DNA of 64,000 bases, taken from assembly GCA_028280785.1 (NCBI GenBank), contig JANQLF010000116.1:87377-151376 (forward strand), in the 5' to 3' direction. The DNA comes from Planctomycetota bacterium (GTDB taxonomy: Bacteria > Planctomycetota > UBA11346). The position numbers and the translations under genes were made by a program. The notes beneath the pieces were generated by a model. It made no database searches. It worked only from the letters and a program-made list of their open reading frames with translations, and had not been told where the DNA came from. The number at the start of each line of letters is the position of its first letter. Position 1 is the stretch's first letter. Positions 1 through 64,000 of this stretch are shown here, one piece after another.

Positions 1-1190
1 CGTAAGGTGAAATGAAATTCATCATTGGCCAGAAGGAGTTCTCGTTCAGATCGCGGTAGACGTGCGTAGATAACATGTCCCTCGAAATCTTCATGTGAGT
101 TAATGCCTTCACTGCTTACACTGCCACGAAACCAGGCTTTCGCATTTTTTGTCGACCACTCATAAAAGGGTTTCTCAATCACGGGTGCTTCGGCAATGAT
201 GACAGGTTCTGGCTCTGCTATAATTGCAGGTGGTGGCTCTATCTTTTTGACAGCCACTGCAATCGGTTTTACCTCGAGTGATTTATTGGGTACAATATCG
301 ACATAATGGCCAGCATCGACAAATACACTTTCTTTGCGCTCTTCATGAGTTTGTTCTATGCGACCACTATAGACTTCTAGGCGACTGCCTTCGATATTGC
401 TATTTAATGAAAATGCTGTTCCGACAATACGTGAGGTGCCAAAACTGGTTGGAAATAAAATAGCCGATCCCGTCTTCTGTTTGGTGATCTGTGCTTTGAT
501 GCTGCCGCTGTGTAAATAAATTTCACTATTTTGTGTATCGCCTCTAATTTCTATATGGGTGCCAGTGCTGATGTGAATTTCAGAGGCATCGTCTAAGACC
601 AAAATCGTATCTTGGCTCGCTTTGAGTTGATCGCCGATATAGCAACGCGTACTACGTTGGTCGGCATGCTGTGGATGCTTGAGATTATTACTGATTAATT
701 GCTGCCATTGGCCAATTTGTTTAGGTGCCTCTGGTTTAATTTCTTTTTTAACAACCGGTGATTCTTTAGGGCTAGGTGCTGGAGCAGGACTTGGCCATGC
801 AGCAATGATAATAAATAAAATAGCAGCAGCGACACCGAGGCCGATCCACAGAGGGTCTTGTTTTTTAGCGGGTCGTTTACGGCGATGTGAACGTGTCGCT
901 TTGCGATTGGATTTTTGTTGGCGTGAACGAATTTGGTCAATGGTCTCTTTAGTGAAATGGCGACCGGAAGAATCATCGTCTAAGGCATGCAGCACTTCAT
1001 TTTTTAAAAGTTCACCGTGTTTGTCGTCGTGCTTGACGTAAAGCATTTGCTCTATCAATAACATTTCGGCAAGCGATTGTTTTAATTCAGGATGCGATTT
1101 CAGTAACTGTTGCAGCTCTGCGACCTGTAGGTCGGATGCAGTGCCTTGAATAAAATCTGCGAGTAATTGTTCCTGTTCCTGACGATTCAT
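1..1190 (-). CDS. FecR-family anti-sigma factor (C-terminus runs off the window edge)
   Basis: Absent from the ORF track because it lacks a stop inside the window. The reverse frame opens at ATG 1190 (MNRQEQEQLLADFIQG...) and I translated it by hand without stops down to base 1. Its start overlaps the stop of the upstream ECF sigma gene (ATGA). It has a basic stretch and one TM helix (LWIGLGVAAAILFIIIAAW), then a FecR-like beta region (ILVLDDASEIHISTGTHIEIRG...SGSIKAQI). Confidence 0.7.
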   Translation of the reverse strand, partial: MNRQEQEQLLADFIQGTASDLQVAELQQLLKSHPELKQSLAEMLLIEQMLYVKHDDKHGELLKNEVLHALDDDSSGRHFTKETIDQIRSRQQKSNRKATRSHRRKRPAKKQDPLWIGLGVAAAILFIIIAAWPSPAPAPSPKESPVVKKEIKPEAPKQIGQWQQLISNNLKHPQHADQRSTRCYIGDQLKASQDTILVLDDASEIHISTGTHIEIRGDTQNSEIYLHSGSIKAQITKQKTGSAILFPTSFGTSRIVGTAFSLNSNIEGSRLEVYSGRIEQTHEERKESVFVDAGHYVDIVPNKSLEVKPIAVAVKKIEPPPAIIAEPEPVIIAEAPVIEKPFYEWSTKNAKAWFRGSVSSEGINSHEDFEGHVIYARLPRSERELLLANDEFHFTL

Positions 1191-1759
1191 GCTTCGAGCC
1201 CTTTGGATTCGATGCATTTTTTAATCTGATGACGTATGCGATGTAAATTCATGGTCATTGCTGAATGCTTGGTTTCATAATGCTTACATAAATCAGCTAT
1301 GCTTTTTTCATCAGCGTAACGTGCGTGTAATAATTGTTGGCTGCGCTTCGGTAATTGCTGCATGCAATCGCGTAAGTGTTGGATGTGGTCTTGTAAAAAA
1401 TCGGTATCGACGTCTTGGACGTCCTCGAGGATTTCATCGCGAATATCGACATATTGTTCTTTACGTTGGCGCCAATAATTGCGTAGAAGGTTATGGGCGA
1501 TGCTACGCAGCCAGGCACTGAACGATGCGTCGTCGCGGTACTGCTCTAATTTATTAAAGGCGATGATGAAGCATTCTTGCGAGAGGTCGTCAACTTGGTG
1601 ATGATCACGGAGACGTGCGCCAAGAAAGGCGCGGACACGATCCTGGTGTGCAAGGATCAGACGGCCAAAGGCATCTAAGTCTCCACGGCGAGCAGCTTTA
1701 ATATCATCTACAAAGGTGTCGTTCATATACGGAAATGTCCCTGGTCCTTGGGCTGACAC
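1187..1759 (-). CDS. ECF-subfamily RNA polymerase sigma-70 factor
   Basis: 190 aa. It has region 2 (DLSQECFIIAFNKLEQYRDDASFSAWLRSIAHNLLRNYWRQRK) and a region 4 HTH (LHARYADEKSIADLCKHY...NLHRIR). It is translationally coupled to the downstream anti-sigma gene. Confidence 0.9.
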   Translation of the reverse strand: MSAQGPGTFPYMNDTFVDDIKAARRGDLDAFGRLILAHQDRVRAFLGARLRDHHQVDDLSQECFIIAFNKLEQYRDDASFSAWLRSIAHNLLRNYWRQRKEQYVDIRDEILEDVQDVDTDFLQDHIQHLRDCMQQLPKRSQQLLHARYADEKSIADLCKHYETKHSAMTMNLHRIRHQIKKCIESKGLEA

Positions 1760-1834
1760 GTGAAAACCTGGTGCTGAGCAAGAACTCCAGTCTATGCCCA
1801 GCTCAGCTCGGATCAGTAGAGGCGTATTGATATA

Positions 1835-1864
1835 TTGACAATCGTCGATAAACGATTAATAATA
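1835..1864 (+). promoter_or_regulatory. putative sigma-70-type promoter of the thioredoxin gene with embedded palindromic operator (copy 1)
   Basis: TTGACA sits at 1835-1840 and AATAAT/TAATAA at 1858-1864. The 17-nt spacer is occupied by the palindrome AATCGTCGATAAACGATT (1840-1857). An AAAGGAG SD at 1882-1888 precedes ATG 1895. Confidence 0.4.
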
Positions 1865-1894
1865 AACAGAGAAGGACTAAGAAAGGAGCCAGAT

Positions 1895-2206
1895 ATGGCA
1901 AATAGTGTTCAAACTGCAGATTTTCAAAGTTTGGTTGGCCAAGGTGTCAGTCTCATAGATTTTTGGGGCGATGGCTGCCCACCCTGTAAGATGATTGCTC
2001 CTGTGATCGATGCGCTCGCTGCTGATTACGATGGCAAGGCCAACGTGGCCAAAGTAAACGTCTATGAAGAGACGGAACTTGCTGCACAATTTGAGGTTAT
2101 GGCAATTCCAACCATCATTGTGTTTAAAGATGGTCAGGAAGTGCAGCGCTTTAAAGGTATGGTGAATAGAGCAGAGCTCGGCAAAGCAATCGATGCGCAG
2201 CTTTAA
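1895..2206 (+). CDS. thioredoxin-fold protein with atypical GCPPC active site
   Basis: The ORF-track start at 1835 is TTG. ATG 1895 has a good SD and gives 103 aa. The motif FWGDGCPPCKMIAPVID aligns to the canonical WCGPCK thioredoxin site, and a cis-Pro region (MAIPTIIVFKDGQ) is present. Confidence 0.85.
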   Translation: MANSVQTADFQSLVGQGVSLIDFWGDGCPPCKMIAPVIDALAADYDGKANVAKVNVYEETELAAQFEVMAIPTIIVFKDGQEVQRFKGMVNRAELGKAIDAQL

Positions 2207-2214
2207 CTAGGTAT

Positions 2215-2238
2215 CTGGGGGATGCGCCCATCCCCCAG
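2215..2238 (+). terminator. stem-loop downstream of the thioredoxin gene
   Basis: CTGGGGGA-tgcgccca-TCCCCCAG forms a perfect 8-bp stem. No U-tract follows, so terminator function is uncertain. Confidence 0.3.
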
Positions 2239-2327
2239 CGTATCAGTGATGACTGGGCGAGCAAAAAAACTACTTAATATCGTTGCGGTGCTTCCGTTTA
2301 CCTTTGTAACGCAGACGATTGGATTAC

Positions 2328-2831
2328 ATGAATCTCGATTTTGACCAGGTGTACGAGGCGTACGCCGAGCGGGTTTATGCATTTATCCAATCCATGTTAC
2401 GGGATGCTGCTGACGCTGATGACTGTTTCCAGCAAACTTGGATTGCTATTCACAAAGGGCTGCCGCGCTATCAAGAACGCGGGCAGCGTGATGCCTGGAT
2501 TTTTCGCATTGCTCGCAATGCGGTTTACGACTGGTACCGCCAACGGCAAAACATTCAGCAATTTGAGTATACGGAAGCCGAAGAATCTGGCCTTGAAGAT
2601 GATCCGGTTCAGCAATTGGATGTGGTTGAATTGCACGAACATATTCAAGAAGCAGTCCAAAAACTATCGCCAAAATTACGAGCCGTCTTTTTATTACGGG
2701 TTCAGCAAGAACTTAGCTTTAATGACATTGCCGAAATATTGGAAGAACCACGTAACCGCTTGCTGGCACGTATGCACATGGCCACAAAAATTATTAGTCA
2801 AGCAATTCAGTCTTTTAGGAAAGATGTCTAA
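2328..2831 (+). CDS. ECF-subfamily RNA polymerase sigma-70 factor
   Basis: The track start at 2319 is TTG and the first ATG is at 2328. It has region 2 (DCFQQTWIAIHKGLPRYQERGQRDAWIFRIARNAVYDWYRQR) and region 4 (LRVQQELSFNDIAEILEEPRNRLLARMHMA). Its stop overlaps the next start (TAATG). Confidence 0.85.
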   Translation: MNLDFDQVYEAYAERVYAFIQSMLRDAADADDCFQQTWIAIHKGLPRYQERGQRDAWIFRIARNAVYDWYRQRQNIQQFEYTEAEESGLEDDPVQQLDVVELHEHIQEAVQKLSPKLRAVFLLRVQQELSFNDIAEILEEPRNRLLARMHMATKIISQAIQSFRKDV

Positions 2832-3331
2832 TGCTTGCATGTAAACAGGTTCAGTTATCGATTAACAATGGTGATAGAGACCAAGATATTCAAAAGCATC
2901 TTGATGCATGTCCGGCATGTACGCTGTATGCAAGTAATTTAGACACATTAAAAAACGCATTACCACAACGTCAGACTGTTCCTGCTCATTTAAAAGAAGC
3001 AATTAATAAACAAATCGAGCAATCACAATCATTGTCTATAGGAAGAATTGTTAAACCTGCAGCACTTATTGCGGCTGTTTTATGTATAGCATTAGTTTAT
3101 TATTTTAATACTGCAGCTCCTGAGCAAGCTATACATAGTGTCACCCCTGTAGTAAAAGAGAAAACCACCTCGATTTCTTGGGATGATCTTGAGCAGATGC
3201 AGGTACGGATGCAGCGTATAGAGGAGCGCGCTCATAAACCACAGCATTTATTAAGTAAGTATCAACGTGGACGCCATCTGCGTGTTACATTTAAAACTCA
3301 AACACCTACATTAAAACCATTCAAACTGTAA
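2831..3331 (+). CDS. membrane anti-sigma factor (zinc-finger ZAS-like N-terminus)
   Basis: It is coupled to the sigma gene. It has an H-x3-C-x2-C motif (HLDACPAC) and a single TM helix (PAALIAAVLCIALVYYF). Confidence 0.65.
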   Translation: MLACKQVQLSINNGDRDQDIQKHLDACPACTLYASNLDTLKNALPQRQTVPAHLKEAINKQIEQSQSLSIGRIVKPAALIAAVLCIALVYYFNTAAPEQAIHSVTPVVKEKTTSISWDDLEQMQVRMQRIEERAHKPQHLLSKYQRGRHLRVTFKTQTPTLKPFKL

Positions 3332-3341
3332 GGAATTACCC

Positions 3342-4091
3342 ATGCGTTTTCTTCTCGTATTTTTACTCAGTATTTTTTGTCTAAGCTTTGTTGTTGCTGC
3401 AGAGAATGATGCTGAAGACATTGTTGTTTTCGATGATGATGATCGTGAGCCAGATGATGGAGAAGATGATGCTCGCCGTGATGACGACGACGATGACGAC
3501 GATGATGACGACGATGATGACGACGATGATGACGACGATGATGACGATGACGACGACGATGATGATGAAGATGAAGAAGATGACGAGGAAGCGGAATTCC
3601 AAGAAGTGCTAGAGCACGTTCATAATTTCTTGCGCAAAGAGCATCCAGATTTTGATAATTTACTAAAAAGCCTCAAACGCAGTGACCAAGACGAATATAT
3701 TGAGTTGATGCACCATGTGGGTTGGGAAATTTTTGAACATTTAGAACACATGGAACATGAACATGATGAAGAAGACGCGGAACGTCGTGTCCTTCAAAAA
3801 CAACGCTTTACTTTACTGATTAAAGAAGCGCAGTTCCGCTTACAATTACAAGTTTTATCGAACAAGTTACAAAAAAGCCGCGGTAAAGATCAGGCAAGTA
3901 AAGAAGCAATAAAGAAAACGGTTCCGCAATTGTTCGAGATTTTGGTGCAACGTCGCAAGATGGGCGTCCAAGAATTAAAAATGGAATTGCAAATGCTTGA
4001 TGCCGAACTTAAGGAACTCGAGGAAAATAAAGAAGCGATCATCAAAAAGAAAATTATGGATTTAACTGGTAGGGATATACTTGATTGGTGA
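3342..4091 (+). CDS. secreted hyper-acidic protein with poly-Asp tract, His-rich patch and coiled-coil C-terminus (function unknown)
   Basis: An AAGGA SD precedes the start, and there is a signal peptide (MRFLLVFLLSIFCLSFVVAAEN). It has 29 consecutive Asp, the patch EHLEHMEHEHDEED, and a K/E/Q/L-rich helical tail. It is the third gene of the sigma/anti-sigma operon. Confidence 0.8.
   Translation: MRFLLVFLLSIFCLSFVVAAENDAEDIVVFDDDDREPDDGEDDARRDDDDDDDDDDDDDDDDDDDDDDDDDDDDDEDEEDDEEAEFQEVLEHVHNFLRKEHPDFDNLLKSLKRSDQDEYIELMHHVGWEIFEHLEHMEHEHDEEDAERRVLQKQRFTLLIKEAQFRLQLQVLSNKLQKSRGKDQASKEAIKKTVPQLFEILVQRRKMGVQELKMELQMLDAELKELEENKEAIIKKKIMDLTGRDILDW
3480..3566 (+). repeat. (GAY)29 trinucleotide tract with internal GATGATGACGAC 12-mer periodicity
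   Basis: Counted codon by codon from 3480 (gat) to 3566 (gat). The tract is flanked by further GAT/GAA/GAC-rich sequence across 3431-3593. Confidence 0.95.
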
Positions 4092-4115
4092 ATTGGGCAT
4101 CGCCGCAGGCGATAG

Positions 4116-4135
4116 AAAAGCACGGGCGTGCTTTT
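4116..4135 (+). terminator. rho-independent terminator of the sigma/anti-sigma/poly-Asp operon
   Basis: AAAAGCAC-gggc-GTGCTTTT forms a perfect 8-bp stem with the A-tract and T-tract built into the arms. It lies 25 nt after the stop at 4091. Confidence 0.6.
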
Positions 4136-4252
4136 CGGCCCAAGAATAGGCAACTTTATGTTGCCGTGGAGAATTGGTAAATTGCGCAGCAATTTAGAAG
4201 GCCACGGGCGTGGCCTTCGGCGGAAGAATAGGCAACTTTATGTTGCCGTGGA
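4116..4252. repeat. two tandem copies (period 82 bp) of a two-hairpin intergenic module
   Basis: The 29-nt run AAGAATAGGCAACTTTATGTTGCCGTGGA is identical at 4142-4170 and 4224-4252 and contains the GGCAAC-tttat-GTTGCC hairpin. Each copy is preceded by a CAC-GGGC-GTG hairpin whose outer stem differs between copies but stays paired (AAAAGCAC/GTGCTTTT versus GAAGGCCAC/GTGGCCTTC). Confidence 0.75.
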
Positions 4253-4298
4253 AATGAAGAAATTGATTAAAGGGGGTCTTGTCAGATTCCCCCTTTAC

Positions 4299-4316
4299 AA
4301 TCGTCAATCGACGATT
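4299..4316. promoter_or_regulatory. palindromic operator copy 2 (AATCGTC-N4-GACGATT) upstream of the ArsR-family gene
   Basis: AATCGTCAATCGACGATT has perfect 7-bp arms. It follows TTTACA (4294-4299) directly and ends 12 nt before ATG 4328. Confidence 0.45.
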
Positions 4317-4327
4317 AAAGTAAACTT

Positions 4328-4651
4328 ATGGCTGACACCAAAGATCAGGTACACATGCAAGGGACGCTTAATGAGTCGCAAGAGGAGCGTTTAGCTGCCT
4401 TGTGCAAAGCGCTATCACATCCAGTCCGTGTGCGTTTGGTTAATTGGCTGCTCAAAGAAGGTGGTGATAACGGTTGGGTCTGCAATCAACTCGTTAAACG
4501 TCTGCCCTTGGCTCAATCTACGGTGTCCGAGCACCTTCGCATTTTACGTGAAAGCGGCTTGCTCACTCGTGAAATTCACGGTCAAAGCAGTCGCTACCAA
4601 GTAAACCAAGAAGTGTTTAAGGAATTTAAATTGTTGCTGACCATGTTGTAG
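4328..4651 (+). CDS. ArsR/SmtB-family transcriptional regulator
   Basis: 107 aa with a winged HTH (LAALCKALSHPVRVRLVNWLL...QSTVSEHLRILRESGLL). It has only two Cys (C26, C52) and no CVC metal motif. Confidence 0.85.
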   Translation: MADTKDQVHMQGTLNESQEERLAALCKALSHPVRVRLVNWLLKEGGDNGWVCNQLVKRLPLAQSTVSEHLRILRESGLLTREIHGQSSRYQVNQEVFKEFKLLLTML

Positions 4652-4675
4652 CAGCTCTTTTTATTTGTTTTTATT

Positions 4676-4693
4676 AATCGTCAAAAGACGATT
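4676..4693. promoter_or_regulatory. palindromic operator copy 3 upstream of the HAD hydrolase gene
   Basis: AATCGTCAAAAGACGATT has perfect 7-bp arms. It lies between the arsR-like stop (4651) and ATG 4715. Confidence 0.4.
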
Positions 4694-4714
4694 GATCGAG
4701 GGGGGGGTCGTCCT

Positions 4715-5380
4715 ATGCCTATTCAAGCTGTTGTTTTTGATGCCTACGGCACCTTATTCAATGTGCACAGCGCTGTTGATGCAGTCGCCGATAATTTAGG
4801 TGACAAAAAACAAACAGTGTCGAATTATTGGCGTGATAAACAATTGCAATATACATGGCTGCGCAGCTTGATGGGAGATTACGTTGATTTTTGGCAAGTA
4901 ACCCGAGATGCCTTAAGTTTTGCGTTTGATCAATGTGAACTACATAACGAGGAATTAAAAGAACAATTAATGAATGCTTATTTACATTTAAAAACCTACG
5001 AAGAAGTGCCCAGCATTTTATCGACACTCAAGGCTACTAACATTAAAACGGCAATTTTATCAAATGGCAGCCCAATGATGTTGGCGGCCGCAACAAAATC
5101 GGCTTCAATTGATGATAAACTAGATGCAGTCTTATCGGTTGATTCTTTGCAATTATATAAACCGGATCAACGTGTGTACGCACTAGCAACTCAACAATTT
5201 TCATGCGAAGCACAAGATATTTGTTTTGTATCGTCTAATGCTTGGGATGTAGCCGGTGCCGCTCATTTTGGTTTTCAAGTAGCATGGGTGAATAGGTTTA
5301 GTCAAGCAGCAGAACGTTTGTCTGTGCCGCCTCGTTGGCAACTCAAAGACCTGATTGAGTTACCAGACTTGTTGTCTTGA
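4715..5380 (+). CDS. HAD-superfamily hydrolase, type II haloacid dehalogenase-like
   Basis: A G-rich SD precedes the start. It has motif I VVFDAYGTLF, then YWRDKQLQYTWL, and ILSNGS and SSNAWDVAGA motifs typical of L-2-haloacid dehalogenases. Confidence 0.8.
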   Translation: MPIQAVVFDAYGTLFNVHSAVDAVADNLGDKKQTVSNYWRDKQLQYTWLRSLMGDYVDFWQVTRDALSFAFDQCELHNEELKEQLMNAYLHLKTYEEVPSILSTLKATNIKTAILSNGSPMMLAAATKSASIDDKLDAVLSVDSLQLYKPDQRVYALATQQFSCEAQDICFVSSNAWDVAGAAHFGFQVAWVNRFSQAAERLSVPPRWQLKDLIELPDLLS

Positions 5381-5422
5381 TCAGCGCCTAGATGGATTAC
5401 TGTCCTGTGCGAAGGGTGGTTT

Positions 5423-6109
5423 ATGACGCATATCATTACACTGAGCTTTGACGACGGTTTTCGCGATTCTTCGATTCGTACTGCAGATATATTTGAAAAA
5501 CATGGGCTGAAGGCTTGTCTGAATGTTTTAGCGAGCCAAGAAAGTAATGAGCGCTTTCGTTACGATATTCCAACAGGTGATTTTGATTTATGGAATGACA
5601 TTCAAGCGAGTGGTCATGAAATCATGCCACATGGTTGGAATCATACTAATAAAACGGAAGTAAGTTTTTCAGAGGCACAGGAATTATTTGGTAAATGCTT
5701 CGAAACCTTTGAGCGTGAATTGGATGGCTATAAAACTGAGAATGCCATTTTCAATTTCCCATATAACGCATCCAATGCCGAAATAGAAGAATGGTTAGCG
5801 CCACAGGTGCGGGCCTATCGGACTGGTGGGGGATTTTGGAATTCCCTGCCGAATAAAGACACAAAGCGTTTAACCTGTTCAGGATTCGGCCCTGACTGCA
5901 TCGATGAACATTTAATTGGTACTATTGATGATTTTTTAAACCAAGATACGTATCCATGGATGATTTATAATACACATGGTCTAGATAATGAGGGCTGGGG
6001 CCCTGTTCAGGCGGATACTTTAGACACCTTGTTGGAGCGTTTATGTTCTACCGAGGGCGTTGAAGTATTAACGCCTAGTCAAGTGTTTGATCGTTATCAA
6101 TCGGATTAA
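5423..6109 (+). CDS. polysaccharide deacetylase (NodB-like) family protein
   Basis: ITLSFDDGFRDS is a TFDDG-like motif 1, and HEIMPHGWNH is a His motif. 228 aa. Confidence 0.65.
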   Translation: MTHIITLSFDDGFRDSSIRTADIFEKHGLKACLNVLASQESNERFRYDIPTGDFDLWNDIQASGHEIMPHGWNHTNKTEVSFSEAQELFGKCFETFERELDGYKTENAIFNFPYNASNAEIEEWLAPQVRAYRTGGGFWNSLPNKDTKRLTCSGFGPDCIDEHLIGTIDDFLNQDTYPWMIYNTHGLDNEGWGPVQADTLDTLLERLCSTEGVEVLTPSQVFDRYQSD

Positions 6110-6498
6110 TCGTTTGTTGGTTTTTTAATAATGCGCAAGCTCAAAAAATGAGCGACAATATTTAATCCTAAACCAATAAGCATGGGCACGAGTAGCCCCC
6201 ATGGACGAATCTCTTCATTTTCGTCAAGTGGTACAGCTCGATCAAAACCGATGCGTAAGCCATCATTGAAATTTGTTTCGGTGAATATGGCCTGAAGGAT
6301 GCCACTGCCTATTCCGAAAATAATAGATAATACGGTACCAACCGAAAATGCTAAAATAGCCAAGACCCAAAACAAAATGACGCTTTGAAAAAATGTCAGT
6401 ATATGATCGCGTTGCTTGAGTCGCCAACGAATCAACAGTGCATTGCATAAGGGAATTAAGGCGTAGCCAGCAAAACAAAAGACAATGTCGAATCGCAT
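6106..6498 (-). CDS. small integral membrane protein (unknown function)
   Basis: 130 aa with an ATG start and about four hydrophobic helices. It converges on the previous gene with a 4-nt overlap. Confidence 0.5.
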   Translation of the reverse strand: MRFDIVFCFAGYALIPLCNALLIRWRLKQRDHILTFFQSVILFWVLAILAFSVGTVLSIIFGIGSGILQAIFTETNFNDGLRIGFDRAVPLDENEEIRPWGLLVPMLIGLGLNIVAHFLSLRIIKKPTND

Positions 6499-6536
6499 AA
6501 TCGCAGCCTAAACGCGCCGTTAATTATACAAGGTGC

Positions 6537-7439
6537 TTATTGCTCGCGCCATTGTCTTGGGGAGCAGTGTTCATGCTCTTGAAATAATCGAGTCATTTGC
6601 TGTCGTGAGCTGAAACCACAGCGTTCGGCGATGGCTTCGATGCTGAGATCGGTTTGCAATAATAACTTGGCGAGTCCGAGGCGTTGTTGACAAATAGCCA
6701 TACGTAATGGGACGCTGTAATTATCAGACCAAATTTTATAAGCACGACTGCGGCTTAATCCGCCTGCTTGAATAATATCTTCAACACTCGCACCTTCATA
6801 AACGTAACGAACAAAGTAGTGAAACATTTTATGAAAACTCGATGGTACGCTGTGTGTGCGTTCTTCGTATTCATGCAAAATACAATGGAGGATGCTCTTT
6901 AAATGCTTTAGCCATTGCTGTGGTTTCTCGTGACGGTCATTGATGATGCCGTGAAAAACATTTTCTACACGATCGATAGGAATGTGCCCGTAAAAATGTG
7001 TGTCTTTATTTTGTAAATTAAAATCCGAATGACGAGGGGTGATGCCTTGCGATAAGGTAGCGCAACCACTACGTAATTTTTCATGAGCATGAAAAATGCC
7101 AGGGCCAATAATGACACCTTCACCAACATTTAAGTCGAGTTTGCGATCGCGCTCATAGGTGATGCGCGTCTGTCCGGCGATGCACAGGACCAAGGTTGGG
7201 ACGTGATGCATTTCAGCACCGGGCCAATGATCAATGCGATCCTTGTTTGGTTGAAGCCGACGCAGCCGTTTGAGTTTATGACTACATTCCTCGAGTTTGA
7301 GCCAGAGTGGGAGTATTTCGGTTGGTGAGGGCATGGCTTCATGATAAGGCAAAATGTCCTGTTTTAAAAGGACAAATTGCCCTATTACAGCCCATATTTC
7401 TTCACGCTGCTGTGAGCGCTGGATAGAATGTGCGTTCAA
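6537..7439 (-). CDS. AraC-family transcriptional regulator
   Basis: It has a C-terminal double HTH (GLSRSRAYKIWSDNYSVPLRMAI...IEAIAERCGFSSRQQMTRLFQEHEHCSPRQWR) and a cupin-like N-terminal half. The track start at 7439 is TTG, only 12 nt from the divergent gene. The first ATG (7334) is a plausible alternative start. Confidence 0.8.
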   Translation of the reverse strand: MNAHSIQRSQQREEIWAVIGQFVLLKQDILPYHEAMPSPTEILPLWLKLEECSHKLKRLRRLQPNKDRIDHWPGAEMHHVPTLVLCIAGQTRITYERDRKLDLNVGEGVIIGPGIFHAHEKLRSGCATLSQGITPRHSDFNLQNKDTHFYGHIPIDRVENVFHGIINDRHEKPQQWLKHLKSILHCILHEYEERTHSVPSSFHKMFHYFVRYVYEGASVEDIIQAGGLSRSRAYKIWSDNYSVPLRMAICQQRLGLAKLLLQTDLSIEAIAERCGFSSRQQMTRLFQEHEHCSPRQWREQ

Positions 7440-7450
7440 AGGAGCTTATT

Positions 7451-8602
7451 ATGAGCATTAAGATCGGCGTCATTGGCTGCGGTGGCCGCATTCATGGACT
7501 CTTATCACTATGGAAACGCTTAGGTGAAGAAGTTGAAATTACTGCACTGTGCGACACCAACGAAGGCGCTATCGAACGCTATCGTGATTCATTCAAATGT
7601 CCTGAAGCCAAAGGCTATAGCGATTATCATGAACTCTTGAAGCATGATGAGATTTCATGGGTGATAATCGGATCAATTAACTCTGTTCATGCTGAGCAAT
7701 GCATTGCATCGTTTAAAGCTGGCAAGGATGTTTTCTGTGAAAAGCCAATTGCGGTAACGCTCGAACAATGCCGTGATCTCAAAGCTGCGCAGGAAGAATA
7801 TGGGCGAAAATTAATGGTTGGCTTTACGCTGCGCTATACACCACATTATAATAAAATTAAAGAATTACTCAGTGCTGGTGCGGTGGGTAATATTTTATCG
7901 TTAGAGTTTAATGAAACACTCGCATTTAATCACGGTGGTTATATCGCTGGCAACTGGCGTCGCTTGAATGAATTTGGTGGTTCGCATATATTAGAGAAAT
8001 GTAGTCATGATGTCGACGTGTGTAATTGGATGGTTGAATCGCGCGCATCGAAAGTAGCAAGCTTTGGAGGGCTAGATTTCTTTACACCAGAAAATGCTCA
8101 TCATGTTGAGCGTGTTGGTAAAAGTAAAGATGGTAAACAAGCTTACTGCACCTGGCATCGCGATGGTGATATCAATCCATTTACCGCTGACAAAGACATT
8201 ATTGATAATCAGGTGTGTATTATCGAATTTGAAAATAAAGTCCGCGCCACATTTCACACTAATTTACATTCAGCGATTCCAGAGCGTCGTATTTACATAA
8301 ACGGCACAGAAGGTTCCCTGCGCGCTGATATGTGTACTGGTAAGATAGAAGTCGCAAAAATTGGTTGGGATAGTGCGATTGAAGAACATGTCGGTGAACA
8401 TAAAGGTGGCCATGGTGGTGGTGACGAAATACTTGTCGAACACTTGTATAAAATGATGGCCGAAGATGCGCCTAGTTTAACCAGTCTTGATGCAGGTATC
8501 GATGCAGCAGTCACCTGTTTTGGTTTCCAGGATGCGATGGATAACGGTACTATAATTGATATGCGTAGCTATTGGGAAACTTTGTGTACAGCTACGGTTT
8601 AA
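7451..8602 (+). CDS. Gfo/Idh/MocA-family NAD(P)-dependent oxidoreductase
   Basis: AAAGGAG SD precedes ATG 7451, whereas the track start at 7430 has no SD. It has a Rossmann N-terminus (IKIGVIGCGGRIHG) and EKPIA and GFTLRY motifs. Confidence 0.85.
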   Translation: MSIKIGVIGCGGRIHGLLSLWKRLGEEVEITALCDTNEGAIERYRDSFKCPEAKGYSDYHELLKHDEISWVIIGSINSVHAEQCIASFKAGKDVFCEKPIAVTLEQCRDLKAAQEEYGRKLMVGFTLRYTPHYNKIKELLSAGAVGNILSLEFNETLAFNHGGYIAGNWRRLNEFGGSHILEKCSHDVDVCNWMVESRASKVASFGGLDFFTPENAHHVERVGKSKDGKQAYCTWHRDGDINPFTADKDIIDNQVCIIEFENKVRATFHTNLHSAIPERRIYINGTEGSLRADMCTGKIEVAKIGWDSAIEEHVGEHKGGHGGGDEILVEHLYKMMAEDAPSLTSLDAGIDAAVTCFGFQDAMDNGTIIDMRSYWETLCTATV

Positions 8603-8618
8603 AAAATATTTAACCAAT

Positions 8619-8648
8619 AAAAAAACCCGCCAACAGGCGGGCTTTTTT
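8619..8648. terminator. bidirectional rho-independent terminator
   Basis: A7 - CCCGCC-aaca-GGCGGG - C T6. It sits between the convergent genes ending at 8602 (+) and 8654 (-). Confidence 0.8.
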
Positions 8649-8653
8649 GATAG

Positions 8654-9805
8654 TTAGGTATCCATGCGTTTACTTTCCTCGACAATGTCGAGTCCAGAAC
8701 AGCGTTCATTTACGGGTATTAAATCTGGAAAATCATTAGTGGGCTTGTCTAAATAAACATAGGCACAACTCGACCAGTCGTCTTTCTCACGCTCGTAAAT
8801 GTTACCCTTCCCATTTTCAACGTAGTCTTTGAGGTCTAAGATTCCTTCCTCTGGATTTGTTCCTGGTATTTCACGATCGTCGGCTAAAAATTGATTCATG
8901 GTTTCGTAACTAGCATAGCCAATTTGGTGCATAGAAACGCGAATATCTTTATAAAAATAAATGGGATCGGGTATGTGCCAACGATAGAAATTATATTGCA
9001 TATGTTCGCCATCAGCTAAGTGACAACCTTGATATAAATTATCGTATTGTCCTTGGCCCCATGCGGTACCAATATAATCTTCCGTGCCTGTGCCGCATAG
9101 TGTCGGTAATGTTTCATCCCCATCTAAATAAACCTTGCATTCACCTTCGCCCCACCAGGAACGATAATATAATTCGGTATTCGAAATAACGCCAACATTC
9201 ACACCTAAAAAACGTCCACGGCCTTTGGTTAATGGCAAGAATTCATAATCTTGTTTGAGCGTCGTTTCATGTTCGCGTCGCCAGAGTGCGTGCAAATAAA
9301 GCGTATTATCATCGACTGGATCATTAATGGTTATATTAACATCATAAAAAACCATTTCGATATCAATGCCGCTTTCATTTATCAATTCAATGCGCATGCC
9401 TTTTTTAAACGGCATGGGTATGCAACAATTAAACGAACGCCCTTCAGGATTACTTTGCAAGGCGCTTTCAAATTGAATTTGACGACCGAGGCCCTGGCCA
9501 AAAAAGTCACCGACAGGGACATCGATAGCCGCTTGATCGGCACCATCCCAGAAAAACTGAATGCGCAGACCGCGATAGGTTTGTGGCGTACGTTGGTTGA
9601 TGGTCATCCAGATGCGACGTACGCAGCCAGAACCACCATCATAGGTGGCTAAGGTTTTTTGTTCGCCGTTAGGGAGTGGGAAATTTGGAGAGCCTTTGCG
9701 CCCGTTGTGAACTTTGCCTGCTTGACCTTTTTCACCGAGCCAGTTCTCGGCACTAAACCATCGCGTTTCGATTTGCTGGGGCATTTGAGTGAGTTCGCTG
9801 AACAT
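8654..9805 (-). CDS. DUF2961 / glycoside hydrolase family 172-like protein
   Basis: GGAGGA SD lies 7 nt before the ATG. Motifs recalled for this family are present: GCVRRIWMTI, FFWDGADQAAIDVPVGDFFGQG, CCIPMPF, LHALWRRE, WWGEGECKVYLDGD, CGTGTEDY, YRWHIPDPI. Confidence 0.75.
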   Translation of the reverse strand: MFSELTQMPQQIETRWFSAENWLGEKGQAGKVHNGRKGSPNFPLPNGEQKTLATYDGGSGCVRRIWMTINQRTPQTYRGLRIQFFWDGADQAAIDVPVGDFFGQGLGRQIQFESALQSNPEGRSFNCCIPMPFKKGMRIELINESGIDIEMVFYDVNITINDPVDDNTLYLHALWRREHETTLKQDYEFLPLTKGRGRFLGVNVGVISNTELYYRSWWGEGECKVYLDGDETLPTLCGTGTEDYIGTAWGQGQYDNLYQGCHLADGEHMQYNFYRWHIPDPIYFYKDIRVSMHQIGYASYETMNQFLADDREIPGTNPEEGILDLKDYVENGKGNIYEREKDDWSSCAYVYLDKPTNDFPDLIPVNERCSGLDIVEESKRMDT

Positions 9806-10041
9806 TATTTTTCCTCCACAAAGGGAGTAATGCTACAAGACTTTGATCTTGGTCCAATTGGATGATTGCGTGCTAATTGTACTATCTGCTGTTTTAGCAG
9901 GCCCCTCATGCTTACTTGCAGGCATGTCTCAATAAGGGCTGATCAGAAGATCTGTAGCGCAAACAGAGCTACCAAGACCTTGCGTTCAATCCTTGTGTGC
10001 CGCAAGGAAGTGTTTAAAAGACTGGTTGCCTCGGAGTTCCT

Positions 10042-12006
10042 ATGTCTGAATCAAACTTTAGAGAACGTTTGCGTTATAGATTCGATGCATTCATGACTAA
10101 GGGCAGTGCCAATATATTCATGAGTTTGGTCTTTGTGTTTTTGGTAACGTTCTTTCTTCTTGGCTTTGCTCGCATGATGATCTTTTGGATTTTTCCTGAC
10201 CAATTTGCTCATTGGTCGACTCATGTAGAGCAAGATATTGGGATGAATTGGTATATTACCTTTTTGGAATTAACTGATCCGGGCAACATGGCACAAGATA
10301 TCGAAACATCACCGTTGTATAAGGTAGTTGGTGTGTGTGCTGGCATTGCAGGTATTATCATGTTGTCGGCTTTAATTGCATTTTTAACAACTGGCTTAGA
10401 TCAAAAAATACATGAATTAAAGCGTGGTCATTCCAAAGTCATCGAAGAAGATCATACATTAATTTTAGGATGGAATGAGCAACGTATCGTCGAAATACTT
10501 AGAGAACTGATTACGGCAAACGAAAGTGAAGATGATGCCTGTGTGGTTATTTTAGCTGACAAAGACAAAGAAGATATGGATGATATTCTGCGACTACGCG
10601 TGCAGCAGCGTAAAACAACCAGAATCGTCACGCGCAGTGGTAGTGTTACTTCGTTTTCAAATTTAGAAGTTGTCTCAGTCGCTACTTGTAAATCAGCTAT
10701 TATTTTAGCAGGTTGTGAAGATTCTGACACACTTGAAAATAAATCATCTAGCGATGCGAAAGTGATTCAAACAACCTTGGCATTAACGACGATCACTGAT
10801 TCAGAATTTTGCATTGTTGCCGAAATATTTAATCAGCGTCATCGTGGCATTATTCAACATACTTTTGAGGATCGTGTCGTCACCGTCGACACTAATGATA
10901 TATTAGCAAAAATATTAGTGCAGACATCTCGCTCAATAGGATTATCTACAGTTTATAATGAAATATTATCTTTTGATGGATGTGAACTATATTTTCACAA
11001 CACAGATTGGGGTGGTATCCAATTTGGCGCGATGGCCTTCCATTTTCCGGATGGGGTGCCTATGGGTGTGCGGCATGGTGATGGTAAGCTTTTATTAAAT
11101 CCGCCAATTGGCTATATCATGAAAGATGACGATGATATTTTAATTTTGGCCGATGATGACTCGACGATCGATTTCAAAGAAAAGGCCTTGATAGAGCCTA
11201 AAGAATTAGATTTATCACCAAATCGGGCGGATCAGCATAAGGAAGAAGAATTAATTATGGGTTGGACTGATAAGTCGCCCATCATTGTCGAACAATACGC
11301 AGACTATGTACTCGAAGACAGTAAAATCGATGTGATGTTGTCCAAAGTTTCTGAGGCCGATCGTAAGGAAATTGAAGCGGTTGATGCATCAATCGAAGGC
11401 GTAAAAATTAATATATTAGAAATGGATCAGTTAGATGAAGATCAGCTCTTATCTATTCGTCCATTTCATTATGATAATATTATCATCTTGGCTGAAGATG
11501 ATGGCAATGAAGATATTAGACAAGTTGATTCAGAGAATCTTGTTACCTTATTGTTGTTACGTTCAATTTTTAATGAACATGCCGAAGAAGCAGGTAGCAC
11601 GAAACTGATTACCGAAGTCTTGGATTCACAAAATTATCAATTGGTTTCAAAGGCAGGGGTAAAGGATGTGGTGATTTCGAACCGCATCGTCAGTATGATT
11701 CTGGCCCAAGTCTCTGAAAGTAGAGATATAATTAAAGTGTATGAAGATATTTTTGAGGAAGATGGTTCCGAAATTTATCTTAAACCAGCGAGTTTGTACT
11801 TTACTGAATTCCCGGCCAAAGTTACCTTTGCCGATATTATGCGCATTGCACAAAAACGAGCCGAAGTTTGCTTGGGTGTGAAGCTCAAAGAGCATGAAGA
11901 TGATACCAAACAGAATTGCGGTGTGACCTTAATCCCACTCAAAGATGCAGTTTATGAGTTAAATGAGTGTGATTCCCTGGTGGTATTGGCCGAAGACGAA
12001 TTGTAA
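10042..12006 (+). CDS. CASTOR/POLLUX-related ion channel with tandem RCK/TrkA-like domains
   Basis: 654 aa. It has N-terminal TM helices plus a pore-like segment (NWYITFLELTDPGNMAQD), then two copies of the HTLILGWNEQ / ELIMGWTDKS Rossmann-like starts characteristic of this family. Confidence 0.7.
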   Translation: MSESNFRERLRYRFDAFMTKGSANIFMSLVFVFLVTFFLLGFARMMIFWIFPDQFAHWSTHVEQDIGMNWYITFLELTDPGNMAQDIETSPLYKVVGVCAGIAGIIMLSALIAFLTTGLDQKIHELKRGHSKVIEEDHTLILGWNEQRIVEILRELITANESEDDACVVILADKDKEDMDDILRLRVQQRKTTRIVTRSGSVTSFSNLEVVSVATCKSAIILAGCEDSDTLENKSSSDAKVIQTTLALTTITDSEFCIVAEIFNQRHRGIIQHTFEDRVVTVDTNDILAKILVQTSRSIGLSTVYNEILSFDGCELYFHNTDWGGIQFGAMAFHFPDGVPMGVRHGDGKLLLNPPIGYIMKDDDDILILADDDSTIDFKEKALIEPKELDLSPNRADQHKEEELIMGWTDKSPIIVEQYADYVLEDSKIDVMLSKVSEADRKEIEAVDASIEGVKINILEMDQLDEDQLLSIRPFHYDNIIILAEDDGNEDIRQVDSENLVTLLLLRSIFNEHAEEAGSTKLITEVLDSQNYQLVSKAGVKDVVISNRIVSMILAQVSESRDIIKVYEDIFEEDGSEIYLKPASLYFTEFPAKVTFADIMRIAQKRAEVCLGVKLKEHEDDTKQNCGVTLIPLKDAVYELNECDSLVVLAEDEL

Positions 12007-12036
12007 GTGCACTATCTCTTGCTATAAGCCGCGCAT

Positions 12037-12888
12037 ATGCTGTATCTCATACTGCACATATCTTGTATATTGTGTTTTTTCCAGCTTATGCGTTATGTAC
12101 AAGCGCGTAGCTTTAATTTGTGGCCTTTAGCTGCTATTAATTATGCCTTTGCTGGTTTATTGGCATTAGCTTATTTGTTAATTAAAAATATTAATCCGTT
12201 TTCTTGTGAACCAAGTATAGGCGTGATGGGTTCGTGCGTTGGTATTATGTATTTCGTTCATCTGATGATTATGTTTCAATGCATAAAGCGCGTTGGAGTA
12301 GGAATTGCAGCAACCGTTGCCAGTGTCAGCGCAGTCAGTCCGGTGTTGTTTTCTTGGATCGTCTGGCAGGAGGCACTCAATACGTGGCAAATTGCCGCGC
12401 TCATGTTGGTGCCATTTATGATGTATTTGTGCCGTGCTCAAGAAGACGATGAAGTGCAACGACAGCCCGCCAATGCGTGGCTGGCTTTTAATTTTATAAT
12501 TGCGTCGGCCATTTCAATTTGTCATGACATCGTTGACCGAATAGCAGTTGATCAACAAATTCACTATTTAAGTTTTTTATTTATCAGTGCGGGAATAGTA
12601 AGCGTGGCCTTTGTGTGTGCCAGACGCATGCATTTTGTACGAGCTTCTTTTAGTTTTGGTTCAATACTTGGCTTGGTAAATATTGCGGCTACATTGTTTG
12701 GTTTGCTTGCGTTACTCCATTTACAAAGTGTTTTAGTTTTTCCAGTAGCATCTTCAGCAATTATTATTGGTAGCACATTACTGGCTTACGTATTGTGGAG
12801 AGAAAAAATTATACAACGCCAAGCCTATGGCATAGCTGGCTGTGTTTTGGTCATTGTATTGATTAATATCCATTCATTTATCGATTAA
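12037..12888 (+). CDS. polytopic membrane protein, DMT/EamA-like two-repeat topology
   Basis: 283 aa with about 9-10 hydrophobic helices in two similar halves, each ending W.E.L/W.EKI. The family assignment is tentative. Confidence 0.5.
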   Translation: MLYLILHISCILCFFQLMRYVQARSFNLWPLAAINYAFAGLLALAYLLIKNINPFSCEPSIGVMGSCVGIMYFVHLMIMFQCIKRVGVGIAATVASVSAVSPVLFSWIVWQEALNTWQIAALMLVPFMMYLCRAQEDDEVQRQPANAWLAFNFIIASAISICHDIVDRIAVDQQIHYLSFLFISAGIVSVAFVCARRMHFVRASFSFGSILGLVNIAATLFGLLALLHLQSVLVFPVASSAIIIGSTLLAYVLWREKIIQRQAYGIAGCVLVIVLINIHSFID

Positions 12889-13451
12889 CTTGCAATACGA
12901 AAGGTTAACGATAATCGCCTTTGGCGAAATTGACGGACACCGTTAACCATATCCGACTGACGTTTGAGAATGGCGTGCTGCCATTGCCAACGTGCTTCAC
13001 CGTGTAGTAGGCATAAACTACGTCGTTGTAATAGGACTTGTTTACGATCCATGTGCTTGCTGAGTTCCATGCAAGCAGCACTGCCGATGCTTAAGATAGC
13101 AACGTGTTCGCCACTGCTGTCATCATCAATATGCGGACCAATTCCTTGTCCTGGCAAATATTCATTCACCACGAGTAAATTAGGTGTGTGCGGTAGATAG
13201 CCTTGTTGGTGTAAGCGTTCGCCGATAACTTGGAGGAATGGGGGAAATGATTTACCCTGGCGCGCCTTGTCATAATGAGTGCCGTAAATTTGTGTGCGTC
13301 GTTGGTAGGGGCTGTTCCATTGTTCTTGGTCTATACATTGAATGAGAGCCGTCTCATCGCTGAGCGTTATCATTTCTTCAGCATAATGAAAACCTGGGAT
13401 CTCTATCGTAGGACTTGGACCGAACCAAGATTCAAGCAGTGACTCTTGCAT
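12885..13451 (-). CDS. AlkB-like 2OG-Fe(II) oxygenase
   Basis: The track start at 13460 is TTG; ATG 13451 gives 188 aa. It has HxD (GPHIDDD), a distal His (WQHAI) and RLSLTFR matching the AlkB RxxxTFR 2OG-binding motif. Confidence 0.75.
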   Translation of the reverse strand: MQESLLESWFGPSPTIEIPGFHYAEEMITLSDETALIQCIDQEQWNSPYQRRTQIYGTHYDKARQGKSFPPFLQVIGERLHQQGYLPHTPNLLVVNEYLPGQGIGPHIDDDSSGEHVAILSIGSAACMELSKHMDRKQVLLQRRSLCLLHGEARWQWQHAILKRQSDMVNGVRQFRQRRLSLTFRIAS

Positions 13452-13596
13452 ATAGGTCAATATAAACCCATATCTGATGATGCAAGGAAAGCCTTAGTAA
13501 GACACTGTATTTATGAGACAAATGCCAAGGCGCTCTTATCGAGATTGCAAATGGACACTGAGCCTCTAGCGTGATTAGGCTAGGCGCGCATAGAAT

Positions 13597-13977
13597 ATGA
13601 GTATTTCAATTAACGGATTTGATCACGTTGCTTTATCGGTGTCGCATATCGATGAGAGCGTCGCCTTTTATGAGGAAGTTTTAGGGCTCAAGCAAATTCA
13701 GCGTCCTGATTTTAAATTTCCAGGTGCGTGGTTTGGATTTGGAAACGGACAGGCCTTACATTTGATTGGAAAGCGTGAAGGCCGAGCGACTCAGGATCAT
13801 CATTTTGCCTTGCGTATTGATGACCTAGATAAATGGCTGGCGCATTTGCAGGCACTGCAGGTAGAATTTAAAGGGCCAAACCCTCGACCAGATGGCATTC
13901 AACAAATATTTTTTCAAGATCCAGATGGTAACCTCATCGAATTAGATTATGAAGAAAGTGCCAAAGCAGATGGCTAA
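13597..13977 (+). CDS. VOC-family (glyoxalase/bleomycin-resistance/dioxygenase) protein
   Basis: 126 aa. FDHVALSV...FYEEVLGL...HFALRIDD...FFQDPDGNLIEL is the typical VOC pattern. Confidence 0.8.
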   Translation: MSISINGFDHVALSVSHIDESVAFYEEVLGLKQIQRPDFKFPGAWFGFGNGQALHLIGKREGRATQDHHFALRIDDLDKWLAHLQALQVEFKGPNPRPDGIQQIFFQDPDGNLIELDYEESAKADG

Positions 13978-14584
13978 TAACGATGAAGCTGATTCTGCTT
14001 TAGAGGGCGCCCGCGTGAATATTTATTGCGTGCGTCACGGACAGGCAGGAACCGAACATGTTTGGCGCTACGCAGCGGATAAAATAAAATCACTCGGATT
14101 GCCATTGAGTAAACTTGGTCAGTTGCAAGCTGGGAAATTAGCAAATTATTTATCGAAAATACACTTTGATCATATTTATGGCAGCGATTTATTGCGCGCC
14201 TACGAAACGGCACAATTTATTTTAGAAGAGCATCAATACGCTTCGATGAATATTATGCCAGATATTAGAGAAGTTCATTCTTGGAATAACATTGAATCGA
14301 AACTTGACTCTTCCGTGATTAAAGAGGAACAAGAGCGTGTGCAATCATTCGCTCAAATGCTCAAGCGCTATGAGCGTGGTGAACAAGTCCTGGTTGTGAG
14401 TCATGGTAATTTCATTCGTAGCCTCTTAGCGGCCTTAGCAGGTTGTGATGTGCAGAGCATGCCACTGTTGGAAATATATAATGCTTCATTGACGACGGTG
14501 TTTATTGATACCAATGAGCGTTTGCATATCCAAGAGAGCAATAACACGCAGTTCCTGAGCAAAACCGAAACCAGCCTTACTTAG
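13949..14584 (+). CDS. histidine phosphatase (phosphoglycerate mutase-like) family protein
   Basis: It has an RHG motif (IYCVRHGQAG), SDLLRAYETA and VVSHGNFIRSL. An alternative ATG at 13970 would reduce the overlap with the upstream gene. Confidence 0.8.
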   Translation: MKKVPKQMANNDEADSALEGARVNIYCVRHGQAGTEHVWRYAADKIKSLGLPLSKLGQLQAGKLANYLSKIHFDHIYGSDLLRAYETAQFILEEHQYASMNIMPDIREVHSWNNIESKLDSSVIKEEQERVQSFAQMLKRYERGEQVLVVSHGNFIRSLLAALAGCDVQSMPLLEIYNASLTTVFIDTNERLHIQESNNTQFLSKTETSLT

Positions 14585-14719
14585 TCCATCAAGTGTCGCG
14601 TATATAGACGCAGACAAGACTTGGCAGCCCAAATGAGGGGTCTATGCTGATGGACGCTTATGCACTTATGAGAAACGAAGTATAGGTTTTCGTACAGATA
14701 GAAGAAGAGGGATAAGAGT

Positions 14720-15514
14720 ATGAAACGAGTCGTATGTTTATTGGTGATGTGTTGGATTCCACTCATCGCAGCTGAATCAGCCATAGAAGCGGTAGGCTTA
14801 CGCATTGTTGGACAAGGACTGGGAGCTGATCAGCAAGATTTACGTCCATTTAACTGGAATAGCGGCACGACCATTGCATTGCGCTTGCATTATCCGACGG
14901 GTGGCATTCTCGGTATAGATAAAGAGAAGTCTGCGCTTGATATATTGATAGATGATAAAGGAACTGATTTAACTAAGGCAAAGCCAGGGGCAAATACTTG
15001 GAATAACAATGGTATTGGTGCATTCCCAACTATTAGTAAAGACGGACGTTACATTTTATTGGAATTAAATGGATCTGGTTTGCCAATTGCCAGTGCAACT
15101 TCGATTAAAGCTCAAGGTCATATTCAATTAACCTGTGCCTCTAAATATGAAAGTGAAACTTTGCACAATATCGATCTCAAAGAGGGTGCCGTAATTAAAA
15201 CCAAGAAGGCAACCTATACGATCAGTAAAATAGGTAAACCGGATTGGGGCGATGCTGAATTGCAGGTTACCTTAAAAACCAGTGACGATACTGAAGTGAT
15301 CAAATCAATTATTTTTAAAAAAGCAGGTGGCCCAGCTATTGACGTGCAGCAAGGATTTACATCGCGCATGGGTTGGAATGGCAACTACACGACTGAAATC
15401 GCCTATAATTTTCCAAAGAAAATAGATAAAGTAGATATCTTTATCGAAACCTGGATGGACAAGAAAAACATCAAAATCCCATTCGACCTGCAAGTAGGAG
15501 TGGGCATTAAATAA
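14720..15514 (+). CDS. secreted hypothetical protein
   Basis: It has an SD-like GAAGAGGG, a signal peptide (MKRVVCLLVMCWIPLIAAES), and a beta-rich composition. I recognised no motifs. Confidence 0.6.
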   Translation: MKRVVCLLVMCWIPLIAAESAIEAVGLRIVGQGLGADQQDLRPFNWNSGTTIALRLHYPTGGILGIDKEKSALDILIDDKGTDLTKAKPGANTWNNNGIGAFPTISKDGRYILLELNGSGLPIASATSIKAQGHIQLTCASKYESETLHNIDLKEGAVIKTKKATYTISKIGKPDWGDAELQVTLKTSDDTEVIKSIIFKKAGGPAIDVQQGFTSRMGWNGNYTTEIAYNFPKKIDKVDIFIETWMDKKNIKIPFDLQVGVGIK

Positions 15515-15547
15515 AACGCACGAAATTGTGTGCTGCGCCGAGTGACA

Positions 15548-15573
15548 GTCTGGCATACATATGCCAGAATTTT
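15548..15573 (+). terminator. rho-independent terminator
   Basis: TCTGGCAT-acat-ATGCCAGA is followed by ATTTTT. It is nested inside a longer-range pairing TGCTGCGCC (15531-15539) / GGCGCAGCA (15584-15592). Confidence 0.6.
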
Positions 15574-15655
15574 TGTAAGCCGAAGGCGCAGCAAAAATAG
15601 GAATGACAAAGCAAGCGGGGGAGCTCGAGGGGCGAAGCCCTTCGAAATAAAAAGC

Positions 15656-24992: not shown

Positions 24993-27103
24993 TGTGCATG
25001 CTCACTTTGTGTAAGCGTGCGCACATAAAACATTTCGACTGCTAATAGGGCAATGCATAATAAAATGCCAAACGACCACAGTGCTGTTGCTGAATCATCA
25101 CCGCTACCCCAACTGTTATTTATTTCTTCTTCATTATGCATGAGCAACATCTGGGGAATGGCTTCTTCGAGCCACTGTTGATCAATTAAGTCAATTTGTT
25201 GTTCGGAGCTTGGTACGTTAACTGCATACCAAGTGCGCTGATGCTGGTGACGTGCGGCATAGAGACCGGCGCGCCAAATTGTTTCGCTACGTGCTACTTG
25301 ATGTCCTTGCCAGGAGCCACGTTTATGTTCAATGGTGTTACCGTCTTGATCGACAAATGAATCCTGACCACTTTCGTGTTGTAAATGAATAATCGATTCA
25401 CCACAGTGAATGTTGCGTGGTGGTAATAAAAAAGATGCAAGGTATGAGCACAGACCACGAACCCAGGGAACGAAGACACCGTGACTGGGAATATCAGTCC
25501 AGTCGATATGCATGCTCGATGCGCATAAAAGTACGCGACCTTGCCCGCGGTGTCGCTCGACTAAAAACGCTTCTCCAGTATTTAAGGTCATTAATATATT
25601 GAAATTTTCATCATTAATAACATTAGCTACGTCTAATGGCATAAACCTTGAAACTGAACATGAGGAAAATAATTCATCACGATTGTTTGGCAGGGTTGCA
25701 AAAGCAGGATGCTTATGTTGTTTAAACTGCGGATAAACCAAGGTGCCTGAGGGTACTTCGCGCGCATCCATAATATTGCAGGGCAAAAATCCATCACCAT
25801 TACGTGACCATAATGAATTAATAATTGAGGCCTGACTTTGTTCGCCCAGTGCAACAATTATATTACCACCGCCAACGACATAACGCTCAATGGTTGCGAT
25901 GCTTTGGCTATCCAATGCGACGGTATCTGCTAGAACAACGACCGGATAAGCGGCGAGTCGCTCTGCACTAATATCGGTTATATTTGCATGCTCTACTACG
26001 AAAGCGCTTTGCTCCTCGATGCTTGCATTCAGTGCGTAGGTTAAAAAACGTAATTGCTTACCATCATGACTATCAATGAGTAAAACAGGAATACGCTTGG
26101 TGACTTCGATAGATGTATAGCGAATATTGTCACTTGGAATTGAGTCGCGTAAGCCAACTAATTCAGCACTGATATAATGGGAGCCGGCTTCTGAAAATTC
26201 ATATTCGCAATGAATAATTTCTTCAACATCAGCACTGCGATCAATAACTCGTTCATCAATAACACGACCATCGGCACGGATACGTACAATACATTGATGT
26301 TCGGGTACGGCACCTTCATGCTGAATAGCTATGCTGATAAGGCAGCGCTGGCCAACAGCGAGCACTTGCTGTGAACTTTGTAATAGACGAATACTACTGT
26401 TATTAACTTGGTAGCCTTGTTGTGGTGCCAGCATAATAAAGCGTGGCTCATTTTGTTCGCTGCTTAAATTATCTCGGAGTGTTTCAATTTGATTGAGGCT
26501 TGAATCGTCCCAGTCACTTTTTTGTCCGTCAGTAACAACAATTATTTCCTTGTAGGGATTTACATGGGCGCGCATTGCCAATTCAGCACTTTGAAGCATG
26601 ACGGCAACGTCACTGCGCGCATCAGTATGCTCAAGCCTGTCGATGATCGCGTGAGCAGTATTAAAATCATAAATAGTTTGAATATTTTGCTGATCGACAC
26701 TTATTATAGAAACAGCATCACCACTGCGTAGTGTGTTGATATAACTATGAGCAAGTAATTGTAGTTTTGCAAAATGCTGCCTGCTTGAGGCACTGTTATC
26801 GAAAACAATGACGGCTGCTGTGGCACCTTGGCGTTCGAGCAATTGACTAAAGTCTTGTTGGGAACGCCATAATGGTTGGGCTAAGGCAATGACTAAAATG
26901 GCGATCGCGCTACAGCGAATTAGTAATAAAAGTATACCTTGCCAGCGCAGTTGACGACGCAGACGAACGATGACTTGATCAAGAAAGCGCATCCCGGCAA
27001 ACGGTGTCGAGCGTACGCGATAGCGGTGCAATAAATGTATAAGAATTGGCGCGGCAATTGCCAATAATCCAAGCAACATCCATGGATTTAATAATTGCAG
27101 CAT
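24989..27103 (-). CDS. BatA-type N-terminal double-TM domain protein with VWA-like domain
   Basis: The N-terminus MLQLLNPWMLLGLLAIAAPILIHLLHR is the aerotolerance/BatA N-terminal signature. It also has VIVFDNSASS and IIVVTDGQKSDW (VWA-like) and a C-terminal TM. Confidence 0.75.
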   Translation of the reverse strand: MLQLLNPWMLLGLLAIAAPILIHLLHRYRVRSTPFAGMRFLDQVIVRLRRQLRWQGILLLLIRCSAIAILVIALAQPLWRSQQDFSQLLERQGATAAVIVFDNSASSRQHFAKLQLLAHSYINTLRSGDAVSIISVDQQNIQTIYDFNTAHAIIDRLEHTDARSDVAVMLQSAELAMRAHVNPYKEIIVVTDGQKSDWDDSSLNQIETLRDNLSSEQNEPRFIMLAPQQGYQVNNSSIRLLQSSQQVLAVGQRCLISIAIQHEGAVPEHQCIVRIRADGRVIDERVIDRSADVEEIIHCEYEFSEAGSHYISAELVGLRDSIPSDNIRYTSIEVTKRIPVLLIDSHDGKQLRFLTYALNASIEEQSAFVVEHANITDISAERLAAYPVVVLADTVALDSQSIATIERYVVGGGNIIVALGEQSQASIINSLWSRNGDGFLPCNIMDAREVPSGTLVYPQFKQHKHPAFATLPNNRDELFSSCSVSRFMPLDVANVINDENFNILMTLNTGEAFLVERHRGQGRVLLCASSMHIDWTDIPSHGVFVPWVRGLCSYLASFLLPPRNIHCGESIIHLQHESGQDSFVDQDGNTIEHKRGSWQGHQVARSETIWRAGLYAARHQHQRTWYAVNVPSSEQQIDLIDQQWLEEAIPQMLLMHNEEEINNSWGSGDDSATALWSFGILLCIALLAVEMFYVRTLTQSEHAQ

Positions 27104-27996
27104 TAACGACGGCCTCGGCTCAATGCATTCAGTAATTCAATAAGGGTATGAACAATATCTTGGTCAGTTAAACAGCTATGGTAAACAATGCCGGATTGAT
27201 GACATAAGCGAGCAAGTTCCTGTTGATGTTCAAGGAACTGTTGTTGGTAATGGTGGCGAATTCGATCTGCATCTGCAATGATGTCAGGCTCGTTTTCAAA
27301 GCCGCTAAAACAATGTGCACCTGAAAAAGTAAATTGTGATTCTTGGGGATCACAAATATGAATAAGTCGCACATCCTGCTTGCGATAACGCATGTGGTGT
27401 AGGGCTTTGGTAATGTGTTCAGTATTATCAATGCAATCACTGAGTAAAATAACTAGACCGCGACGGTGTAGGCGTTCGGCAAGATCTTCTAGTAAGGGTC
27501 CAAGAGCTGTATCGCCGCCAGCACGATTGGACTCAAGTATGCTGAGCATATTTAATAGATGACTCATTGAACTAAGTGGTGGGATGTGCTCACGAATTTT
27601 ATCATCGCAGGTAACTAAGCCGACACTGTCTCCTTGGCCAACCATCAGCAGGCCTAAAGCAGCGGCTAAATTACGAGCAAAATCTAATTTAGTAATCGAG
27701 TGACTGGTGTAGTCCATGCTGCCGGAACAGTCGACAATGAGGGTAGCGCGTAAACGAGTCTCTTCATCAAATAAGCGAACGTCTAATCGATCAGTCCGTG
27801 CAAATACGGTCCAATCAAGGTGGCGGATATCATCACCTAATTGATAGGGGCGATGACCAGCAAACTCAACGGAAAGGCCGCGGCGCATGCCGCGATGTTG
27901 GCCTGATAAAATACTTTCAACTGCTTGGCGTGCAGTGATGCCGACGCGACCGAGCCGTTCGAGAATATCTTCTTGTACATGGTGCAGTAAGGACAT
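27103..27996 (-). CDS. DUF58 family protein (VWA-like, MoxR-associated)
   Basis: GQHRGMRRGLSVEFAGHRPYQLGDDIRHLDW is the characteristic DUF58 motif. It also has LIVDCSGSM and VILLSD. Confidence 0.85.
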   Translation of the reverse strand: MSLLHHVQEDILERLGRVGITARQAVESILSGQHRGMRRGLSVEFAGHRPYQLGDDIRHLDWTVFARTDRLDVRLFDEETRLRATLIVDCSGSMDYTSHSITKLDFARNLAAALGLLMVGQGDSVGLVTCDDKIREHIPPLSSMSHLLNMLSILESNRAGGDTALGPLLEDLAERLHRRGLVILLSDCIDNTEHITKALHHMRYRKQDVRLIHICDPQESQFTFSGAHCFSGFENEPDIIADADRIRHHYQQQFLEHQQELARLCHQSGIVYHSCLTDQDIVHTLIELLNALSRGRR

Positions 27997-28001
27997 GTTG
28001 A

Positions 28002-29009
28002 TTAGGAATCAAAGTGTTGAATTAATCGCTCTACAATTTTATCAGCATCAAGCCCTTCGGCTTGTGCAGCAAAGGTTAAAACGAGTCGGTGACGAAGTAC
28101 CGGTTTGGCGATCGCATGAATATCTTCGATACCAACATGGAATCGCCCATGCAATAATGCGCGCGCCTTGGCCCCGAGAATTAATTGTTGGCCAGCCCGC
28201 GGTCCAGCGCCCCATTGCAGATTATTGGTAACATTATCGATTGGTGCTACGCCAGGTCGTGTTGCTTGTACTATGTCGACCGCTTGGGCTAAAATTGGTT
28301 CGGCGACAGGAACGCTGCTTACTAATGACTGTAACTCAACAATTTCGTTAGCGTTAAACAACGGTTTTAAAGATTGTTTTTCATTTCCCGTGGTACGGCG
28401 TAAAATTTCAATTTCATCTTCACGATTTGGATAATTAATCGTGATCATAAACATGAAGCGATCGAGTTGTGCCTCAGGTAATTGATAGGTGCCTTCTTGT
28501 TCGATTGGATTTTGGGTAGCTAATACAAAAAATGGATCAGGTAACTCATAACTGCGACCACGTACGGTAACGCGTTGTTCCTGCATTGACTCTAACAAGG
28601 CTGCTTGCGTTTTAGGTGGCGTTCGATTAATTTCGTCCGCCAAGACCATGTTGGCAAATAATGGACCCGGTAAAAATTCGAATTGTCGACGATTGGTTTC
28701 GGGATCTTCTTGAATGATGTCCGTACCAGTGATATCGGTAGGCATGAGGTCTGGGGTAAACTGTACACGACCAAAACTCAAATCGAGCGTTTTGGCTAAG
28801 GTTTGAATCATCGTGGTTTTTGCCAAACCGGGAACGCCTTGCAGTAAGCAATGACCGCGGCAGAGCAGGCTTAAGAGCATCTGCTCAAGTGCGGCATCCT
28901 GACCAACAATGATTTTGTGAACTTCGTCGAGGATCTTTTGCCGGGCTTCACCAAGTCGGACGACTAATTCTGATTCTTTGGGAGATTCGGGGACGGTGGC
29001 TTCACTCAC
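28002..29009 (-). CDS. moxR: MoxR-family AAA+ ATPase
   Basis: It has Walker A (GVPGLAKT), Walker B (LADEINR) and TQNPIEQEGTYQLPEAQLDRF. The track start at 29024 is TTG. GTG 29009 lies 7 nt after a perfect GGAGGA (29022-29017) and is preferred. Confidence 0.9.
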   Translation of the reverse strand: MSEATVPESPKESELVVRLGEARQKILDEVHKIIVGQDAALEQMLLSLLCRGHCLLQGVPGLAKTTMIQTLAKTLDLSFGRVQFTPDLMPTDITGTDIIQEDPETNRRQFEFLPGPLFANMVLADEINRTPPKTQAALLESMQEQRVTVRGRSYELPDPFFVLATQNPIEQEGTYQLPEAQLDRFMFMITINYPNREDEIEILRRTTGNEKQSLKPLFNANEIVELQSLVSSVPVAEPILAQAVDIVQATRPGVAPIDNVTNNLQWGAGPRAGQQLILGAKARALLHGRFHVGIEDIHAIAKPVLRHRLVLTFAAQAEGLDADKIVERLIQHFDS

Positions 29010-29051
29010 GTTTGCTTCCTCCAAATACGCACACCAATACGTGTAAAAAAC

Positions 29052-29711
29052 GTGCGCTTGAATATGACTGTGACTGCTTTTGGCTCAGCGCAAAGGCTTT
29101 GTATCCTCTTGTTAAAAGAGGATTTGAACCAAGATAATAGGCTAGGGGCAAGCTTGGCTGACCAGTTAGATGAATGGATGTGTTTAGCGCGCGATGAGGA
29201 GGACCATGAGGCCTTTGCTTCGGTGGTTGCTGAGACGCATCACCTGGTTCGTTCGACGACTTTGCGCGAATGTGCCGATGCCGAGCTGTCTGATGAGATT
29301 GCGCAAGAGACCTTTGTCAGAGCATGGTCGAAGCGCCATCAATATCGTACTGGAACCAGTCCACGTGCTTGGTTGTTAACCATTGCCCGATCGCAGTTGC
29401 TTGATCATCACCGTCGTAGTAATCGTGAACACCGTCATCTACGTGATCTGATCCGACAAGAATTACTGCGTCGCCAACCACCGGATGATGATGAATGGAC
29501 GCGCGTTCGTTTAGAAGCTTTGGATGTGTGCCTTGCTGAAATTAATGATTCGCAAAAGGAATTGTTAGATCTGGTTCACACTCAGGGTCTCACCACCGAT
29601 GCTGCGGCGGAAATTCTAGATATTAAAGCTCCGGCATGCCGCAAACGTTTATCACGTTTGCAACAGGCATTACGTCAATGTGCTGAAAAACGCTTACAGG
29701 AAATATTATGA
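29052..29711 (+). CDS. ECF-subfamily RNA polymerase sigma-70 factor
   Basis: It has region 2 (EIAQETFVRAWSKRHQYRTGTSPRAWLLTIARSQLLDHHRR) and region 4 (LVHTQGLTTDAAAEILDIKAPACRKRLSR). The track start is GTG, so the true start is uncertain; candidates are ATG 29064, TTG near 29151 and ATG 29178. Confidence 0.8.
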   Translation: MRLNMTVTAFGSAQRLCILLLKEDLNQDNRLGASLADQLDEWMCLARDEEDHEAFASVVAETHHLVRSTTLRECADAELSDEIAQETFVRAWSKRHQYRTGTSPRAWLLTIARSQLLDHHRRSNREHRHLRDLIRQELLRRQPPDDDEWTRVRLEALDVCLAEINDSQKELLDLVHTQGLTTDAAAEILDIKAPACRKRLSRLQQALRQCAEKRLQEIL

Positions 29712-30976
29712 GCGACGCAGCCTTTGATGACAAACGGGTGGAAGAGTTGGCAACTGGTTTCGCGCTTGGCGAATTAAAAGAAGACGAACTCAAAGAATTA
29801 TACGAGTATCTGCGAAACGAGCAGGCCGAAGAAGTTGCGGCGATTACATGGTCTGCTTTAGCGAGCTCACTCGACTTAAAAATGAAATTAAGCCCTCATT
29901 TTGCAGATACGATTCGACATCGTATTGAGCATGATGACGATAAGGCCGACGATGCATTTGCTGGTGGTATTTTACAGCGTTTAGGTGTTCGCCGTAAACA
30001 ATTAGATCCGGTTAATACGGCCGAGCAAAAAAAGCATCCTCTACCAGGTATATTTATTATTATCCCAGCAATTTTATTAGTCGTCATCATTTGGTTACTT
30101 CTTCCAGATAATTCACCGTTTCCTGTGGTGCGCCATGTTTCTGGTGGCAAAGTATTCCAGGAAGGTGATGGACTTGTTGTCGATCAACAAGTTGACCAGC
30201 GTCAAATCGCTATCGGTAAAGGTGGAAAATTAATTTTAGAATGGCCAACTGGTGATCAGGTGAGCGTTCAGGGTCCGGCTACTATATTGGTTCAACACAA
30301 GGGTATGAGTGTTGTCAATGGTATTGTATGGCTGCAAATTAATCCAGATTTTACGCTTGGTTTACCAGATCAACATATGCGCAGTAACGAAGCGAGTCGC
30401 ATTGCTGTTAAAGTTGAAAATAGTGTTAGTGTGGTTGGTGTAGAAAGTGGTAAGTTAGTCTATGGTGATGATGATGGTAAAGATTTCTTAGAAATTAATC
30501 CAGGACAAGCTTTGTGGAATGGACAACGTGATTTTCAATGGCATTACAGCGACGCGACCGGAATAGCGACGAGTCCAGTCAATTTAGGCCTTGATCCAAT
30601 CGCTGCTAATTGGAGCTGTTCCTTTAAAGTCGCCTTAGCGGATGACGATTCGATGCTTATTTGTAAGGGTTTGGATGAACGCGCCGAGGAAATGATTTTA
30701 AATATTCATCCTATGCATATAGAAGCGGAGAAGAACAATAACGAATTATGGCGTTATAATTTACAAGGGGCGCCGCGCAGCCCGCGTCGCGTCACCTTAG
30801 AAGGTAAGCAAGGATCGGCGACCGTTTTGACCATTACCGGATTAGACAAGAAGATTCAATGGCATTTACATGCACCGCTGGATTCTTTAGAGATGAAGGG
30901 TGCTGTAGCGTTGAGCGATTTACGTTATCGAACAGGGCCACCACCAATTCCTGATAATGAATTCGTTAACGAATAA
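29708..30976 (+). CDS. membrane anti-sigma factor with FecR-like extracytoplasmic domain
   Basis: It is ATGA-coupled to the sigma gene. It has an anti-sigma-type N-terminus (LATGFALGELKEDELKELYEYL), one TM (IFIIIPAILLVVIIWLLL), and a beta region (ILEWPTGDQVSVQGPATILV). Confidence 0.6.
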   Translation: MSDAAFDDKRVEELATGFALGELKEDELKELYEYLRNEQAEEVAAITWSALASSLDLKMKLSPHFADTIRHRIEHDDDKADDAFAGGILQRLGVRRKQLDPVNTAEQKKHPLPGIFIIIPAILLVVIIWLLLPDNSPFPVVRHVSGGKVFQEGDGLVVDQQVDQRQIAIGKGGKLILEWPTGDQVSVQGPATILVQHKGMSVVNGIVWLQINPDFTLGLPDQHMRSNEASRIAVKVENSVSVVGVESGKLVYGDDDGKDFLEINPGQALWNGQRDFQWHYSDATGIATSPVNLGLDPIAANWSCSFKVALADDDSMLICKGLDERAEEMILNIHPMHIEAEKNNNELWRYNLQGAPRSPRRVTLEGKQGSATVLTITGLDKKIQWHLHAPLDSLEMKGAVALSDLRYRTGPPPIPDNEFVNE

Positions 30977-31020
30977 TTATCGAAACGAATCGCTTTCGAC
31001 AGCCAATAGAAGGTTGTCAA

Positions 31021-31707
31021 ATGAGTAAGAAAAATATCTATTTAATTGCAACATTATTATTCTGTATTGTTGGAATAATTATCTTAACCTGTTCAACCTT
31101 TACCCGTACTGGTTTCTATAATCAAAATGAATGGACCTATACAGTTAGTCAGGCACCAGAAGAGCGTGCAGAGGTCAAGACACTCAGCTTTTTAGAGCGA
31201 TTGGCCAAAGCTGCTGAGGATCGGTGCCAGCATCAGGTTATTTACGATGGCGCCTACGTTCAATTAGACTACCCAGGTGGTGATGTTGCTGCTAACCGCG
31301 GTGTGTGCACGGACGTGGTGATTCGCAGTTACCGCACGCTCGGTATAGATTTACAAGTACTGGTTCATGAAGATATGCGCAGTGATTTTGGTGCCTACCC
31401 CAATCTGTGGCGCTTAAGCAGTCCCGATAAAAATATTGATCATCGGCGTGTGCCTAATTTGATGCGATTTTTTACCCGTCATGGTTGGGTATTAGATAAA
31501 AGTAAGAGCGCAGACTTATATAAGCCCGGTCACATTGTCGCGTGGCGTTTATCGAATAATCGGCCGCATATTGGTATTGTATCATCAGTTAAAGATGAGC
31601 ACTCTGGTCGATATAAAATAGTGCACAATATTGGTGCTGGTCCACGTCGAGAAGATTGTTTATTTAGCTACGAAATTGTCGGCCATTATACATTTGATGG
31701 CCAGTGA
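31021..31707 (+). CDS. DUF1287-family protein
   Basis: It has an N-terminal TM/signal anchor. YDGAYVQLDYPGGDVAANRGVCTDVVIRSYRTLGIDLQVLVHEDM and NIDHRRVPNLMRFF match my memory of the DUF1287 consensus. Confidence 0.7.
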   Translation: MSKKNIYLIATLLFCIVGIIILTCSTFTRTGFYNQNEWTYTVSQAPEERAEVKTLSFLERLAKAAEDRCQHQVIYDGAYVQLDYPGGDVAANRGVCTDVVIRSYRTLGIDLQVLVHEDMRSDFGAYPNLWRLSSPDKNIDHRRVPNLMRFFTRHGWVLDKSKSADLYKPGHIVAWRLSNNRPHIGIVSSVKDEHSGRYKIVHNIGAGPRREDCLFSYEIVGHYTFDGQ

Positions 31708-31709
31708 TT

Positions 31710-32441
31710 TTAACTTCGTATTTTGTGAAATAGGAATCTTGGTAATCCGCGGATAAACATCATTGCCGAGCGCCAATACCATGGCGTATAGATGCAGTAT
31801 TTTTTCTTACGCACAGCACGCCAAATGTCATCGGCAACACGTTTGGGTGAGACTAAAATATTGTTTTTGTATAAACCCCAGGTCATAGCTGTGTCAACAA
31901 AACCAGGTTTTACGAGTAGGGCATGAACGCCACTGCCAGCGAGACGGTGTTGGAGTCCGCGTACATAGGCATTAATGGCTGCTTTAGTTGCATTATAGAT
32001 TGCAAGTGTTTGGCGTCCTCGATCACCAACCACCGATGAAAGGAAACATAAAAATCCTGTACCCCGTTCTCGCATGTGCTGAACAAAGCGATTCGCTAAT
32101 AAAACCGAGGCGCTGAAGTTAATATCTAACATGCTATAACAAAGTTGGTCGTCACGTTCAGCTTGTGCTTGGTCGATCATCACGCCTTGGCAGAAAAATA
32201 TGCCATCAACGTGCCCTAAGGTTTTAATGCACTGGTCGAGAAAATGTTGATGCATGTCGCGATCAGCAATATCGAATTGGATAATCGAAGTGGTGCCTCC
32301 GGTACGTAAACCAATATCAGCAGCATTGTCTTCTAAATCGTCTATATCGCGACCAGCTAAAATTACATGATCTTCATTACCTATTTCTAAGGCGAGGGCT
32401 CGTGCGATAGATGATGAGGCACCGATGATGACGATATTCAT
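31710..32441 (-). CDS. short-chain dehydrogenase, DprE2-like (decaprenylphospho-erythro-pentofuranosid-2-ulose 2-reductase homolog)
   Basis: The true start is ATG 32441 (MNIVIIGASSSIARALA), which is ATGA-coupled to the upstream gene. The track N-terminal extension overlaps that gene. It has a YxxxK site (YNATKAA), and the C-terminal tail LPRFLFHKI resembles Mycobacterium DprE2 IPRSIFRKL. Confidence 0.8.
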   Translation of the reverse strand: MNIVIIGASSSIARALALEIGNEDHVILAGRDIDDLEDNAADIGLRTGGTTSIIQFDIADRDMHQHFLDQCIKTLGHVDGIFFCQGVMIDQAQAERDDQLCYSMLDINFSASVLLANRFVQHMRERGTGFLCFLSSVVGDRGRQTLAIYNATKAAINAYVRGLQHRLAGSGVHALLVKPGFVDTAMTWGLYKNNILVSPKRVADDIWRAVRKKKYCIYTPWYWRSAMMFIRGLPRFLFHKIRS

Positions 32442-33793
32442 TGTGGTATCATCCCTAATCGACGTGCCAAGCTTGATTGAAAAATATTCTGTGGGTCGAT
32501 GCGCTGTTTTAGTTCGAGAAAATCTTCTAACTGCGGATACATGTGACGCAAATCCGACGGACGCATAAATGCATCGGAAACGAGTGATAAACGTCCATCC
32601 CATTCTATGATATTATCATTAAGGTTGTGTAATTGTGTAATGAGTTCGTCATCGCGTGGTAAGTCAAAGGTTAAACTGACTCCTGCACGAGTGAAGGATA
32701 ACAAACCTTGGTTCTCATCATCACGACATAATTTCAGCATAGCCCAGAAGCACGGGATGCTTTTTTGATCGAAGAATTCTTGAATTTTTTGCAATGCTGT
32801 TGCTGCTTGTTTCCATGGAATAACACATTCGTAGCGCAAAAATCCTTTTTTGCCGTAGAGGCGATTCCAATTATGTAAATGTCCAAATGGATAAAAGAAG
32901 CGCTGATATTTAACAATGCGTGCATGTTGAAGGTGGCGCCAATAATACATTTTATTCAGACAGCCAACAGTGAAGCTATTGAGCGTCCAACTTGGCCACA
33001 TATCCGGAATGCTGATATCGCGACGACGCTTGGGTCGCAAAGGACGACGCTGCATTTTACCAGTTAATTGTTCGTAACGTGCATGATCACCTTGAATTAA
33101 TAATGAGCGACCTGCATGTTTAGAACCAGCCATGCCATCCAGCCAAGCCATAGTATAGGCACAATTATGCTGATTTTTTTCGAGCTGTAAAAATAGCTGA
33201 TCAACGTCGGAAATTTTTGTATAATTGGCGTCGATATAGGCAGTCTCAACGGGGAGAAGCCGTATTTGTGCGCGTAAAATAATACCGGTTAAACCGAGAC
33301 CACCGATGGTCGCCCAAAATAAATCTTCTTGTCGTTCACGCGAGCAGGTGACCACACGACCATTGGCCGTTAGTAATTCAATTTTATCGACGAATTGACA
33401 AAAGCTGCCTTCCAGATGTTGATTGCAGCCATAGACGTCACCAGCGATGGCGCCACCAATGCTGATATGCGGGGTGCTTGGGGTGACCGGTAAAAAATAA
33501 CCTTTGGGTAAAGCGAATTGAATGATGTCAGCTAAGCTCACACCCGCTTCGCATTCGAGGACACCAGTTGGACGATCAAAGCTACATAAACGGTTTAAGC
33601 GTTCACAGATTAAAACATCGTGATCGTTATTGAGGCTGGCATCTCCAAAACTACGACCAAGTCCACGAGCAATGATGTTATGTGAATTGGTGCAAACCTT
33701 TTCAGCCTGACTGATGCGTTCTGGACGTAGGCACTCAGCAGATTCTAGCGGATATCGACCCCAACCACTCAATTGACGTGCGGCACGTCGCAT
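32438..33793 (-). CDS. FAD-dependent oxidoreductase, DprE1-like (decaprenylphosphoryl-beta-D-ribose 2'-oxidase homolog)
   Basis: It is collinear with M. tuberculosis DprE1 as I recall it: SGWGRYP, ARGLGRSFGD, IGGAIAGDVYG, LFWATIGGLGLTGIILRA, FYPF...WNRLYGKKGF, LSF...D.P, GRL...MYP, DP..IF.S.LARRLG. Confidence 0.85.
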   Translation of the reverse strand: MRRAARQLSGWGRYPLESAECLRPERISQAEKVCTNSHNIIARGLGRSFGDASLNNDHDVLICERLNRLCSFDRPTGVLECEAGVSLADIIQFALPKGYFLPVTPSTPHISIGGAIAGDVYGCNQHLEGSFCQFVDKIELLTANGRVVTCSRERQEDLFWATIGGLGLTGIILRAQIRLLPVETAYIDANYTKISDVDQLFLQLEKNQHNCAYTMAWLDGMAGSKHAGRSLLIQGDHARYEQLTGKMQRRPLRPKRRRDISIPDMWPSWTLNSFTVGCLNKMYYWRHLQHARIVKYQRFFYPFGHLHNWNRLYGKKGFLRYECVIPWKQAATALQKIQEFFDQKSIPCFWAMLKLCRDDENQGLLSFTRAGVSLTFDLPRDDELITQLHNLNDNIIEWDGRLSLVSDAFMRPSDLRHMYPQLEDFLELKQRIDPQNIFQSSLARRLGMIPQ

Positions 33794-34065
33794 GTCAGCG
33801 ATGCCTCAGCAAGATTTGAATGAAACAAGATGTGGCCATGGGGATCTAAGTCCTAGAGAGCACTACAGTTTCGTTTGGCGGCCAAGTGATGCAAGACTAG
33901 GGCCAGGCATGGGTTGTGAGTGTAAGCAATTGTAGGCAATGTGTTTAGATGCTTGTGCTGGCTTGAAGTCTGGCATGGTCTGGATCAATCTGCCTGTCCT
34001 AGCACACGCATTCATGCGTTAGCTAGATGTTCATCGCAGCAATGATTGTCATTTGAGGAGTATGC

Positions 34066-36084
34066 ATGCGTACGGTGCCTATGTGTTTCGCCCTGATTTT
34101 GCTTTGTCTTGTGGTCCACTTACACGGACTCGAACAAGCGTTGAGTATCAATCCCATCTTTAACAACCATATGGTCTTGCAGCGAGATGTTGAGATTCGG
34201 GTTTGGGGTCGGGCCAGTGCAGGAACAGCAGTGTCCTTGCGCTTGGCTGACCAAGCCGTGACCGCTCAAGCCGATGAGCAGGGAAAATGGCTAGCGCGAT
34301 TTAATAAATTATCAGCAGGGGGTCCGTATGAATTACAGGTGGATGCCGGTGGTGAAAAAATTGCCTTAAAAGATATTCTGATTGGCGATGTGTGGCTGTG
34401 TTCGGGGCAGTCAAATATGGGTTGGCGTGTACAACAGAGTAAGGATCCCGAAAAAGAAGCAGCGAACGCTCAGTGGTCGCAGATTCGTTTATTCAGCGTT
34501 AAATTAACGACGAAACAAGCGCTTCAAGAAAATGTAGTTGGTACATGGTCGGTCTGTTCACCGGAAACCATTCCACATTTCTCTGCAGTGGCTTATTACT
34601 TCGGTCGTCATTTGCATACTGAAAAGAAAATACCTATTGGATTAATTAATAGTTCGTGGGGAGGCACACCTGCTGAGGCATGGACCAAGCGCGAAACCTT
34701 GCAAAGCAATCCAGCCTTGAGTCCAATAACTGACCGCTTCGATGTAGTCATGGAAAATTATGATGAATTAGCCAAGGCTTATATTGAGCAAAAAAAGGCC
34801 TGGGATGAAATGCGCGAAAAAGTTAAAACAGAAAAGGAACGCCATGATGATCCCGGTAATAAGGGTTATGACTTAGGCTTTGCAAAAATGGATTGCGATC
34901 TGAGTGACTGGAAAACAGCAAAAATTCCAAGTATGTGGACCATGAATATAGATGGTGCCGTGTGGTATCGCCGCGAATTTACCGTACCGGATTCATTATC
35001 CGGCAAAGATCTACACGTATATTTAGGTGCTATCGATGACTTTGATGTGACTTATGTGAATAATCAGGAAATTGGAAAAACAGGTGCCGATACACCAGAA
35101 TTTTGGATCCACAAACGTAAATACACACTTAAGAATGCTCAGGCTGGTAAAAACATTATCGCAATTCGTGTGTTTGACCATTATGGTGCAGGGGGATTTA
35201 ATTCTAAAGCCAATGATATGTATATTACCGATGGTAATGAACGTATCGAATTAGCTGGTCAATGGCATTATAAAGTAGAATTAGAACTTAATCCATTGGC
35301 ACTCAAAAACCCGCCGAAGCCGCGCCCACCGATGGGACCAGATCACAGTCATGCACCAGCAGGCTTGTATAATGCCATGATTTATCCCTTAATGCCGTTG
35401 GCGATTAAAGGCGCAATTTGGTATCAAGGTGAAACCAATGGTGGCCGTGGTTATCAATATCGTACCTTATTGCCAGCAATGATTAAAGATTGGCGTGATG
35501 GATTCGAGTCTGGCCAATTTCCATTTTTAATTGTGCAGTTAGCTAATTGGAGACAGCCATCAGAAAAACCAGCTGCTGGTGGATGGCCGGAACTACGCGA
35601 AGCGCAATTGTTAACTGCGTTGAATGATAAGCAAAACGGTTTAGCGGTCACTATCGATATTGGCGAAGCGGACGATATTCATCCAAAAAATAAACAAGAC
35701 GTTGGTAAGCGCTTGGGATTAGCGGCGCAACGAATTGCTTATGGTGATGATATCGTCGATTCAGGGCCTACATATACGAAGTCAGAAATTGAGGGTAATA
35801 AAATCCGCTTACATTTTTCTGATCTTGGTGGCGGTTTGGTAGCCAAGGGAGGACCATTGCAGCGTTTTAGCATTGCTGGTGAGGATCAGCTATTTCATTG
35901 GGCGACGGCTACGATTGATGGCGATACAGTGCTGGTGAGCAGCGATGCGGTTGCTGCACCCAAGGCAGTTCGCTATGCCTGGGAGATTAATCCAGCAGAT
36001 TGTAATTTATATAATAAAGCAGATTTACCGGCATCACCGTTTCGAACCGATGATTGGCCGCTAGTGAGCAAGGATCTCAAATAA
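34066..36084 (+). CDS. sialate O-acetylesterase family (SGNH/DUF303) protein
   Basis: GAGGAG SD precedes the start and there is a signal peptide. It has GDVWLCSGQSNM (catalytic Ser block), SSWGGTPAEAW, GAIWYQGETN and a central galactose-binding-like insert. Confidence 0.8.
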   Translation: MRTVPMCFALILLCLVVHLHGLEQALSINPIFNNHMVLQRDVEIRVWGRASAGTAVSLRLADQAVTAQADEQGKWLARFNKLSAGGPYELQVDAGGEKIALKDILIGDVWLCSGQSNMGWRVQQSKDPEKEAANAQWSQIRLFSVKLTTKQALQENVVGTWSVCSPETIPHFSAVAYYFGRHLHTEKKIPIGLINSSWGGTPAEAWTKRETLQSNPALSPITDRFDVVMENYDELAKAYIEQKKAWDEMREKVKTEKERHDDPGNKGYDLGFAKMDCDLSDWKTAKIPSMWTMNIDGAVWYRREFTVPDSLSGKDLHVYLGAIDDFDVTYVNNQEIGKTGADTPEFWIHKRKYTLKNAQAGKNIIAIRVFDHYGAGGFNSKANDMYITDGNERIELAGQWHYKVELELNPLALKNPPKPRPPMGPDHSHAPAGLYNAMIYPLMPLAIKGAIWYQGETNGGRGYQYRTLLPAMIKDWRDGFESGQFPFLIVQLANWRQPSEKPAAGGWPELREAQLLTALNDKQNGLAVTIDIGEADDIHPKNKQDVGKRLGLAAQRIAYGDDIVDSGPTYTKSEIEGNKIRLHFSDLGGGLVAKGGPLQRFSIAGEDQLFHWATATIDGDTVLVSSDAVAAPKAVRYAWEINPADCNLYNKADLPASPFRTDDWPLVSKDLK

Positions 36085-36157
36085 ATTTCGCCTAGCTATC
36101 GTTGCTGTCTGAGGTTTCTGCTATAGTATAGGTCTCCCTGCATCAGATTGGAGTGTT

Positions 36158-36640
36158 ATGGAATACTATACGTTTGAGATCGAAGGCGAAAAAGTTGGTT
36201 ACTATGAGCATCAAAATTTGGATGGGATTCTCTATTCATGTGCCTATTTCAAAATGGATGGCCATCAAATTGTAAATGCTTTTTGGATCAAACATGAAGA
36301 CGGTAAAGTATTAGCAATCAAGACTGGTGATGGTGAATATGTTGAATTTAATCAGGCAGAAGATGTCTACCCCAGTTCGGCAATTAATTTAATTATTCCT
36401 TTGGCCCAACCTGGTAATCCATTTGCTTATAAACAATATAATGAAGGCAGTGGTGAAATTGTTGGTGATGGTTTGCTAAAACGTGCGGCCAATCGTATTC
36501 AAGAAACAGTCAATGGGAAAATAGCGCGACATTTTATTCTCGACGGCGAGAAGATTATTGAGTACTGCTGGGGTGTTCGCACTTTTTCGAAGGCAGTGAT
36601 GAGCGAGCGCGAAGCGAAAGCAGGCACTGACTGGGAGTAG
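36158..36640 (+). CDS. hypothetical protein
   Basis: 160 aa with a GGAG SD. I recognised no motifs. Confidence 0.5.
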   Translation: MEYYTFEIEGEKVGYYEHQNLDGILYSCAYFKMDGHQIVNAFWIKHEDGKVLAIKTGDGEYVEFNQAEDVYPSSAINLIIPLAQPGNPFAYKQYNEGSGEIVGDGLLKRAANRIQETVNGKIARHFILDGEKIIEYCWGVRTFSKAVMSEREAKAGTDWE

Positions 36641-36747
36641 TTCATGTCTACTCTATCTGAACATCATGCTCGGTACGGATAGTAGTCACCTGGTTTATAG
36701 GATGATATCATTGGCACATCAGCGTAGAATCCGCGTAGGAGCCAACT

Positions 36748-37743
36748 ATGTCTGCTCGTCTTGGGCTGCACGCCGCCCTTAAACATGCTGATCCAATTGT
36801 AGCGCCAACGGCAGCTCGATTGCTTGCCGAAATTGAAGATCGTGAATCAATACCAGCATTGATAGATTTCGTATTGCATTCCCGTTCCTACGCCAAAACC
36901 GCCGGACTGAATGCATTAAGAAGCTTGGATGCCCAGGATGCTATTCCGGCTTTTGAGCAATTGTGTGCTGATCCATATGTTCCCGATGATTTCTACTGGT
37001 ATGGCCATAAAGGTGTGCGTGCCTCCGCCGCGGTACATTTATTGAGTTGGGGGAATACCGCTGGTGAAAGGTTTCTGCAAGAATTGCTTGATAATAAAGA
37101 TCGGGTAATTCTTCGTGATTTTACTGCGACCATTTTACAAATAAAAAATCAAGCAGCTGAAGGAATTCAAAAACAATTGTCGTTTGAAGCCTTATGGGAT
37201 GAAGCGCAAACAGTATCGTTGCAGGACACGGCATATACAGATGCATCACAGTTATGTTCTTTATGTGAAGCAATGGCATTTGTTGACGATGAACGAGCTG
37301 ATCAGTGTCTGCGTTATTATATGGATTATTACAGCCGCTATGTACGTGGAGAAGCGTATAAATCATTATATCGACGACATGGCGATGCCGTCGTGGCAGA
37401 AATCACTGACAGCGTCAATCGACATAATACTGATTTTGATCGTGTGGTGCTTGGTTTAATTAGTAAAGATGGTGATGCGCTCAAACAGATTGCTGAATCT
37501 GCACAACAAGCGTTTGACCGTACGGCTGCTTTGCACGCTTTGGCTGAAATCGAAGCACCTTGTGATGAGACATTGGCATTGTCTTTTATCAATAAGTCTG
37601 TTGGTGATGAGATCTACGGGGCTTTAGAATGGATTGTTCAGACCCAGTCCTATGACATTGCATTACCGGAACGCAGCAACGATGCACTGTACGACGTCTA
37701 TGTAAATGTTTTAGCTTTGAAAAAGGAGCTAGCACCATGTTAA
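36748..37743 (+). CDS. HEAT/armadillo-like repeat protein
   Basis: Repeated helical-pair units carry IPALIDFVL...ALRSLDAQDAIPAFEQL-type HEAT signatures. The call is tentative. Confidence 0.5.
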   Translation: MSARLGLHAALKHADPIVAPTAARLLAEIEDRESIPALIDFVLHSRSYAKTAGLNALRSLDAQDAIPAFEQLCADPYVPDDFYWYGHKGVRASAAVHLLSWGNTAGERFLQELLDNKDRVILRDFTATILQIKNQAAEGIQKQLSFEALWDEAQTVSLQDTAYTDASQLCSLCEAMAFVDDERADQCLRYYMDYYSRYVRGEAYKSLYRRHGDAVVAEITDSVNRHNTDFDRVVLGLISKDGDALKQIAESAQQAFDRTAALHALAEIEAPCDETLALSFINKSVGDEIYGALEWIVQTQSYDIALPERSNDALYDVYVNVLALKKELAPC

Positions 37744-39002
37744 AACTAGGAACAGCTCATAAAATAATTAGTCCAAGTGACATTGATAAAATATTATTGA
37801 GCGGTATGCCACGGCGCGGACCTTTGCAGGGTAAATTGGATGATACCGAAGTGAATGTGAATGTCTTGTACGATGGCAATACTTATGTGGTTACCTGTGT
37901 TTTAGATTTGGTTTTTGTGTATAAAGAAATGCATGATGAAATAGTAGCCGGTATCCAGGATCAATTACCAGATGCACATCTGATTTTAAGTTGCATCCAT
38001 GATCATTCAGGAACGGCAACGCCACGTGATGGCGATGATGAATCACATCGTGCGGCGGCAAAAACCGCAGCGAGGTTAGTTATTCAACAAAGTATTGCAG
38101 CAATCTTAGAAGCAGCGGATCAATTAAGCGAAGTTGAAGTCGGTTCGACGCGGGCTTATTTATCTGAATCATTAGGTTCCTGCAGACGTGCTAAATTTGA
38201 TAATGGGGCTTGTGTAACGGCGTGGGGTGCTGGCCCAATTATTCCACCTGGGCGTAAGTGGACTGGCTATGGCGGTCAGAATGCAAATTGGATTGATATA
38301 CTAGCTTTCAGAAAGCGGGGTGAAACGAAAGCCTGTGCAGTCATGACGTCCTATGGTTCCCATATTCATTTTTATGAAGTGCCAATGTTAACCGGAGAAG
38401 GCGGTGGTTACGCACGGGCCAAGATGCGCGACGTCTTACCACAAACTGCGATTTCCTATTTTACTGCGTATGCCGGTGATGAGGCTTTATTGTTTAATCA
38501 TCCAATGCCGGAAGGTGATGAAAAAGCATTAATTCAATGGCAGCGTGATAGCAGTGAGATGTTTGCCACATCCTTTGCCGAGTGTGTACAGCAAGCACTT
38601 GGACAAATTGCATTTGCAGATTTAGAAAGTATTGCGGTCGAGGATTATTATTGGGAAGATGAGCGTGAAACTGGCGGGCGCAAAGCCTGCTATTTATTGC
38701 AAAGTGTCAAACTGGCCAATACAGCATTATGTGCAATGCCTGGTGAAATGTTTTTAGAATGGGATGACGTGTTGCGCGATAGATGTCAAGCAGACCACGT
38801 TTTTGTTATTGGTTATAATATAAGTTGGCTCGGTTATGTGGCGACCCCGCTTGGTTTTGAGGAGGGAAGCTACGAATGTATGCGTGGCCCAGCAGACAAA
38901 ATTGGTTATGGAGACAATCCACGGCGTGTGAAGAGTGGGACCGACACTGGCGATGAATTAATAAGTAAAGTGAAGGAACAATTATCTACTTTGTTTTCTT
39001 AG
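37737..39002 (+). CDS. hypothetical protein (weak resemblance to the neutral ceramidase N-terminal-like hydrolase fold)
   Basis: AAGGAG SD precedes the start, and it overlaps the previous gene by 7 nt. LGTAHKIISP...DLVFV...SCIHDHSGT loosely resembles the ceramidase-like pattern. Confidence in the function is low. Confidence 0.5.
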   Translation: MLKLGTAHKIISPSDIDKILLSGMPRRGPLQGKLDDTEVNVNVLYDGNTYVVTCVLDLVFVYKEMHDEIVAGIQDQLPDAHLILSCIHDHSGTATPRDGDDESHRAAAKTAARLVIQQSIAAILEAADQLSEVEVGSTRAYLSESLGSCRRAKFDNGACVTAWGAGPIIPPGRKWTGYGGQNANWIDILAFRKRGETKACAVMTSYGSHIHFYEVPMLTGEGGGYARAKMRDVLPQTAISYFTAYAGDEALLFNHPMPEGDEKALIQWQRDSSEMFATSFAECVQQALGQIAFADLESIAVEDYYWEDERETGGRKACYLLQSVKLANTALCAMPGEMFLEWDDVLRDRCQADHVFVIGYNISWLGYVATPLGFEEGSYECMRGPADKIGYGDNPRRVKSGTDTGDELISKVKEQLSTLFS

Positions 39003-42000
39003 CGCGTAATTGTGTAGTGCGCCAGATCGATAATTTACTGCGATAAAAGTCCTGAGATCTGCGCATAGAATTATATAATGCAATCGCTTCTCGATGTTTG
39101 CCTTGAAGATCATAGCGCATGGCTTTGAAAAAAGGCAGGTCTGCATTACGGGATAAAAAATCTTGAGTGATGTCTAGTTCTTTTTCGCCACAGATATAGG
39201 CGATGATATCTTGGTTTTTCTGTCCAGTGAAGAAATTTCGTTCCTGTGCCCATGCCAAGGCTTTCTTGAGTTCAGTCTTAACGAGTTCTGGGTCACCCTG
39301 CTCAATAAGTAAAAATGGCTTGAAGTATACAAAGCGCTCAATGTTGATTAATTTGACTAACTCTTGATTGTCAACTTCAGTGAATGCATTTTTATCGCCA
39401 CGCATATAATCATCAAACGCTTTGAATACTAATAGTGAGCTATGATTATAGCTGCCGTATTTAGCATATTTGGTCGCATTTTCATATTGCCTTAACTTGG
39501 CTAAAGTCCTGATTTTAAACCAGCGCAGAGAGTGAACATCTTTGTGTTCCTTAAATGTGTTGAGAACATCGCGGTGTCGCCCTAGGGCATCAAGAGCCAT
39601 GATATATTCGCGCGTCATATCAGGATACTTATTAATGATGTCTTTGTATTTTTTGGCACTCAACAACAAGCGTGCCTGTGCGGTGCGGTCGTCTGGATAA
39701 TTTTCAAGGATAGCTTGATAAATATTATCCGGATACTGAACCACTAATTCTCTAAGGTCAAGAGTGCCAGCTTCTTTGAGCAGCTCATTTAATTTATCAG
39801 TTAGTCCTAATGTAGTGTAAAATTTATCCTTATTTTCCGGGAATTCTTCTTCGAGCTTTTCAATATTTCGTTCGAGTATGTAGGCACTGTAACGAGCCGA
39901 TTTCATATTTCCGAGTTGTTCATGAATAAGCACTGGATCTTTAATAAAGCTTACAAGTATAGACTTTATCTGGCCAATGAGATCGCTCGATTCATAATTG
40001 ATTTCTATATCTAGTTTTTCAGCATAGTGACGCGCTTTCGCTAGGCAGTAGAGCGCGTCTTCTTTGATCGAATTACGGTCACGGTTAAGGATATAAAAAT
40101 AATTTATTTCCACATCTTCATCGTGTTCGCGTGGATTGGCAAATAAATGCGATTTCAATGATGACGCTATATTGGCGAATAAAGATTTGCGTACAAAAAT
40201 CGGTGCTTGAGCAAGTTGCAGTTTGTCAATCGATTCATCGAGCTCAGACCATTTTTTCTGTGCACTCAGTATGTCGGCATATTTGAGCGATACGTGATTG
40301 TAGAGTTCGTGATCAGGATAGGATTTCAAAAACTGTTTAAAACAAATAGCGGCATCGGCATATTGGTGAAGTTCAGCGTAGCAGCGACCAGTGCGATAAA
40401 GAGCAACGATAGCCATATCGGTATCAGTATACACATCGCGGATTTTAAGATAATGCTCTAAGGCGTCTTTATACAACGCGTTGCTAAAATAATTATGAGC
40501 AACAGTGATGGGGCTAATCTTTTGAGCTAGCGGTTTGTGCTCGACCGTGACATTATCTACTTCAGTCCCTGGATGAATTAAGTCGAAGCCGAATTTTTGA
40601 TGAATATCACCAACGAGCATGTCGGGATCGACGTAGGAAATAATCAGTTTACCATCAATTTTTAGAGAGACTTCCTTGTCAGTTTTTTGCATTTCAATGA
40701 CATAAGTACGCCCGTTTTCTACGGCATGACCGATGTCACCCGTTGCCAAAGTGCTCCATCCTTTGGTCAGTCGCACTGTGTCCCGTTTGCCATAAGCGCC
40801 TACGTGAAACATGTAAGAATCAAATCGATTGGGACCACCAATGTAGCAATTTAAATTAGCTTTATCATGATGAGCGGTGTATTCCCATTTTATACGCATG
40901 AATCCGGGTATGCGCTTTTTAAACGTGAGGTTAACCGGTCCTATGGAGACCATATCATGGATCAAATTGATCTTATCATTTATTTCTAGATATTGATCAT
41001 GATTTTCGAGGATTGGTTTAATATTTTGATCATCCCATCCTGGCAAAACATTCAAATCCCACTTCGATGTTATGTCGGCCATGTTGCTGTTATTGAATGT
41101 CATCGTTTCATTAACGATCCAACGGCTTTGGCTGAGTGTTTTTTCATAATAGAGCCAGCCAGCCGCGCTTAGGATGATCAGTAATCCGGCAATGCCCGCC
41201 CATATAACACGCGGATCTTTTTTATAGAGTCGTTTAATTAAATCCCAGATGGTGTCGTGGTGCGCAGAAACGGCTTGGCCTTGGAGATAATTTTCTAAAT
41301 CGACAATCATTGCATCGACCGTTGCGTATCTGTTTTCTGGTTTTGGCTCCATAGCTTTTTCAGCAATATCCAGCAGTGCTTGCGGAATACGTTTGCGTTC
41401 TTCTTCGCTTGCTTTCTGAAACTTACCTTCGCGTTTATCATTCCAAAATTGTTCAATACTATCGTTCCAACAAGGAAAGCGCAGTGTTAGTAAATGATAG
41501 AGCGTGCTGCCCAAGCAGTAGATATCACTTAATTCATTGGGATTGTCGCGATTGGCTTGTTCTGGTGACATGTAAATAGGTGTGCCAAGCATGCGTTTCA
41601 TGGAATCGGCACGCATTTCAGCAGTGGTAGCAGTGCCCCAGTCAACAACTAATACCTGGCCATATTCACCAACCATAATATTACTCGGTTTGACATCATT
41701 GTGGACGATGCCTTGTGAGTGAGCGTAGGCGATAGCGTTACACGCTTGCAATAAAATGCGCACGCGTTCATCCATGCTCCATTTCTCATCGGCACCATCT
41801 TTTTGTTCTTCAATGTCATCAATGACATCGTGCAAGGATTTACCGTCAGCAAGGCCCATGGTGAAATAAATCAGTGCACCATCGGTGTAATCAAGATCAT
41901 GAACCGGTAATATATTTGGGTGTGCTAATTTTGCGGTAACCGAAGCCTCATCAATAAAGCGTAATAATTTTTTCTGATTATGTGCATCCTCGGGGTGCAT

Positions 42001-42420
42001 AAATTTAACCGCGATGTCACGATCAAAATTATTATCATGTACAGCGAAAACCTGTCCGGTGGCGCCGGTACCCAGTAAGCCTTCAATGTCGTAACGACCT
42101 GGTACGGTTTCGTCATTCAGACGTTCGCTTATTTCATCGCTGCCTAATAAAATGCTTGAATCACGCGCATCTTTGGTGGTTTCTTGAAAAGCGATAACGT
42201 TAAAATCGAGATGCTGATGTTCCATCGCGGCATCTTCAAGTGTGTCCAATAAAATTTTAGTTACTATTTGATGTTGTTTTTTCCCATGTTCTTCAAATTC
42301 TTCAACGGTTTTGATGAGTTCTTCAGCATTGGCTATTTTCATCGTCTCGTCGGGAATAGTTTGCGCCAAAACTCGGCGCAATTTTTTTGTATCCTCTATT
42401 GGTTTATGTTCGTCAGTCAT
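38986..42420 (-). CDS. membrane Ser/Thr protein kinase (non-RD, HND/DWG) with extracytoplasmic beta-sandwich and TPR-like domains
   Basis: 1144 aa. It has a Gly loop (LGTGATGQVF), VAIK-like IAVKF, catalytic loop VHNDVKPSN, VVDWGTA and GTPIYMSPEQ. A TM helix (IWAGIAGLLIILSAAGWLYY) is followed by a jelly-roll-like region of about 220 aa and about 500 aa of TPR-like helices. Confidence 0.9.
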   Translation of the reverse strand: MTDEHKPIEDTKKLRRVLAQTIPDETMKIANAEELIKTVEEFEEHGKKQHQIVTKILLDTLEDAAMEHQHLDFNVIAFQETTKDARDSSILLGSDEISERLNDETVPGRYDIEGLLGTGATGQVFAVHDNNFDRDIAVKFMHPEDAHNQKKLLRFIDEASVTAKLAHPNILPVHDLDYTDGALIYFTMGLADGKSLHDVIDDIEEQKDGADEKWSMDERVRILLQACNAIAYAHSQGIVHNDVKPSNIMVGEYGQVLVVDWGTATTAEMRADSMKRMLGTPIYMSPEQANRDNPNELSDIYCLGSTLYHLLTLRFPCWNDSIEQFWNDKREGKFQKASEEERKRIPQALLDIAEKAMEPKPENRYATVDAMIVDLENYLQGQAVSAHHDTIWDLIKRLYKKDPRVIWAGIAGLLIILSAAGWLYYEKTLSQSRWIVNETMTFNNSNMADITSKWDLNVLPGWDDQNIKPILENHDQYLEINDKINLIHDMVSIGPVNLTFKKRIPGFMRIKWEYTAHHDKANLNCYIGGPNRFDSYMFHVGAYGKRDTVRLTKGWSTLATGDIGHAVENGRTYVIEMQKTDKEVSLKIDGKLIISYVDPDMLVGDIHQKFGFDLIHPGTEVDNVTVEHKPLAQKISPITVAHNYFSNALYKDALEHYLKIRDVYTDTDMAIVALYRTGRCYAELHQYADAAICFKQFLKSYPDHELYNHVSLKYADILSAQKKWSELDESIDKLQLAQAPIFVRKSLFANIASSLKSHLFANPREHDEDVEINYFYILNRDRNSIKEDALYCLAKARHYAEKLDIEINYESSDLIGQIKSILVSFIKDPVLIHEQLGNMKSARYSAYILERNIEKLEEEFPENKDKFYTTLGLTDKLNELLKEAGTLDLRELVVQYPDNIYQAILENYPDDRTAQARLLLSAKKYKDIINKYPDMTREYIMALDALGRHRDVLNTFKEHKDVHSLRWFKIRTLAKLRQYENATKYAKYGSYNHSSLLVFKAFDDYMRGDKNAFTEVDNQELVKLINIERFVYFKPFLLIEQGDPELVKTELKKALAWAQERNFFTGQKNQDIIAYICGEKELDITQDFLSRNADLPFFKAMRYDLQGKHREAIALYNSMRRSQDFYRSKLSIWRTTQLRAKKTK

Positions 42421-45400
42421 TTTTCACTCGCTTGGAGAGTTCATCTATGAAATACTGACGAAGTAATTGGCGGTCCATGTCGTAGGTATATTCTTGCTCG
42501 ATGAATAAGGCTAGCGCCTTTTTATAATCACGAGCAATAAGTGCATTTAAGCTACGCAATTGTAATTCGGGCTCAGTGACAATTTTTGCATCGGCCAAGT
42601 TGTTATTTTTAACGGCAGGAGCATTAATGAACTCGCTTTCGCTAAGGTCGCCGAGCATATACTTTATAGTAAGTTTAAGGGTTTCGCCATAGTTATCGCC
42701 GAGCATTTCTAATTCTTTGCGCAAACCTTTGTCGTCTATCATGCCTACATGCCAACGTAAGATGATCGGCGCTATGCGGAATCCAATATAATCACTGAGT
42801 TCTTTGCCTTGATAAACCTGTGCTTGTTTAAAGATTTCGAGTGCCATTTCTCGATCACCCTTCATCCACAAGCGTAACGCTTTGGTGGCGTATGCCTTGG
42901 TTTTGGTCACGCCGGAATGGTCTTGGTTAGTGCTATTAATGACTTCATCTTCCTTGCCCATCACTGATAGTAATTGGGCATATTTCCAGGAGGGCGTATA
43001 GGAAGTGAGCTTTTTCTCGTAAGATTCTTTAGCTTTTTCAAAGTATCCAAGCTGAACCAGAGCCTCGAAGTTATGTGGCTCCTCGGCAAGTATTTCCTCG
43101 GGCGATTTTGGTTCAGGTTTATTTAATAATTCATGACAATAATGTGGTTTATCAGCATGTGGAGCAACTAATTCAGCGATTTCTTTACTATTGATAATAT
43201 TATTCCAATTTATATCAGGCCGGTAAAGCAATGGTTTAACGTAACTCCAATTACCGTTTATAATATGTGCGCGAATAACACTTTGCCCGGTTGGGCTAAT
43301 GGCCGTTGCTTTGTCTAAATTACCCATGCGGATGAGAATACCGACAGTCGTTTTGGATTCACCATATAACGCGAGAATTTCATCAAGATGACCACGTGCT
43401 TTTAATACACCAATCAAATTGCGATAAAAATTCATATTTTCTTTTTCGGTTATTTGACCGATGAGGTTATTGTATAAATCCATTTCTTTATGTGCAGACT
43501 TCACGGGCGTAATAACATCATCTACTTCTCTCATGTCTCTGCTAATACCATGTTTTTTCTGAATGGCATCGCTAATGGCGTTGTGCAACCAACGTAGTTC
43601 GGATCGGTTTTTAAACTGTTCTGAGTATTTTGTGAGTGCGCTGTGCAAGCTATCCCAGTCATCAACATTGAGATAGAGCCCGCATAAATTAATTAGGGCA
43701 TGAATAACATATTCATGATCGGGATATTGACTCATAAATTGTTTGAGTCGTATGCGCGCATCTATTGGTTTTTCAAGTTCAATCAAACACTGTGCTGATC
43801 TAAATAATGCGATAGGGGCCATGTCAGAATTGGTATAGGTCGTCCGGATATCATCGTAAGTATTGAGAGATAGTTGAAAATGGCCGTGGCTAAAGTAATC
43901 ATCGCCAATTATAATTGGACTGATTTTTTGTGGAAGTGGTTGGTCCCAAACCCGAATATTATCTAGAGCATGTGGATGATTTTGTGTCATTTCAAAACCA
44001 AATGTTTCGTGCTGTGGACCAACATAAGGAATAGGGTCGGTATAATCGATGATTAATTTGTCGTCGATAAATAATTGTACTTTCGGTCCTATTTTTTGCG
44101 CGGTGAATTTATAAGTAGTGAACGGCTTCAGGGCTTCTTCGAATGTGTAAATATCGAGTGATTGCACCGATCGGTATTTGGTCAGGCGTACTTGATCAAT
44201 GCGCCCAAAACCACCAATATGAAATAGGTAGGCATTGAAACGGTCGTTGCCGCCAATGAACATATTCATGTCATGTGCCGTATTTGATGGTGTGATTTCC
44301 CAACTAACTTTAAGGTTGCCGGCCGACCGCGTTGTGGAGCGGAGGTTAACTGCGCCAGTAAAATTGCCACTTATGCCTTGTAGCTTTCCGTCTTCAATTC
44401 TAAATACTTTTTCATCTTTTAAATCCAGCTCGGTTAAATTATTATAATTCCACCCAGGTATATAAATAAGCTTCCATTCACTAGCCAATTTATTCGTTGA
44501 ATAATTATCAAAGTTCTCGTTATAGATAGGTTTCCATTCGCTGAGTTCTTTTAATTTTTCTAGGTAAATCATATATCCGAAAACACCAACCATAATTGCG
44601 CATAAAATAATAACCATGATGGTTTTTTTATTTTTACGATAAATGCGCTTCAATTGATCTGCAATCGGGTCTTGATAGACGCTTACTGGCTCACCTTTTT
44701 GGAAGGCATTAAGATCTGCTAATAAATCATTAATGGATTGGTAACGTTTTTCACGATCGGGTTCAATGCAGTGTTCAATGATTGCGGCTAAACGCGGTGG
44801 TATTCTTTGACGCTCTTCGGCATTTAATTTTTGATAAAAGCCATCGCATTTTAAATTCCAAAATGTTTCGGCGTCATCCGAATACAGCGGAAAGCGCCCA
44901 GTGACCAGATGTAAAAATGTTGAGCCAATGCAGTAAATATCACTGATTTCATCGCTGACTTCTTTACGCGCCTGTTCTGGCGACATATACATCGGCGTGC
45001 CTAAAATTTTGGCATTTTCTTTATTGCGTTGTGCTTCGGTGGTGCTGGTACCCCAGTCAAGCAACAGTACATCACCGTATTCACCGATCATAATATTGCC
45101 GGGTTTGATATCATTATGGGCTATTTTTTTATCATGGGCGTAAGCCATGGCCTCGCAAACTTTATAGATAATATTTATTTTCTTTAATAATATATCTATG
45201 TTATTGCCTTTAAAATAATTCTTTTTCGGAATGATATCTTCAAGTGGTAGTCCGTCGGCCAGGCGCATGCTGAAAAAAGGGACCGCACCATCTGTGTAAT
45301 CGAGATTATGTACCGGTAAAATATTGGGGTGATCGAGCTTCGCAGTTACGGCAGCTTCGTCTAAAAAGCGTTCATTTTTTCTTGGATTCATCACATCTTT

Positions 45401-45892
45401 TGGATGCATGAATTTAACAGCAATGCGCCGATCTAAATTATTATCTTTGACAGCAAATACTTGCCCAGTAGCACCAGTGCCAAGTAATTTAATAATTTCA
45501 TAGCGACCGGGAACACCACTTTCATCTAAACGTTCTGCGGCTTCCTTTTCGCTAATCGGAATCATTTTTTCGAAGATGTCGGACTCAATTTCATTGTCCC
45601 AATCTTCTTCTTTTGTTTCACTTTCGCGTTCAAAAGAGTCTAAGGTGCTTGGATAAAAATCTAAAAACTTTTCACCAAGCGTATGGTCGTCTAGTGTTTC
45701 TAATAATAAATCTTTTAATTGTTTATCGACGATTGGACTGTTGTCGTCGTCTTCAGCGAGGGTTCGCGTTAAGTCGCCAATAGTCTTAGCATTGAACTCA
45801 TCATCGGTGATGGTTTGGGCCAGCGCTTTCTCGTAATTTTTACGAAAACTATCCGGATCAGATTCAGTAGCAGACTTAATAGAAATTGTCAT
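42413..45892 (-). CDS. membrane Ser/Thr protein kinase, paralog of the downstream kinase (same architecture)
   Basis: 1159 aa. It has LGTGATGQVF, IAVKF, AHNDIKPGN, LLDWGTS and GTPMYMSPEQ, a TM helix (IMVIILCAIMVGVFGYMIY), and matching beta-sandwich and TPR-like regions. It overlaps the next kinase by 8 nt. Confidence 0.9.
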   Translation of the reverse strand: MTISIKSATESDPDSFRKNYEKALAQTITDDEFNAKTIGDLTRTLAEDDDNSPIVDKQLKDLLLETLDDHTLGEKFLDFYPSTLDSFERESETKEEDWDNEIESDIFEKMIPISEKEAAERLDESGVPGRYEIIKLLGTGATGQVFAVKDNNLDRRIAVKFMHPKDVMNPRKNERFLDEAAVTAKLDHPNILPVHNLDYTDGAVPFFSMRLADGLPLEDIIPKKNYFKGNNIDILLKKINIIYKVCEAMAYAHDKKIAHNDIKPGNIMIGEYGDVLLLDWGTSTTEAQRNKENAKILGTPMYMSPEQARKEVSDEISDIYCIGSTFLHLVTGRFPLYSDDAETFWNLKCDGFYQKLNAEERQRIPPRLAAIIEHCIEPDREKRYQSINDLLADLNAFQKGEPVSVYQDPIADQLKRIYRKNKKTIMVIILCAIMVGVFGYMIYLEKLKELSEWKPIYNENFDNYSTNKLASEWKLIYIPGWNYNNLTELDLKDEKVFRIEDGKLQGISGNFTGAVNLRSTTRSAGNLKVSWEITPSNTAHDMNMFIGGNDRFNAYLFHIGGFGRIDQVRLTKYRSVQSLDIYTFEEALKPFTTYKFTAQKIGPKVQLFIDDKLIIDYTDPIPYVGPQHETFGFEMTQNHPHALDNIRVWDQPLPQKISPIIIGDDYFSHGHFQLSLNTYDDIRTTYTNSDMAPIALFRSAQCLIELEKPIDARIRLKQFMSQYPDHEYVIHALINLCGLYLNVDDWDSLHSALTKYSEQFKNRSELRWLHNAISDAIQKKHGISRDMREVDDVITPVKSAHKEMDLYNNLIGQITEKENMNFYRNLIGVLKARGHLDEILALYGESKTTVGILIRMGNLDKATAISPTGQSVIRAHIINGNWSYVKPLLYRPDINWNNIINSKEIAELVAPHADKPHYCHELLNKPEPKSPEEILAEEPHNFEALVQLGYFEKAKESYEKKLTSYTPSWKYAQLLSVMGKEDEVINSTNQDHSGVTKTKAYATKALRLWMKGDREMALEIFKQAQVYQGKELSDYIGFRIAPIILRWHVGMIDDKGLRKELEMLGDNYGETLKLTIKYMLGDLSESEFINAPAVKNNNLADAKIVTEPELQLRSLNALIARDYKKALALFIEQEYTYDMDRQLLRQYFIDELSKRVKND

Positions 45893-46416
45893 AATCAGCT
45901 GATTTTATTTAGGTTACGTATGTCCTTGAGGGGGTTCAAGCGCCATTCACCTATTTGTCGTAGGAGTTCATGAATCGATCGTTGATTATGCATCCAATGC
46001 TTATTTATTTTGACACATTGTCCGTCTGCAAAATTAAAAAAACTTCAATGTATGACACAATCTGAGTAGGCTAAAAATGCTCAGCACTGCGCTTAACAAC
46101 CTGAGTGATTGATCGAGACCAGTAGGCTCAGTGCTTATGGTACGTTATTGAAAGTGGCAATTGATTGAGTGACTATAAATGAGGGCTAAACATCTATCAT
46201 ATACTGACTTAGTGCGTTTGCTCGTAGCCGTGCTGTATTTACATAAAGATACAAGTTTGTGTTCCAAAGGTGTGTGCCGCAGTCCTTAATTTTGGATGAT
46301 TTTAAAAGTGTGAATTTGCCGTCTGTGCAGGTCTAGCTACCAAGGGAGCAATACGCTGTAGACCTAAAACAGTTCCGGGCTTGCAGCACTCTTAGTGTCT
46401 TGCAATAGTCCAGGCA

Positions 46417-47799
46417 ATGGCACAGACCTTTGCGTGTCCACATTGTGAGGCTACGTACCGTGCGCTGCCAACTCTGGTAGGGCGTAAGGTGCGTTGTAGC
46501 TCGTGTAAAAACGTATTTCAGTTACAACATACCGGTATTGCTATTAAAATTGGTGAGGACGGTAAAAAATCCGATCCCGCACTCGAAAAACAAAAAGGTG
46601 CACTTGAAACTAAAAAACCGGATGCAGGCAAACAGGTAGGGGCCGTTCCGCAAAAACAAACAGCAGCCGCAAAAACGCGACCACAGACCCGAGCGATACG
46701 ACGAAAAACCGAACGTATTCAAAACATGCGCTCATCTCTTCAAGAAGCAGCGCAGCAGGCCTTGCAAGTTGAAGAAAAAGTTGCTTCTGAACGCATAGAA
46801 AAGAAAGACCTACGAAAACCTTCGAAGGCGAAAGCCAAGCGTGTAACTGATAGTCATGTTGTCACCTTAAGCGGTGCAGCCGAAACCGAACAAAAAGTCA
46901 AACGTTCAATGGGTTATATCCTATTAGGTATTGTAGGCTTTTTTGTTTGTGTGTATTTCCTCATGGGTAGCCAATCTCCTCAAGAACAAGCCCTATCGGA
47001 CTTCTCCCAACCTATCGAAGATGAATATTTAAAACATCCGCTACGCATGGATGGCTATGGTAAGCGCTTGTGGCGAACTAAACGTCAGTTTAACGAGCCG
47101 GTACCGATTGTCTTGAACGTGAATAGGGCGACGTGTGCGAGTGTTGTTAGTTATGAATGGCCAGAGGTGGTTGCCTTTATGGCCAAGACTATCGAGAAAA
47201 TGCAAGTCTATGATCTGTTGCCAATCTGGATTAATCCAGGTGATAAAGAGCGCATCGATAAATTATGGAAAGACTTTCCAAATAAAACTAATATAGCAGA
47301 GTTTTATGGATTACTTAAAAAAGAGGATGTTAAATATTATGCAATGAATGAATTGCCGAGTTTAATGCTTAATCAAGGAATTCCGCAATCGGTGGTCTAT
47401 GTGACTAGTATGTTATTACTGCCTGGTCTACCCCAGGAAAATAATGAAAAAATATTTGGCGGAGATATGCCGATTGAATTATTAATAACCGAATTTAATG
47501 GTGTCAGTGGTAGCCGATTATTTGACTCTGGCGCGGCATATGACATAGAAACATTGCCGCATTATTCGGGTTTATTGGTTGGTTTTACTGGTATTTCGGG
47601 TGAATCAGGTGAATATTGGAAAATATTGGATGTGCGCGTTGCTAAAAATATGAGTTACTATTATGAATTAGCAGAAAACCCATTAATTAAATATGCAAAA
47701 ATAAAAAGCCAATCACTGCGCGTAAAAATGCGCCAGCAAGCGGAAGAAGATGGATTAATCGATCCTTTTACCGGCGAATTAATGGATCCGAATAATTAA
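46417..47799 (+). CDS. zinc-ribbon (MJ0042-type CxxC...CxxC) membrane protein with unknown C-terminal domain
   Basis: CPHCEATYRALPTLVGRKVRCSSCKNVF is the zinc ribbon. A K/Q/A-rich linker leads to one TM (ILLGIVGFFVCVYFLM), followed by about 270 aa in which I recognised no motif. Confidence 0.7.
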   Translation: MAQTFACPHCEATYRALPTLVGRKVRCSSCKNVFQLQHTGIAIKIGEDGKKSDPALEKQKGALETKKPDAGKQVGAVPQKQTAAAKTRPQTRAIRRKTERIQNMRSSLQEAAQQALQVEEKVASERIEKKDLRKPSKAKAKRVTDSHVVTLSGAAETEQKVKRSMGYILLGIVGFFVCVYFLMGSQSPQEQALSDFSQPIEDEYLKHPLRMDGYGKRLWRTKRQFNEPVPIVLNVNRATCASVVSYEWPEVVAFMAKTIEKMQVYDLLPIWINPGDKERIDKLWKDFPNKTNIAEFYGLLKKEDVKYYAMNELPSLMLNQGIPQSVVYVTSMLLLPGLPQENNEKIFGGDMPIELLITEFNGVSGSRLFDSGAAYDIETLPHYSGLLVGFTGISGESGEYWKILDVRVAKNMSYYYELAENPLIKYAKIKSQSLRVKMRQQAEEDGLIDPFTGELMDPNN

Positions 47800-47858
47800 A
47801 TTAATTGCATCAATAAACATCAGACCTCTGTGTCTAAATTATTATTAAAACACGAGTA

Positions 47859-47906
47859 ACAGTAAATAAAACATACATGTATTTACTGTCCGGGCGTCCG
47901 GATTTT
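47859..47906 (+). terminator. double hairpin with terminal U-tract
   Basis: ACAGTAAATA-(11 nt)-TATTTACTGT forms a 10-bp stem. It is followed directly by CCGG-gcgt-CCGG and TTTT (47903-47906). Confidence 0.6.
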
Positions 47907-47938
47907 GCAATTTATGCGTCTCTATTGCGGATGTGCAT

Positions 47939-48469
47939 ATGGATCAAATTGAACAAATTATTCAACGATATTGTGATGGCGAATGTAGCCCTGAAGAATC
48001 GAGCGCGGTGCAAAAGCTGATTGAACAAGACCAAGAAGCACAACGCATCTATCACTTTTTAACATCACTCGATAACGACCTACTCGACCTGCCTTTGGTC
48101 GATCCAGAACCCCAAATTGAACACATCATGAGTGCGATACCGGAGTGGACACCATCCCGGCATGTGCGTATCAATACTGGCTTTATAGCTGTGATGGCGC
48201 TATTATGCGGTATGGCTCTGACGACAATTGGAATCCATTATAATTCAGATGGTAGTTCCATAAGTACGCTCATGATAGTGACTTGTATGTGTGTCTTGGG
48301 ATCGGGACTGGCTTTGGTCCTGAGTCTGCCCGGACGCAGCCCAACGCTTCAACTCATCAAACGTGCCTTTAGTCGTTCTGTAGACTTTACTTACATGCAA
48401 TCAACGAGTTTACGCTGCGCTGCAGTCTTATTGTTGGTTCTGGCTATCTGGACTTGGAGTGGGGTATGA
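47939..48469 (+). CDS. membrane protein with anti-sigma-like N-terminus (no adjacent sigma factor)
   Basis: The track start at 47933 is GTG; ATG 47939 gives 176 aa. QRYCDGECSPEESSAVQKLIEQD resembles the anti-sigma N-terminal helix but lacks the zinc ligands. It has three hydrophobic helices and is ATGA-coupled to the next gene. Confidence 0.55.
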   Translation: MDQIEQIIQRYCDGECSPEESSAVQKLIEQDQEAQRIYHFLTSLDNDLLDLPLVDPEPQIEHIMSAIPEWTPSRHVRINTGFIAVMALLCGMALTTIGIHYNSDGSSISTLMIVTCMCVLGSGLALVLSLPGRSPTLQLIKRAFSRSVDFTYMQSTSLRCAAVLLLVLAIWTWSGV

Positions 48470-49059
48470 ATCTACTGCGCCGTGGCTTTACCTTGATCGA
48501 AATGCTGGTGGTAGTAGCCATCATTCTCCTCTTGGCATCACTGTTGGTGCCGGCGGTCATGGGTTCACAAGAGTCATACGACAAGATGGCTGCTACCGAC
48601 CTAGTTGGTGGCTTGCTCATCGCCCTGAATATTCAAAAGCTCGAATCCAAGGGATACCCGTTACCGGATAATCAAGAAAGCACCAATAAATCCGACGCCG
48701 GTTACTACATCGGTGTTTTTCGTTATGACCGTAGTGATAAAAATCCGGGTTTGGTTAATCGCCTAGTCGAATCACAAAAATTTTCCTTCGATGCAGCCAA
48801 TATGCTGAACGATGATAATATTTTAATTGATGGCTGGGGGAATCCTATTCATTATGTGTTAGGTAATGCCGCTAACAGCAAAAATTTAGCAAGCTATGAC
48901 GACACTAAACCGCAAGATTTGAATAAACCAAAATTTGCTGACGTAGCACCATTAGAATCTGATTGGAATACCGGAGACATAGCTGGTTACCCTTATATTT
49001 ATTCCGAAGGCGCTGATGCGGGCGCTGGCGATGAATCATGGATTTATCCAAAGGATTAA
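48466..49059 (+). CDS. GspG-like major pseudopilin (prepilin-type N-terminal cleavage/methylation domain)
   Basis: GGAG SD precedes the start. MNLLRRG|FTLIEMLVVVAIILLLASLLVPAV carries the cleavage site. DGWGNPIHYV matches the GspG DPWGNPY motif. 197 aa. Confidence 0.85.
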   Translation: MNLLRRGFTLIEMLVVVAIILLLASLLVPAVMGSQESYDKMAATDLVGGLLIALNIQKLESKGYPLPDNQESTNKSDAGYYIGVFRYDRSDKNPGLVNRLVESQKFSFDAANMLNDDNILIDGWGNPIHYVLGNAANSKNLASYDDTKPQDLNKPKFADVAPLESDWNTGDIAGYPYIYSEGADAGAGDESWIYPKD

Positions 49060-49061
49060 TT

Positions 49062-50162
49062 ATGCGCCGACAACAACAGGCATTTACTTTAGTAGAATTA
49101 CTCGTGGTCATGGCGATCATGGCATTATTGGGAACGATGTTGTTTGCGATGATTGGTAGTGCTGATGATAAAAATAATGAATTGGAAACCGATTTATTAA
49201 TTTCACGTTTAGTCGCAGCCTCAGAACAATTTGAAAATTTAACGGGCGATATCGCTCTGCCAACGGGTGATCGTACCGATCCCTTAAGTGGTTCTTGGTA
49301 TCCAAGCTCAAATACTGGAACTTGGGAGAATCAGCAATTATGGTGGCGTTTTAGCACCGAGATGACTGATGCTGATCGAACAGCTGCAGAAGCCAATGCA
49401 TTGACTGAAGATATTAAGGCGGATCCCTATCAAAGTGAAAGTTATTTAAAAAATAAATATCCAACACTCAGTGGTTGGCAGCGCATTGCAAAAAAAGAAG
49501 AAGCACTTGACGTTGTTTCTGATGCTGAGGCAGATGATTATAAAGGAACGCACGCTGGCTCTTGGGGTACCGTTACAAATGCCACTGCCTTAGCGAATGG
49601 GGCAAGCGGTGATGTCCCTGATCCTTATGATGGCCATTTTACCAAGCGCGGTACGGTGAAACGCAAAATCTTACTAATGCGCGGTGCTATTGCGCGTGAC
49701 ATCGGTATGCGCAAGTATCAAACCATGCCGATACTTGAAGTAAATGATATCGGCAAAGATTTTCTTGAAGATGATACCGTCAAGGATTTATGGGGTAATC
49801 CACTGATTTACATAGCCCATTCAACACGTGGTGTGAAATATGTAAAACCTTGGAGATGGGGCTGCAATGCCTTGGCCATCGGTGCAAACCCAGGTGGGCG
49901 AATTGAAGTAGACGACCGTAATCAAGATGGTGTGGCAAACGATAAAGATTGGATCGTCGAGCCGACTGTGAATAAAAAAGGTGACTGGGATGAAAGTGGT
50001 GCCATCGATTCAGATGATTGGGATAATATGTTGTATAATGCGCGCCCGTCTAACGGCCGTGGTGTTTATATAGCGAGTGCTGGTGAAGACGGTTTGTTTG
50101 ACTGTCGTCGCACCCAACCAGTCAACGAAGATAACATTGAGAATAAACTCGAGGACCAGTAA
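49062..50162 (+). CDS. enlarged GspG-like pseudopilin (366 aa)
   Basis: AAGGA SD precedes the start. It has QQQA|FTLVELLVVMAIMALLG and a second copy of the G-type motif (DLWGNPLIYIAHS), with an SAGEDG tail. About 200 aa are inserted between the N-terminal helix and the G-core. Confidence 0.75.
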   Translation: MRRQQQAFTLVELLVVMAIMALLGTMLFAMIGSADDKNNELETDLLISRLVAASEQFENLTGDIALPTGDRTDPLSGSWYPSSNTGTWENQQLWWRFSTEMTDADRTAAEANALTEDIKADPYQSESYLKNKYPTLSGWQRIAKKEEALDVVSDAEADDYKGTHAGSWGTVTNATALANGASGDVPDPYDGHFTKRGTVKRKILLMRGAIARDIGMRKYQTMPILEVNDIGKDFLEDDTVKDLWGNPLIYIAHSTRGVKYVKPWRWGCNALAIGANPGGRIEVDDRNQDGVANDKDWIVEPTVNKKGDWDESGAIDSDDWDNMLYNARPSNGRGVYIASAGEDGLFDCRRTQPVNEDNIENKLEDQ

Positions 50163-51482
50163 ATGTTGAAAAAAGCATTTACGCTTATCGAAATGCTCGT
50201 CGTGGTGTCCTTGATTGGATTGCTATCGACAATGATAGTGTTCTTGTTCGAAGACTCTGCGGAAGATGCGCTGAGTAAAAGTGCCCTTGAATTAAAATCG
50301 GTAATGGATCGGGCGCGCAGTTTGGCGATCAAAACAGGTCGTATGCATGCGGTTGCCTTTCATGTCGAAAATGCCGGTGATGGAAGTGTCTTAAAAAACT
50401 TTTCTGAAGTTGATGATGAAACATTTCCAGGACGTCATTGGTATTGCATCATCGGACCAGACTTCTCCAACGTTGGAACAACAGCGGGTTGGAGTAGAAG
50501 TTTAACCAAGATACCCGTCGCTAACGATGGCCAAAATGGCAACCTTTTATCTTTTTATAGCTTGTCTGATTACATTGAATGCATGAAGAGTGTGCAAGTT
50601 GGGCCGCGTCATTATTTATTGCCTGGCGTGCGTTTTTTAGCCCTTGGTGATGAGGATAAATTATATTCAGGTTACTCACATGCGACGTATCCACGACCAT
50701 GGTTTGGTTATTATGATGATACGACGAATACCTTACATCCGTGGGGAGCTTGGGATCCAGATATAGACACCACCTTTCAATTCCCAAGTACCGGTTTGGA
50801 TTATCAGGGTGAGGATCAATTACCGACTTATTATGCACCCTACGATACGCTTATAAATCCAACCGAAGTGTGGGGTCGCATTCATCCCAATGCAACCGCA
50901 CCTGATATGGAATTTGTTACTGATGGTAGCGAGGATAGATCCTGCAATATTTATCGCGGATTTGTTCAAGGATTCATTGGCCCTGATACCTATTACTTAG
51001 CGTCTACCCCAACGCGTAAAGTACCACGCCCATTAATTAATGCCTATTGGGGTGATTTTATGATTCTCTATGATGCTAAGGGTACAGCGCGCACTGTTGT
51101 TGGTGATGGTCGCGATACCTATTTCGATGCGATTAAATGGTATAGTGGTCGTCACAGCGACCGTGGTTCAAGCGCTAATTTCGGTCGACGTGACATGGGC
51201 ATCGGCAATAAAGTTGATTACACAGGTGGCTTTTATGTAACCATCTGTCGCGATATTGAAGATCACGAACAATTATATTCAGAAATTAATAGCACGACAG
51301 GTGCCTTTGATTTTACCAAATTCAAAAGTGTTGAAGATGCATTAGAATCGATAACGCCATATAAGCGCATATTTGTGTGGCGAGCGACCGGCTTCTCTGA
51401 GATACGCGATATGTCGCATCCACAATGTCAGATCGAAGCTGATGACTTGCTCCAAAAGGATCCGTTCCCCAATGGCTATTAA
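50163..51482 (+). CDS. enlarged GspH/FimT-like minor pseudopilin (439 aa)
   Basis: MLKKA|FTLIEMLVVVSLIGLL is followed by ELKSVMDRARSLAIKTGRMHAVAF, a GspH-type pattern. The start directly abuts the previous stop (TAAATG). Confidence 0.7.
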   Translation: MLKKAFTLIEMLVVVSLIGLLSTMIVFLFEDSAEDALSKSALELKSVMDRARSLAIKTGRMHAVAFHVENAGDGSVLKNFSEVDDETFPGRHWYCIIGPDFSNVGTTAGWSRSLTKIPVANDGQNGNLLSFYSLSDYIECMKSVQVGPRHYLLPGVRFLALGDEDKLYSGYSHATYPRPWFGYYDDTTNTLHPWGAWDPDIDTTFQFPSTGLDYQGEDQLPTYYAPYDTLINPTEVWGRIHPNATAPDMEFVTDGSEDRSCNIYRGFVQGFIGPDTYYLASTPTRKVPRPLINAYWGDFMILYDAKGTARTVVGDGRDTYFDAIKWYSGRHSDRGSSANFGRRDMGIGNKVDYTGGFYVTICRDIEDHEQLYSEINSTTGAFDFTKFKSVEDALESITPYKRIFVWRATGFSEIRDMSHPQCQIEADDLLQKDPFPNGY

Positions 51483-51909
51483 TCGACTCGGGCGTACGAG
51501 CGAGGGTTTTACCCTGATCGAAGTAGCTATGTCGATTGCTATTTTGAGCTTTGGTTTAACGGCTATTTTAATTGTGTATTTAACCTCACTACGTTGGGCT
51601 GAGGAAATTCGTATTGATTTAACCAGTTTGCATTCAGCTCGAGCTGCTATTTATGACGCCGGTGTCTTAACCGATGAATTTGATGTATCGGCAGGTTTTG
51701 ATAACTCTGACACGCCGGCCAGTGGTTATGTCAATGATTATTATATTGTGCGCACCTATACTGAAGATCCATTCGCAACGGGCCTAGCAACAGCAGGTAC
51801 CTATGTCGATGTTGAAGTAAAAGTGTATTACGGCGGAACCGATTTAACCGGTCGCTTGGTACAAACGATCAATTGTTCGCAAATTATTCACTCGGATTAT
51901 AATCCATGA
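51472..51909 (+). CDS. GspI-like minor pseudopilin (145 aa)
   Basis: The internal ATG 51472 gives MAINRLGRTSEG|FTLIEVAMSIAILSFGLTAIL. The track start at 51373 lies inside the previous gene. Confidence 0.65.
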   Translation: MAINRLGRTSEGFTLIEVAMSIAILSFGLTAILIVYLTSLRWAEEIRIDLTSLHSARAAIYDAGVLTDEFDVSAGFDNSDTPASGYVNDYYIVRTYTEDPFATGLATAGTYVDVEVKVYYGGTDLTGRLVQTINCSQIIHSDYNP

Positions 51910-53204
51910 TGCAATCTCGAGCAGCGTTTACGATAATTGAAATTTTAGTCGCGTCGACTTTGTTTACGATGCTGATGGGCGTGGCTGCATTTGCCTTTCA
52001 ACGTTTAAATGAAGGCGGTCAGTATGCTCAGCGAATTATCGAATTACACGAGCGTTCAGACAGTATTATTCGTTTGATGGAGGAAGATATGCGCGCCTTG
52101 CAACAGACCGTTGCCATCCATATCGATACCGACAGTGCTTTGCGCTCATTTACATTTATGCGCCAAACTACCAATCAAAATGATGCTGGTTTTGGTGGGA
52201 ACGATATTGTAGGAAGTTTAACTGGTCTTGGCCAAGAAGAAGCACAACGCGGTGATGTGTCGTGGGTCAAATGGCAGTGGGGTGATGGTGATATTAAGCG
52301 CGCCATTTCACGTCCACATTTTACCTTTAATGGTTGGACCGGTGATCGACGTTACACTGATAATACGAAGCAATATATTAAAAATGTGAATTTTGCCACA
52401 TCTGGTACAGCCTATTACGGTATGCATCGCAACGGCATTACACCGACACCGCAAAAACAGTTTTTATATTTTTATGGCAATGGCAATTTTAGAACAGTTA
52501 ACAGCGATGGTTCGGTTAACGCACAACCTGGTGATCAAATTCATGTTTATAAGAAAGTGGCTGCTACTGATTTTAATGGTAATAATTGTGTGCACTTTGA
52601 TGAATTAACCAGTAAATGGCGAGTGGATAATGATTTTAATCATTGGTATACGACCTATTTGGTTGGTAATGATGAGCAGCTTTCTAATCAAGCTTTTGCC
52701 GTGATGAATGCTGATGGCAAGACCTTTAATAAAGATCGATTAAACCTCGAAGGTTGCGATGATAATGATGGTAATGGTAATTACTATTATCCAGACCGTA
52801 CACAGGCTTTGTTTACTGGTGTAGAATTTATGGAAATAAAATTCTTTAAACGCAATGGTACAGAAATTGATGCTGGCGATGATGATGACACGATTAATGA
52901 CGGTGCGACAACAATAGATATCAATGGAATAGCAGACGACGCCAGTGGTGTTGGTATAGAAAAACGACCAGTTGTATTACGCATTACCTTTTTACTGCAT
53001 TCGATTGACCGTAATGAAATCGATGAAGGCGACTACGATAATGACGGTGATGACACGGAGTACTTAGTACAAGCGGTGAGAGATATGGTTGCAGCAGAAG
53101 GACTGGCAACTCGTCAGGAACAAATTGATTCATTTAAAAAGCATGCGCAAGGTTTGAGCGCATCGAGTGTTGTTGTTAATTATGCAATTAAGTTGGGGCT
53201 ATAG
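51906..53204 (+). CDS. enlarged GspJ-like minor pseudopilin (432 aa)
   Basis: It is ATGA-coupled. MMQSRAA|FTIIEILVASTLFTMLMG is followed by IIRLMEEDMRALQ, a GspJ-type helix. Confidence 0.6.
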   Translation: MMQSRAAFTIIEILVASTLFTMLMGVAAFAFQRLNEGGQYAQRIIELHERSDSIIRLMEEDMRALQQTVAIHIDTDSALRSFTFMRQTTNQNDAGFGGNDIVGSLTGLGQEEAQRGDVSWVKWQWGDGDIKRAISRPHFTFNGWTGDRRYTDNTKQYIKNVNFATSGTAYYGMHRNGITPTPQKQFLYFYGNGNFRTVNSDGSVNAQPGDQIHVYKKVAATDFNGNNCVHFDELTSKWRVDNDFNHWYTTYLVGNDEQLSNQAFAVMNADGKTFNKDRLNLEGCDDNDGNGNYYYPDRTQALFTGVEFMEIKFFKRNGTEIDAGDDDDTINDGATTIDINGIADDASGVGIEKRPVVLRITFLLHSIDRNEIDEGDYDNDGDDTEYLVQAVRDMVAAEGLATRQEQIDSFKKHAQGLSASSVVVNYAIKLGL

Positions 53205-53212
53205 GTGATACA

Positions 53213-55774
53213 ATGATGAACCAATCTTCAACACGATTAGCAAGTTCGCTTTTATTAGTTATCTCCATGATTGTCTTAATGGTAACGGTTGCGACTGCCT
53301 TTATGACCACCATGTCGCGCCAACGCGGAACTGCGGTTTTATTAGCAGCGCGTACCCGTGCAGAGATTGGCATGGAGCATGCCACGGCAAAACACATAAA
53401 ATTATTATTAGAAGATTACCGCGACACCTCTTCGAAGTATTCAAAAGCAAGTGGTTCAAGCGGATCAAGATGGTATGTCGATAGCCTTGCCATCGGTGAT
53501 CCGGATGGTGATCCGTGGACCGAAGACGGAACGCCATTGGGTTCCGGTTATCGCGATACCAATAATATGGTAAATATTGGTAATAGTGTCAATTTAGCCG
53601 ATATGATGAATCGTAGTTCTGGTGATAGCCGTAATGAATACTATGGGATGTCATCAGAAATTTCACGTTGGCATAACATCGAATTTTACGACGATTTTTT
53701 CCAACCCATTGAAATTGATCCTAGTTTACCTGAGGCACAAAAAGCACTACTGCGTAAACGCGCGCGCTATGTGCTGCGCTATAGCCATAAAACCATGGAC
53801 TGCGATGCACAATTAACTGTTAATAATAATTATCCAGGTGCGCCTATTTTATATAATTCAGCCTCACCGGATGATTATAATCGTTATCAAAGCTATCTGC
53901 GTCACTTTGGTCGCAGCATTAAAAGTATGACGGCGATGATATCGAATTTAGATGGCAGACAGATGCGTTCGGATGATGGCGATTTTAGTGATACCAAAGA
54001 CCAATTTGATTATGAAGAGCTCAGCATTTGGGCTGACGGTTTGCCGATGGATTGGGATGGCGATGCGAGCCATCGACGCATGGTTAACCTGCTTGATGAT
54101 TTACGCCTACGCCGCGAATCGGCATTTCGTATGGATCCACGCACTTGGGTCGAAAATACTAATGGATTGGATACCAAAACACCGCATATGAAAGGTTCCA
54201 ATCGTATAACAACCTGGCACAGCATCGGCCGTCATCATGGCGGGACCGGTATGAATGGCGCCTATTATCATCCGCATTTTCAATTTACACCCTACGGTGC
54301 TAGCATGTTGGGCACGCCGCTTGGTGGGACAGATGAATGCACGGTGCCATGGCGGGTTAATATGCTTACCTGTAATTATCGGGCCTTAGCATCTATTTAT
54401 GGTGGCCTATCATCACATATTAAACATGCGAGTTCAGGTGTCCCTTATTTGGCTGATCACGCGAGCAAGAGTAGCTGGTGGAGTAGTGGAGCTGGTGCAA
54501 ATGCAGATTTATTTGGTCCCGGTTATCCAGAACCATTTCCACTCGGTTTTGAAGACGGTAAAGATATCCATTTAATCGGTGATATTAATAAAAGCGTACT
54601 CGCCGGAACAACCTGGCCTGATTATGACAATGGTTATTTGGCGAATAAACAGCCATTTTTTGGTGGTGGTCTGAGTGTCGATGATAAGGGTGTGGCGGCA
54701 TATAAAAATGGTACGTGGATGTATTATCCAGCTTATGCGCATAGCTATTGGGCTGATGTTTTTCAAGCCTTTGATTTAACACGTCGTCGTATTATTTCTG
54801 CATGGGAAAGCCCGCGTAATCTCTACACCAATCATCAGAGAAATAGCGAGGAATACTTTTTTGTGATGCAAAATCCTGAAACGGGGGCTAATTACAGTGG
54901 CGGTCATGAGCCATCGTGGATAGATCCTGCGACCGATGATCCAGACACGATGATGAATCAAATTATTATGGAGACCTGTCGCATACTTGGTGAGGGTTAT
55001 ATCAGTCCGCATTCAGGAGCGACACCGGCGCAATCGTGGAATCGCTATGATAATTCGGCTCTTAGTTTATTGGGTGGCGGAGAAGCATTGGTTGGATTGA
55101 ACATGAGATGGGATTGGAAGGATCGTCCTGCCAAGCGCTGTAAATTAAGTCTACAAGCTAATACCCGAGCCATGGAATTTGTACTGAATGATTGTTTGAT
55201 TAGTTTATACGGCAAAGCAAATCCACATTATAATCCGGCTTCTGATAATCTGAGAGATATTGCTGTTGACTTTAATGGTGATGGTTATGCCGAAAGCACG
55301 GTAACAGGTTGGTATAACACGGCGACAAACGCCCGTGTTTGGTCATGGTGGTGGAATGGTCTTGGCCCTGAGGCTTTTCCAGCCAACGGCGATTGGATGA
55401 AACAAGGTACATGGATACGCTTTTATCAAAACGGAGATATAGAGCGTAAACGTGGTGGTTCTTGGATCGCGCTCTCTGGCGCCGAAAAGACCGAGTTTTT
55501 ATCAGTGAATAATTTCTTACTAAACGGTAATTGGGTGTCTGACGGCAGCAGTCCGGTGAGACCATTTTCTTATACTGGCCGTTTATTCATCGGTAAGAGT
55601 AAAAAATTCCAAGTGTTTATGCGCACTGAAGTTTTAAATATCCCTAAACGCAAAGTTATGGCAGCAACTAATCGTACCTTTGTCTATAATATAGATCCTA
55701 ATAACGACGGTGATTTTGAAGACTCACACATTGCATCACAGCAAGAGTTCGAATTACAGACGACGGACTTATAA
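53213..55774 (+). CDS. giant GspK-like minor pseudopilin (853 aa)
   Basis: AGGTGA SD precedes the start. It has a hydrophobic N-terminal helix without the Phe/Glu processing motif (SSLLLVISMIVLMVTVATAF), followed by ARTRAEIGMEHATAKHIKLLLED, as in GspK. It occupies the position directly after the I and J homologs. Confidence 0.5.
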   Translation: MMNQSSTRLASSLLLVISMIVLMVTVATAFMTTMSRQRGTAVLLAARTRAEIGMEHATAKHIKLLLEDYRDTSSKYSKASGSSGSRWYVDSLAIGDPDGDPWTEDGTPLGSGYRDTNNMVNIGNSVNLADMMNRSSGDSRNEYYGMSSEISRWHNIEFYDDFFQPIEIDPSLPEAQKALLRKRARYVLRYSHKTMDCDAQLTVNNNYPGAPILYNSASPDDYNRYQSYLRHFGRSIKSMTAMISNLDGRQMRSDDGDFSDTKDQFDYEELSIWADGLPMDWDGDASHRRMVNLLDDLRLRRESAFRMDPRTWVENTNGLDTKTPHMKGSNRITTWHSIGRHHGGTGMNGAYYHPHFQFTPYGASMLGTPLGGTDECTVPWRVNMLTCNYRALASIYGGLSSHIKHASSGVPYLADHASKSSWWSSGAGANADLFGPGYPEPFPLGFEDGKDIHLIGDINKSVLAGTTWPDYDNGYLANKQPFFGGGLSVDDKGVAAYKNGTWMYYPAYAHSYWADVFQAFDLTRRRIISAWESPRNLYTNHQRNSEEYFFVMQNPETGANYSGGHEPSWIDPATDDPDTMMNQIIMETCRILGEGYISPHSGATPAQSWNRYDNSALSLLGGGEALVGLNMRWDWKDRPAKRCKLSLQANTRAMEFVLNDCLISLYGKANPHYNPASDNLRDIAVDFNGDGYAESTVTGWYNTATNARVWSWWWNGLGPEAFPANGDWMKQGTWIRFYQNGDIERKRGGSWIALSGAEKTEFLSVNNFLLNGNWVSDGSSPVRPFSYTGRLFIGKSKKFQVFMRTEVLNIPKRKVMAATNRTFVYNIDPNNDGDFEDSHIASQQEFELQTTDL

Positions 55775-55804
55775 CGAATTATCGCAACACTAAAGGAGAA
55801 AGCC

Positions 55805-57991
55805 ATGCGCTTTTTCATTATATCGATTTTAACCATGACCTTCGCACTGCTCAGTGCAGCAACAGCGCCAACACAGTGGCCGCCACACTGGTGTAGTGAT
55901 ACCAATGGTGGTGCCCAGGGTACCAATCAAGACGACCATACGGGTCTTGATTATGGCACTGATTCTTGGGGATATTGGGCCAACTTGGATATAGAGGATG
56001 GCAGCGGTAATCCATTAGCGACTATCGAAATGCGTTTCATCGTTCCCGGTGATGCACCGAATAATGGTTACTACATGGGTGCCCGCCCTGGTGAAGAAGG
56101 TGCACGTATTCAGGAAATGGGCATTAACACCGCGAATATTGGACCAGTGGCATCGGAAAAATTTCGTCATTGGGTTCCACATACAGAGATTAACGGTGGA
56201 CAACCATTTTGGGTTTCTTCGTTGGAATGTACCCAGCAAGTTTGGGAAGAAATGAATAAAATCAGTACACCCGGATTCGAGGTGAAGCTCGCAAAATGGA
56301 ATCGATCCGAGCGCAATGTAAATATTGCAGATCGTAGTGATTTACATGAACGTGACACCGCAGCTTTCCCAATCGATTTAGGTACCTTCACTGATTCAGT
56401 GAACCACAGTGATTATCCAATTGATCTTACTGAAATTGGAAACTGGACGACTGCAGTTACCGCGACCTTTCGTACGGCATTTGATTTACATAAGGAATTT
56501 AGAGCAGTAGAAAGTCAAACATTTGATGACTGTAAAAATTTCTGTGAGAATGATTTAACCAATCAAGTGCGTTCGCAATCAGGTTCAGCGACGGTTTCTA
56601 TTCGCTTACCGACTGAAAAGGAATGGGAGTTTATCTGTCGTGGAGGAACTGAATCGGCTTTTTGGTGTGGTCCGATATTAAGTGGTGTTCAATTTCGCAT
56701 GGAAAATTTAACCGTTGCCAAAACTGACTTTATGTTCCCTTTTGATAGCGCGCATATCGATGCCAATATTAAAGATGCACTTGGTGGCGACGGTAATCTA
56801 CACCGCGAATGGTTTTCAGAAGGCAACACCCATATTAATATTACTAATGTATCGTTAGATGGAACAGCTAACTGTGATCATAGTGTGCGTATGGACCTCG
56901 CAGGTAATGTATCGATGTCTGGTGATTTAGAGGCGGTTCCCGTCGTTGCGAATTTTGATGAGCGCTATCAAGCCCATTGGGTACCGAATGAATACGGATC
57001 ACATACGCCAATTTTAATGACCTATACTATGAGTGGCACTGATTATATTCCGGCACCCTATACACCAGTTGGTGCTGGTGTGTATTATCGTTACCTAGGT
57101 ACTGATACCTACGTTTTGTCGACTTCGATTACGGTTGCTAATACAGAAATTGACCGTTCGCATAGTATTTTCCGTGGCAAACGTCAACCAGCCGATACGG
57201 TGCCAGGTGATATAGCTGCTGCTGGTCGACTCGAATATGTTGAGATGGTGCGTGTGAATGTGCGATGTAATTCATCTGGCGTCGAAATGGAAGACGGTCG
57301 CTACACCTATGATTCATTAGGTAATGTACATCCAATTCGTACGCTCTATACGCCAGCCGCGTATCGTCGTGATGGTAAATATATTGGTTCCACTTTCCCG
57401 GACATGGAACGTGGAACACAGAGTAATGAAGATTTTGCTCGTCGCTCTGATTTATCTGATAATCCCGCTGAAGAGATGACGGTTGAAGATTACGTGGTGG
57501 CCTTCAAGCAAGCTTGTGCGACCCATTTAAAACATAAGCCCACCGATGTAAATCCGTGGTATTCAGGGAATAAAAATTACACAGTTACGTATACCGAAAC
57601 TGAATTTGACGTAAACGGGAATCCGGTTGAAGTAACCAAAACTAAAGCTGTAACGGTTACAAAAATTACACCGTATAGTTATCACGCGCAATTTCTTGAA
57701 AACATTAATATTAATGCGACGTTAAACAGTGCGATAACTGCTATCTTGCCAGAAGATCAACTGCGTAATCCATTCGGTCTCTATAATACCCATGGCAATG
57801 TTTCTGAATGGGTCGATACCACTTGGGACGGTTTAAGTGATCATAGCGCTCATAAGACGGGTAAGTTTCAAATGACTCGTGGTGGTTCATGGCGCAATGG
57901 CGCCCAATACTGCCGCAGTTCATCACGCGTTGGTCGCGATGGCAGCAAAGCATATGACGATGTGGGCTTTCGTTTTATATTAACTGATTAA
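55805..57991 (+). CDS. secreted protein with FGE-sulfatase/SUMF1 (C-type-lectin-like) fold split by a large insertion
   Basis: AAGGAG SD and a signal peptide are present. The N-terminal FGE blocks are MRFIVPGD...YYMG...HWVPHTEINGGQPFWVSSLECTQQVW and RLPTEKEWEFICRGGTESAFWCG. The C-terminal blocks NPFGLYNTHGNVSEWV and RGGSWRNGAQYCRSSSR...DDVGFRFI appear only about 350 aa later. Confidence 0.75.
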   Translation: MRFFIISILTMTFALLSAATAPTQWPPHWCSDTNGGAQGTNQDDHTGLDYGTDSWGYWANLDIEDGSGNPLATIEMRFIVPGDAPNNGYYMGARPGEEGARIQEMGINTANIGPVASEKFRHWVPHTEINGGQPFWVSSLECTQQVWEEMNKISTPGFEVKLAKWNRSERNVNIADRSDLHERDTAAFPIDLGTFTDSVNHSDYPIDLTEIGNWTTAVTATFRTAFDLHKEFRAVESQTFDDCKNFCENDLTNQVRSQSGSATVSIRLPTEKEWEFICRGGTESAFWCGPILSGVQFRMENLTVAKTDFMFPFDSAHIDANIKDALGGDGNLHREWFSEGNTHINITNVSLDGTANCDHSVRMDLAGNVSMSGDLEAVPVVANFDERYQAHWVPNEYGSHTPILMTYTMSGTDYIPAPYTPVGAGVYYRYLGTDTYVLSTSITVANTEIDRSHSIFRGKRQPADTVPGDIAAAGRLEYVEMVRVNVRCNSSGVEMEDGRYTYDSLGNVHPIRTLYTPAAYRRDGKYIGSTFPDMERGTQSNEDFARRSDLSDNPAEEMTVEDYVVAFKQACATHLKHKPTDVNPWYSGNKNYTVTYTETEFDVNGNPVEVTKTKAVTVTKITPYSYHAQFLENININATLNSAITAILPEDQLRNPFGLYNTHGNVSEWVDTTWDGLSDHSAHKTGKFQMTRGGSWRNGAQYCRSSSRVGRDGSKAYDDVGFRFILTD

Positions 57992-58000
57992 AACAGGAGC

Positions 58001-59305
58001 ATGTCAGCTCAAAGCGCAACGCTCGGTGTTTTGTGTATAGTACTAACGGCAACGATTATTTCGTTGCCGTTTTTCGTCATGGAAGAAAAGTCAGATACCC
58101 CACAGTGGCTCTCAGATGCACAGCCGACTGTCTCTGGGAAGTCGTACCCCGCTGGAGATATACGTTATAAGCGCATTCCTTTGTGGACCGAAGTAAAACA
58201 GTTACCGCTTATCGCAAATGTGCAGATCCACGATTACGATAAAAATGGGCAAACGGAAGCGATTGTCTGTGACCTTCAACAAAATGCGGTGTTCGCTTAT
58301 CCAATGCAGGCTGATGGCTCATATAAAGAAGTAACGCTGGTAAATGATTTGCGTATGCCCGCGCATTGTACCTTTGCCGATATCAATCGTGATGGGAAAG
58401 AAGATCTCTTAGTTGCAAATCTTGGTGATTTATTTCCTAATAATGAACGCGTTGGCCAAGTGCTATTTTTCGAAAAAACTGAAGCAGGCTATAAGAAGCA
58501 TGTTATTGCTAATCATGTGCGGCGCATTGCTGATATACAGGCTGGTGATTTTGATGGTGATGGCGATCAGGATCTGGTGGTTGCCGAGTTCGGTCACTTT
58601 GAAGGCTCAGTATTTCTACTTGAACAAGTAAAACCATTAACATTTAAACGTCACAACCTACTTATTGGCTGTGGTTCCATACATACGCCGGTCGCGGATT
58701 TTGATGGTGATGGTGACTTGGATATTGCCACCGTGCTTTCGCAAGATGAAGAAGAAGTGTGGATTTTAGAAAACGATGGTAGGGGCCAATTTAAAAACCA
58801 TCTCGTTTACCATAATGCGAATTATGAACTTGGTTGTGGTGGATTGGTTGCAAGTGATGTGGATCAAGATGGTGATGTAGATTTATTACTACCTGCTGGC
58901 GACAATTTAGAGCGATCCATTCATTTTCCCTTACAATTTCACGGCTGTTATTGGATAGAGAATAAAGGATCCTTAAAATTCGAAACCCAACGAATTGGTG
59001 ATTTACCGGGAACCTATGCAGTAGATGCAGGAGATTTAGACCAAGATGGTGATATCGATGTAGTGTTGGTGAGTATGAGCAATGATTATTCCAATCCAAA
59101 TGCAGCGAGCATTGTTGCCTTAATTAATGATGGCGCGCAACAGTTTAAACCTACGCAAATTGACTCAATCCCGATACAACTCATTACCTGTGCTATTGGT
59201 GACCTGAACAACGATGGTAAGAATGACATTCTTGCAGGCGCTCTACGTATTCACCCACCGTTTCGACATATGAGTCGTATTTCAGCGTGGATACAAGAGC
59301 CATGA
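58001..59305 (+). CDS. FG-GAP/VCBS-repeat (integrin-alpha-like beta-propeller) protein, membrane anchored
   Basis: It has an N-terminal TM. Repeated units include ADINRDGKEDLLVAN, GDFDGDGDQDLVVAEF, ADFDGDGDLDIATV, SDVDQDGDVDLLL, GDLDQDGDIDVVL and GDLNNDGKNDIL. Confidence 0.8.
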   Translation: MSAQSATLGVLCIVLTATIISLPFFVMEEKSDTPQWLSDAQPTVSGKSYPAGDIRYKRIPLWTEVKQLPLIANVQIHDYDKNGQTEAIVCDLQQNAVFAYPMQADGSYKEVTLVNDLRMPAHCTFADINRDGKEDLLVANLGDLFPNNERVGQVLFFEKTEAGYKKHVIANHVRRIADIQAGDFDGDGDQDLVVAEFGHFEGSVFLLEQVKPLTFKRHNLLIGCGSIHTPVADFDGDGDLDIATVLSQDEEEVWILENDGRGQFKNHLVYHNANYELGCGGLVASDVDQDGDVDLLLPAGDNLERSIHFPLQFHGCYWIENKGSLKFETQRIGDLPGTYAVDAGDLDQDGDIDVVLVSMSNDYSNPNAASIVALINDGAQQFKPTQIDSIPIQLITCAIGDLNNDGKNDILAGALRIHPPFRHMSRISAWIQEP

Positions 59306-60483
59306 AAGTCCTAAGCTTCATTTTAGCGGTAATTTTAATGGTAGAGGCAGCGGCTTTATTTACCTACAAAGACGTGGATGAAAAAATAGAATTGCCGAAG
59401 ATTTCTTTTGATCACATAGTCGACAAGGGCGCGCGTGATACCCTTGCACAATTATATCAACATGCTTTAAAAGAATATAAAAAGTCTAATGACCTGGCCA
59501 AACTAGTACGTGTAGCTGACTTGTTGTTGTGTTATGGTTATAATGAGGAAGCAGCGCATATCTATTACGCCATTTTATCCAAGGATTCAGAGCAAGAACG
59601 TGCCTGGCAGGGTTTAGCGTTGTGCTATGATAGTCTTGGTCAGTTTGAAAATGCTATCTTAGCTTATACAGAAGTCTTAAAACAGAATTTACAAGAATCT
59701 GATTTACGAGAAATAAAACATCGTATTGCAGAGGTTACTCAAATTCAGGGCCGTCCATCTGAGGCGATGCAATTGTATGAACAAAATATCGAGCATAGCC
59801 CAAGTCGTTATCGTTACATTCGCTTAGTTTTACATGCTGGTGATTTTAATTTAGCGCAAAAAGAATTTGCTTTATTGCTCAATGATAGTGAAGCTCATGA
59901 CGCTATCGAAGTGCAGCAATTAAATGATTTATCCTTACGTTTGCATGGGAAATATATGCAAGAAATAGCGATAAATCAGCGTGATTCACTGTGGTCTTAT
60001 CAGCCCATTGATAAATTTAAACGAAGCTTGGAATCTTTTTATGGCATGTCGTTGATGGAATTGTTTACGCCGGCACTGCGTGAAATGCCGCAAATAACTG
60101 AAGACCCGATATTTATGAACGATATAGATTTCTGGGGCTTACTGAAGAAAAAGGACATTATAAACAGTGGCAAAGAAGTCTTTGAAAAACATAACTGTAT
60201 AATATGTCACGGTAAGGAAGGATATGGCCAAGTAGGTCCAAATTTACGTGATGATTTCTGGTTGGGTTTTGGTTCACCAGGGGGCATTTATGACACGATA
60301 ACCTATGGGCGCAGCAATGGCACTATGCCCGGCCACCAATTTTCTTTGCATCCTGATCAAATACGTGATGTCACTGTATATATAATGGATTTAAATCTCA
60401 AAACTGAAAAATATGAAGGACGGACTAAGCAGGGTAAGGCGCACGAAGGTAAGTTAGATCCGTTGAGTAAATATCGAAAATGA
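59302..60483 (+). CDS. membrane-anchored TPR protein with C-terminal mono-haem cytochrome c domain
   Basis: ATG 59302 is ATGA-coupled, whereas the track start at 59287 is GTG. It has a TM (VLSFILAVILMVEAAALF), TPR-like units, then CIICHG (CxxCH) with GPNL and a distal TMPG Met ligand, resembling a CcoP-type cytochrome c module. Confidence 0.75.
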   Translation: MKVLSFILAVILMVEAAALFTYKDVDEKIELPKISFDHIVDKGARDTLAQLYQHALKEYKKSNDLAKLVRVADLLLCYGYNEEAAHIYYAILSKDSEQERAWQGLALCYDSLGQFENAILAYTEVLKQNLQESDLREIKHRIAEVTQIQGRPSEAMQLYEQNIEHSPSRYRYIRLVLHAGDFNLAQKEFALLLNDSEAHDAIEVQQLNDLSLRLHGKYMQEIAINQRDSLWSYQPIDKFKRSLESFYGMSLMELFTPALREMPQITEDPIFMNDIDFWGLLKKKDIINSGKEVFEKHNCIICHGKEGYGQVGPNLRDDFWLGFGSPGGIYDTITYGRSNGTMPGHQFSLHPDQIRDVTVYIMDLNLKTEKYEGRTKQGKAHEGKLDPLSKYRK

Positions 60484-61292
60484 AGCAACGTACGTTCCCC
60501 ATTCGTATACAAGAACTAGCGTATCGCGAAGCTGATGCTGAGTATGATATTGGACCACATAGTCATAATATTTATCAGTTATACTGTGTCTTGCGCGGTG
60601 ATGTAACGATGTGGATTGAAGGCGAAGACCATATCCTTCCAGCTGGACAATTAATTATTGTGAGCCCGGGTAAAGAGCGCGCACCACGCTGTAGCGGACG
60701 TGCCCCTGTCTATGCCATAGCTATGTTAGATGCGCAGCGCTTTGCCATAGATGAACTTTGTAACCGCCCATTGGTGTTGAATGAATTAATGCTGCAGCAA
60801 ATGGAAGCGCTGATTGCTGATTTAGTGGAACCTGATTTGGGCAATGCGCAGGATTATCGCACTTCAATTATTTGTCAGATTTTAATTGATTTACGTCGTC
60901 AGCTGCGCGCCGGTTCAACGACCAATCAATTACCACGACATAATGCAAATGCACGTAATGATGTGGTGGCCCAGGCCGAAGCCTTTATGGATGCGCATTT
61001 GCATCTTTCTATTAATAGACAGCAAATTGCTGAGGCAGTGCATTTTTCAGCACCACATTTAGCGCGTTTATTTAAGGCAAGCCTGGGTAAAACTATTAAT
61101 CAACGTTTGACCGAAATGCGTTTGGAGCAAGCCAAGCGCTTCTTATTGCAGAGTACCTACCCGATTACGCAGATTGCTGGTGAAGTGGGCTTCCAATCTT
61201 TCAGTCATTTTGCCAAGTTGTTCCAGCAAGCGACGGGTATGACACCATCCGAATATCGTAGCGGCCTCGGCCGTCGCATCGTTCGGAAATGA
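60480..61292 (+). CDS. AraC-family transcriptional regulator
   Basis: It is ATGA-coupled to the cytochrome gene. It has a cupin-like N-terminal half and a C-terminal double HTH (IAEAVHFSAPHLARLFK...ITQIAGEVGFQSFSHFAKLFQQATGMTPSEYR). Confidence 0.85.
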   Translation: MKQRTFPIRIQELAYREADAEYDIGPHSHNIYQLYCVLRGDVTMWIEGEDHILPAGQLIIVSPGKERAPRCSGRAPVYAIAMLDAQRFAIDELCNRPLVLNELMLQQMEALIADLVEPDLGNAQDYRTSIICQILIDLRRQLRAGSTTNQLPRHNANARNDVVAQAEAFMDAHLHLSINRQQIAEAVHFSAPHLARLFKASLGKTINQRLTEMRLEQAKRFLLQSTYPITQIAGEVGFQSFSHFAKLFQQATGMTPSEYRSGLGRRIVRK

Positions 61293-61392
61293 TCGTTTTC
61301 CACACATACTTGCTCATTCTGCGCTAGAATTCAGTGTTTTTGGCTATACAATGTGGCGTTCCAGATACAACTTGTAGCAGTGGAGCAATGAA

Positions 61393-64000: not shown

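Follow-up and report, generated by a model that had tools for sequence, protein, structure and literature searches.

Type IV filaments are built from prepilin-type subunits, and several described systems pair such subunits with a specialised tip. PilY1 joins minor pilins in a complex that serves for priming and as a tip (PMC7541494), MshQ, CpaL and GspK have been described as using tip-located beta-strand addition (PMC13533445), and a minor-pilin tip complex of S. sanguinis bears a lectin (PMC9934059). In the T4aP and MSHA sets (FimU-PilVWX-PilY1, MshDOP-MshQ, and clusters 1-3 of M. xanthus), four minor pilins are directly followed by a large secreted non-pilin, and a genome may hold several alternative sets (PMC7541494, PMC8833165, PMC13533445). 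Bulky modules on tip minor pilins, as in S. sanguinis PilB, its glycan-binding PilA-PilC complex and C. crescentus CpaL, confer binding specificity on the filament (PMC8179133, PMC9934059, PMC13533445). The pseudopilins GspG-K of the T2SS (type II secretion system) of E. coli K-12 comprise a major-type pilin and then four minor pilins, with prepilin N-termini and Glu5 in all except the last protein, which is the largest. We compared these systems with a pilin-like cassette found in a window of 64 kb, the whole stretch of DNA that was analysed.

Locus layout and the conserved seven-gene unit

All 11 ORFs of the block at 47939-61292 (g01-g11, Table 1) lie on the + strand, and their coordinates and junctions agreed exactly with those given by an earlier, sequence-only reading of the same DNA. 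Neighbouring genes are joined by ATGA overlaps at 48466, 51906, 59302 and 60480, by a stop/start abutment (TAAATG, 50160-50165, g03/g04) and by an 11-nt overlap of g04 and g05 at 51472, the remaining gaps being 2, 8, 30 and 9 nt; a 100-nt gap follows 61292. Alternative starts exist for g03 (49038 instead of 49062) and g10 (GTG at 59287 instead of 59302). The same-strand run exceeds these ORFs, beginning at 46417 and continuing through an ORF at 61393-63468. In the 139-nt gap between g00 and g01, the double-hairpin terminator proposed earlier was found as two hairpins with UUUU, but the fold was weak (-16 kcal/mol, z = -1.68; 13 of 200 shuffles folded equally well) and a terminator scan did not call it; it is possibly a weak terminator. 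An orthologue of g00 (35% identity) and a Ser/Thr kinase occupy the same position upstream of the cassette in locus L001, and an association of g00 with the cassette is possible. Consistent with the absence of machinery claimed before, a Pfam scan of 41 window ORFs returned no secretin, GspE/PilB, GspF/PilC, GspC/L/M or prepilin peptidase domain.

Table 1. Features of the cassette region (aa, amino acids).
Feature	Coordinates	Strand	Product	Supporting evidence
g00	46417..47799	+	460 aa, Zn-ribbon/single-TM	weak Zn_ribbon_4 and MJ0042 matches
hairpins	~47859-47901	+	two adjacent hairpins and UUUU	between Zn-ribbon gene g00 and g01
g01	47939..48469	+	176-aa membrane protein	hydrophobic segments 76-101, 106-132, 153-176
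g02	48466..49059	+	GspG-like pilin, 197 aa	motif GFTLIEML; N_methyl 1.4e-6
g03	49062..50162	+	second G-like pilin, large C-terminal body, 366 aa	motif AFTLVELL; N_methyl 1.9e-8
g04	50163..51482	+	GspH/FimU-like minor pilin, 439 aa	TIGR01708, hhalign
g05	51472..51909	+	small minor pilin, 145 aa, GspI/PilV position	N_methyl 2.5e-5
g06	51906..53204	+	large minor pilin, 432 aa, GspJ/PilW position	N_methyl 18.6 bits, below 21.2
g07	53213..55774	+	GspK-position cap protein, 853 aa	hydrophobic N-terminal helix without Glu5
g08	55805..57991	+	Sec-secreted, 728 aa, split FGE/C-type-lectin-like fold	FGE-sulfatase 4.5e-19, two stretches
g09	58001..59305	+	N-terminally anchored seven-bladed FG-GAP/VCBS propeller	FG-GAP_3 8.6e-36
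g10	59302..60483	+	N-terminally anchored TPR + class I cytochrome c	Cytochrome_CBB3 1.5e-9, TPR_19 2e-8
g11	60480..61292	+	AraC-family regulator (cupin sensor + HTH_18)	HTH_18 2.8e-24, Cupin_2, AraC_binding; ATGA-coupled to g10

Comparison of gene neighbourhoods showed that the conserved unit is the seven genes g02-g08 (48466-57991), and not all eleven as had been proposed. The order g02/g03-g08 recurs in the window, L001-L010 and L012 with 23-80% identity and is kept in each related locus that covers it; one MAG carries seven cassette copies on seven contigs. Only in the closest relative, L002 (57% identical), do g09-g11 follow the cassette, g03-g12 being collinear there with 51-80% identity, whereas g09-g11 are missing, or other genes are the neighbours, in at least eight further copies (L001, L003, L005, L007, L010, L012 and the remote L013 and L014). 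The 10-kb flanks of related loci contained no filament machinery genes. Glycan-degrading enzymes adjoin the cassette copies and differ between them (PL14-like lyases, CBM4_9, GH52, GH3 and GH94 proteins and a sulfatase), and the adjoining sugar-type regulators, which also differ, are an AraC HTH protein (L005), a LacI-like C-terminus (L003), a hybrid kinase with ROK (L012) and Peripla_BP_3/HTH_18 (L013). From this neighbourhood only, we infer a link of the cassette to glycans.

Pilin-like proteins g02-g07

The 64 kb contains exactly five class III (prepilin) motifs, one in each of g02-g06, and g07 has a hydrophobic helix without Glu5, as expected from the class III N-termini or GspK-type helix recognised earlier. 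Four of g02-g06 reached the Pfam N_methyl cut-off, g06 falling just short. Glu5 is present in g02-g06 and kept in their orthologues, with the g02-like ORF of L010 (Leu) as the sole exception. At the -1 position g03, g04 and g06 have Ala, not Gly, which may lower cleavage by the peptidase.

Roles were assigned by hhalign of family profiles against E. coli K-12 Gsp proteins. Similarity of g02-g07 to these is limited to the N-terminal 35-90 residues, and in an HMM search no cassette protein reached the curated thresholds for GspG, H, I, J or K. Of the proposed G/G'/H/I/J/K series, the order itself (G, G', H, small I-sized, J-positioned, K) and the best matches to G, H and K held, but the I and J identities were not discriminated. 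g02 matched GspG best (98.5% over 65 columns) and scored 43.7 bits against TIGR01710 (GspG; cut-off 88.85); its orthologues were found in L005, L010 and L012 and were undetected in L001 and L003. g03, which also matched GspG best (94.3% over 60 columns), was found in all loci covering its position. g04 is oversized (439 aa vs 169 aa in E. coli GspH) and scored 35.9 bits against TIGR01708 (GspH; cut-off 80), with hhalign values of 95.4% for GspH (62 columns) and 87% for PpdA (61 columns); its L012 orthologue gave a weak Pfam GspH match (E = 0.014). g05, the best-conserved pilin of the cassette (46-71% identity in most loci), showed a weak PilV match (E = 0.0066), and since hhalign did not tell G, H, I and J apart, it is a GspI/PilV counterpart by size and position only. 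The J identity of g06 was likewise not discriminated, because PpdA (95%, 57 columns) matched as well as GspJ (93.9%, 35 columns). g06 carries an acidic, Asp-rich cluster in which D373, D376, D378, D380 and E385 are invariant in the family alignment.

The K-like protein g07 matched no Pfam or NCBIfam model. Only five proteins, g07 itself included, were found as homologues among 5.8 billion searched, and an exhaustive search gave 165 representatives. With hhalign, g07 matched GspK (79.8% over 88 columns) and the other Gsp pilins (G, H, I, J) at less than 8%, the GspK-specific alignment spanning the first ~95 residues, whereas E. coli T4P minor pilins, including YgdB and PpdC, did not match it. 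A remote relative, P0066, had a weak NCBIfam T2SS_GspK match (E = 7e-4) and comes after a run of proteins of 195-375-543-139-399 aa, three of them with N_methyl matches. By comparison with the PilY1 calcium-loop consensus (PMC8833165), g07 has two conserved EF-hand-like loops of PilY1 type, DFNGDGYAE (686-694) and DPNNDGDFED (828-837), and of 20 family members 17 retain Dx[DN]xDGxx[DE]. The AF2 model of g07 was confident (pLDDT 80.9, pTM 0.87), and Foldseek returned no match to it in PDB or BFVD, to GspK or anything else, an observation that speaks against a filament.

The cassette thus shares with T2SS GspG-K the gene order, the distribution of Glu5 and a largest, last protein that aligns to GspK. 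It differs in having two G-like genes, subunits enlarged 2- to 2.6-fold (439 vs 169 aa for H, 432 vs 195 for J, 853 vs 327 for K), similarity that ends after the N-terminal segment with all curated HMM cut-offs failed, neighbourhoods free of gspC-F, L, M, O and D, a gene for a secreted FGE-fold protein that is conserved after K, and multiple copies per genome. Another stand-alone, multi-gene prepilin-type set of PVC-type bacteria, also unlinked to machinery, is the 'Verru_Chthon cassette', whose proteins A-D we take to be TIGR02596 and its siblings (NCBIfam/TIGRFAM). Matches of g02-g04 to its protein D were sub-threshold (18-25 bits vs a cut-off of 70) and confined to the N-terminal helix, g05-g07 matched none of the other Verru_Chthon models at E <= 0.01, and our literature search found no mention of that cassette.

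The secreted partner g08 and the accessory genes

Domain searches confirmed the earlier calls of a split FGE protein (g08), an FG-GAP propeller (g09), a TPR-cytochrome c (g10) and an AraC regulator (g11). PDB matches of g08, at 265-289 and 654-724, were T. denticola variable protein 1, PorK/GldK of the T9SS ring, FGE and PvdO, and the C-terminal FGE-fold half and RLPTExEWE align between g08 and PorK/GldK, PvdO and variable protein 1. g08 differs from these three in having no lipoprotein signal and a fold interrupted by an insert of ~365 aa; it scored 46 bits against the GldK cut-off of 350, and in the genome it is paired with pseudopilins instead of the T9SS or the pyoverdine pathway. The CHRSYC of human FGE aligns with NGAQYC in g08, so that only one of the two catalytic cysteines is kept, as in non-catalytic FGE-fold proteins. 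g08 is probably not a canonical FGE, and the retention of just one catalytic cysteine points to a structural or binding rather than a catalytic role.

g08 occupies the position of PilY1 and MshQ, directly after the K-like gene; a g08-like gene was found there in 10 of 10 close loci covering the position (spacing -8 to +66 nt), and an FGE partner is probable in the remote L011. As in the T4aP and MSHA sets, a large secreted non-pilin comes immediately after four minor pilins, and there are alternative sets in one genome and an EF-hand-like calcium motif (Dx[DN]xDGxxD). Unlike in those sets, the partner has an FGE/C-type-lectin-like fold instead of the PilY1 beta-propeller (no PilY1/PilC-family match was returned from Pfam or NCBIfam), and the calcium loops are in g07 and the separate propeller g09, not in the partner. 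The cassette resembles the S. sanguinis and CpaL systems in having bulky modules on, or joined to, minor pilins of the presumed tip, but its modules have no detectable relation to theirs, and its FGE-fold module is encoded as a polypeptide of its own. The conserved C-terminus of g08, YDDVGFRFI, resembles the final strand of its own FGE fold, which makes PilY1-style strand donation by g08 uncertain.

For g01, hydrophobic segments fit the anti-sigma-like membrane protein proposed before, but the zf-HC2 match (E = 0.006) was below cut-off, leaving that call weak. None of the related loci yielded a g01-like ORF, the sequences of L002 and L004 beginning inside g03, and g01 is a local membrane accessory outside the conserved cassette. 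g09 contains seven DxDxDG calcium loops (0.03 expected) and occurs elsewhere only in L002 (59%) and L015 (70%). g10, translationally coupled to g09, has its CxxCH motif at 299 (CIICH), together with a Met-Pro taken here to be the distal ligand; among 5.8 billion proteins searched, only three were full-length homologues, including g10 itself. The g09-g10 pair recurs in L015, where the next gene is different and not AraC, and it is a lineage-specific accessory pair. g11 is likely a local inducer-sensing regulator. The combination of a pilin cassette with FGE-fold and accessory genes, which the sequence-only reading knew from no described module, was not found in our literature search, but a cytochrome c within a minor-pilin/PilY1 cluster has a precedent in M. 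xanthus tfcP (PMC8833165). TfcP is a His/Cys cytochrome, whereas g10 has canonical CxxCH and Met-Pro fused to TPR repeats.

Possible roles of the cassette

On balance, and by a modest preference, we read g02-g08 as a rare, self-contained subunit set for a type IV filament, either a pseudopilus of T2SS type or a pilus of T4P type, with its machinery encoded elsewhere; filament assembly of the cassette is unproven because neither the window nor the 10 kb around its relatives contains filament machinery. The restriction of Gsp similarity to the N-terminus, the failure at all curated thresholds, the undiscriminated I and J identities and Ala at -1 also count against this reading. It is unlikely that the cassette instead forms an alternative pseudopilus, or secretion piston, for a classical T2SS encoded elsewhere, with an oversized tip that selects and expels certain exoproteins (for example neighbouring lyases or hydrolases, or the FGE-fold protein) and is not a substrate-binding surface fibre. 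The leading G-like gene and G-H-I-J-K order, the match of g02 to GspG, that of g07 to GspK and not to YgdB or PpdC, and the secreted CAZymes adjoining several copies would all suit such a piston, but T2SS pseudopilin genes normally lie within gspC-O operons (E. coli layout) and the cassette is always orphan. We know of no precedent for seven paralogous pseudopilus sets serving one secretion machine, which also counts against a piston, as does the conserved non-pilin partner after K, a T4P/MSHA trait (PMC13533445).

The retention of Glu5 in five proteins across orthologues of 23-80% identity, and its loss specifically in the last, is expected of ordered filament assembly and not of simple anchors. 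Together with a gene order that mirrors tip-to-base assembly and N-terminal segments that match G, H and K specifically, it makes it quite improbable that the prepilin-like N-termini are mere inner-membrane anchors and that the six proteins assemble with the FGE-fold protein into a static complex, located in the periplasm or bound to the membrane, that binds or processes a polymer, which may also be true of many expanded prepilin-like paralogues of PVC bacteria. Such a complex would be in keeping with the lack of machinery genes nearby, the huge globular parts (366-853 aa) unrelated to known pilin heads, Ala at -1 in three proteins and the membrane anchors of g09 and g10. We give very little credence to the sequence-only reading's version, in which all eleven genes are one dedicated system with redox input: tightly coupled junctions run through all eleven genes, L002 is collinear and in M. 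xanthus a PilY1 tip protein has the support of a cytochrome c (PMC8833165), but the other cassette copies that lack g09-g11 or are differently flanked, the different gene after g09-g10 in L015 and the failure to detect g01 in other loci oppose it. As TfcP works with no electron transfer, redox input does not follow from the presence of a cytochrome, and we found no support for it.

If g02-g08 do build a filament, the motor, platform, secretin and prepilin peptidase would be supplied from elsewhere in the genome. After processing by the peptidase, the small pilin, the J-positioned pilin, the K-like cap and the H-like adaptor would form an initiation and tip complex, g08 might dock on the cap g07 in the manner of PilY1, PilC and MshQ in T4P/MSHA pili, and the G-like pilins would polymerise beneath. 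By analogy with TfcP, the calcium-binding propeller and TPR-cytochrome c (g09-g10) may have a stabilising part. The outcome would be a filament whose ligand-binding head is very large and stabilised by calcium, and each paralogous cassette would provide an exchangeable, substrate-induced head, controlled here by g11 and probably used for polysaccharide capture or handling. The cassette is probably a specialised, sugar-inducible tip set serving a pilus or a secretion filament whose genes lie elsewhere.

Organisation of the gene run in the window

The sequence-only reading described eleven coupled + strand ORFs, g01 to g11, and all of them were found with every overlap and abutment listed in the table below. 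The other intergenic gaps are 2, 8, 30 and 9 nt, and a gap of 100 nt lies 3′ of 61292. The same-strand run exceeds the extent given in that reading, since it is opened by a Zn-ribbon/TM gene, 139 nt 5′ of g01, and continues 3′ of g11 into genes for a GFO/IDH/MocA oxidoreductase and a xylose-isomerase-like TIM-barrel protein. The double hairpin reported upstream is present, but it is statistically weak (-16 kcal/mol, z = -1.68) and was not called by the terminator scan. No RNA element was detected by Rfam in 45800-64000. GC content is even across the window, and there is thus no sign of recent transfer.

The class III signal motif was found exactly five times in the 64 kb, in g02-g06 and nowhere else, and a helix of the GspK type follows in g07, as had been claimed. 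In three of the five prepilin-type signals (g03, g04 and g06), Ala takes the place of the canonical Gly at -1, and Gly and Ala interchange there among orthologues. This alternation suggests an Ala-tolerant peptidase or inefficient cleavage.

The FGE, FG-GAP, TPR-cytochrome c and AraC domains named earlier were all detected. The likeness of g01 to anti-sigma proteins does not make it a bona fide anti-sigma factor, as its zf-HC2 match is below threshold, no sigma factor adjoins it and the gene is not conserved. For g10, only three full-length homologues were found, itself included. The g11 AraC gene, at the 3′ end of the operon, is coupled to the preceding gene by translation, and its product may control not only the pilin cassette but equally the sugar-modifying oxidoreductase/TIM-barrel pair. 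In L002, the closest related locus, the GFO/IDH/MocA oxidoreductase is kept at the corresponding position (11693-12187, 65%).

Elsewhere in the window, the HEAT_2 protein and its overlapping 421-aa partner, which had no Pfam, NCBIfam or PDB match, are 39% and 58% identical to a pair located just 5′ of the related cassette L010 (2175-4441), and may be a further, loosely linked cassette partner. The tandem Ser/Thr kinases, together with the Zn-ribbon/TM protein, are syntenic with the region 5′ of the cassette in the related locus L001 (positions 1-5469) at 35% identity; a signalling link is possible. The ECF sigma factor gene next to the BatA/MoxR operon overlaps that of a 422-aa protein without family match, which may be its anti-sigma factor.

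Features of the window, with coordinates, product sizes and assignments
Feature	Coordinates (strand)	Size	Assignment or observation
BatA/MoxR operon	16669-29024 (-)		BatA/VWA, DUF58, MoxR AAA+, 1046-aa unknown, 1738-aa PA14-domain protein
ECF sigma factor	29052-29711 (+)		
HEAT_2 pair	36748-39002 (+)	331 aa, 421 aa	HEAT_2 protein and overlapping partner
Tandem Ser/Thr kinases	38986-45892 (-)	~1150 aa each	one with TPR repeats
Zn-ribbon/TM gene	46417-47799 (+)	460 aa	Zn-ribbon, single TM
g01-g11	47939-61292 (+)		eleven ORFs
g02-g08	48466-57991 (+)		pilin-like genes and FGE-fold partner
ATGA overlaps	48466, 51906, 59302, 60480 (+)		present
TAAATG abutment	50160-50165 (+)		present
11-nt overlap	51472 (+)	11 nt	present
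N-termini with Ala at -1	49062, 50163, 51906 (+)		g03, g04, g06
g01		176 aa	~3-TM protein; zf-HC2 E = 0.006, sub-threshold
g02-g05		145-439 aa	Pfam N_methyl cut-off reached
g06		432 aa	slightly under N_methyl cut-off
g07	53213-55774 (+)	853 aa	K-like
g08		728 aa	Sec signal and split FGE-sulfatase domain
g09		434 aa	N-terminally anchored FG-GAP/VCBS propeller; seven DxDxDG loops vs 0.03 expected
g10		393 aa	anchored TPR protein with class I cytochrome c domain, CIICH at 299
g11		270 aa	Cupin and HTH, AraC regulator
Oxidoreductase/TIM-barrel pair	61393-63468 (+)		GFO/IDH/MocA and xylose-isomerase-like genes, 100 nt past AraC gene

The pilin-like proteins and the K-like protein

The [GA]-F-T-L-x-E prepilin signal with Glu5, expected of GspG, H, I and J, is carried by g02-g06, and Glu5 is kept in their orthologues with one exception, the g02-like ORF of L010, which has Leu. 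The N-terminus of g07, ASSLLLVISM, lacks Glu5, and g07 is the largest subunit, as expected for K. At the level of sequence, Glu5 in g02-g06 and its absence in g07 is the hallmark distribution where a K-type protein caps an ordered filament.

No product reached the cut-offs of the curated GspG/H/I/J/K models (TIGR01710, TIGR01708, TIGR01707, NF037980, Pfam GspH and the Pfam T2SS pseudopilin models). The NCBIfam GspG model gave 43.7 bits for g02 (cut-off 88.85) and the GspH model 35.9 bits for g04 (cut-off 80), both sub-threshold and N-terminal, while the GspI model gave 17 bits against a cut-off of 44, for g03 only. Neither g06 nor g07 matched any curated pseudopilin model, and g07 had no match in Pfam or NCBIfam as a whole. 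When family profiles were aligned by hhalign with the GspG-K proteins of E. coli K-12, the g02 and g03 families were best matched to GspG (98.5% over 65 columns and 94.3% over 60 columns, respectively), the g04 family to GspH (95.4%, 62 columns) and the g06 family to GspJ (93.9%, 35 columns); the g05 family was not discriminated among the Gsp pilins. Since g06 matched PpdA, an E. coli T4P-type minor pilin, as well as it matched GspJ, its J label is positional only. PpdA was also matched by g04, which fits the H/FimU type, and the E. coli Ppd minor pilins were of no help in telling T2SS-type from T4P-type proteins. The g07 family (20 sequences) matched GspK best (79.8% over 88 columns, residues 5-99), with GspG, H, I and J below 8% and none of the Ppd minor pilins matched; P0066, a remote g07 relative, weakly matches the NF037980 GspK model. 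The labels of the sequence-only reading are thus reasonable for G, G′, H and K, and those of I and J reflect position and size.

Beyond their first 35-90 residues, the pilin-like proteins are unrelated to known pilins. Profiles of the g04, g06 and g07 families searched against PDB sequences returned pilin N-terminal helices only, or nothing, and the globular folds of the solved GspH, I, J and K structures were found neither by such profiles nor by Foldseek with a model of g07. With a 5-sequence alignment AF2 reached no more than pLDDT 33; the model used has pLDDT 80.9 and pTM 0.87 and was built on 60 sequences from an exhaustive search, remote relatives included. In it, an N-terminal helix of 65 residues leads into a mixed middle and then a C-terminal beta region, whose last element is a confident terminal strand (839-846). 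Foldseek found nothing like it in PDB (best E = 0.8; no GspK) or BFVD. g07 represents a new fold family, an 853-aa protein with a confident model, no PDB match and no place in Pfam or NCBIfam.

The family is rare. A word-indexed search of 5.8 billion proteins gave five, including the query, and its repetition with the g07 alignment gave no further homologues; an exhaustive HMM search of 1.84 billion gave 165 cluster representatives, 35 of them at E <= 1e-30, and a metagenome scan with the g07 family gave no relatives. The most conserved feature of g07 is AxDFNGDGxAEST (686-696), and this loop and DPNxDGD..D (828-837) fit the EF-hand-like calcium consensus Dx[DN]xDGxxD of PilY1 (PMC8833165). 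No motifs of the K-like superfamily are better conserved than these two EF-hand-like DxNxDG loops, and even among 60 remote relatives the conservation of D686 and D690 is 90% or more.

The FGE-fold partner and the related loci

The FGE-fold segments of g08, an RLPTEKEWEF motif (265-289) and residues 654-724, are separated by about 365 residues, and FGE-sulfatase is its sole domain match. In a manual alignment, GGSYMCHRSYC of human FGE, whose catalytic Cys residues we take to be C336 and C341, corresponds to GGSWRNGAQYC in g08, and the first catalytic Cys is replaced in seven of seven g08-family members. With one of the two catalytic Cys missing throughout the family, the reading of g08 as a working sulfatase-maturating FGE was rejected, and its FGE fold probably serves binding or structure rather than catalysis. 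In this it would resemble PorK/GldK, PvdO and its best match, a T. denticola variable protein. Membership in those families was rejected (for PorK/GldK, 46.2 bits against a TIGR03525 cut-off of 350), and the N-terminus of g08, MRFFIISILTMTFALLSAATAP, has no lipobox Cys. The calcium motif Dx[DN]xDGxxD, found in two conserved copies in g07 and seven in the propeller g09, does not occur in g08. In all ten close loci spanning the position, the g08 gene directly follows the K-like gene. In comparison, 80 loci with generic FGE domains came out of a metagenome scan with the g08 family, and not one (0/80) had g02-g07-like or pilin neighbours, so the FGE-pilin link is particular to the g08 subfamily.

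L002 is collinear with the window from g03 through the GFO gene (51-80% identity). The other loci have only g02/g03-g08 in common, in constant order and with tight spacing. Identity to the window is 35-53% for the cassette of L001, 31-46% for L003 and 23-32% for L012, from an Andean microbial mat. Seven contigs (L004-L010) belong to one uncultured-bacterium MAG (CBDUFM01), which thus holds at least seven paralogous cassettes, with K-like proteins 26-39% identical to g07; in L008 the K-like gene is in two ORFs, possibly a frameshift or pseudogene. g02 was not detected in L001 and L003, nor was a g01-like ORF anywhere among the other loci.

Flanking genes vary between cassette copies. PL14-like lyases and a CBM4_9 protein adjoin the cassette of L001, a PL14-like lyase that of L007, and GH52, sulfatase, hybrid kinase, ROK and GH3 genes that of L012. 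An AraC HTH is found at L005, a LacI-like C-terminus (by reading of an ORF fragment) at L003, and a UxaA-like gene (by reading), a HEAT protein and a 438-aa protein at L010. Remote K-like proteins of 900-1250 aa are preceded by runs of pilin-sized genes, as in the close loci. At P0066 the products are 195, 375, 543, 139, 399 and 1246 aa, with no FGE gene after K and with a GH94 gene and an AraC-type regulator adjoining; the gene after the K-like one encodes an FGE-motif protein in L011 and, directly adjoining it, a Ser/Thr kinase in the remote locus L014. The g09-g10 pair also occurs in L015, followed there by a different gene. Because the neighbourhoods share only g02/g03-g08, the conserved system shrinks from eleven genes to a seven-gene core: the core recurs in order, but g01 and g09-g11 are local additions. 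On this comparison of sequences, the conserved system is six pilin-like genes, with a predicted FGE-fold partner in one subfamily.

Relation to known filaments and proposed role

The cassette shares with the T2SS G-K pseudopilin block its prepilin signals with Glu5 and a Glu5-less, largest K, but not the curated cut-offs, globular folds and gsp gene context. With the T4aP minor pilin/PilY1 complex it shares the order of four minor pilins (g04-g07) and then a large secreted non-pilin (g08), although g08 lacks the C-terminal beta-propeller of PilY1/PilC. The genes of PilY1, PilC or MshQ come after that of PilX or MshP (PMC7541494, PMC13533445), and at such tips a C-terminal beta-strand of the partner, or K in cis, completes the sheet of the K-type pilin (PMC13533445). 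Lectin-bearing tip complexes are known in S. sanguinis (PMC9934059), and in Verrucomicrobiota the MUL2 locus of Akkermansia has been proposed to serve pilus-dependent uptake of glycans (PMC13174399); its components are unrelated to those of the cassette described here. The Verru_Chthon cassette was rejected as the family of the latter (TIGR02596, protein D, 17.9-25.3 bits against a cut-off of 70, N-terminal helix only; no match to other Verru_Chthon models at E <= 0.01). The cassette is outside every curated family; the defining tests for GspG/H/I/J/K, PilY1, catalytic FGE, PorK/GldK and Verru_Chthon all failed. In its working it would most resemble a T2SS G-K pseudopilin block joined, in concept, to a tip-adhesin arrangement of the T4P/MSHA kind. 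We found no paper on pilin cassettes with an FGE-fold partner, and nothing specific on the Verru_Chthon cassette. Its cap protein is structurally novel, and its multi-copy, CAZyme-linked distribution is unusual.

The claim that the pseudopilin genes stand alone was confirmed for the window, where a Pfam scan of 41 ORFs found no secretin, GspE/PilB, GspF/PilC, GspL/M or prepilin peptidase; no gspC-F, L, M, O or D gene was found among these ORFs or in the flanks of the related loci L001, L012 and L013. We give slightly better than even odds to the cassette being an alternative initiation/tip set, with shaft pilins, that serves a type IV filament machine whose genes lie elsewhere. Its tip would consist of the H-like adaptor and the I-sized, J-positioned and K-like proteins, secreted g08 would take the PilY1/PilC/MshQ role, the G-like pilins would polymerise beneath, and the calcium loops of the cap g07 would stabilise the complex. 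The sequences show the anatomy, conservation, N-terminal similarities, conserved motifs and neighbourhoods; every functional step beyond these, from filament assembly and g07-g08 contact to a glycan role and regulation, we infer. That several paralogous sets adjoin different CAZymes and sugar-type regulators suggests heads that are specific for a substrate and inducible.

A T2SS piston variant secreting the neighbouring enzymes would accommodate the likeness to the G-K block and the adjoining lyases, but the cassette lacks the gsp gene context of that block, and we regard this variant as unlikely. A static, membrane-anchored periplasmic complex, favoured by the machine-free window and disfavoured by the Glu5 distribution, seems to us rather less likely still. 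The single eleven-gene redox-linked system of the sequence-only reading is quite improbable: its genes run together in the window, but g01 and g09-g11 are not part of the shared core. The propeller-cytochrome pair g09-g10 is reminiscent of PilY1.1 with TfcP, a cytochrome c that stabilises the tip protein PilY1.1 without electron transfer (PMC8833165), and may be an analogous pairing, although g10 looks like a canonical His/Met cytochrome and TfcP does not.

The tip/initiation set has a bolder form that we consider speculative and rather doubtful, in which the cassettes would be interchangeable, carbohydrate-induced 'fishing heads' on one shared type IV filament machine, with which a lineage of PVC-like gene content would catch and reel in specific polysaccharides. 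A giant calcium-stabilised I-J-K-type tip complex would bear the FGE/lectin-fold adhesin, as a pilus-based counterpart of SusC/D-type selfish uptake, and in the window the calcium-binding propeller and TPR-cytochrome c pair would be a TfcP-like tip chaperone.

The observation behind the sequence-only reading was confirmed and its interpretation supported in part; the finding is real, rare and rich in hypotheses. If the tip/initiation reading is true, tip and initiation complexes of type IV filaments could greatly exceed the studied G-K and PilVWXY1 sets in size and modularity, and an FGE/C-type-lectin-like protein could replace the PilY1 propeller as tip partner. Several paralogous sets per genome, each by different glycan-degrading enzymes and regulators, would offer a concrete, testable mechanism by which these little-studied bacteria recognise or acquire different polysaccharides.

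What the first reader, a model, noticed from the sequence alone, without database searches (positions are those of the whole stretch)
49062..55774. Minor pseudopilins expanded 2- to 2.5-fold over canonical sizes, including an 853-aa GspK-like protein
The products are 366 aa (G-like), 439 aa (H-like), 145 aa (I-like), 432 aa (J-like) and 853 aa (K-like). Canonical T2SS pseudopilins are roughly 140-150 (G), 170-190 (H), 120-130 (I), 200-210 (J) and about 330 aa (K). The extra mass sits after the conserved N-terminal helix. In the G-like protein it sits between the helix and the DLWGNPLIY core, so it looks like inserted globular domains rather than misannotated fusions. The K-like protein is Trp/Tyr/Asn/Gly-rich (for example WSWWWNGLGPEAFPANGDW), which suggests carbohydrate-binding beta domains. 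In that case the tip of the fibre would carry most of its mass.
Basis: partly seen in the sequence, partly recalled or inferred. Interest (0 to 1): 0.65.

Follow-up and report, generated by a model that had tools for sequence, protein, structure and literature searches.

The report
Oversized pseudopilin tip cassette with lectin-fold partner
This is a real, conserved operon of type II secretion/type IV pilus-like fibre subunits in which four of the five listed proteins are about 2.2-2.6 times the usual size, always followed by a secreted lectin-fold protein; it is an unusual variant of a known machine part, not an assembly error.

Summary
Five back-to-back ORFs of 366, 439, 145, 432 and 853 aa sit at the stated coordinates. 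The first four carry prepilin-type N-termini. Their sizes are 2.5x, 2.6x, 1.2x, 2.2x and 2.6x those of E. coli K-12 GspG/H/I/J/K.

The sizes are not frame errors. The same gene order and sizes recur in at least 12 other loci at 23-68% identity, including at least 7 copies in one MAG.

Homology beyond the N-terminal helix:
- J-like: fold level. All top 23 Foldseek PDB hits are GspJ/XcpW/EpsJ or a Thermus type IV-like pilin.
- K-like and 366-aa protein: profile level, above shuffle controls.
- H-like and I-like: not shown.

- A better GspG homologue (about 200 aa, 48466-49059) lies just upstream and was missed.
- A secreted 728-aa protein with a split FGE-sulfatase (C-type-lectin-like) domain follows K in 10 of 11 loci and belongs to the module.
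- No secretin, ATPase or platform gene lies in the 64 kb, so "T2SS" is unproven.

The carbohydrate-binding idea is untested: no CBM or fold match was found.

Most likely this is an interchangeable priming/tip complex of a type IV filament in a probable PVC-group bacterium. It is a new variant of a known kind.

The parts
47933..48469 (+). 178-aa membrane protein with a weak zf-HC2 (anti-sigma-like) N-terminus. Its end overlaps the start of G1. Membership in the module is uncertain.
   Evidence: Pfam zf-HC2 E=0.006, below the cutoff. It overlaps the next gene by 4 nt. It is not seen upstream of the other cassettes.
48466..49059 (+). G1: ~197-aa GspG-like pseudopilin (201 aa if read from the TTG at 48454).
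   Evidence: N_methyl 28 bits. TIGR01710 GspG E=2.9e-11 over residues 10-70, below the family cutoff. It is 48% identical to E. coli GspG over 61 aa, E=8e-12. Homologues sit in the same position in L004, L009 and L010.
49062..50162 (+). G2: 366-aa enlarged G-type pseudopilin. Relative to E. coli GspG it has about +143 aa between the helix and the D.WGN strand and about +76 aa between that strand and the SAGxDG strand. The second insertion contains EF-hand-like DxNxDG loops.
   Evidence: N_methyl 34 bits. The post-helix profile scores 38.9 against G1 (null 12.8 +/- 2.1) and 26.9 against E. coli GspG (null 11.8 +/- 2.0). EF-hand hits in homologues reach E=3e-4, below cutoffs. Sizes of 328-399 aa are conserved in L001, L004, L009, L010 and L011.
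50163..51482 (+). H-like: 439-aa minor pseudopilin. It is the most conserved member of the cassette. The fold of its globular part was not tested.
   Evidence: N_methyl 21.8 bits. TIGR01708 GspH E=7e-9 over residues 5-66. hhalign against E. coli GspH residues 1-69 gives probability 96%. The 8-locus alignment has 78 invariant columns.
51472..51909 (+). I-like: 145-aa minor pseudopilin of near-canonical size.
   Evidence: N_methyl 24.1 bits. Only weak PilV/XpsI similarity. Homologues of about 140-165 aa (mostly 142-146) occupy the same position in every cassette.
51906..53204 (+). J-like: 432-aa GspJ-fold minor pseudopilin with three low-confidence inserted segments (about 89-116, 137-180 and 217-254) and acidic D-rich loops.
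   Evidence: AF2 model pLDDT 65.3, pTM 0.67. The top 23 Foldseek PDB hits are XcpW, EpsJ and GspJ chains, a chain of the XcpGHIJK filament model, or the Thermus type IV-like pilin TTHA1219. Best hit: E=6e-3, probability 1.0, TM-score normalised to the target 0.53. The family has 14 members, the full-length ones 397-503 aa.
53213..55774 (+). K-like: 853-aa highly divergent GspK-family protein. It has a long N-terminal helix (4-70) without the Glu5 motif, a mixed alpha/beta middle part, and a confidently modelled beta-rich C-terminal ~200 aa that carries the nearly invariant WSWWW[ND]GLGP motif.
   Evidence: AF2 pLDDT 73.5, pTM 0.79. hhalign against the GspK family: probability 94.7-95.6% over ~90 N-terminal columns. 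Post-helix scores are 27.7 and 35.3 against shuffle nulls of 13.3 +/- 2.1 and 9.8 +/- 1.8, pairing D196-D99, N204-N107, N383-N217 and T386-T220. There is no Pfam, NCBIfam or PDB match. The family has 35 close and 165 total representatives.
55805..57991 (+). Secreted 728-aa protein with an FGE-sulfatase (C-type-lectin-like) domain split by a ~360-aa insertion. It is a conserved partner of the cassette and a candidate non-pilin tip or accessory subunit.
   Evidence: PF03781 69.5 bits in two stretches. Only weak domain-level similarity to GldK/PorK. A homologue follows K in 10 of 11 loci where the downstream gene is visible. The only Cys of the C-terminal GGSW...R motif region is not invariant.

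Best explanation
The region is a self-contained cassette, G1-G2-H-I-J-K plus a secreted FGE/C-type-lectin-fold protein. It encodes the subunits of a type IV filament of the T2SS-pseudopilus type.

What is shown:
- All six pilin-like proteins are divergent homologues of GspG/H/I/J/K in the canonical gene order.
- Four of them are enlarged 2.2-2.6-fold by lineage-specific insertions into the pilin cores. The insertions are unrelated to each other.
- The cassette is conserved as a unit and is multicopy in at least one genome.

What is inferred, by analogy with GspHIJK/PilVWX biology:
- H, I, J and K assemble on the inner membrane into the priming complex that caps the fibre. G1, and possibly G2, polymerise underneath.
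- The assembly ATPase, platform, prepilin peptidase and secretin are encoded elsewhere.
- The cap would total about 210 kDa (H+I+J+K = 1869 aa, against 816 aa in E. coli). Its insertions, together with the FGE-fold partner, would form a large ligand-binding head.
- Alternative cassettes would let one machine display different heads, probably for binding or handling polysaccharide substrates.
- K appears to end in its own beta-hairpin plus a terminal strand. It may therefore complete its sheet in cis as T2SS GspK does. How the FGE-fold protein attaches is open.
For: Gene order, prepilin motifs and tight packing.

The cassette is conserved at 23-68% identity in L001-L011 and L014, with sizes kept. 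At least 7 K-like loci occur in one MAG.

Homology of individual subunits:
- J-like model matches GspJ-family structures exclusively at the top of the list.
- K-like and GspK families are homologous at the N-terminus, and their invariant residues pair collinearly beyond it, well above shuffle and reversed controls.
- G1 is 48% identical to E. coli GspG over 61 aa.
- G2 core similarity to G1 and GspG is above the null.
- H N-terminus plus first strand matches GspH at probability 96%.

No inserted module is shared among the proteins.

The FGE-fold protein follows K in 10 of 11 loci. It is unlikely to be a catalytic FGE, because its C-terminal motif region holds one Cys, which L010 lacks.

Precedents in the literature:
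- Modular pilins are widespread (PMC8179133).
- Myxococcus carries multiple minor-pilin/PilY1 sets (PMC7541494, PMC8833165).
- Large non-pilin or pilin-like tip proteins lie next to PilIJK homologues, such as MshQ (~1200 aa) and CpaL (~600 aa). The terminal beta-strand is supplied in cis by T2SS GspK (PMC13533445).

Glycan-related neighbours: sulfatase, GH94, AraC-type regulators and a SASA esterase.
Against: - No assembly machinery gene lies within 64 kb, so filament formation itself is not shown.
- The K-like model has no significant structural neighbour in the PDB, GspK included. Its pilin core is therefore supported only by profile alignments of low absolute probability (2.7-24%).
- The H-like globular part was never tested.
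- Both AF2 models rest on shallow alignments (20 and 13 sequences) and have long low-confidence stretches.
- A ~210-kDa cap may be hard to accommodate in a secretin vestibule (inference).
- Several subunits have Ala instead of Gly at position -1 of the prepilin cleavage site.
- There is no evidence of any ligand. One distant cassette (L013) lacks the FGE-fold gene.
Confidence: 0.6

Rival explanations
1. This is an ordinary T2SS pseudopilus used only as a secretion piston. The insertions would be lineage-specific decorations, for example for contacts with a divergent PVC-type secretin or with cargo. They would have no adhesive or display role, and the FGE-fold protein would simply be a co-expressed secreted substrate.
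For: GspG-H-I-J-K gene order and a GspG-type major subunit. K seems to end in its own terminal strands, as T2SS GspK does (PMC13533445). Neighbouring sulfatases and glycoside hydrolases are typical T2SS cargo. The FGE-fold protein has a Sec-type signal peptide.
Against: At least seven cassettes in one genome is not expected for a single secretion piston. The cassette is never seen next to GspD/E/F in any of 13 loci. The strict linkage of the FGE-fold gene to K, even at about 23% K identity, argues for a structural partner rather than a casual substrate.
Confidence: 0.22
2. The cassette belongs to a retractile type IV pilus of the T4aP or MSHA type rather than to a T2SS. The FGE-fold protein would be the functional equivalent of PilY1 or MshQ, docking by beta-strand addition to K.
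For: The layout of minor pilins followed by a large non-pilin protein mirrors pilVWXY1 and mshDOPQ (PMC13533445). Multiple minor-pilin/adhesin sets per genome are known in Myxococcus. A TPR-cytochrome c gene lies nearby in the window and in L002, recalling TfcP of M. xanthus (PMC8833165).
Against: G1 is closest to GspG, not to PilA-type pilins. K aligns with the GspK family and appears to have its own C-terminal strands. The FGE-fold protein has no PilY1-type domain, and its C-terminus is simply the last strand of the FGE domain. No PilT, PilB or PilQ gene is in the window.
Confidence: 0.15
3. The proteins use the prepilin signal only for membrane insertion and processing. They would act as cell-envelope-anchored binding proteins or enzymes that never polymerise. 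Alternatively, the large sizes are assembly or frameshift fusions.
For: PVC-group genomes are known (from memory, not tested here) to hold very many pilin-like proteins of unknown role. No machinery genes are nearby. K has no recognisable structural neighbour.
Against: The complete, ordered G-H-I-J-K set with subunit-specific homology is the signature of a filament-priming set. The fusion artefact is excluded by size conservation over many independent contigs at low identity and by full-length conservation in the alignments.
Confidence: 0.03

Closest known systems
T2SS pseudopilins GspG/H/I/J/K and the GspI-J-K tip complex (E. coli 3CI0, P. aeruginosa XcpVWX 5VTM/6UTU)
   Same: Same gene order. 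Class III signal peptides on G, H, I and J. K lacks the Glu5 motif. The GspJ fold is recovered for J. The K and GspK families are homologous at the N-terminus, with collinear invariant residues beyond it. G1 is 48% identical to GspG over the helix.
   Different: G2, H, J and K are 2.2-2.6 times larger. No curated GspG/H/I/J/K model reaches its cutoff. K matches no Pfam T2SSK model (PF03934 or PF21687). There are two G paralogues. The cassette is detached from GspC-F/L-O, is multicopy, and is followed by an FGE-fold protein.
Modular or large minor pilins (S. sanguinis PilB and PilC, ETEC CofB, Thermus ComZ, Caulobacter CpaL)
   Same: A pilin module carries bulky extra domains and is thought to sit at the fibre tip. 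[quoted passage not shown] CpaL is a ~600-aa pilin-like tip protein (PMC13533445).
   Different: In those cases usually one subunit carries a recognisable C-terminal module. Here four subunits of one set are enlarged at once by insertions within the core that match no known domain.
T4aP/MSHA minor-pilin operons with a large non-pilin tip protein (pilVWX-pilY1, mshDOP-mshQ); multiple sets in Myxococcus xanthus
   Same: Minor pilins are followed by a large secreted partner gene. Several alternative sets can occur per genome.
   Different: The partner here has an FGE-sulfatase/C-type-lectin-like fold, not a PilY1 beta-propeller. The major subunit is GspG-like. No docking mechanism has been shown.
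Verru_Chthon cassette proteins A-D (NCBIfam TIGR02596 and TIGR02599 seen here; TIGR02598 and TIGR02600 recalled from memory)
   Same: The idea is the same: a multicopy cassette in PVC-group bacteria that combines prepilin-type proteins with one very large protein. This description is from memory. Weak N-terminal hits to models D and C were seen here.
   Different: Scores are far below cutoffs (25 vs 70 bits; 14 vs 256 bits) and cover only the N-terminal helix. Neither the window K-like protein nor ten of its relatives (eight distant, two intermediate) hit any Verru_Chthon model. No paper on the cassette was found in the library.
FGE-sulfatase-fold non-enzymes (T9SS PorK/GldK/GldJ, PvdO)
   Same: The 728-aa partner has a PF03781 domain (69.5 bits) with its best NCBIfam similarity to GldK/PorK (E=4e-12). 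The domain probably serves as a structural or binding fold rather than as a formylglycine-generating enzyme.
   Different: It scores 46 bits against a 350-bit cutoff, so it is not a PorK/GldK orthologue. The domain is split by a ~360-aa insertion. There is no T9SS context.

Membership tests
Type IV pilin-like proteins (class III signal peptide; PF07963 / TIGR02532) | N-terminal [GA]-F-T-L-x-E motif followed by a hydrophobic helix, scoring above the model cutoff. | tested here: met
   G1 28.0, G2 34.0, H 21.8 and I 24.1 bits against a 21.2-bit cutoff. J scores 18.6 bits, just below, although J homologues carry PF07963. K lacks the motif, as GspK proteins do. The -1 residue is Ala in G2, H and J.
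GspG major pseudopilin (TIGR01710 / PF08334) | Full-length match above the curated cutoff. | tested here: not met
   G1 scores 43.5 bits against 88.85 (N-terminal 60 aa only). G2 scores 22.3 bits, and PF08334 gives E=0.096. Core-motif similarity is above the shuffle null, so these are divergent homologues, not family members by the curated criterion.
GspH minor pseudopilin (TIGR01708 / PF12019) | Match to the GspH globular domain. | tested here: not met
   35.9 bits against 80, covering residues 5-66 only. No PF12019 hit in 8 homologues. hhalign against E. coli GspH covers only residues 1-69. The fold of residues 70-439 was not modelled.
GspJ minor pseudopilin (TIGR01711 / PF11612) | GspJ sequence model above cutoff, or the GspJ two-sheet pilin fold. 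| tested here: inconclusive
   The sequence criterion is not met: 14 bits against 64.85. The fold criterion is met at modest significance. The top 23 Foldseek PDB hits are XcpW, EpsJ and GspJ chains, a chain of the XcpGHIJK filament model, or the Thermus type IV-like pilin TTHA1219, with best E=6e-3 and a target-normalised TM-score of about 0.5, from a model of pLDDT 65.
GspK minor pseudopilin (NF037980 / PF21687 + PF03934) | N-terminal GspK helix without Glu5, a pilin core, and an inserted alpha-domain (PF03934). | tested here: inconclusive
   No hit from any curated model; 2 of 50 relatives hit PF03934 only at E=0.033. The N-terminal ~90 columns are homologous to the GspK family (probability 95%, E=1e-8). 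The post-helix alignment pairs the invariant residues of both families and scores 7-14 SD above column shuffles, but its absolute probability is only 3-24%. Foldseek does not retrieve GspK.
Type II secretion system locus | Pseudopilin genes clustered with GspC/D/E/F/L/M/O. | tested here: not met
   None of these domains occurs in any ORF of at least 150 aa in the 64-kb window or in the flanks of L001, L002, L010, L011, L013 and L014. The rest of the genome was not available.
Verru_Chthon cassette (TIGR02596 and TIGR02599 seen; TIGR02598 and TIGR02600 from memory) | Matches to the four cassette models above their cutoffs. | tested here: not met
   Only N-terminal helix hits: model D at 25.3 bits against 70, model C at 14 bits against 256.5. 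No hit for K or for ten K relatives.
PilY1/PilC tip adhesins | C-terminal PilY1 beta-propeller domain, and a C-terminal strand that completes the sheet of the PilK-family pilin. | tested here: not met
   The protein downstream of K has only an FGE-sulfatase domain. Beta-strand addition could not be tested because no multimer modelling tool was available.
Formylglycine-generating enzyme (FGE/SUMF1) | PF03781 domain plus the conserved catalytic cysteine pair (the requirement is recalled from memory). | tested here: not met
   The domain is present at 69.5 bits. The C-terminal motif reads RGGSWRNGAQYCRSSSR, with a single Cys that is replaced in L010. No Cys in this C-terminal motif region is invariant.

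The most novel reading that the evidence does not exclude
The cassette defines an undescribed class of interchangeable giant filament heads in PVC-group bacteria. In this reading, an enlarged GspH-I-J-K cap is built around a ~500-aa region of K that has no known fold. It recruits a C-type-lectin/FGE-fold protein as a new kind of non-pilin tip subunit, functionally equivalent to PilY1 or MshQ but unrelated to them. Genomes would carry many such cassettes to vary what a single type IV filament machine binds, plausibly sulfated or other complex polysaccharides that these bacteria degrade.
Probability: 0.3. Interest if true: 0.65.

Novelty: new variant of a known kind. Interest (0 to 1): 0.47.

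Why it matters
Minor pilins and pseudopilins prime filament assembly and decide what the tip does. Nearly all mechanistic knowledge comes from small proteobacterial subunits.

A conserved, multicopy set in which four subunits are doubled in size and tied to a lectin-fold partner would make three things testable:
- It would show how far the GspHIJK priming scaffold can be loaded with extra domains.
- It would give a model for how one machine could swap heads.
- It would point to a filament-based substrate-capture or adhesion device in poorly studied polysaccharide-degrading PVC-group bacteria.

It also adds protein families that no curated model or solved structure currently covers: K-like (about 165 representatives at 50% identity), J-like, H-like and G2-like.

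Tried and rejected
- Sequence searches of K, the K-family profile and the K-superfamily profile against all PDB chains gave nothing at E up to 10. The G2, J and H profiles hit only the N-terminal helices of full-length pilins.
- Foldseek of the K model against the PDB and BFVD gave no match with E at or below 0.001.
- A Pfam scan of 50 K relatives gave only scattered sub-threshold hits (EF-hand, F5/8 type C, CBM_5_12, T2SSK).
- The Verru_Chthon cassette idea was rejected by the NCBIfam results. No literature on it was found.
- The promoter and terminator scan gave counts equal to the shuffle expectation, so operon boundaries rest on gene spacing only.
- All-against-all BLASTP of the cassette proteins with helices masked found no shared inserted module.
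- Attempts to name the organism failed. The exact-sequence look-ups carry no names, and the contig encoding the K-like protein (P0001) and that of its relative P0004 are not on record for context look-up. The only taxonomic hint is one J-like relative labelled as a Planctomycetes MAG.
- The frame-error or fusion explanation was rejected because sizes are conserved across independent contigs.

Full report
**1. What is there**

On the + strand the window holds a tightly packed gene string, with gaps from -11 to +30 nt between consecutive genes:

| Coordinates | Product | Label |
|---|---|---|
| 47933-48469 | weak zf-HC2, anti-sigma-like membrane protein | - |
| 48466-49059 | 197 aa | G1 |
| 49062-50162 | 366 aa | G2 |
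| 50163-51482 | 439 aa | H-like |
| 51472-51909 | 145 aa | I-like |
| 51906-53204 | 432 aa | J-like |
| 53213-55774 | 853 aa | K-like |
| 55805-57991 | 728 aa, signal peptide, FGE-sulfatase domain | FGE-fold partner |
| 58001-59305 | FG-GAP protein | - |

G1, G2, H, I and J start with the [GA]-F-T-L/I-x-E prepilin motif. K starts with a hydrophobic helix that lacks it. The 366-, 439-, 728- and 853-aa products are also exactly what public gene callers recorded for this contig.

**2. Is the size anomaly real?**

I took E. coli K-12 as a measured baseline: GspG/H/I/J/K are 145/169/125/195/327 aa. In addition, 111 GspK homologues are mostly about 290-390 aa. The ratios here are 2.5 (G2), 2.6 (H), 1.16 (I), 2.2 (J) and 2.6 (K).

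Frame errors and fusions are excluded because the same order and sizes recur on independent contigs at low identity:

- L001: 373-430-142-430-846, followed by a 658-aa FGE protein; its K is 37% identical.
- L002.
- Seven loci of a single MAG.
- L010: 220-328-456-146-447-921-902.
- L011.
- Cassettes around distant K relatives: L014 with 468-165-460-946-563, and a JGI contig with 195-375-543-139-399-1246.

The family alignments are conserved end to end.

**3. Are they pseudopilin homologues beyond the helix?**

No curated model reaches its cutoff. Everything the libraries recognise lies in the N-terminal 60-70 residues. PDB sequence searches see only helices.

*J-like.* An AF2 model built from 13 sequences has pLDDT 65 and pTM 0.67. 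It shows a helix at 10-63 followed by beta-sheets. Its top 23 Foldseek hits in the PDB are XcpW, EpsJ and GspJ chains, a chain of the XcpGHIJK filament model, or the Thermus type IV-like pilin TTHA1219. The best hit has E=6e-3, probability 1.0 and a target-normalised TM-score of 0.53. For the XcpW, TTHA1219 and filament-model hits the alignments span 330-400 query columns against 160-198-residue targets. This indicates a GspJ core interrupted by insertions. The low-confidence segments are 89-116, 137-180 and 217-254.

*K-like.* The AF2 model, built from 20 sequences, has pLDDT 73.5 and pTM 0.79. It shows a helix at 4-70, a mixed alpha/beta middle part and a C-terminal beta-rich region (699-847) with pLDDT near 90. 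It has no significant neighbour in the PDB or BFVD.

Profile-profile comparison with a 36-member GspK alignment gives probability 94.7-95.6% (E about 1e-8), but only over the first ~90 columns. I then removed the helix and ran a permissive hhalign. The best alignments are collinear and pair the few invariant residues of the two families:

| K-like | GspK |
|---|---|
| D196 | D99 |
| N204 | N107 |
| N383 | N217 |
| T386 | T220 |

A further alignment places the GKS-x-x-F strand (S796) on the GspK S-x-x-F strand.

Scores are 27.7 (close family) and 35.3 (superfamily). Column-shuffle nulls are 13.3 +/- 2.1 (0 of 80 reach the observed score) and 9.8 +/- 1.8 (0 of 58). Reversed controls score 15.0 and 16.6.

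I read this as real but very remote homology to the GspK core. The spacing suggests about 70 extra residues between the first two anchors and about 340 between the second and third. The absolute hhalign probabilities are low (3-24%), so this step is supported, not proven.

*G1 and G2.* G1 is 48% identical to E. coli GspG over 61 residues (E=8e-12). G2 and G1 share core similarity (score 38.9 against a null of 12.8 +/- 2.1), and G2 against the E. coli GspG core scores 26.9 against 11.8 +/- 2.0.

Measured from the FTLxE motif, the D.WGN strand lies 91 residues downstream in GspG, 114 in G1 and 234 in G2. From that strand to SAGxDG is 21, 58 and 97 residues respectively.

The register is ambiguous. 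The best local alignment puts GspG's DPWGN...SAGPDG onto G2 316-345 (DDWDN...SAGEDG), which makes DLWGNPLIY an additional upstream strand. The segment in between carries EF-hand-like DxNxDG loops, with sub-threshold hits in homologues.

*H-like and I-like.* The assignment rests on position and on the N-terminal ~65 residues (GspH model E=7e-9; hhalign probability 96% to GspH 1-69). The globular part of H (370 aa) is the most conserved part of the cassette (78 invariant columns) and remains unmodelled.

The insertions of the different subunits are unrelated to one another.

**4. What else belongs to it**

The gene after K encodes a homologue of the 728-aa protein in 10 of 11 loci where it can be seen. 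These include L014, whose K is only about 23% identical. The exception is L013.

Its PF03781 domain is split by a ~360-aa insertion. The C-terminal motif region has a single Cys, which L010 lacks. From what I recall of FGE chemistry, this argues against a working formylglycine-generating enzyme and for use of this C-type-lectin-like fold as a binding or structural unit, as in PorK/GldK. Similarity to PorK/GldK is weak and domain-level only.

G1 homologues precede G2 in L004, L009 and L010. Two ~1150-aa Ser/Thr kinases and a Zn-ribbon protein upstream are shared only with the orthologous locus L001.

**5. What is missing**

No secretin, assembly ATPase, platform, GspC/L/M or prepilin peptidase domain occurs in any ORF of at least 150 aa in the window or in the flanks of the related loci. 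The cassette therefore depends on machinery encoded elsewhere, and calling it "T2SS" is an assumption.

**6. Family size and host**

The K-like profile finds 165 representatives at 50% identity among 1.84 billion proteins. Of these, 35 have E at or below 1e-30, and the distant ones are 900-1250 aa. Two distant members weakly hit the NCBIfam GspK model at the N-terminus.

One J-like relative is labelled as a Planctomycetes MAG. The window's other genes (BatA/MoxR/DUF58 operon, ECF sigma factors, DUF1287, Ser/Thr kinases, glycan-related enzymes) fit a PVC-group bacterium. That placement is an inference.

**7. Mechanism (inferred)**

By analogy with GspHIJK and PilVWX, the H-I-J-K set would prime assembly and cap a fibre of G1, with or without G2. 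The cap would total about 210 kDa. In the model K ends in a hairpin plus a terminal strand (798-809, 814-826, 839-847). This is consistent with the in-cis completion described for T2SS GspK (PMC13533445).

The FGE-fold protein is the obvious candidate for a non-pilin head component, comparable in position to PilY1 or MshQ. No docking evidence exists.

Multicopy cassettes and glycan-related neighbours (sulfatase, GH94, AraC regulators, SASA esterase) suggest exchangeable heads with different ligands. This parallels the multiple minor-pilin/PilY1 sets of Myxococcus.

The composition bias is modest (23.1% against 15.3% W+Y+N+G). The WSWWW[ND]GLGP motif is nearly invariant and lies in a confidently modelled strand. 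However, no CBM or lectin match was found.

**8. Novelty**

Large and modular pilins are a documented, widespread principle (PMC8179133), and large tip partners are known. The new features here are:

- simultaneous enlargement of four subunits by unrecognised insertions;
- strict linkage to an FGE-fold partner;
- detachment from the assembly machinery;
- amplification of the cassette within a genome.

I rate it a new variant of a known kind, of moderate interest.

Noticed in passing
window 55805-57991: A secreted 728-aa protein whose FGE-sulfatase (C-type-lectin-like) domain is split by a ~360-aa insertion. A homologue follows the K-like gene in 10 of 11 related loci. The C-terminal motif region has one Cys, which L010 lacks. 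The mature N-terminus carries a conserved P-x-TWPP-x-W motif.
   Followed up: partly
It is 48% identical to E. coli GspG over 61 aa and is conserved in L004, L009 and L010. It is the likelier fibre-forming subunit.
   Followed up: yes
window 38986-45892 (- strand): Two paralogous ~1150-aa Ser/Thr protein kinases (one with TPR repeats) are transcribed divergently from the cassette. The same arrangement occurs in L001, and a kinase also lies near the distant cassette L014. They may regulate the cassette.
   Followed up: no
window 46417-47799 and 47933-48469: A 460-aa MJ0042-type Zn-ribbon membrane protein, also found upstream in L001. It is followed by a weak zf-HC2 anti-sigma-like membrane protein whose end overlaps the G1 start by 4 nt.
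   Followed up: no
window 59287-60483 (also L002 9608-10783): A TPR plus cytochrome c (CIICH) protein lies two genes downstream of the cassette. A noncanonical cytochrome c (TfcP) is encoded in a Myxococcus minor-pilin/PilY1 cluster (PMC8833165). This may be coincidence, since L001 lacks the gene.
   Followed up: no
L003-L009 (MAG CBDUFM01, SRR22808126_binner23_Refined_68): One MAG carries at least seven K-like loci. In L007 the K-like gene is split into two ORFs (317 + 506 aa), which is either a frameshift pseudogene or an assembly error.
   Followed up: partly
window 49062-50162 (G2 residues ~242-345): G2 has two D-x-W-[GD]-N strands, at residues 242 and 316, with EF-hand-like DxNxDG loops between them. 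The J-like protein also has D-rich loops (DDDDT, DYDNDGDD). These may be calcium sites, as in GspG; the GspG calcium site is recalled from memory.
   Followed up: partly
window 16669-29024 (- strand): A BatA / vWA / DUF58 / MoxR-ATPase operon that includes a 1738-aa PA14-domain protein and a 1046-aa protein with no Pfam match.
   Followed up: no
L013, L014 and a JGI contig (sample 3300059473): Distant K-like relatives of 946-1246 aa sit in the same type of cassette, next to sulfatase, GH94 and AraC-type regulator genes. L013 lacks the FGE-fold gene.
   Followed up: partly
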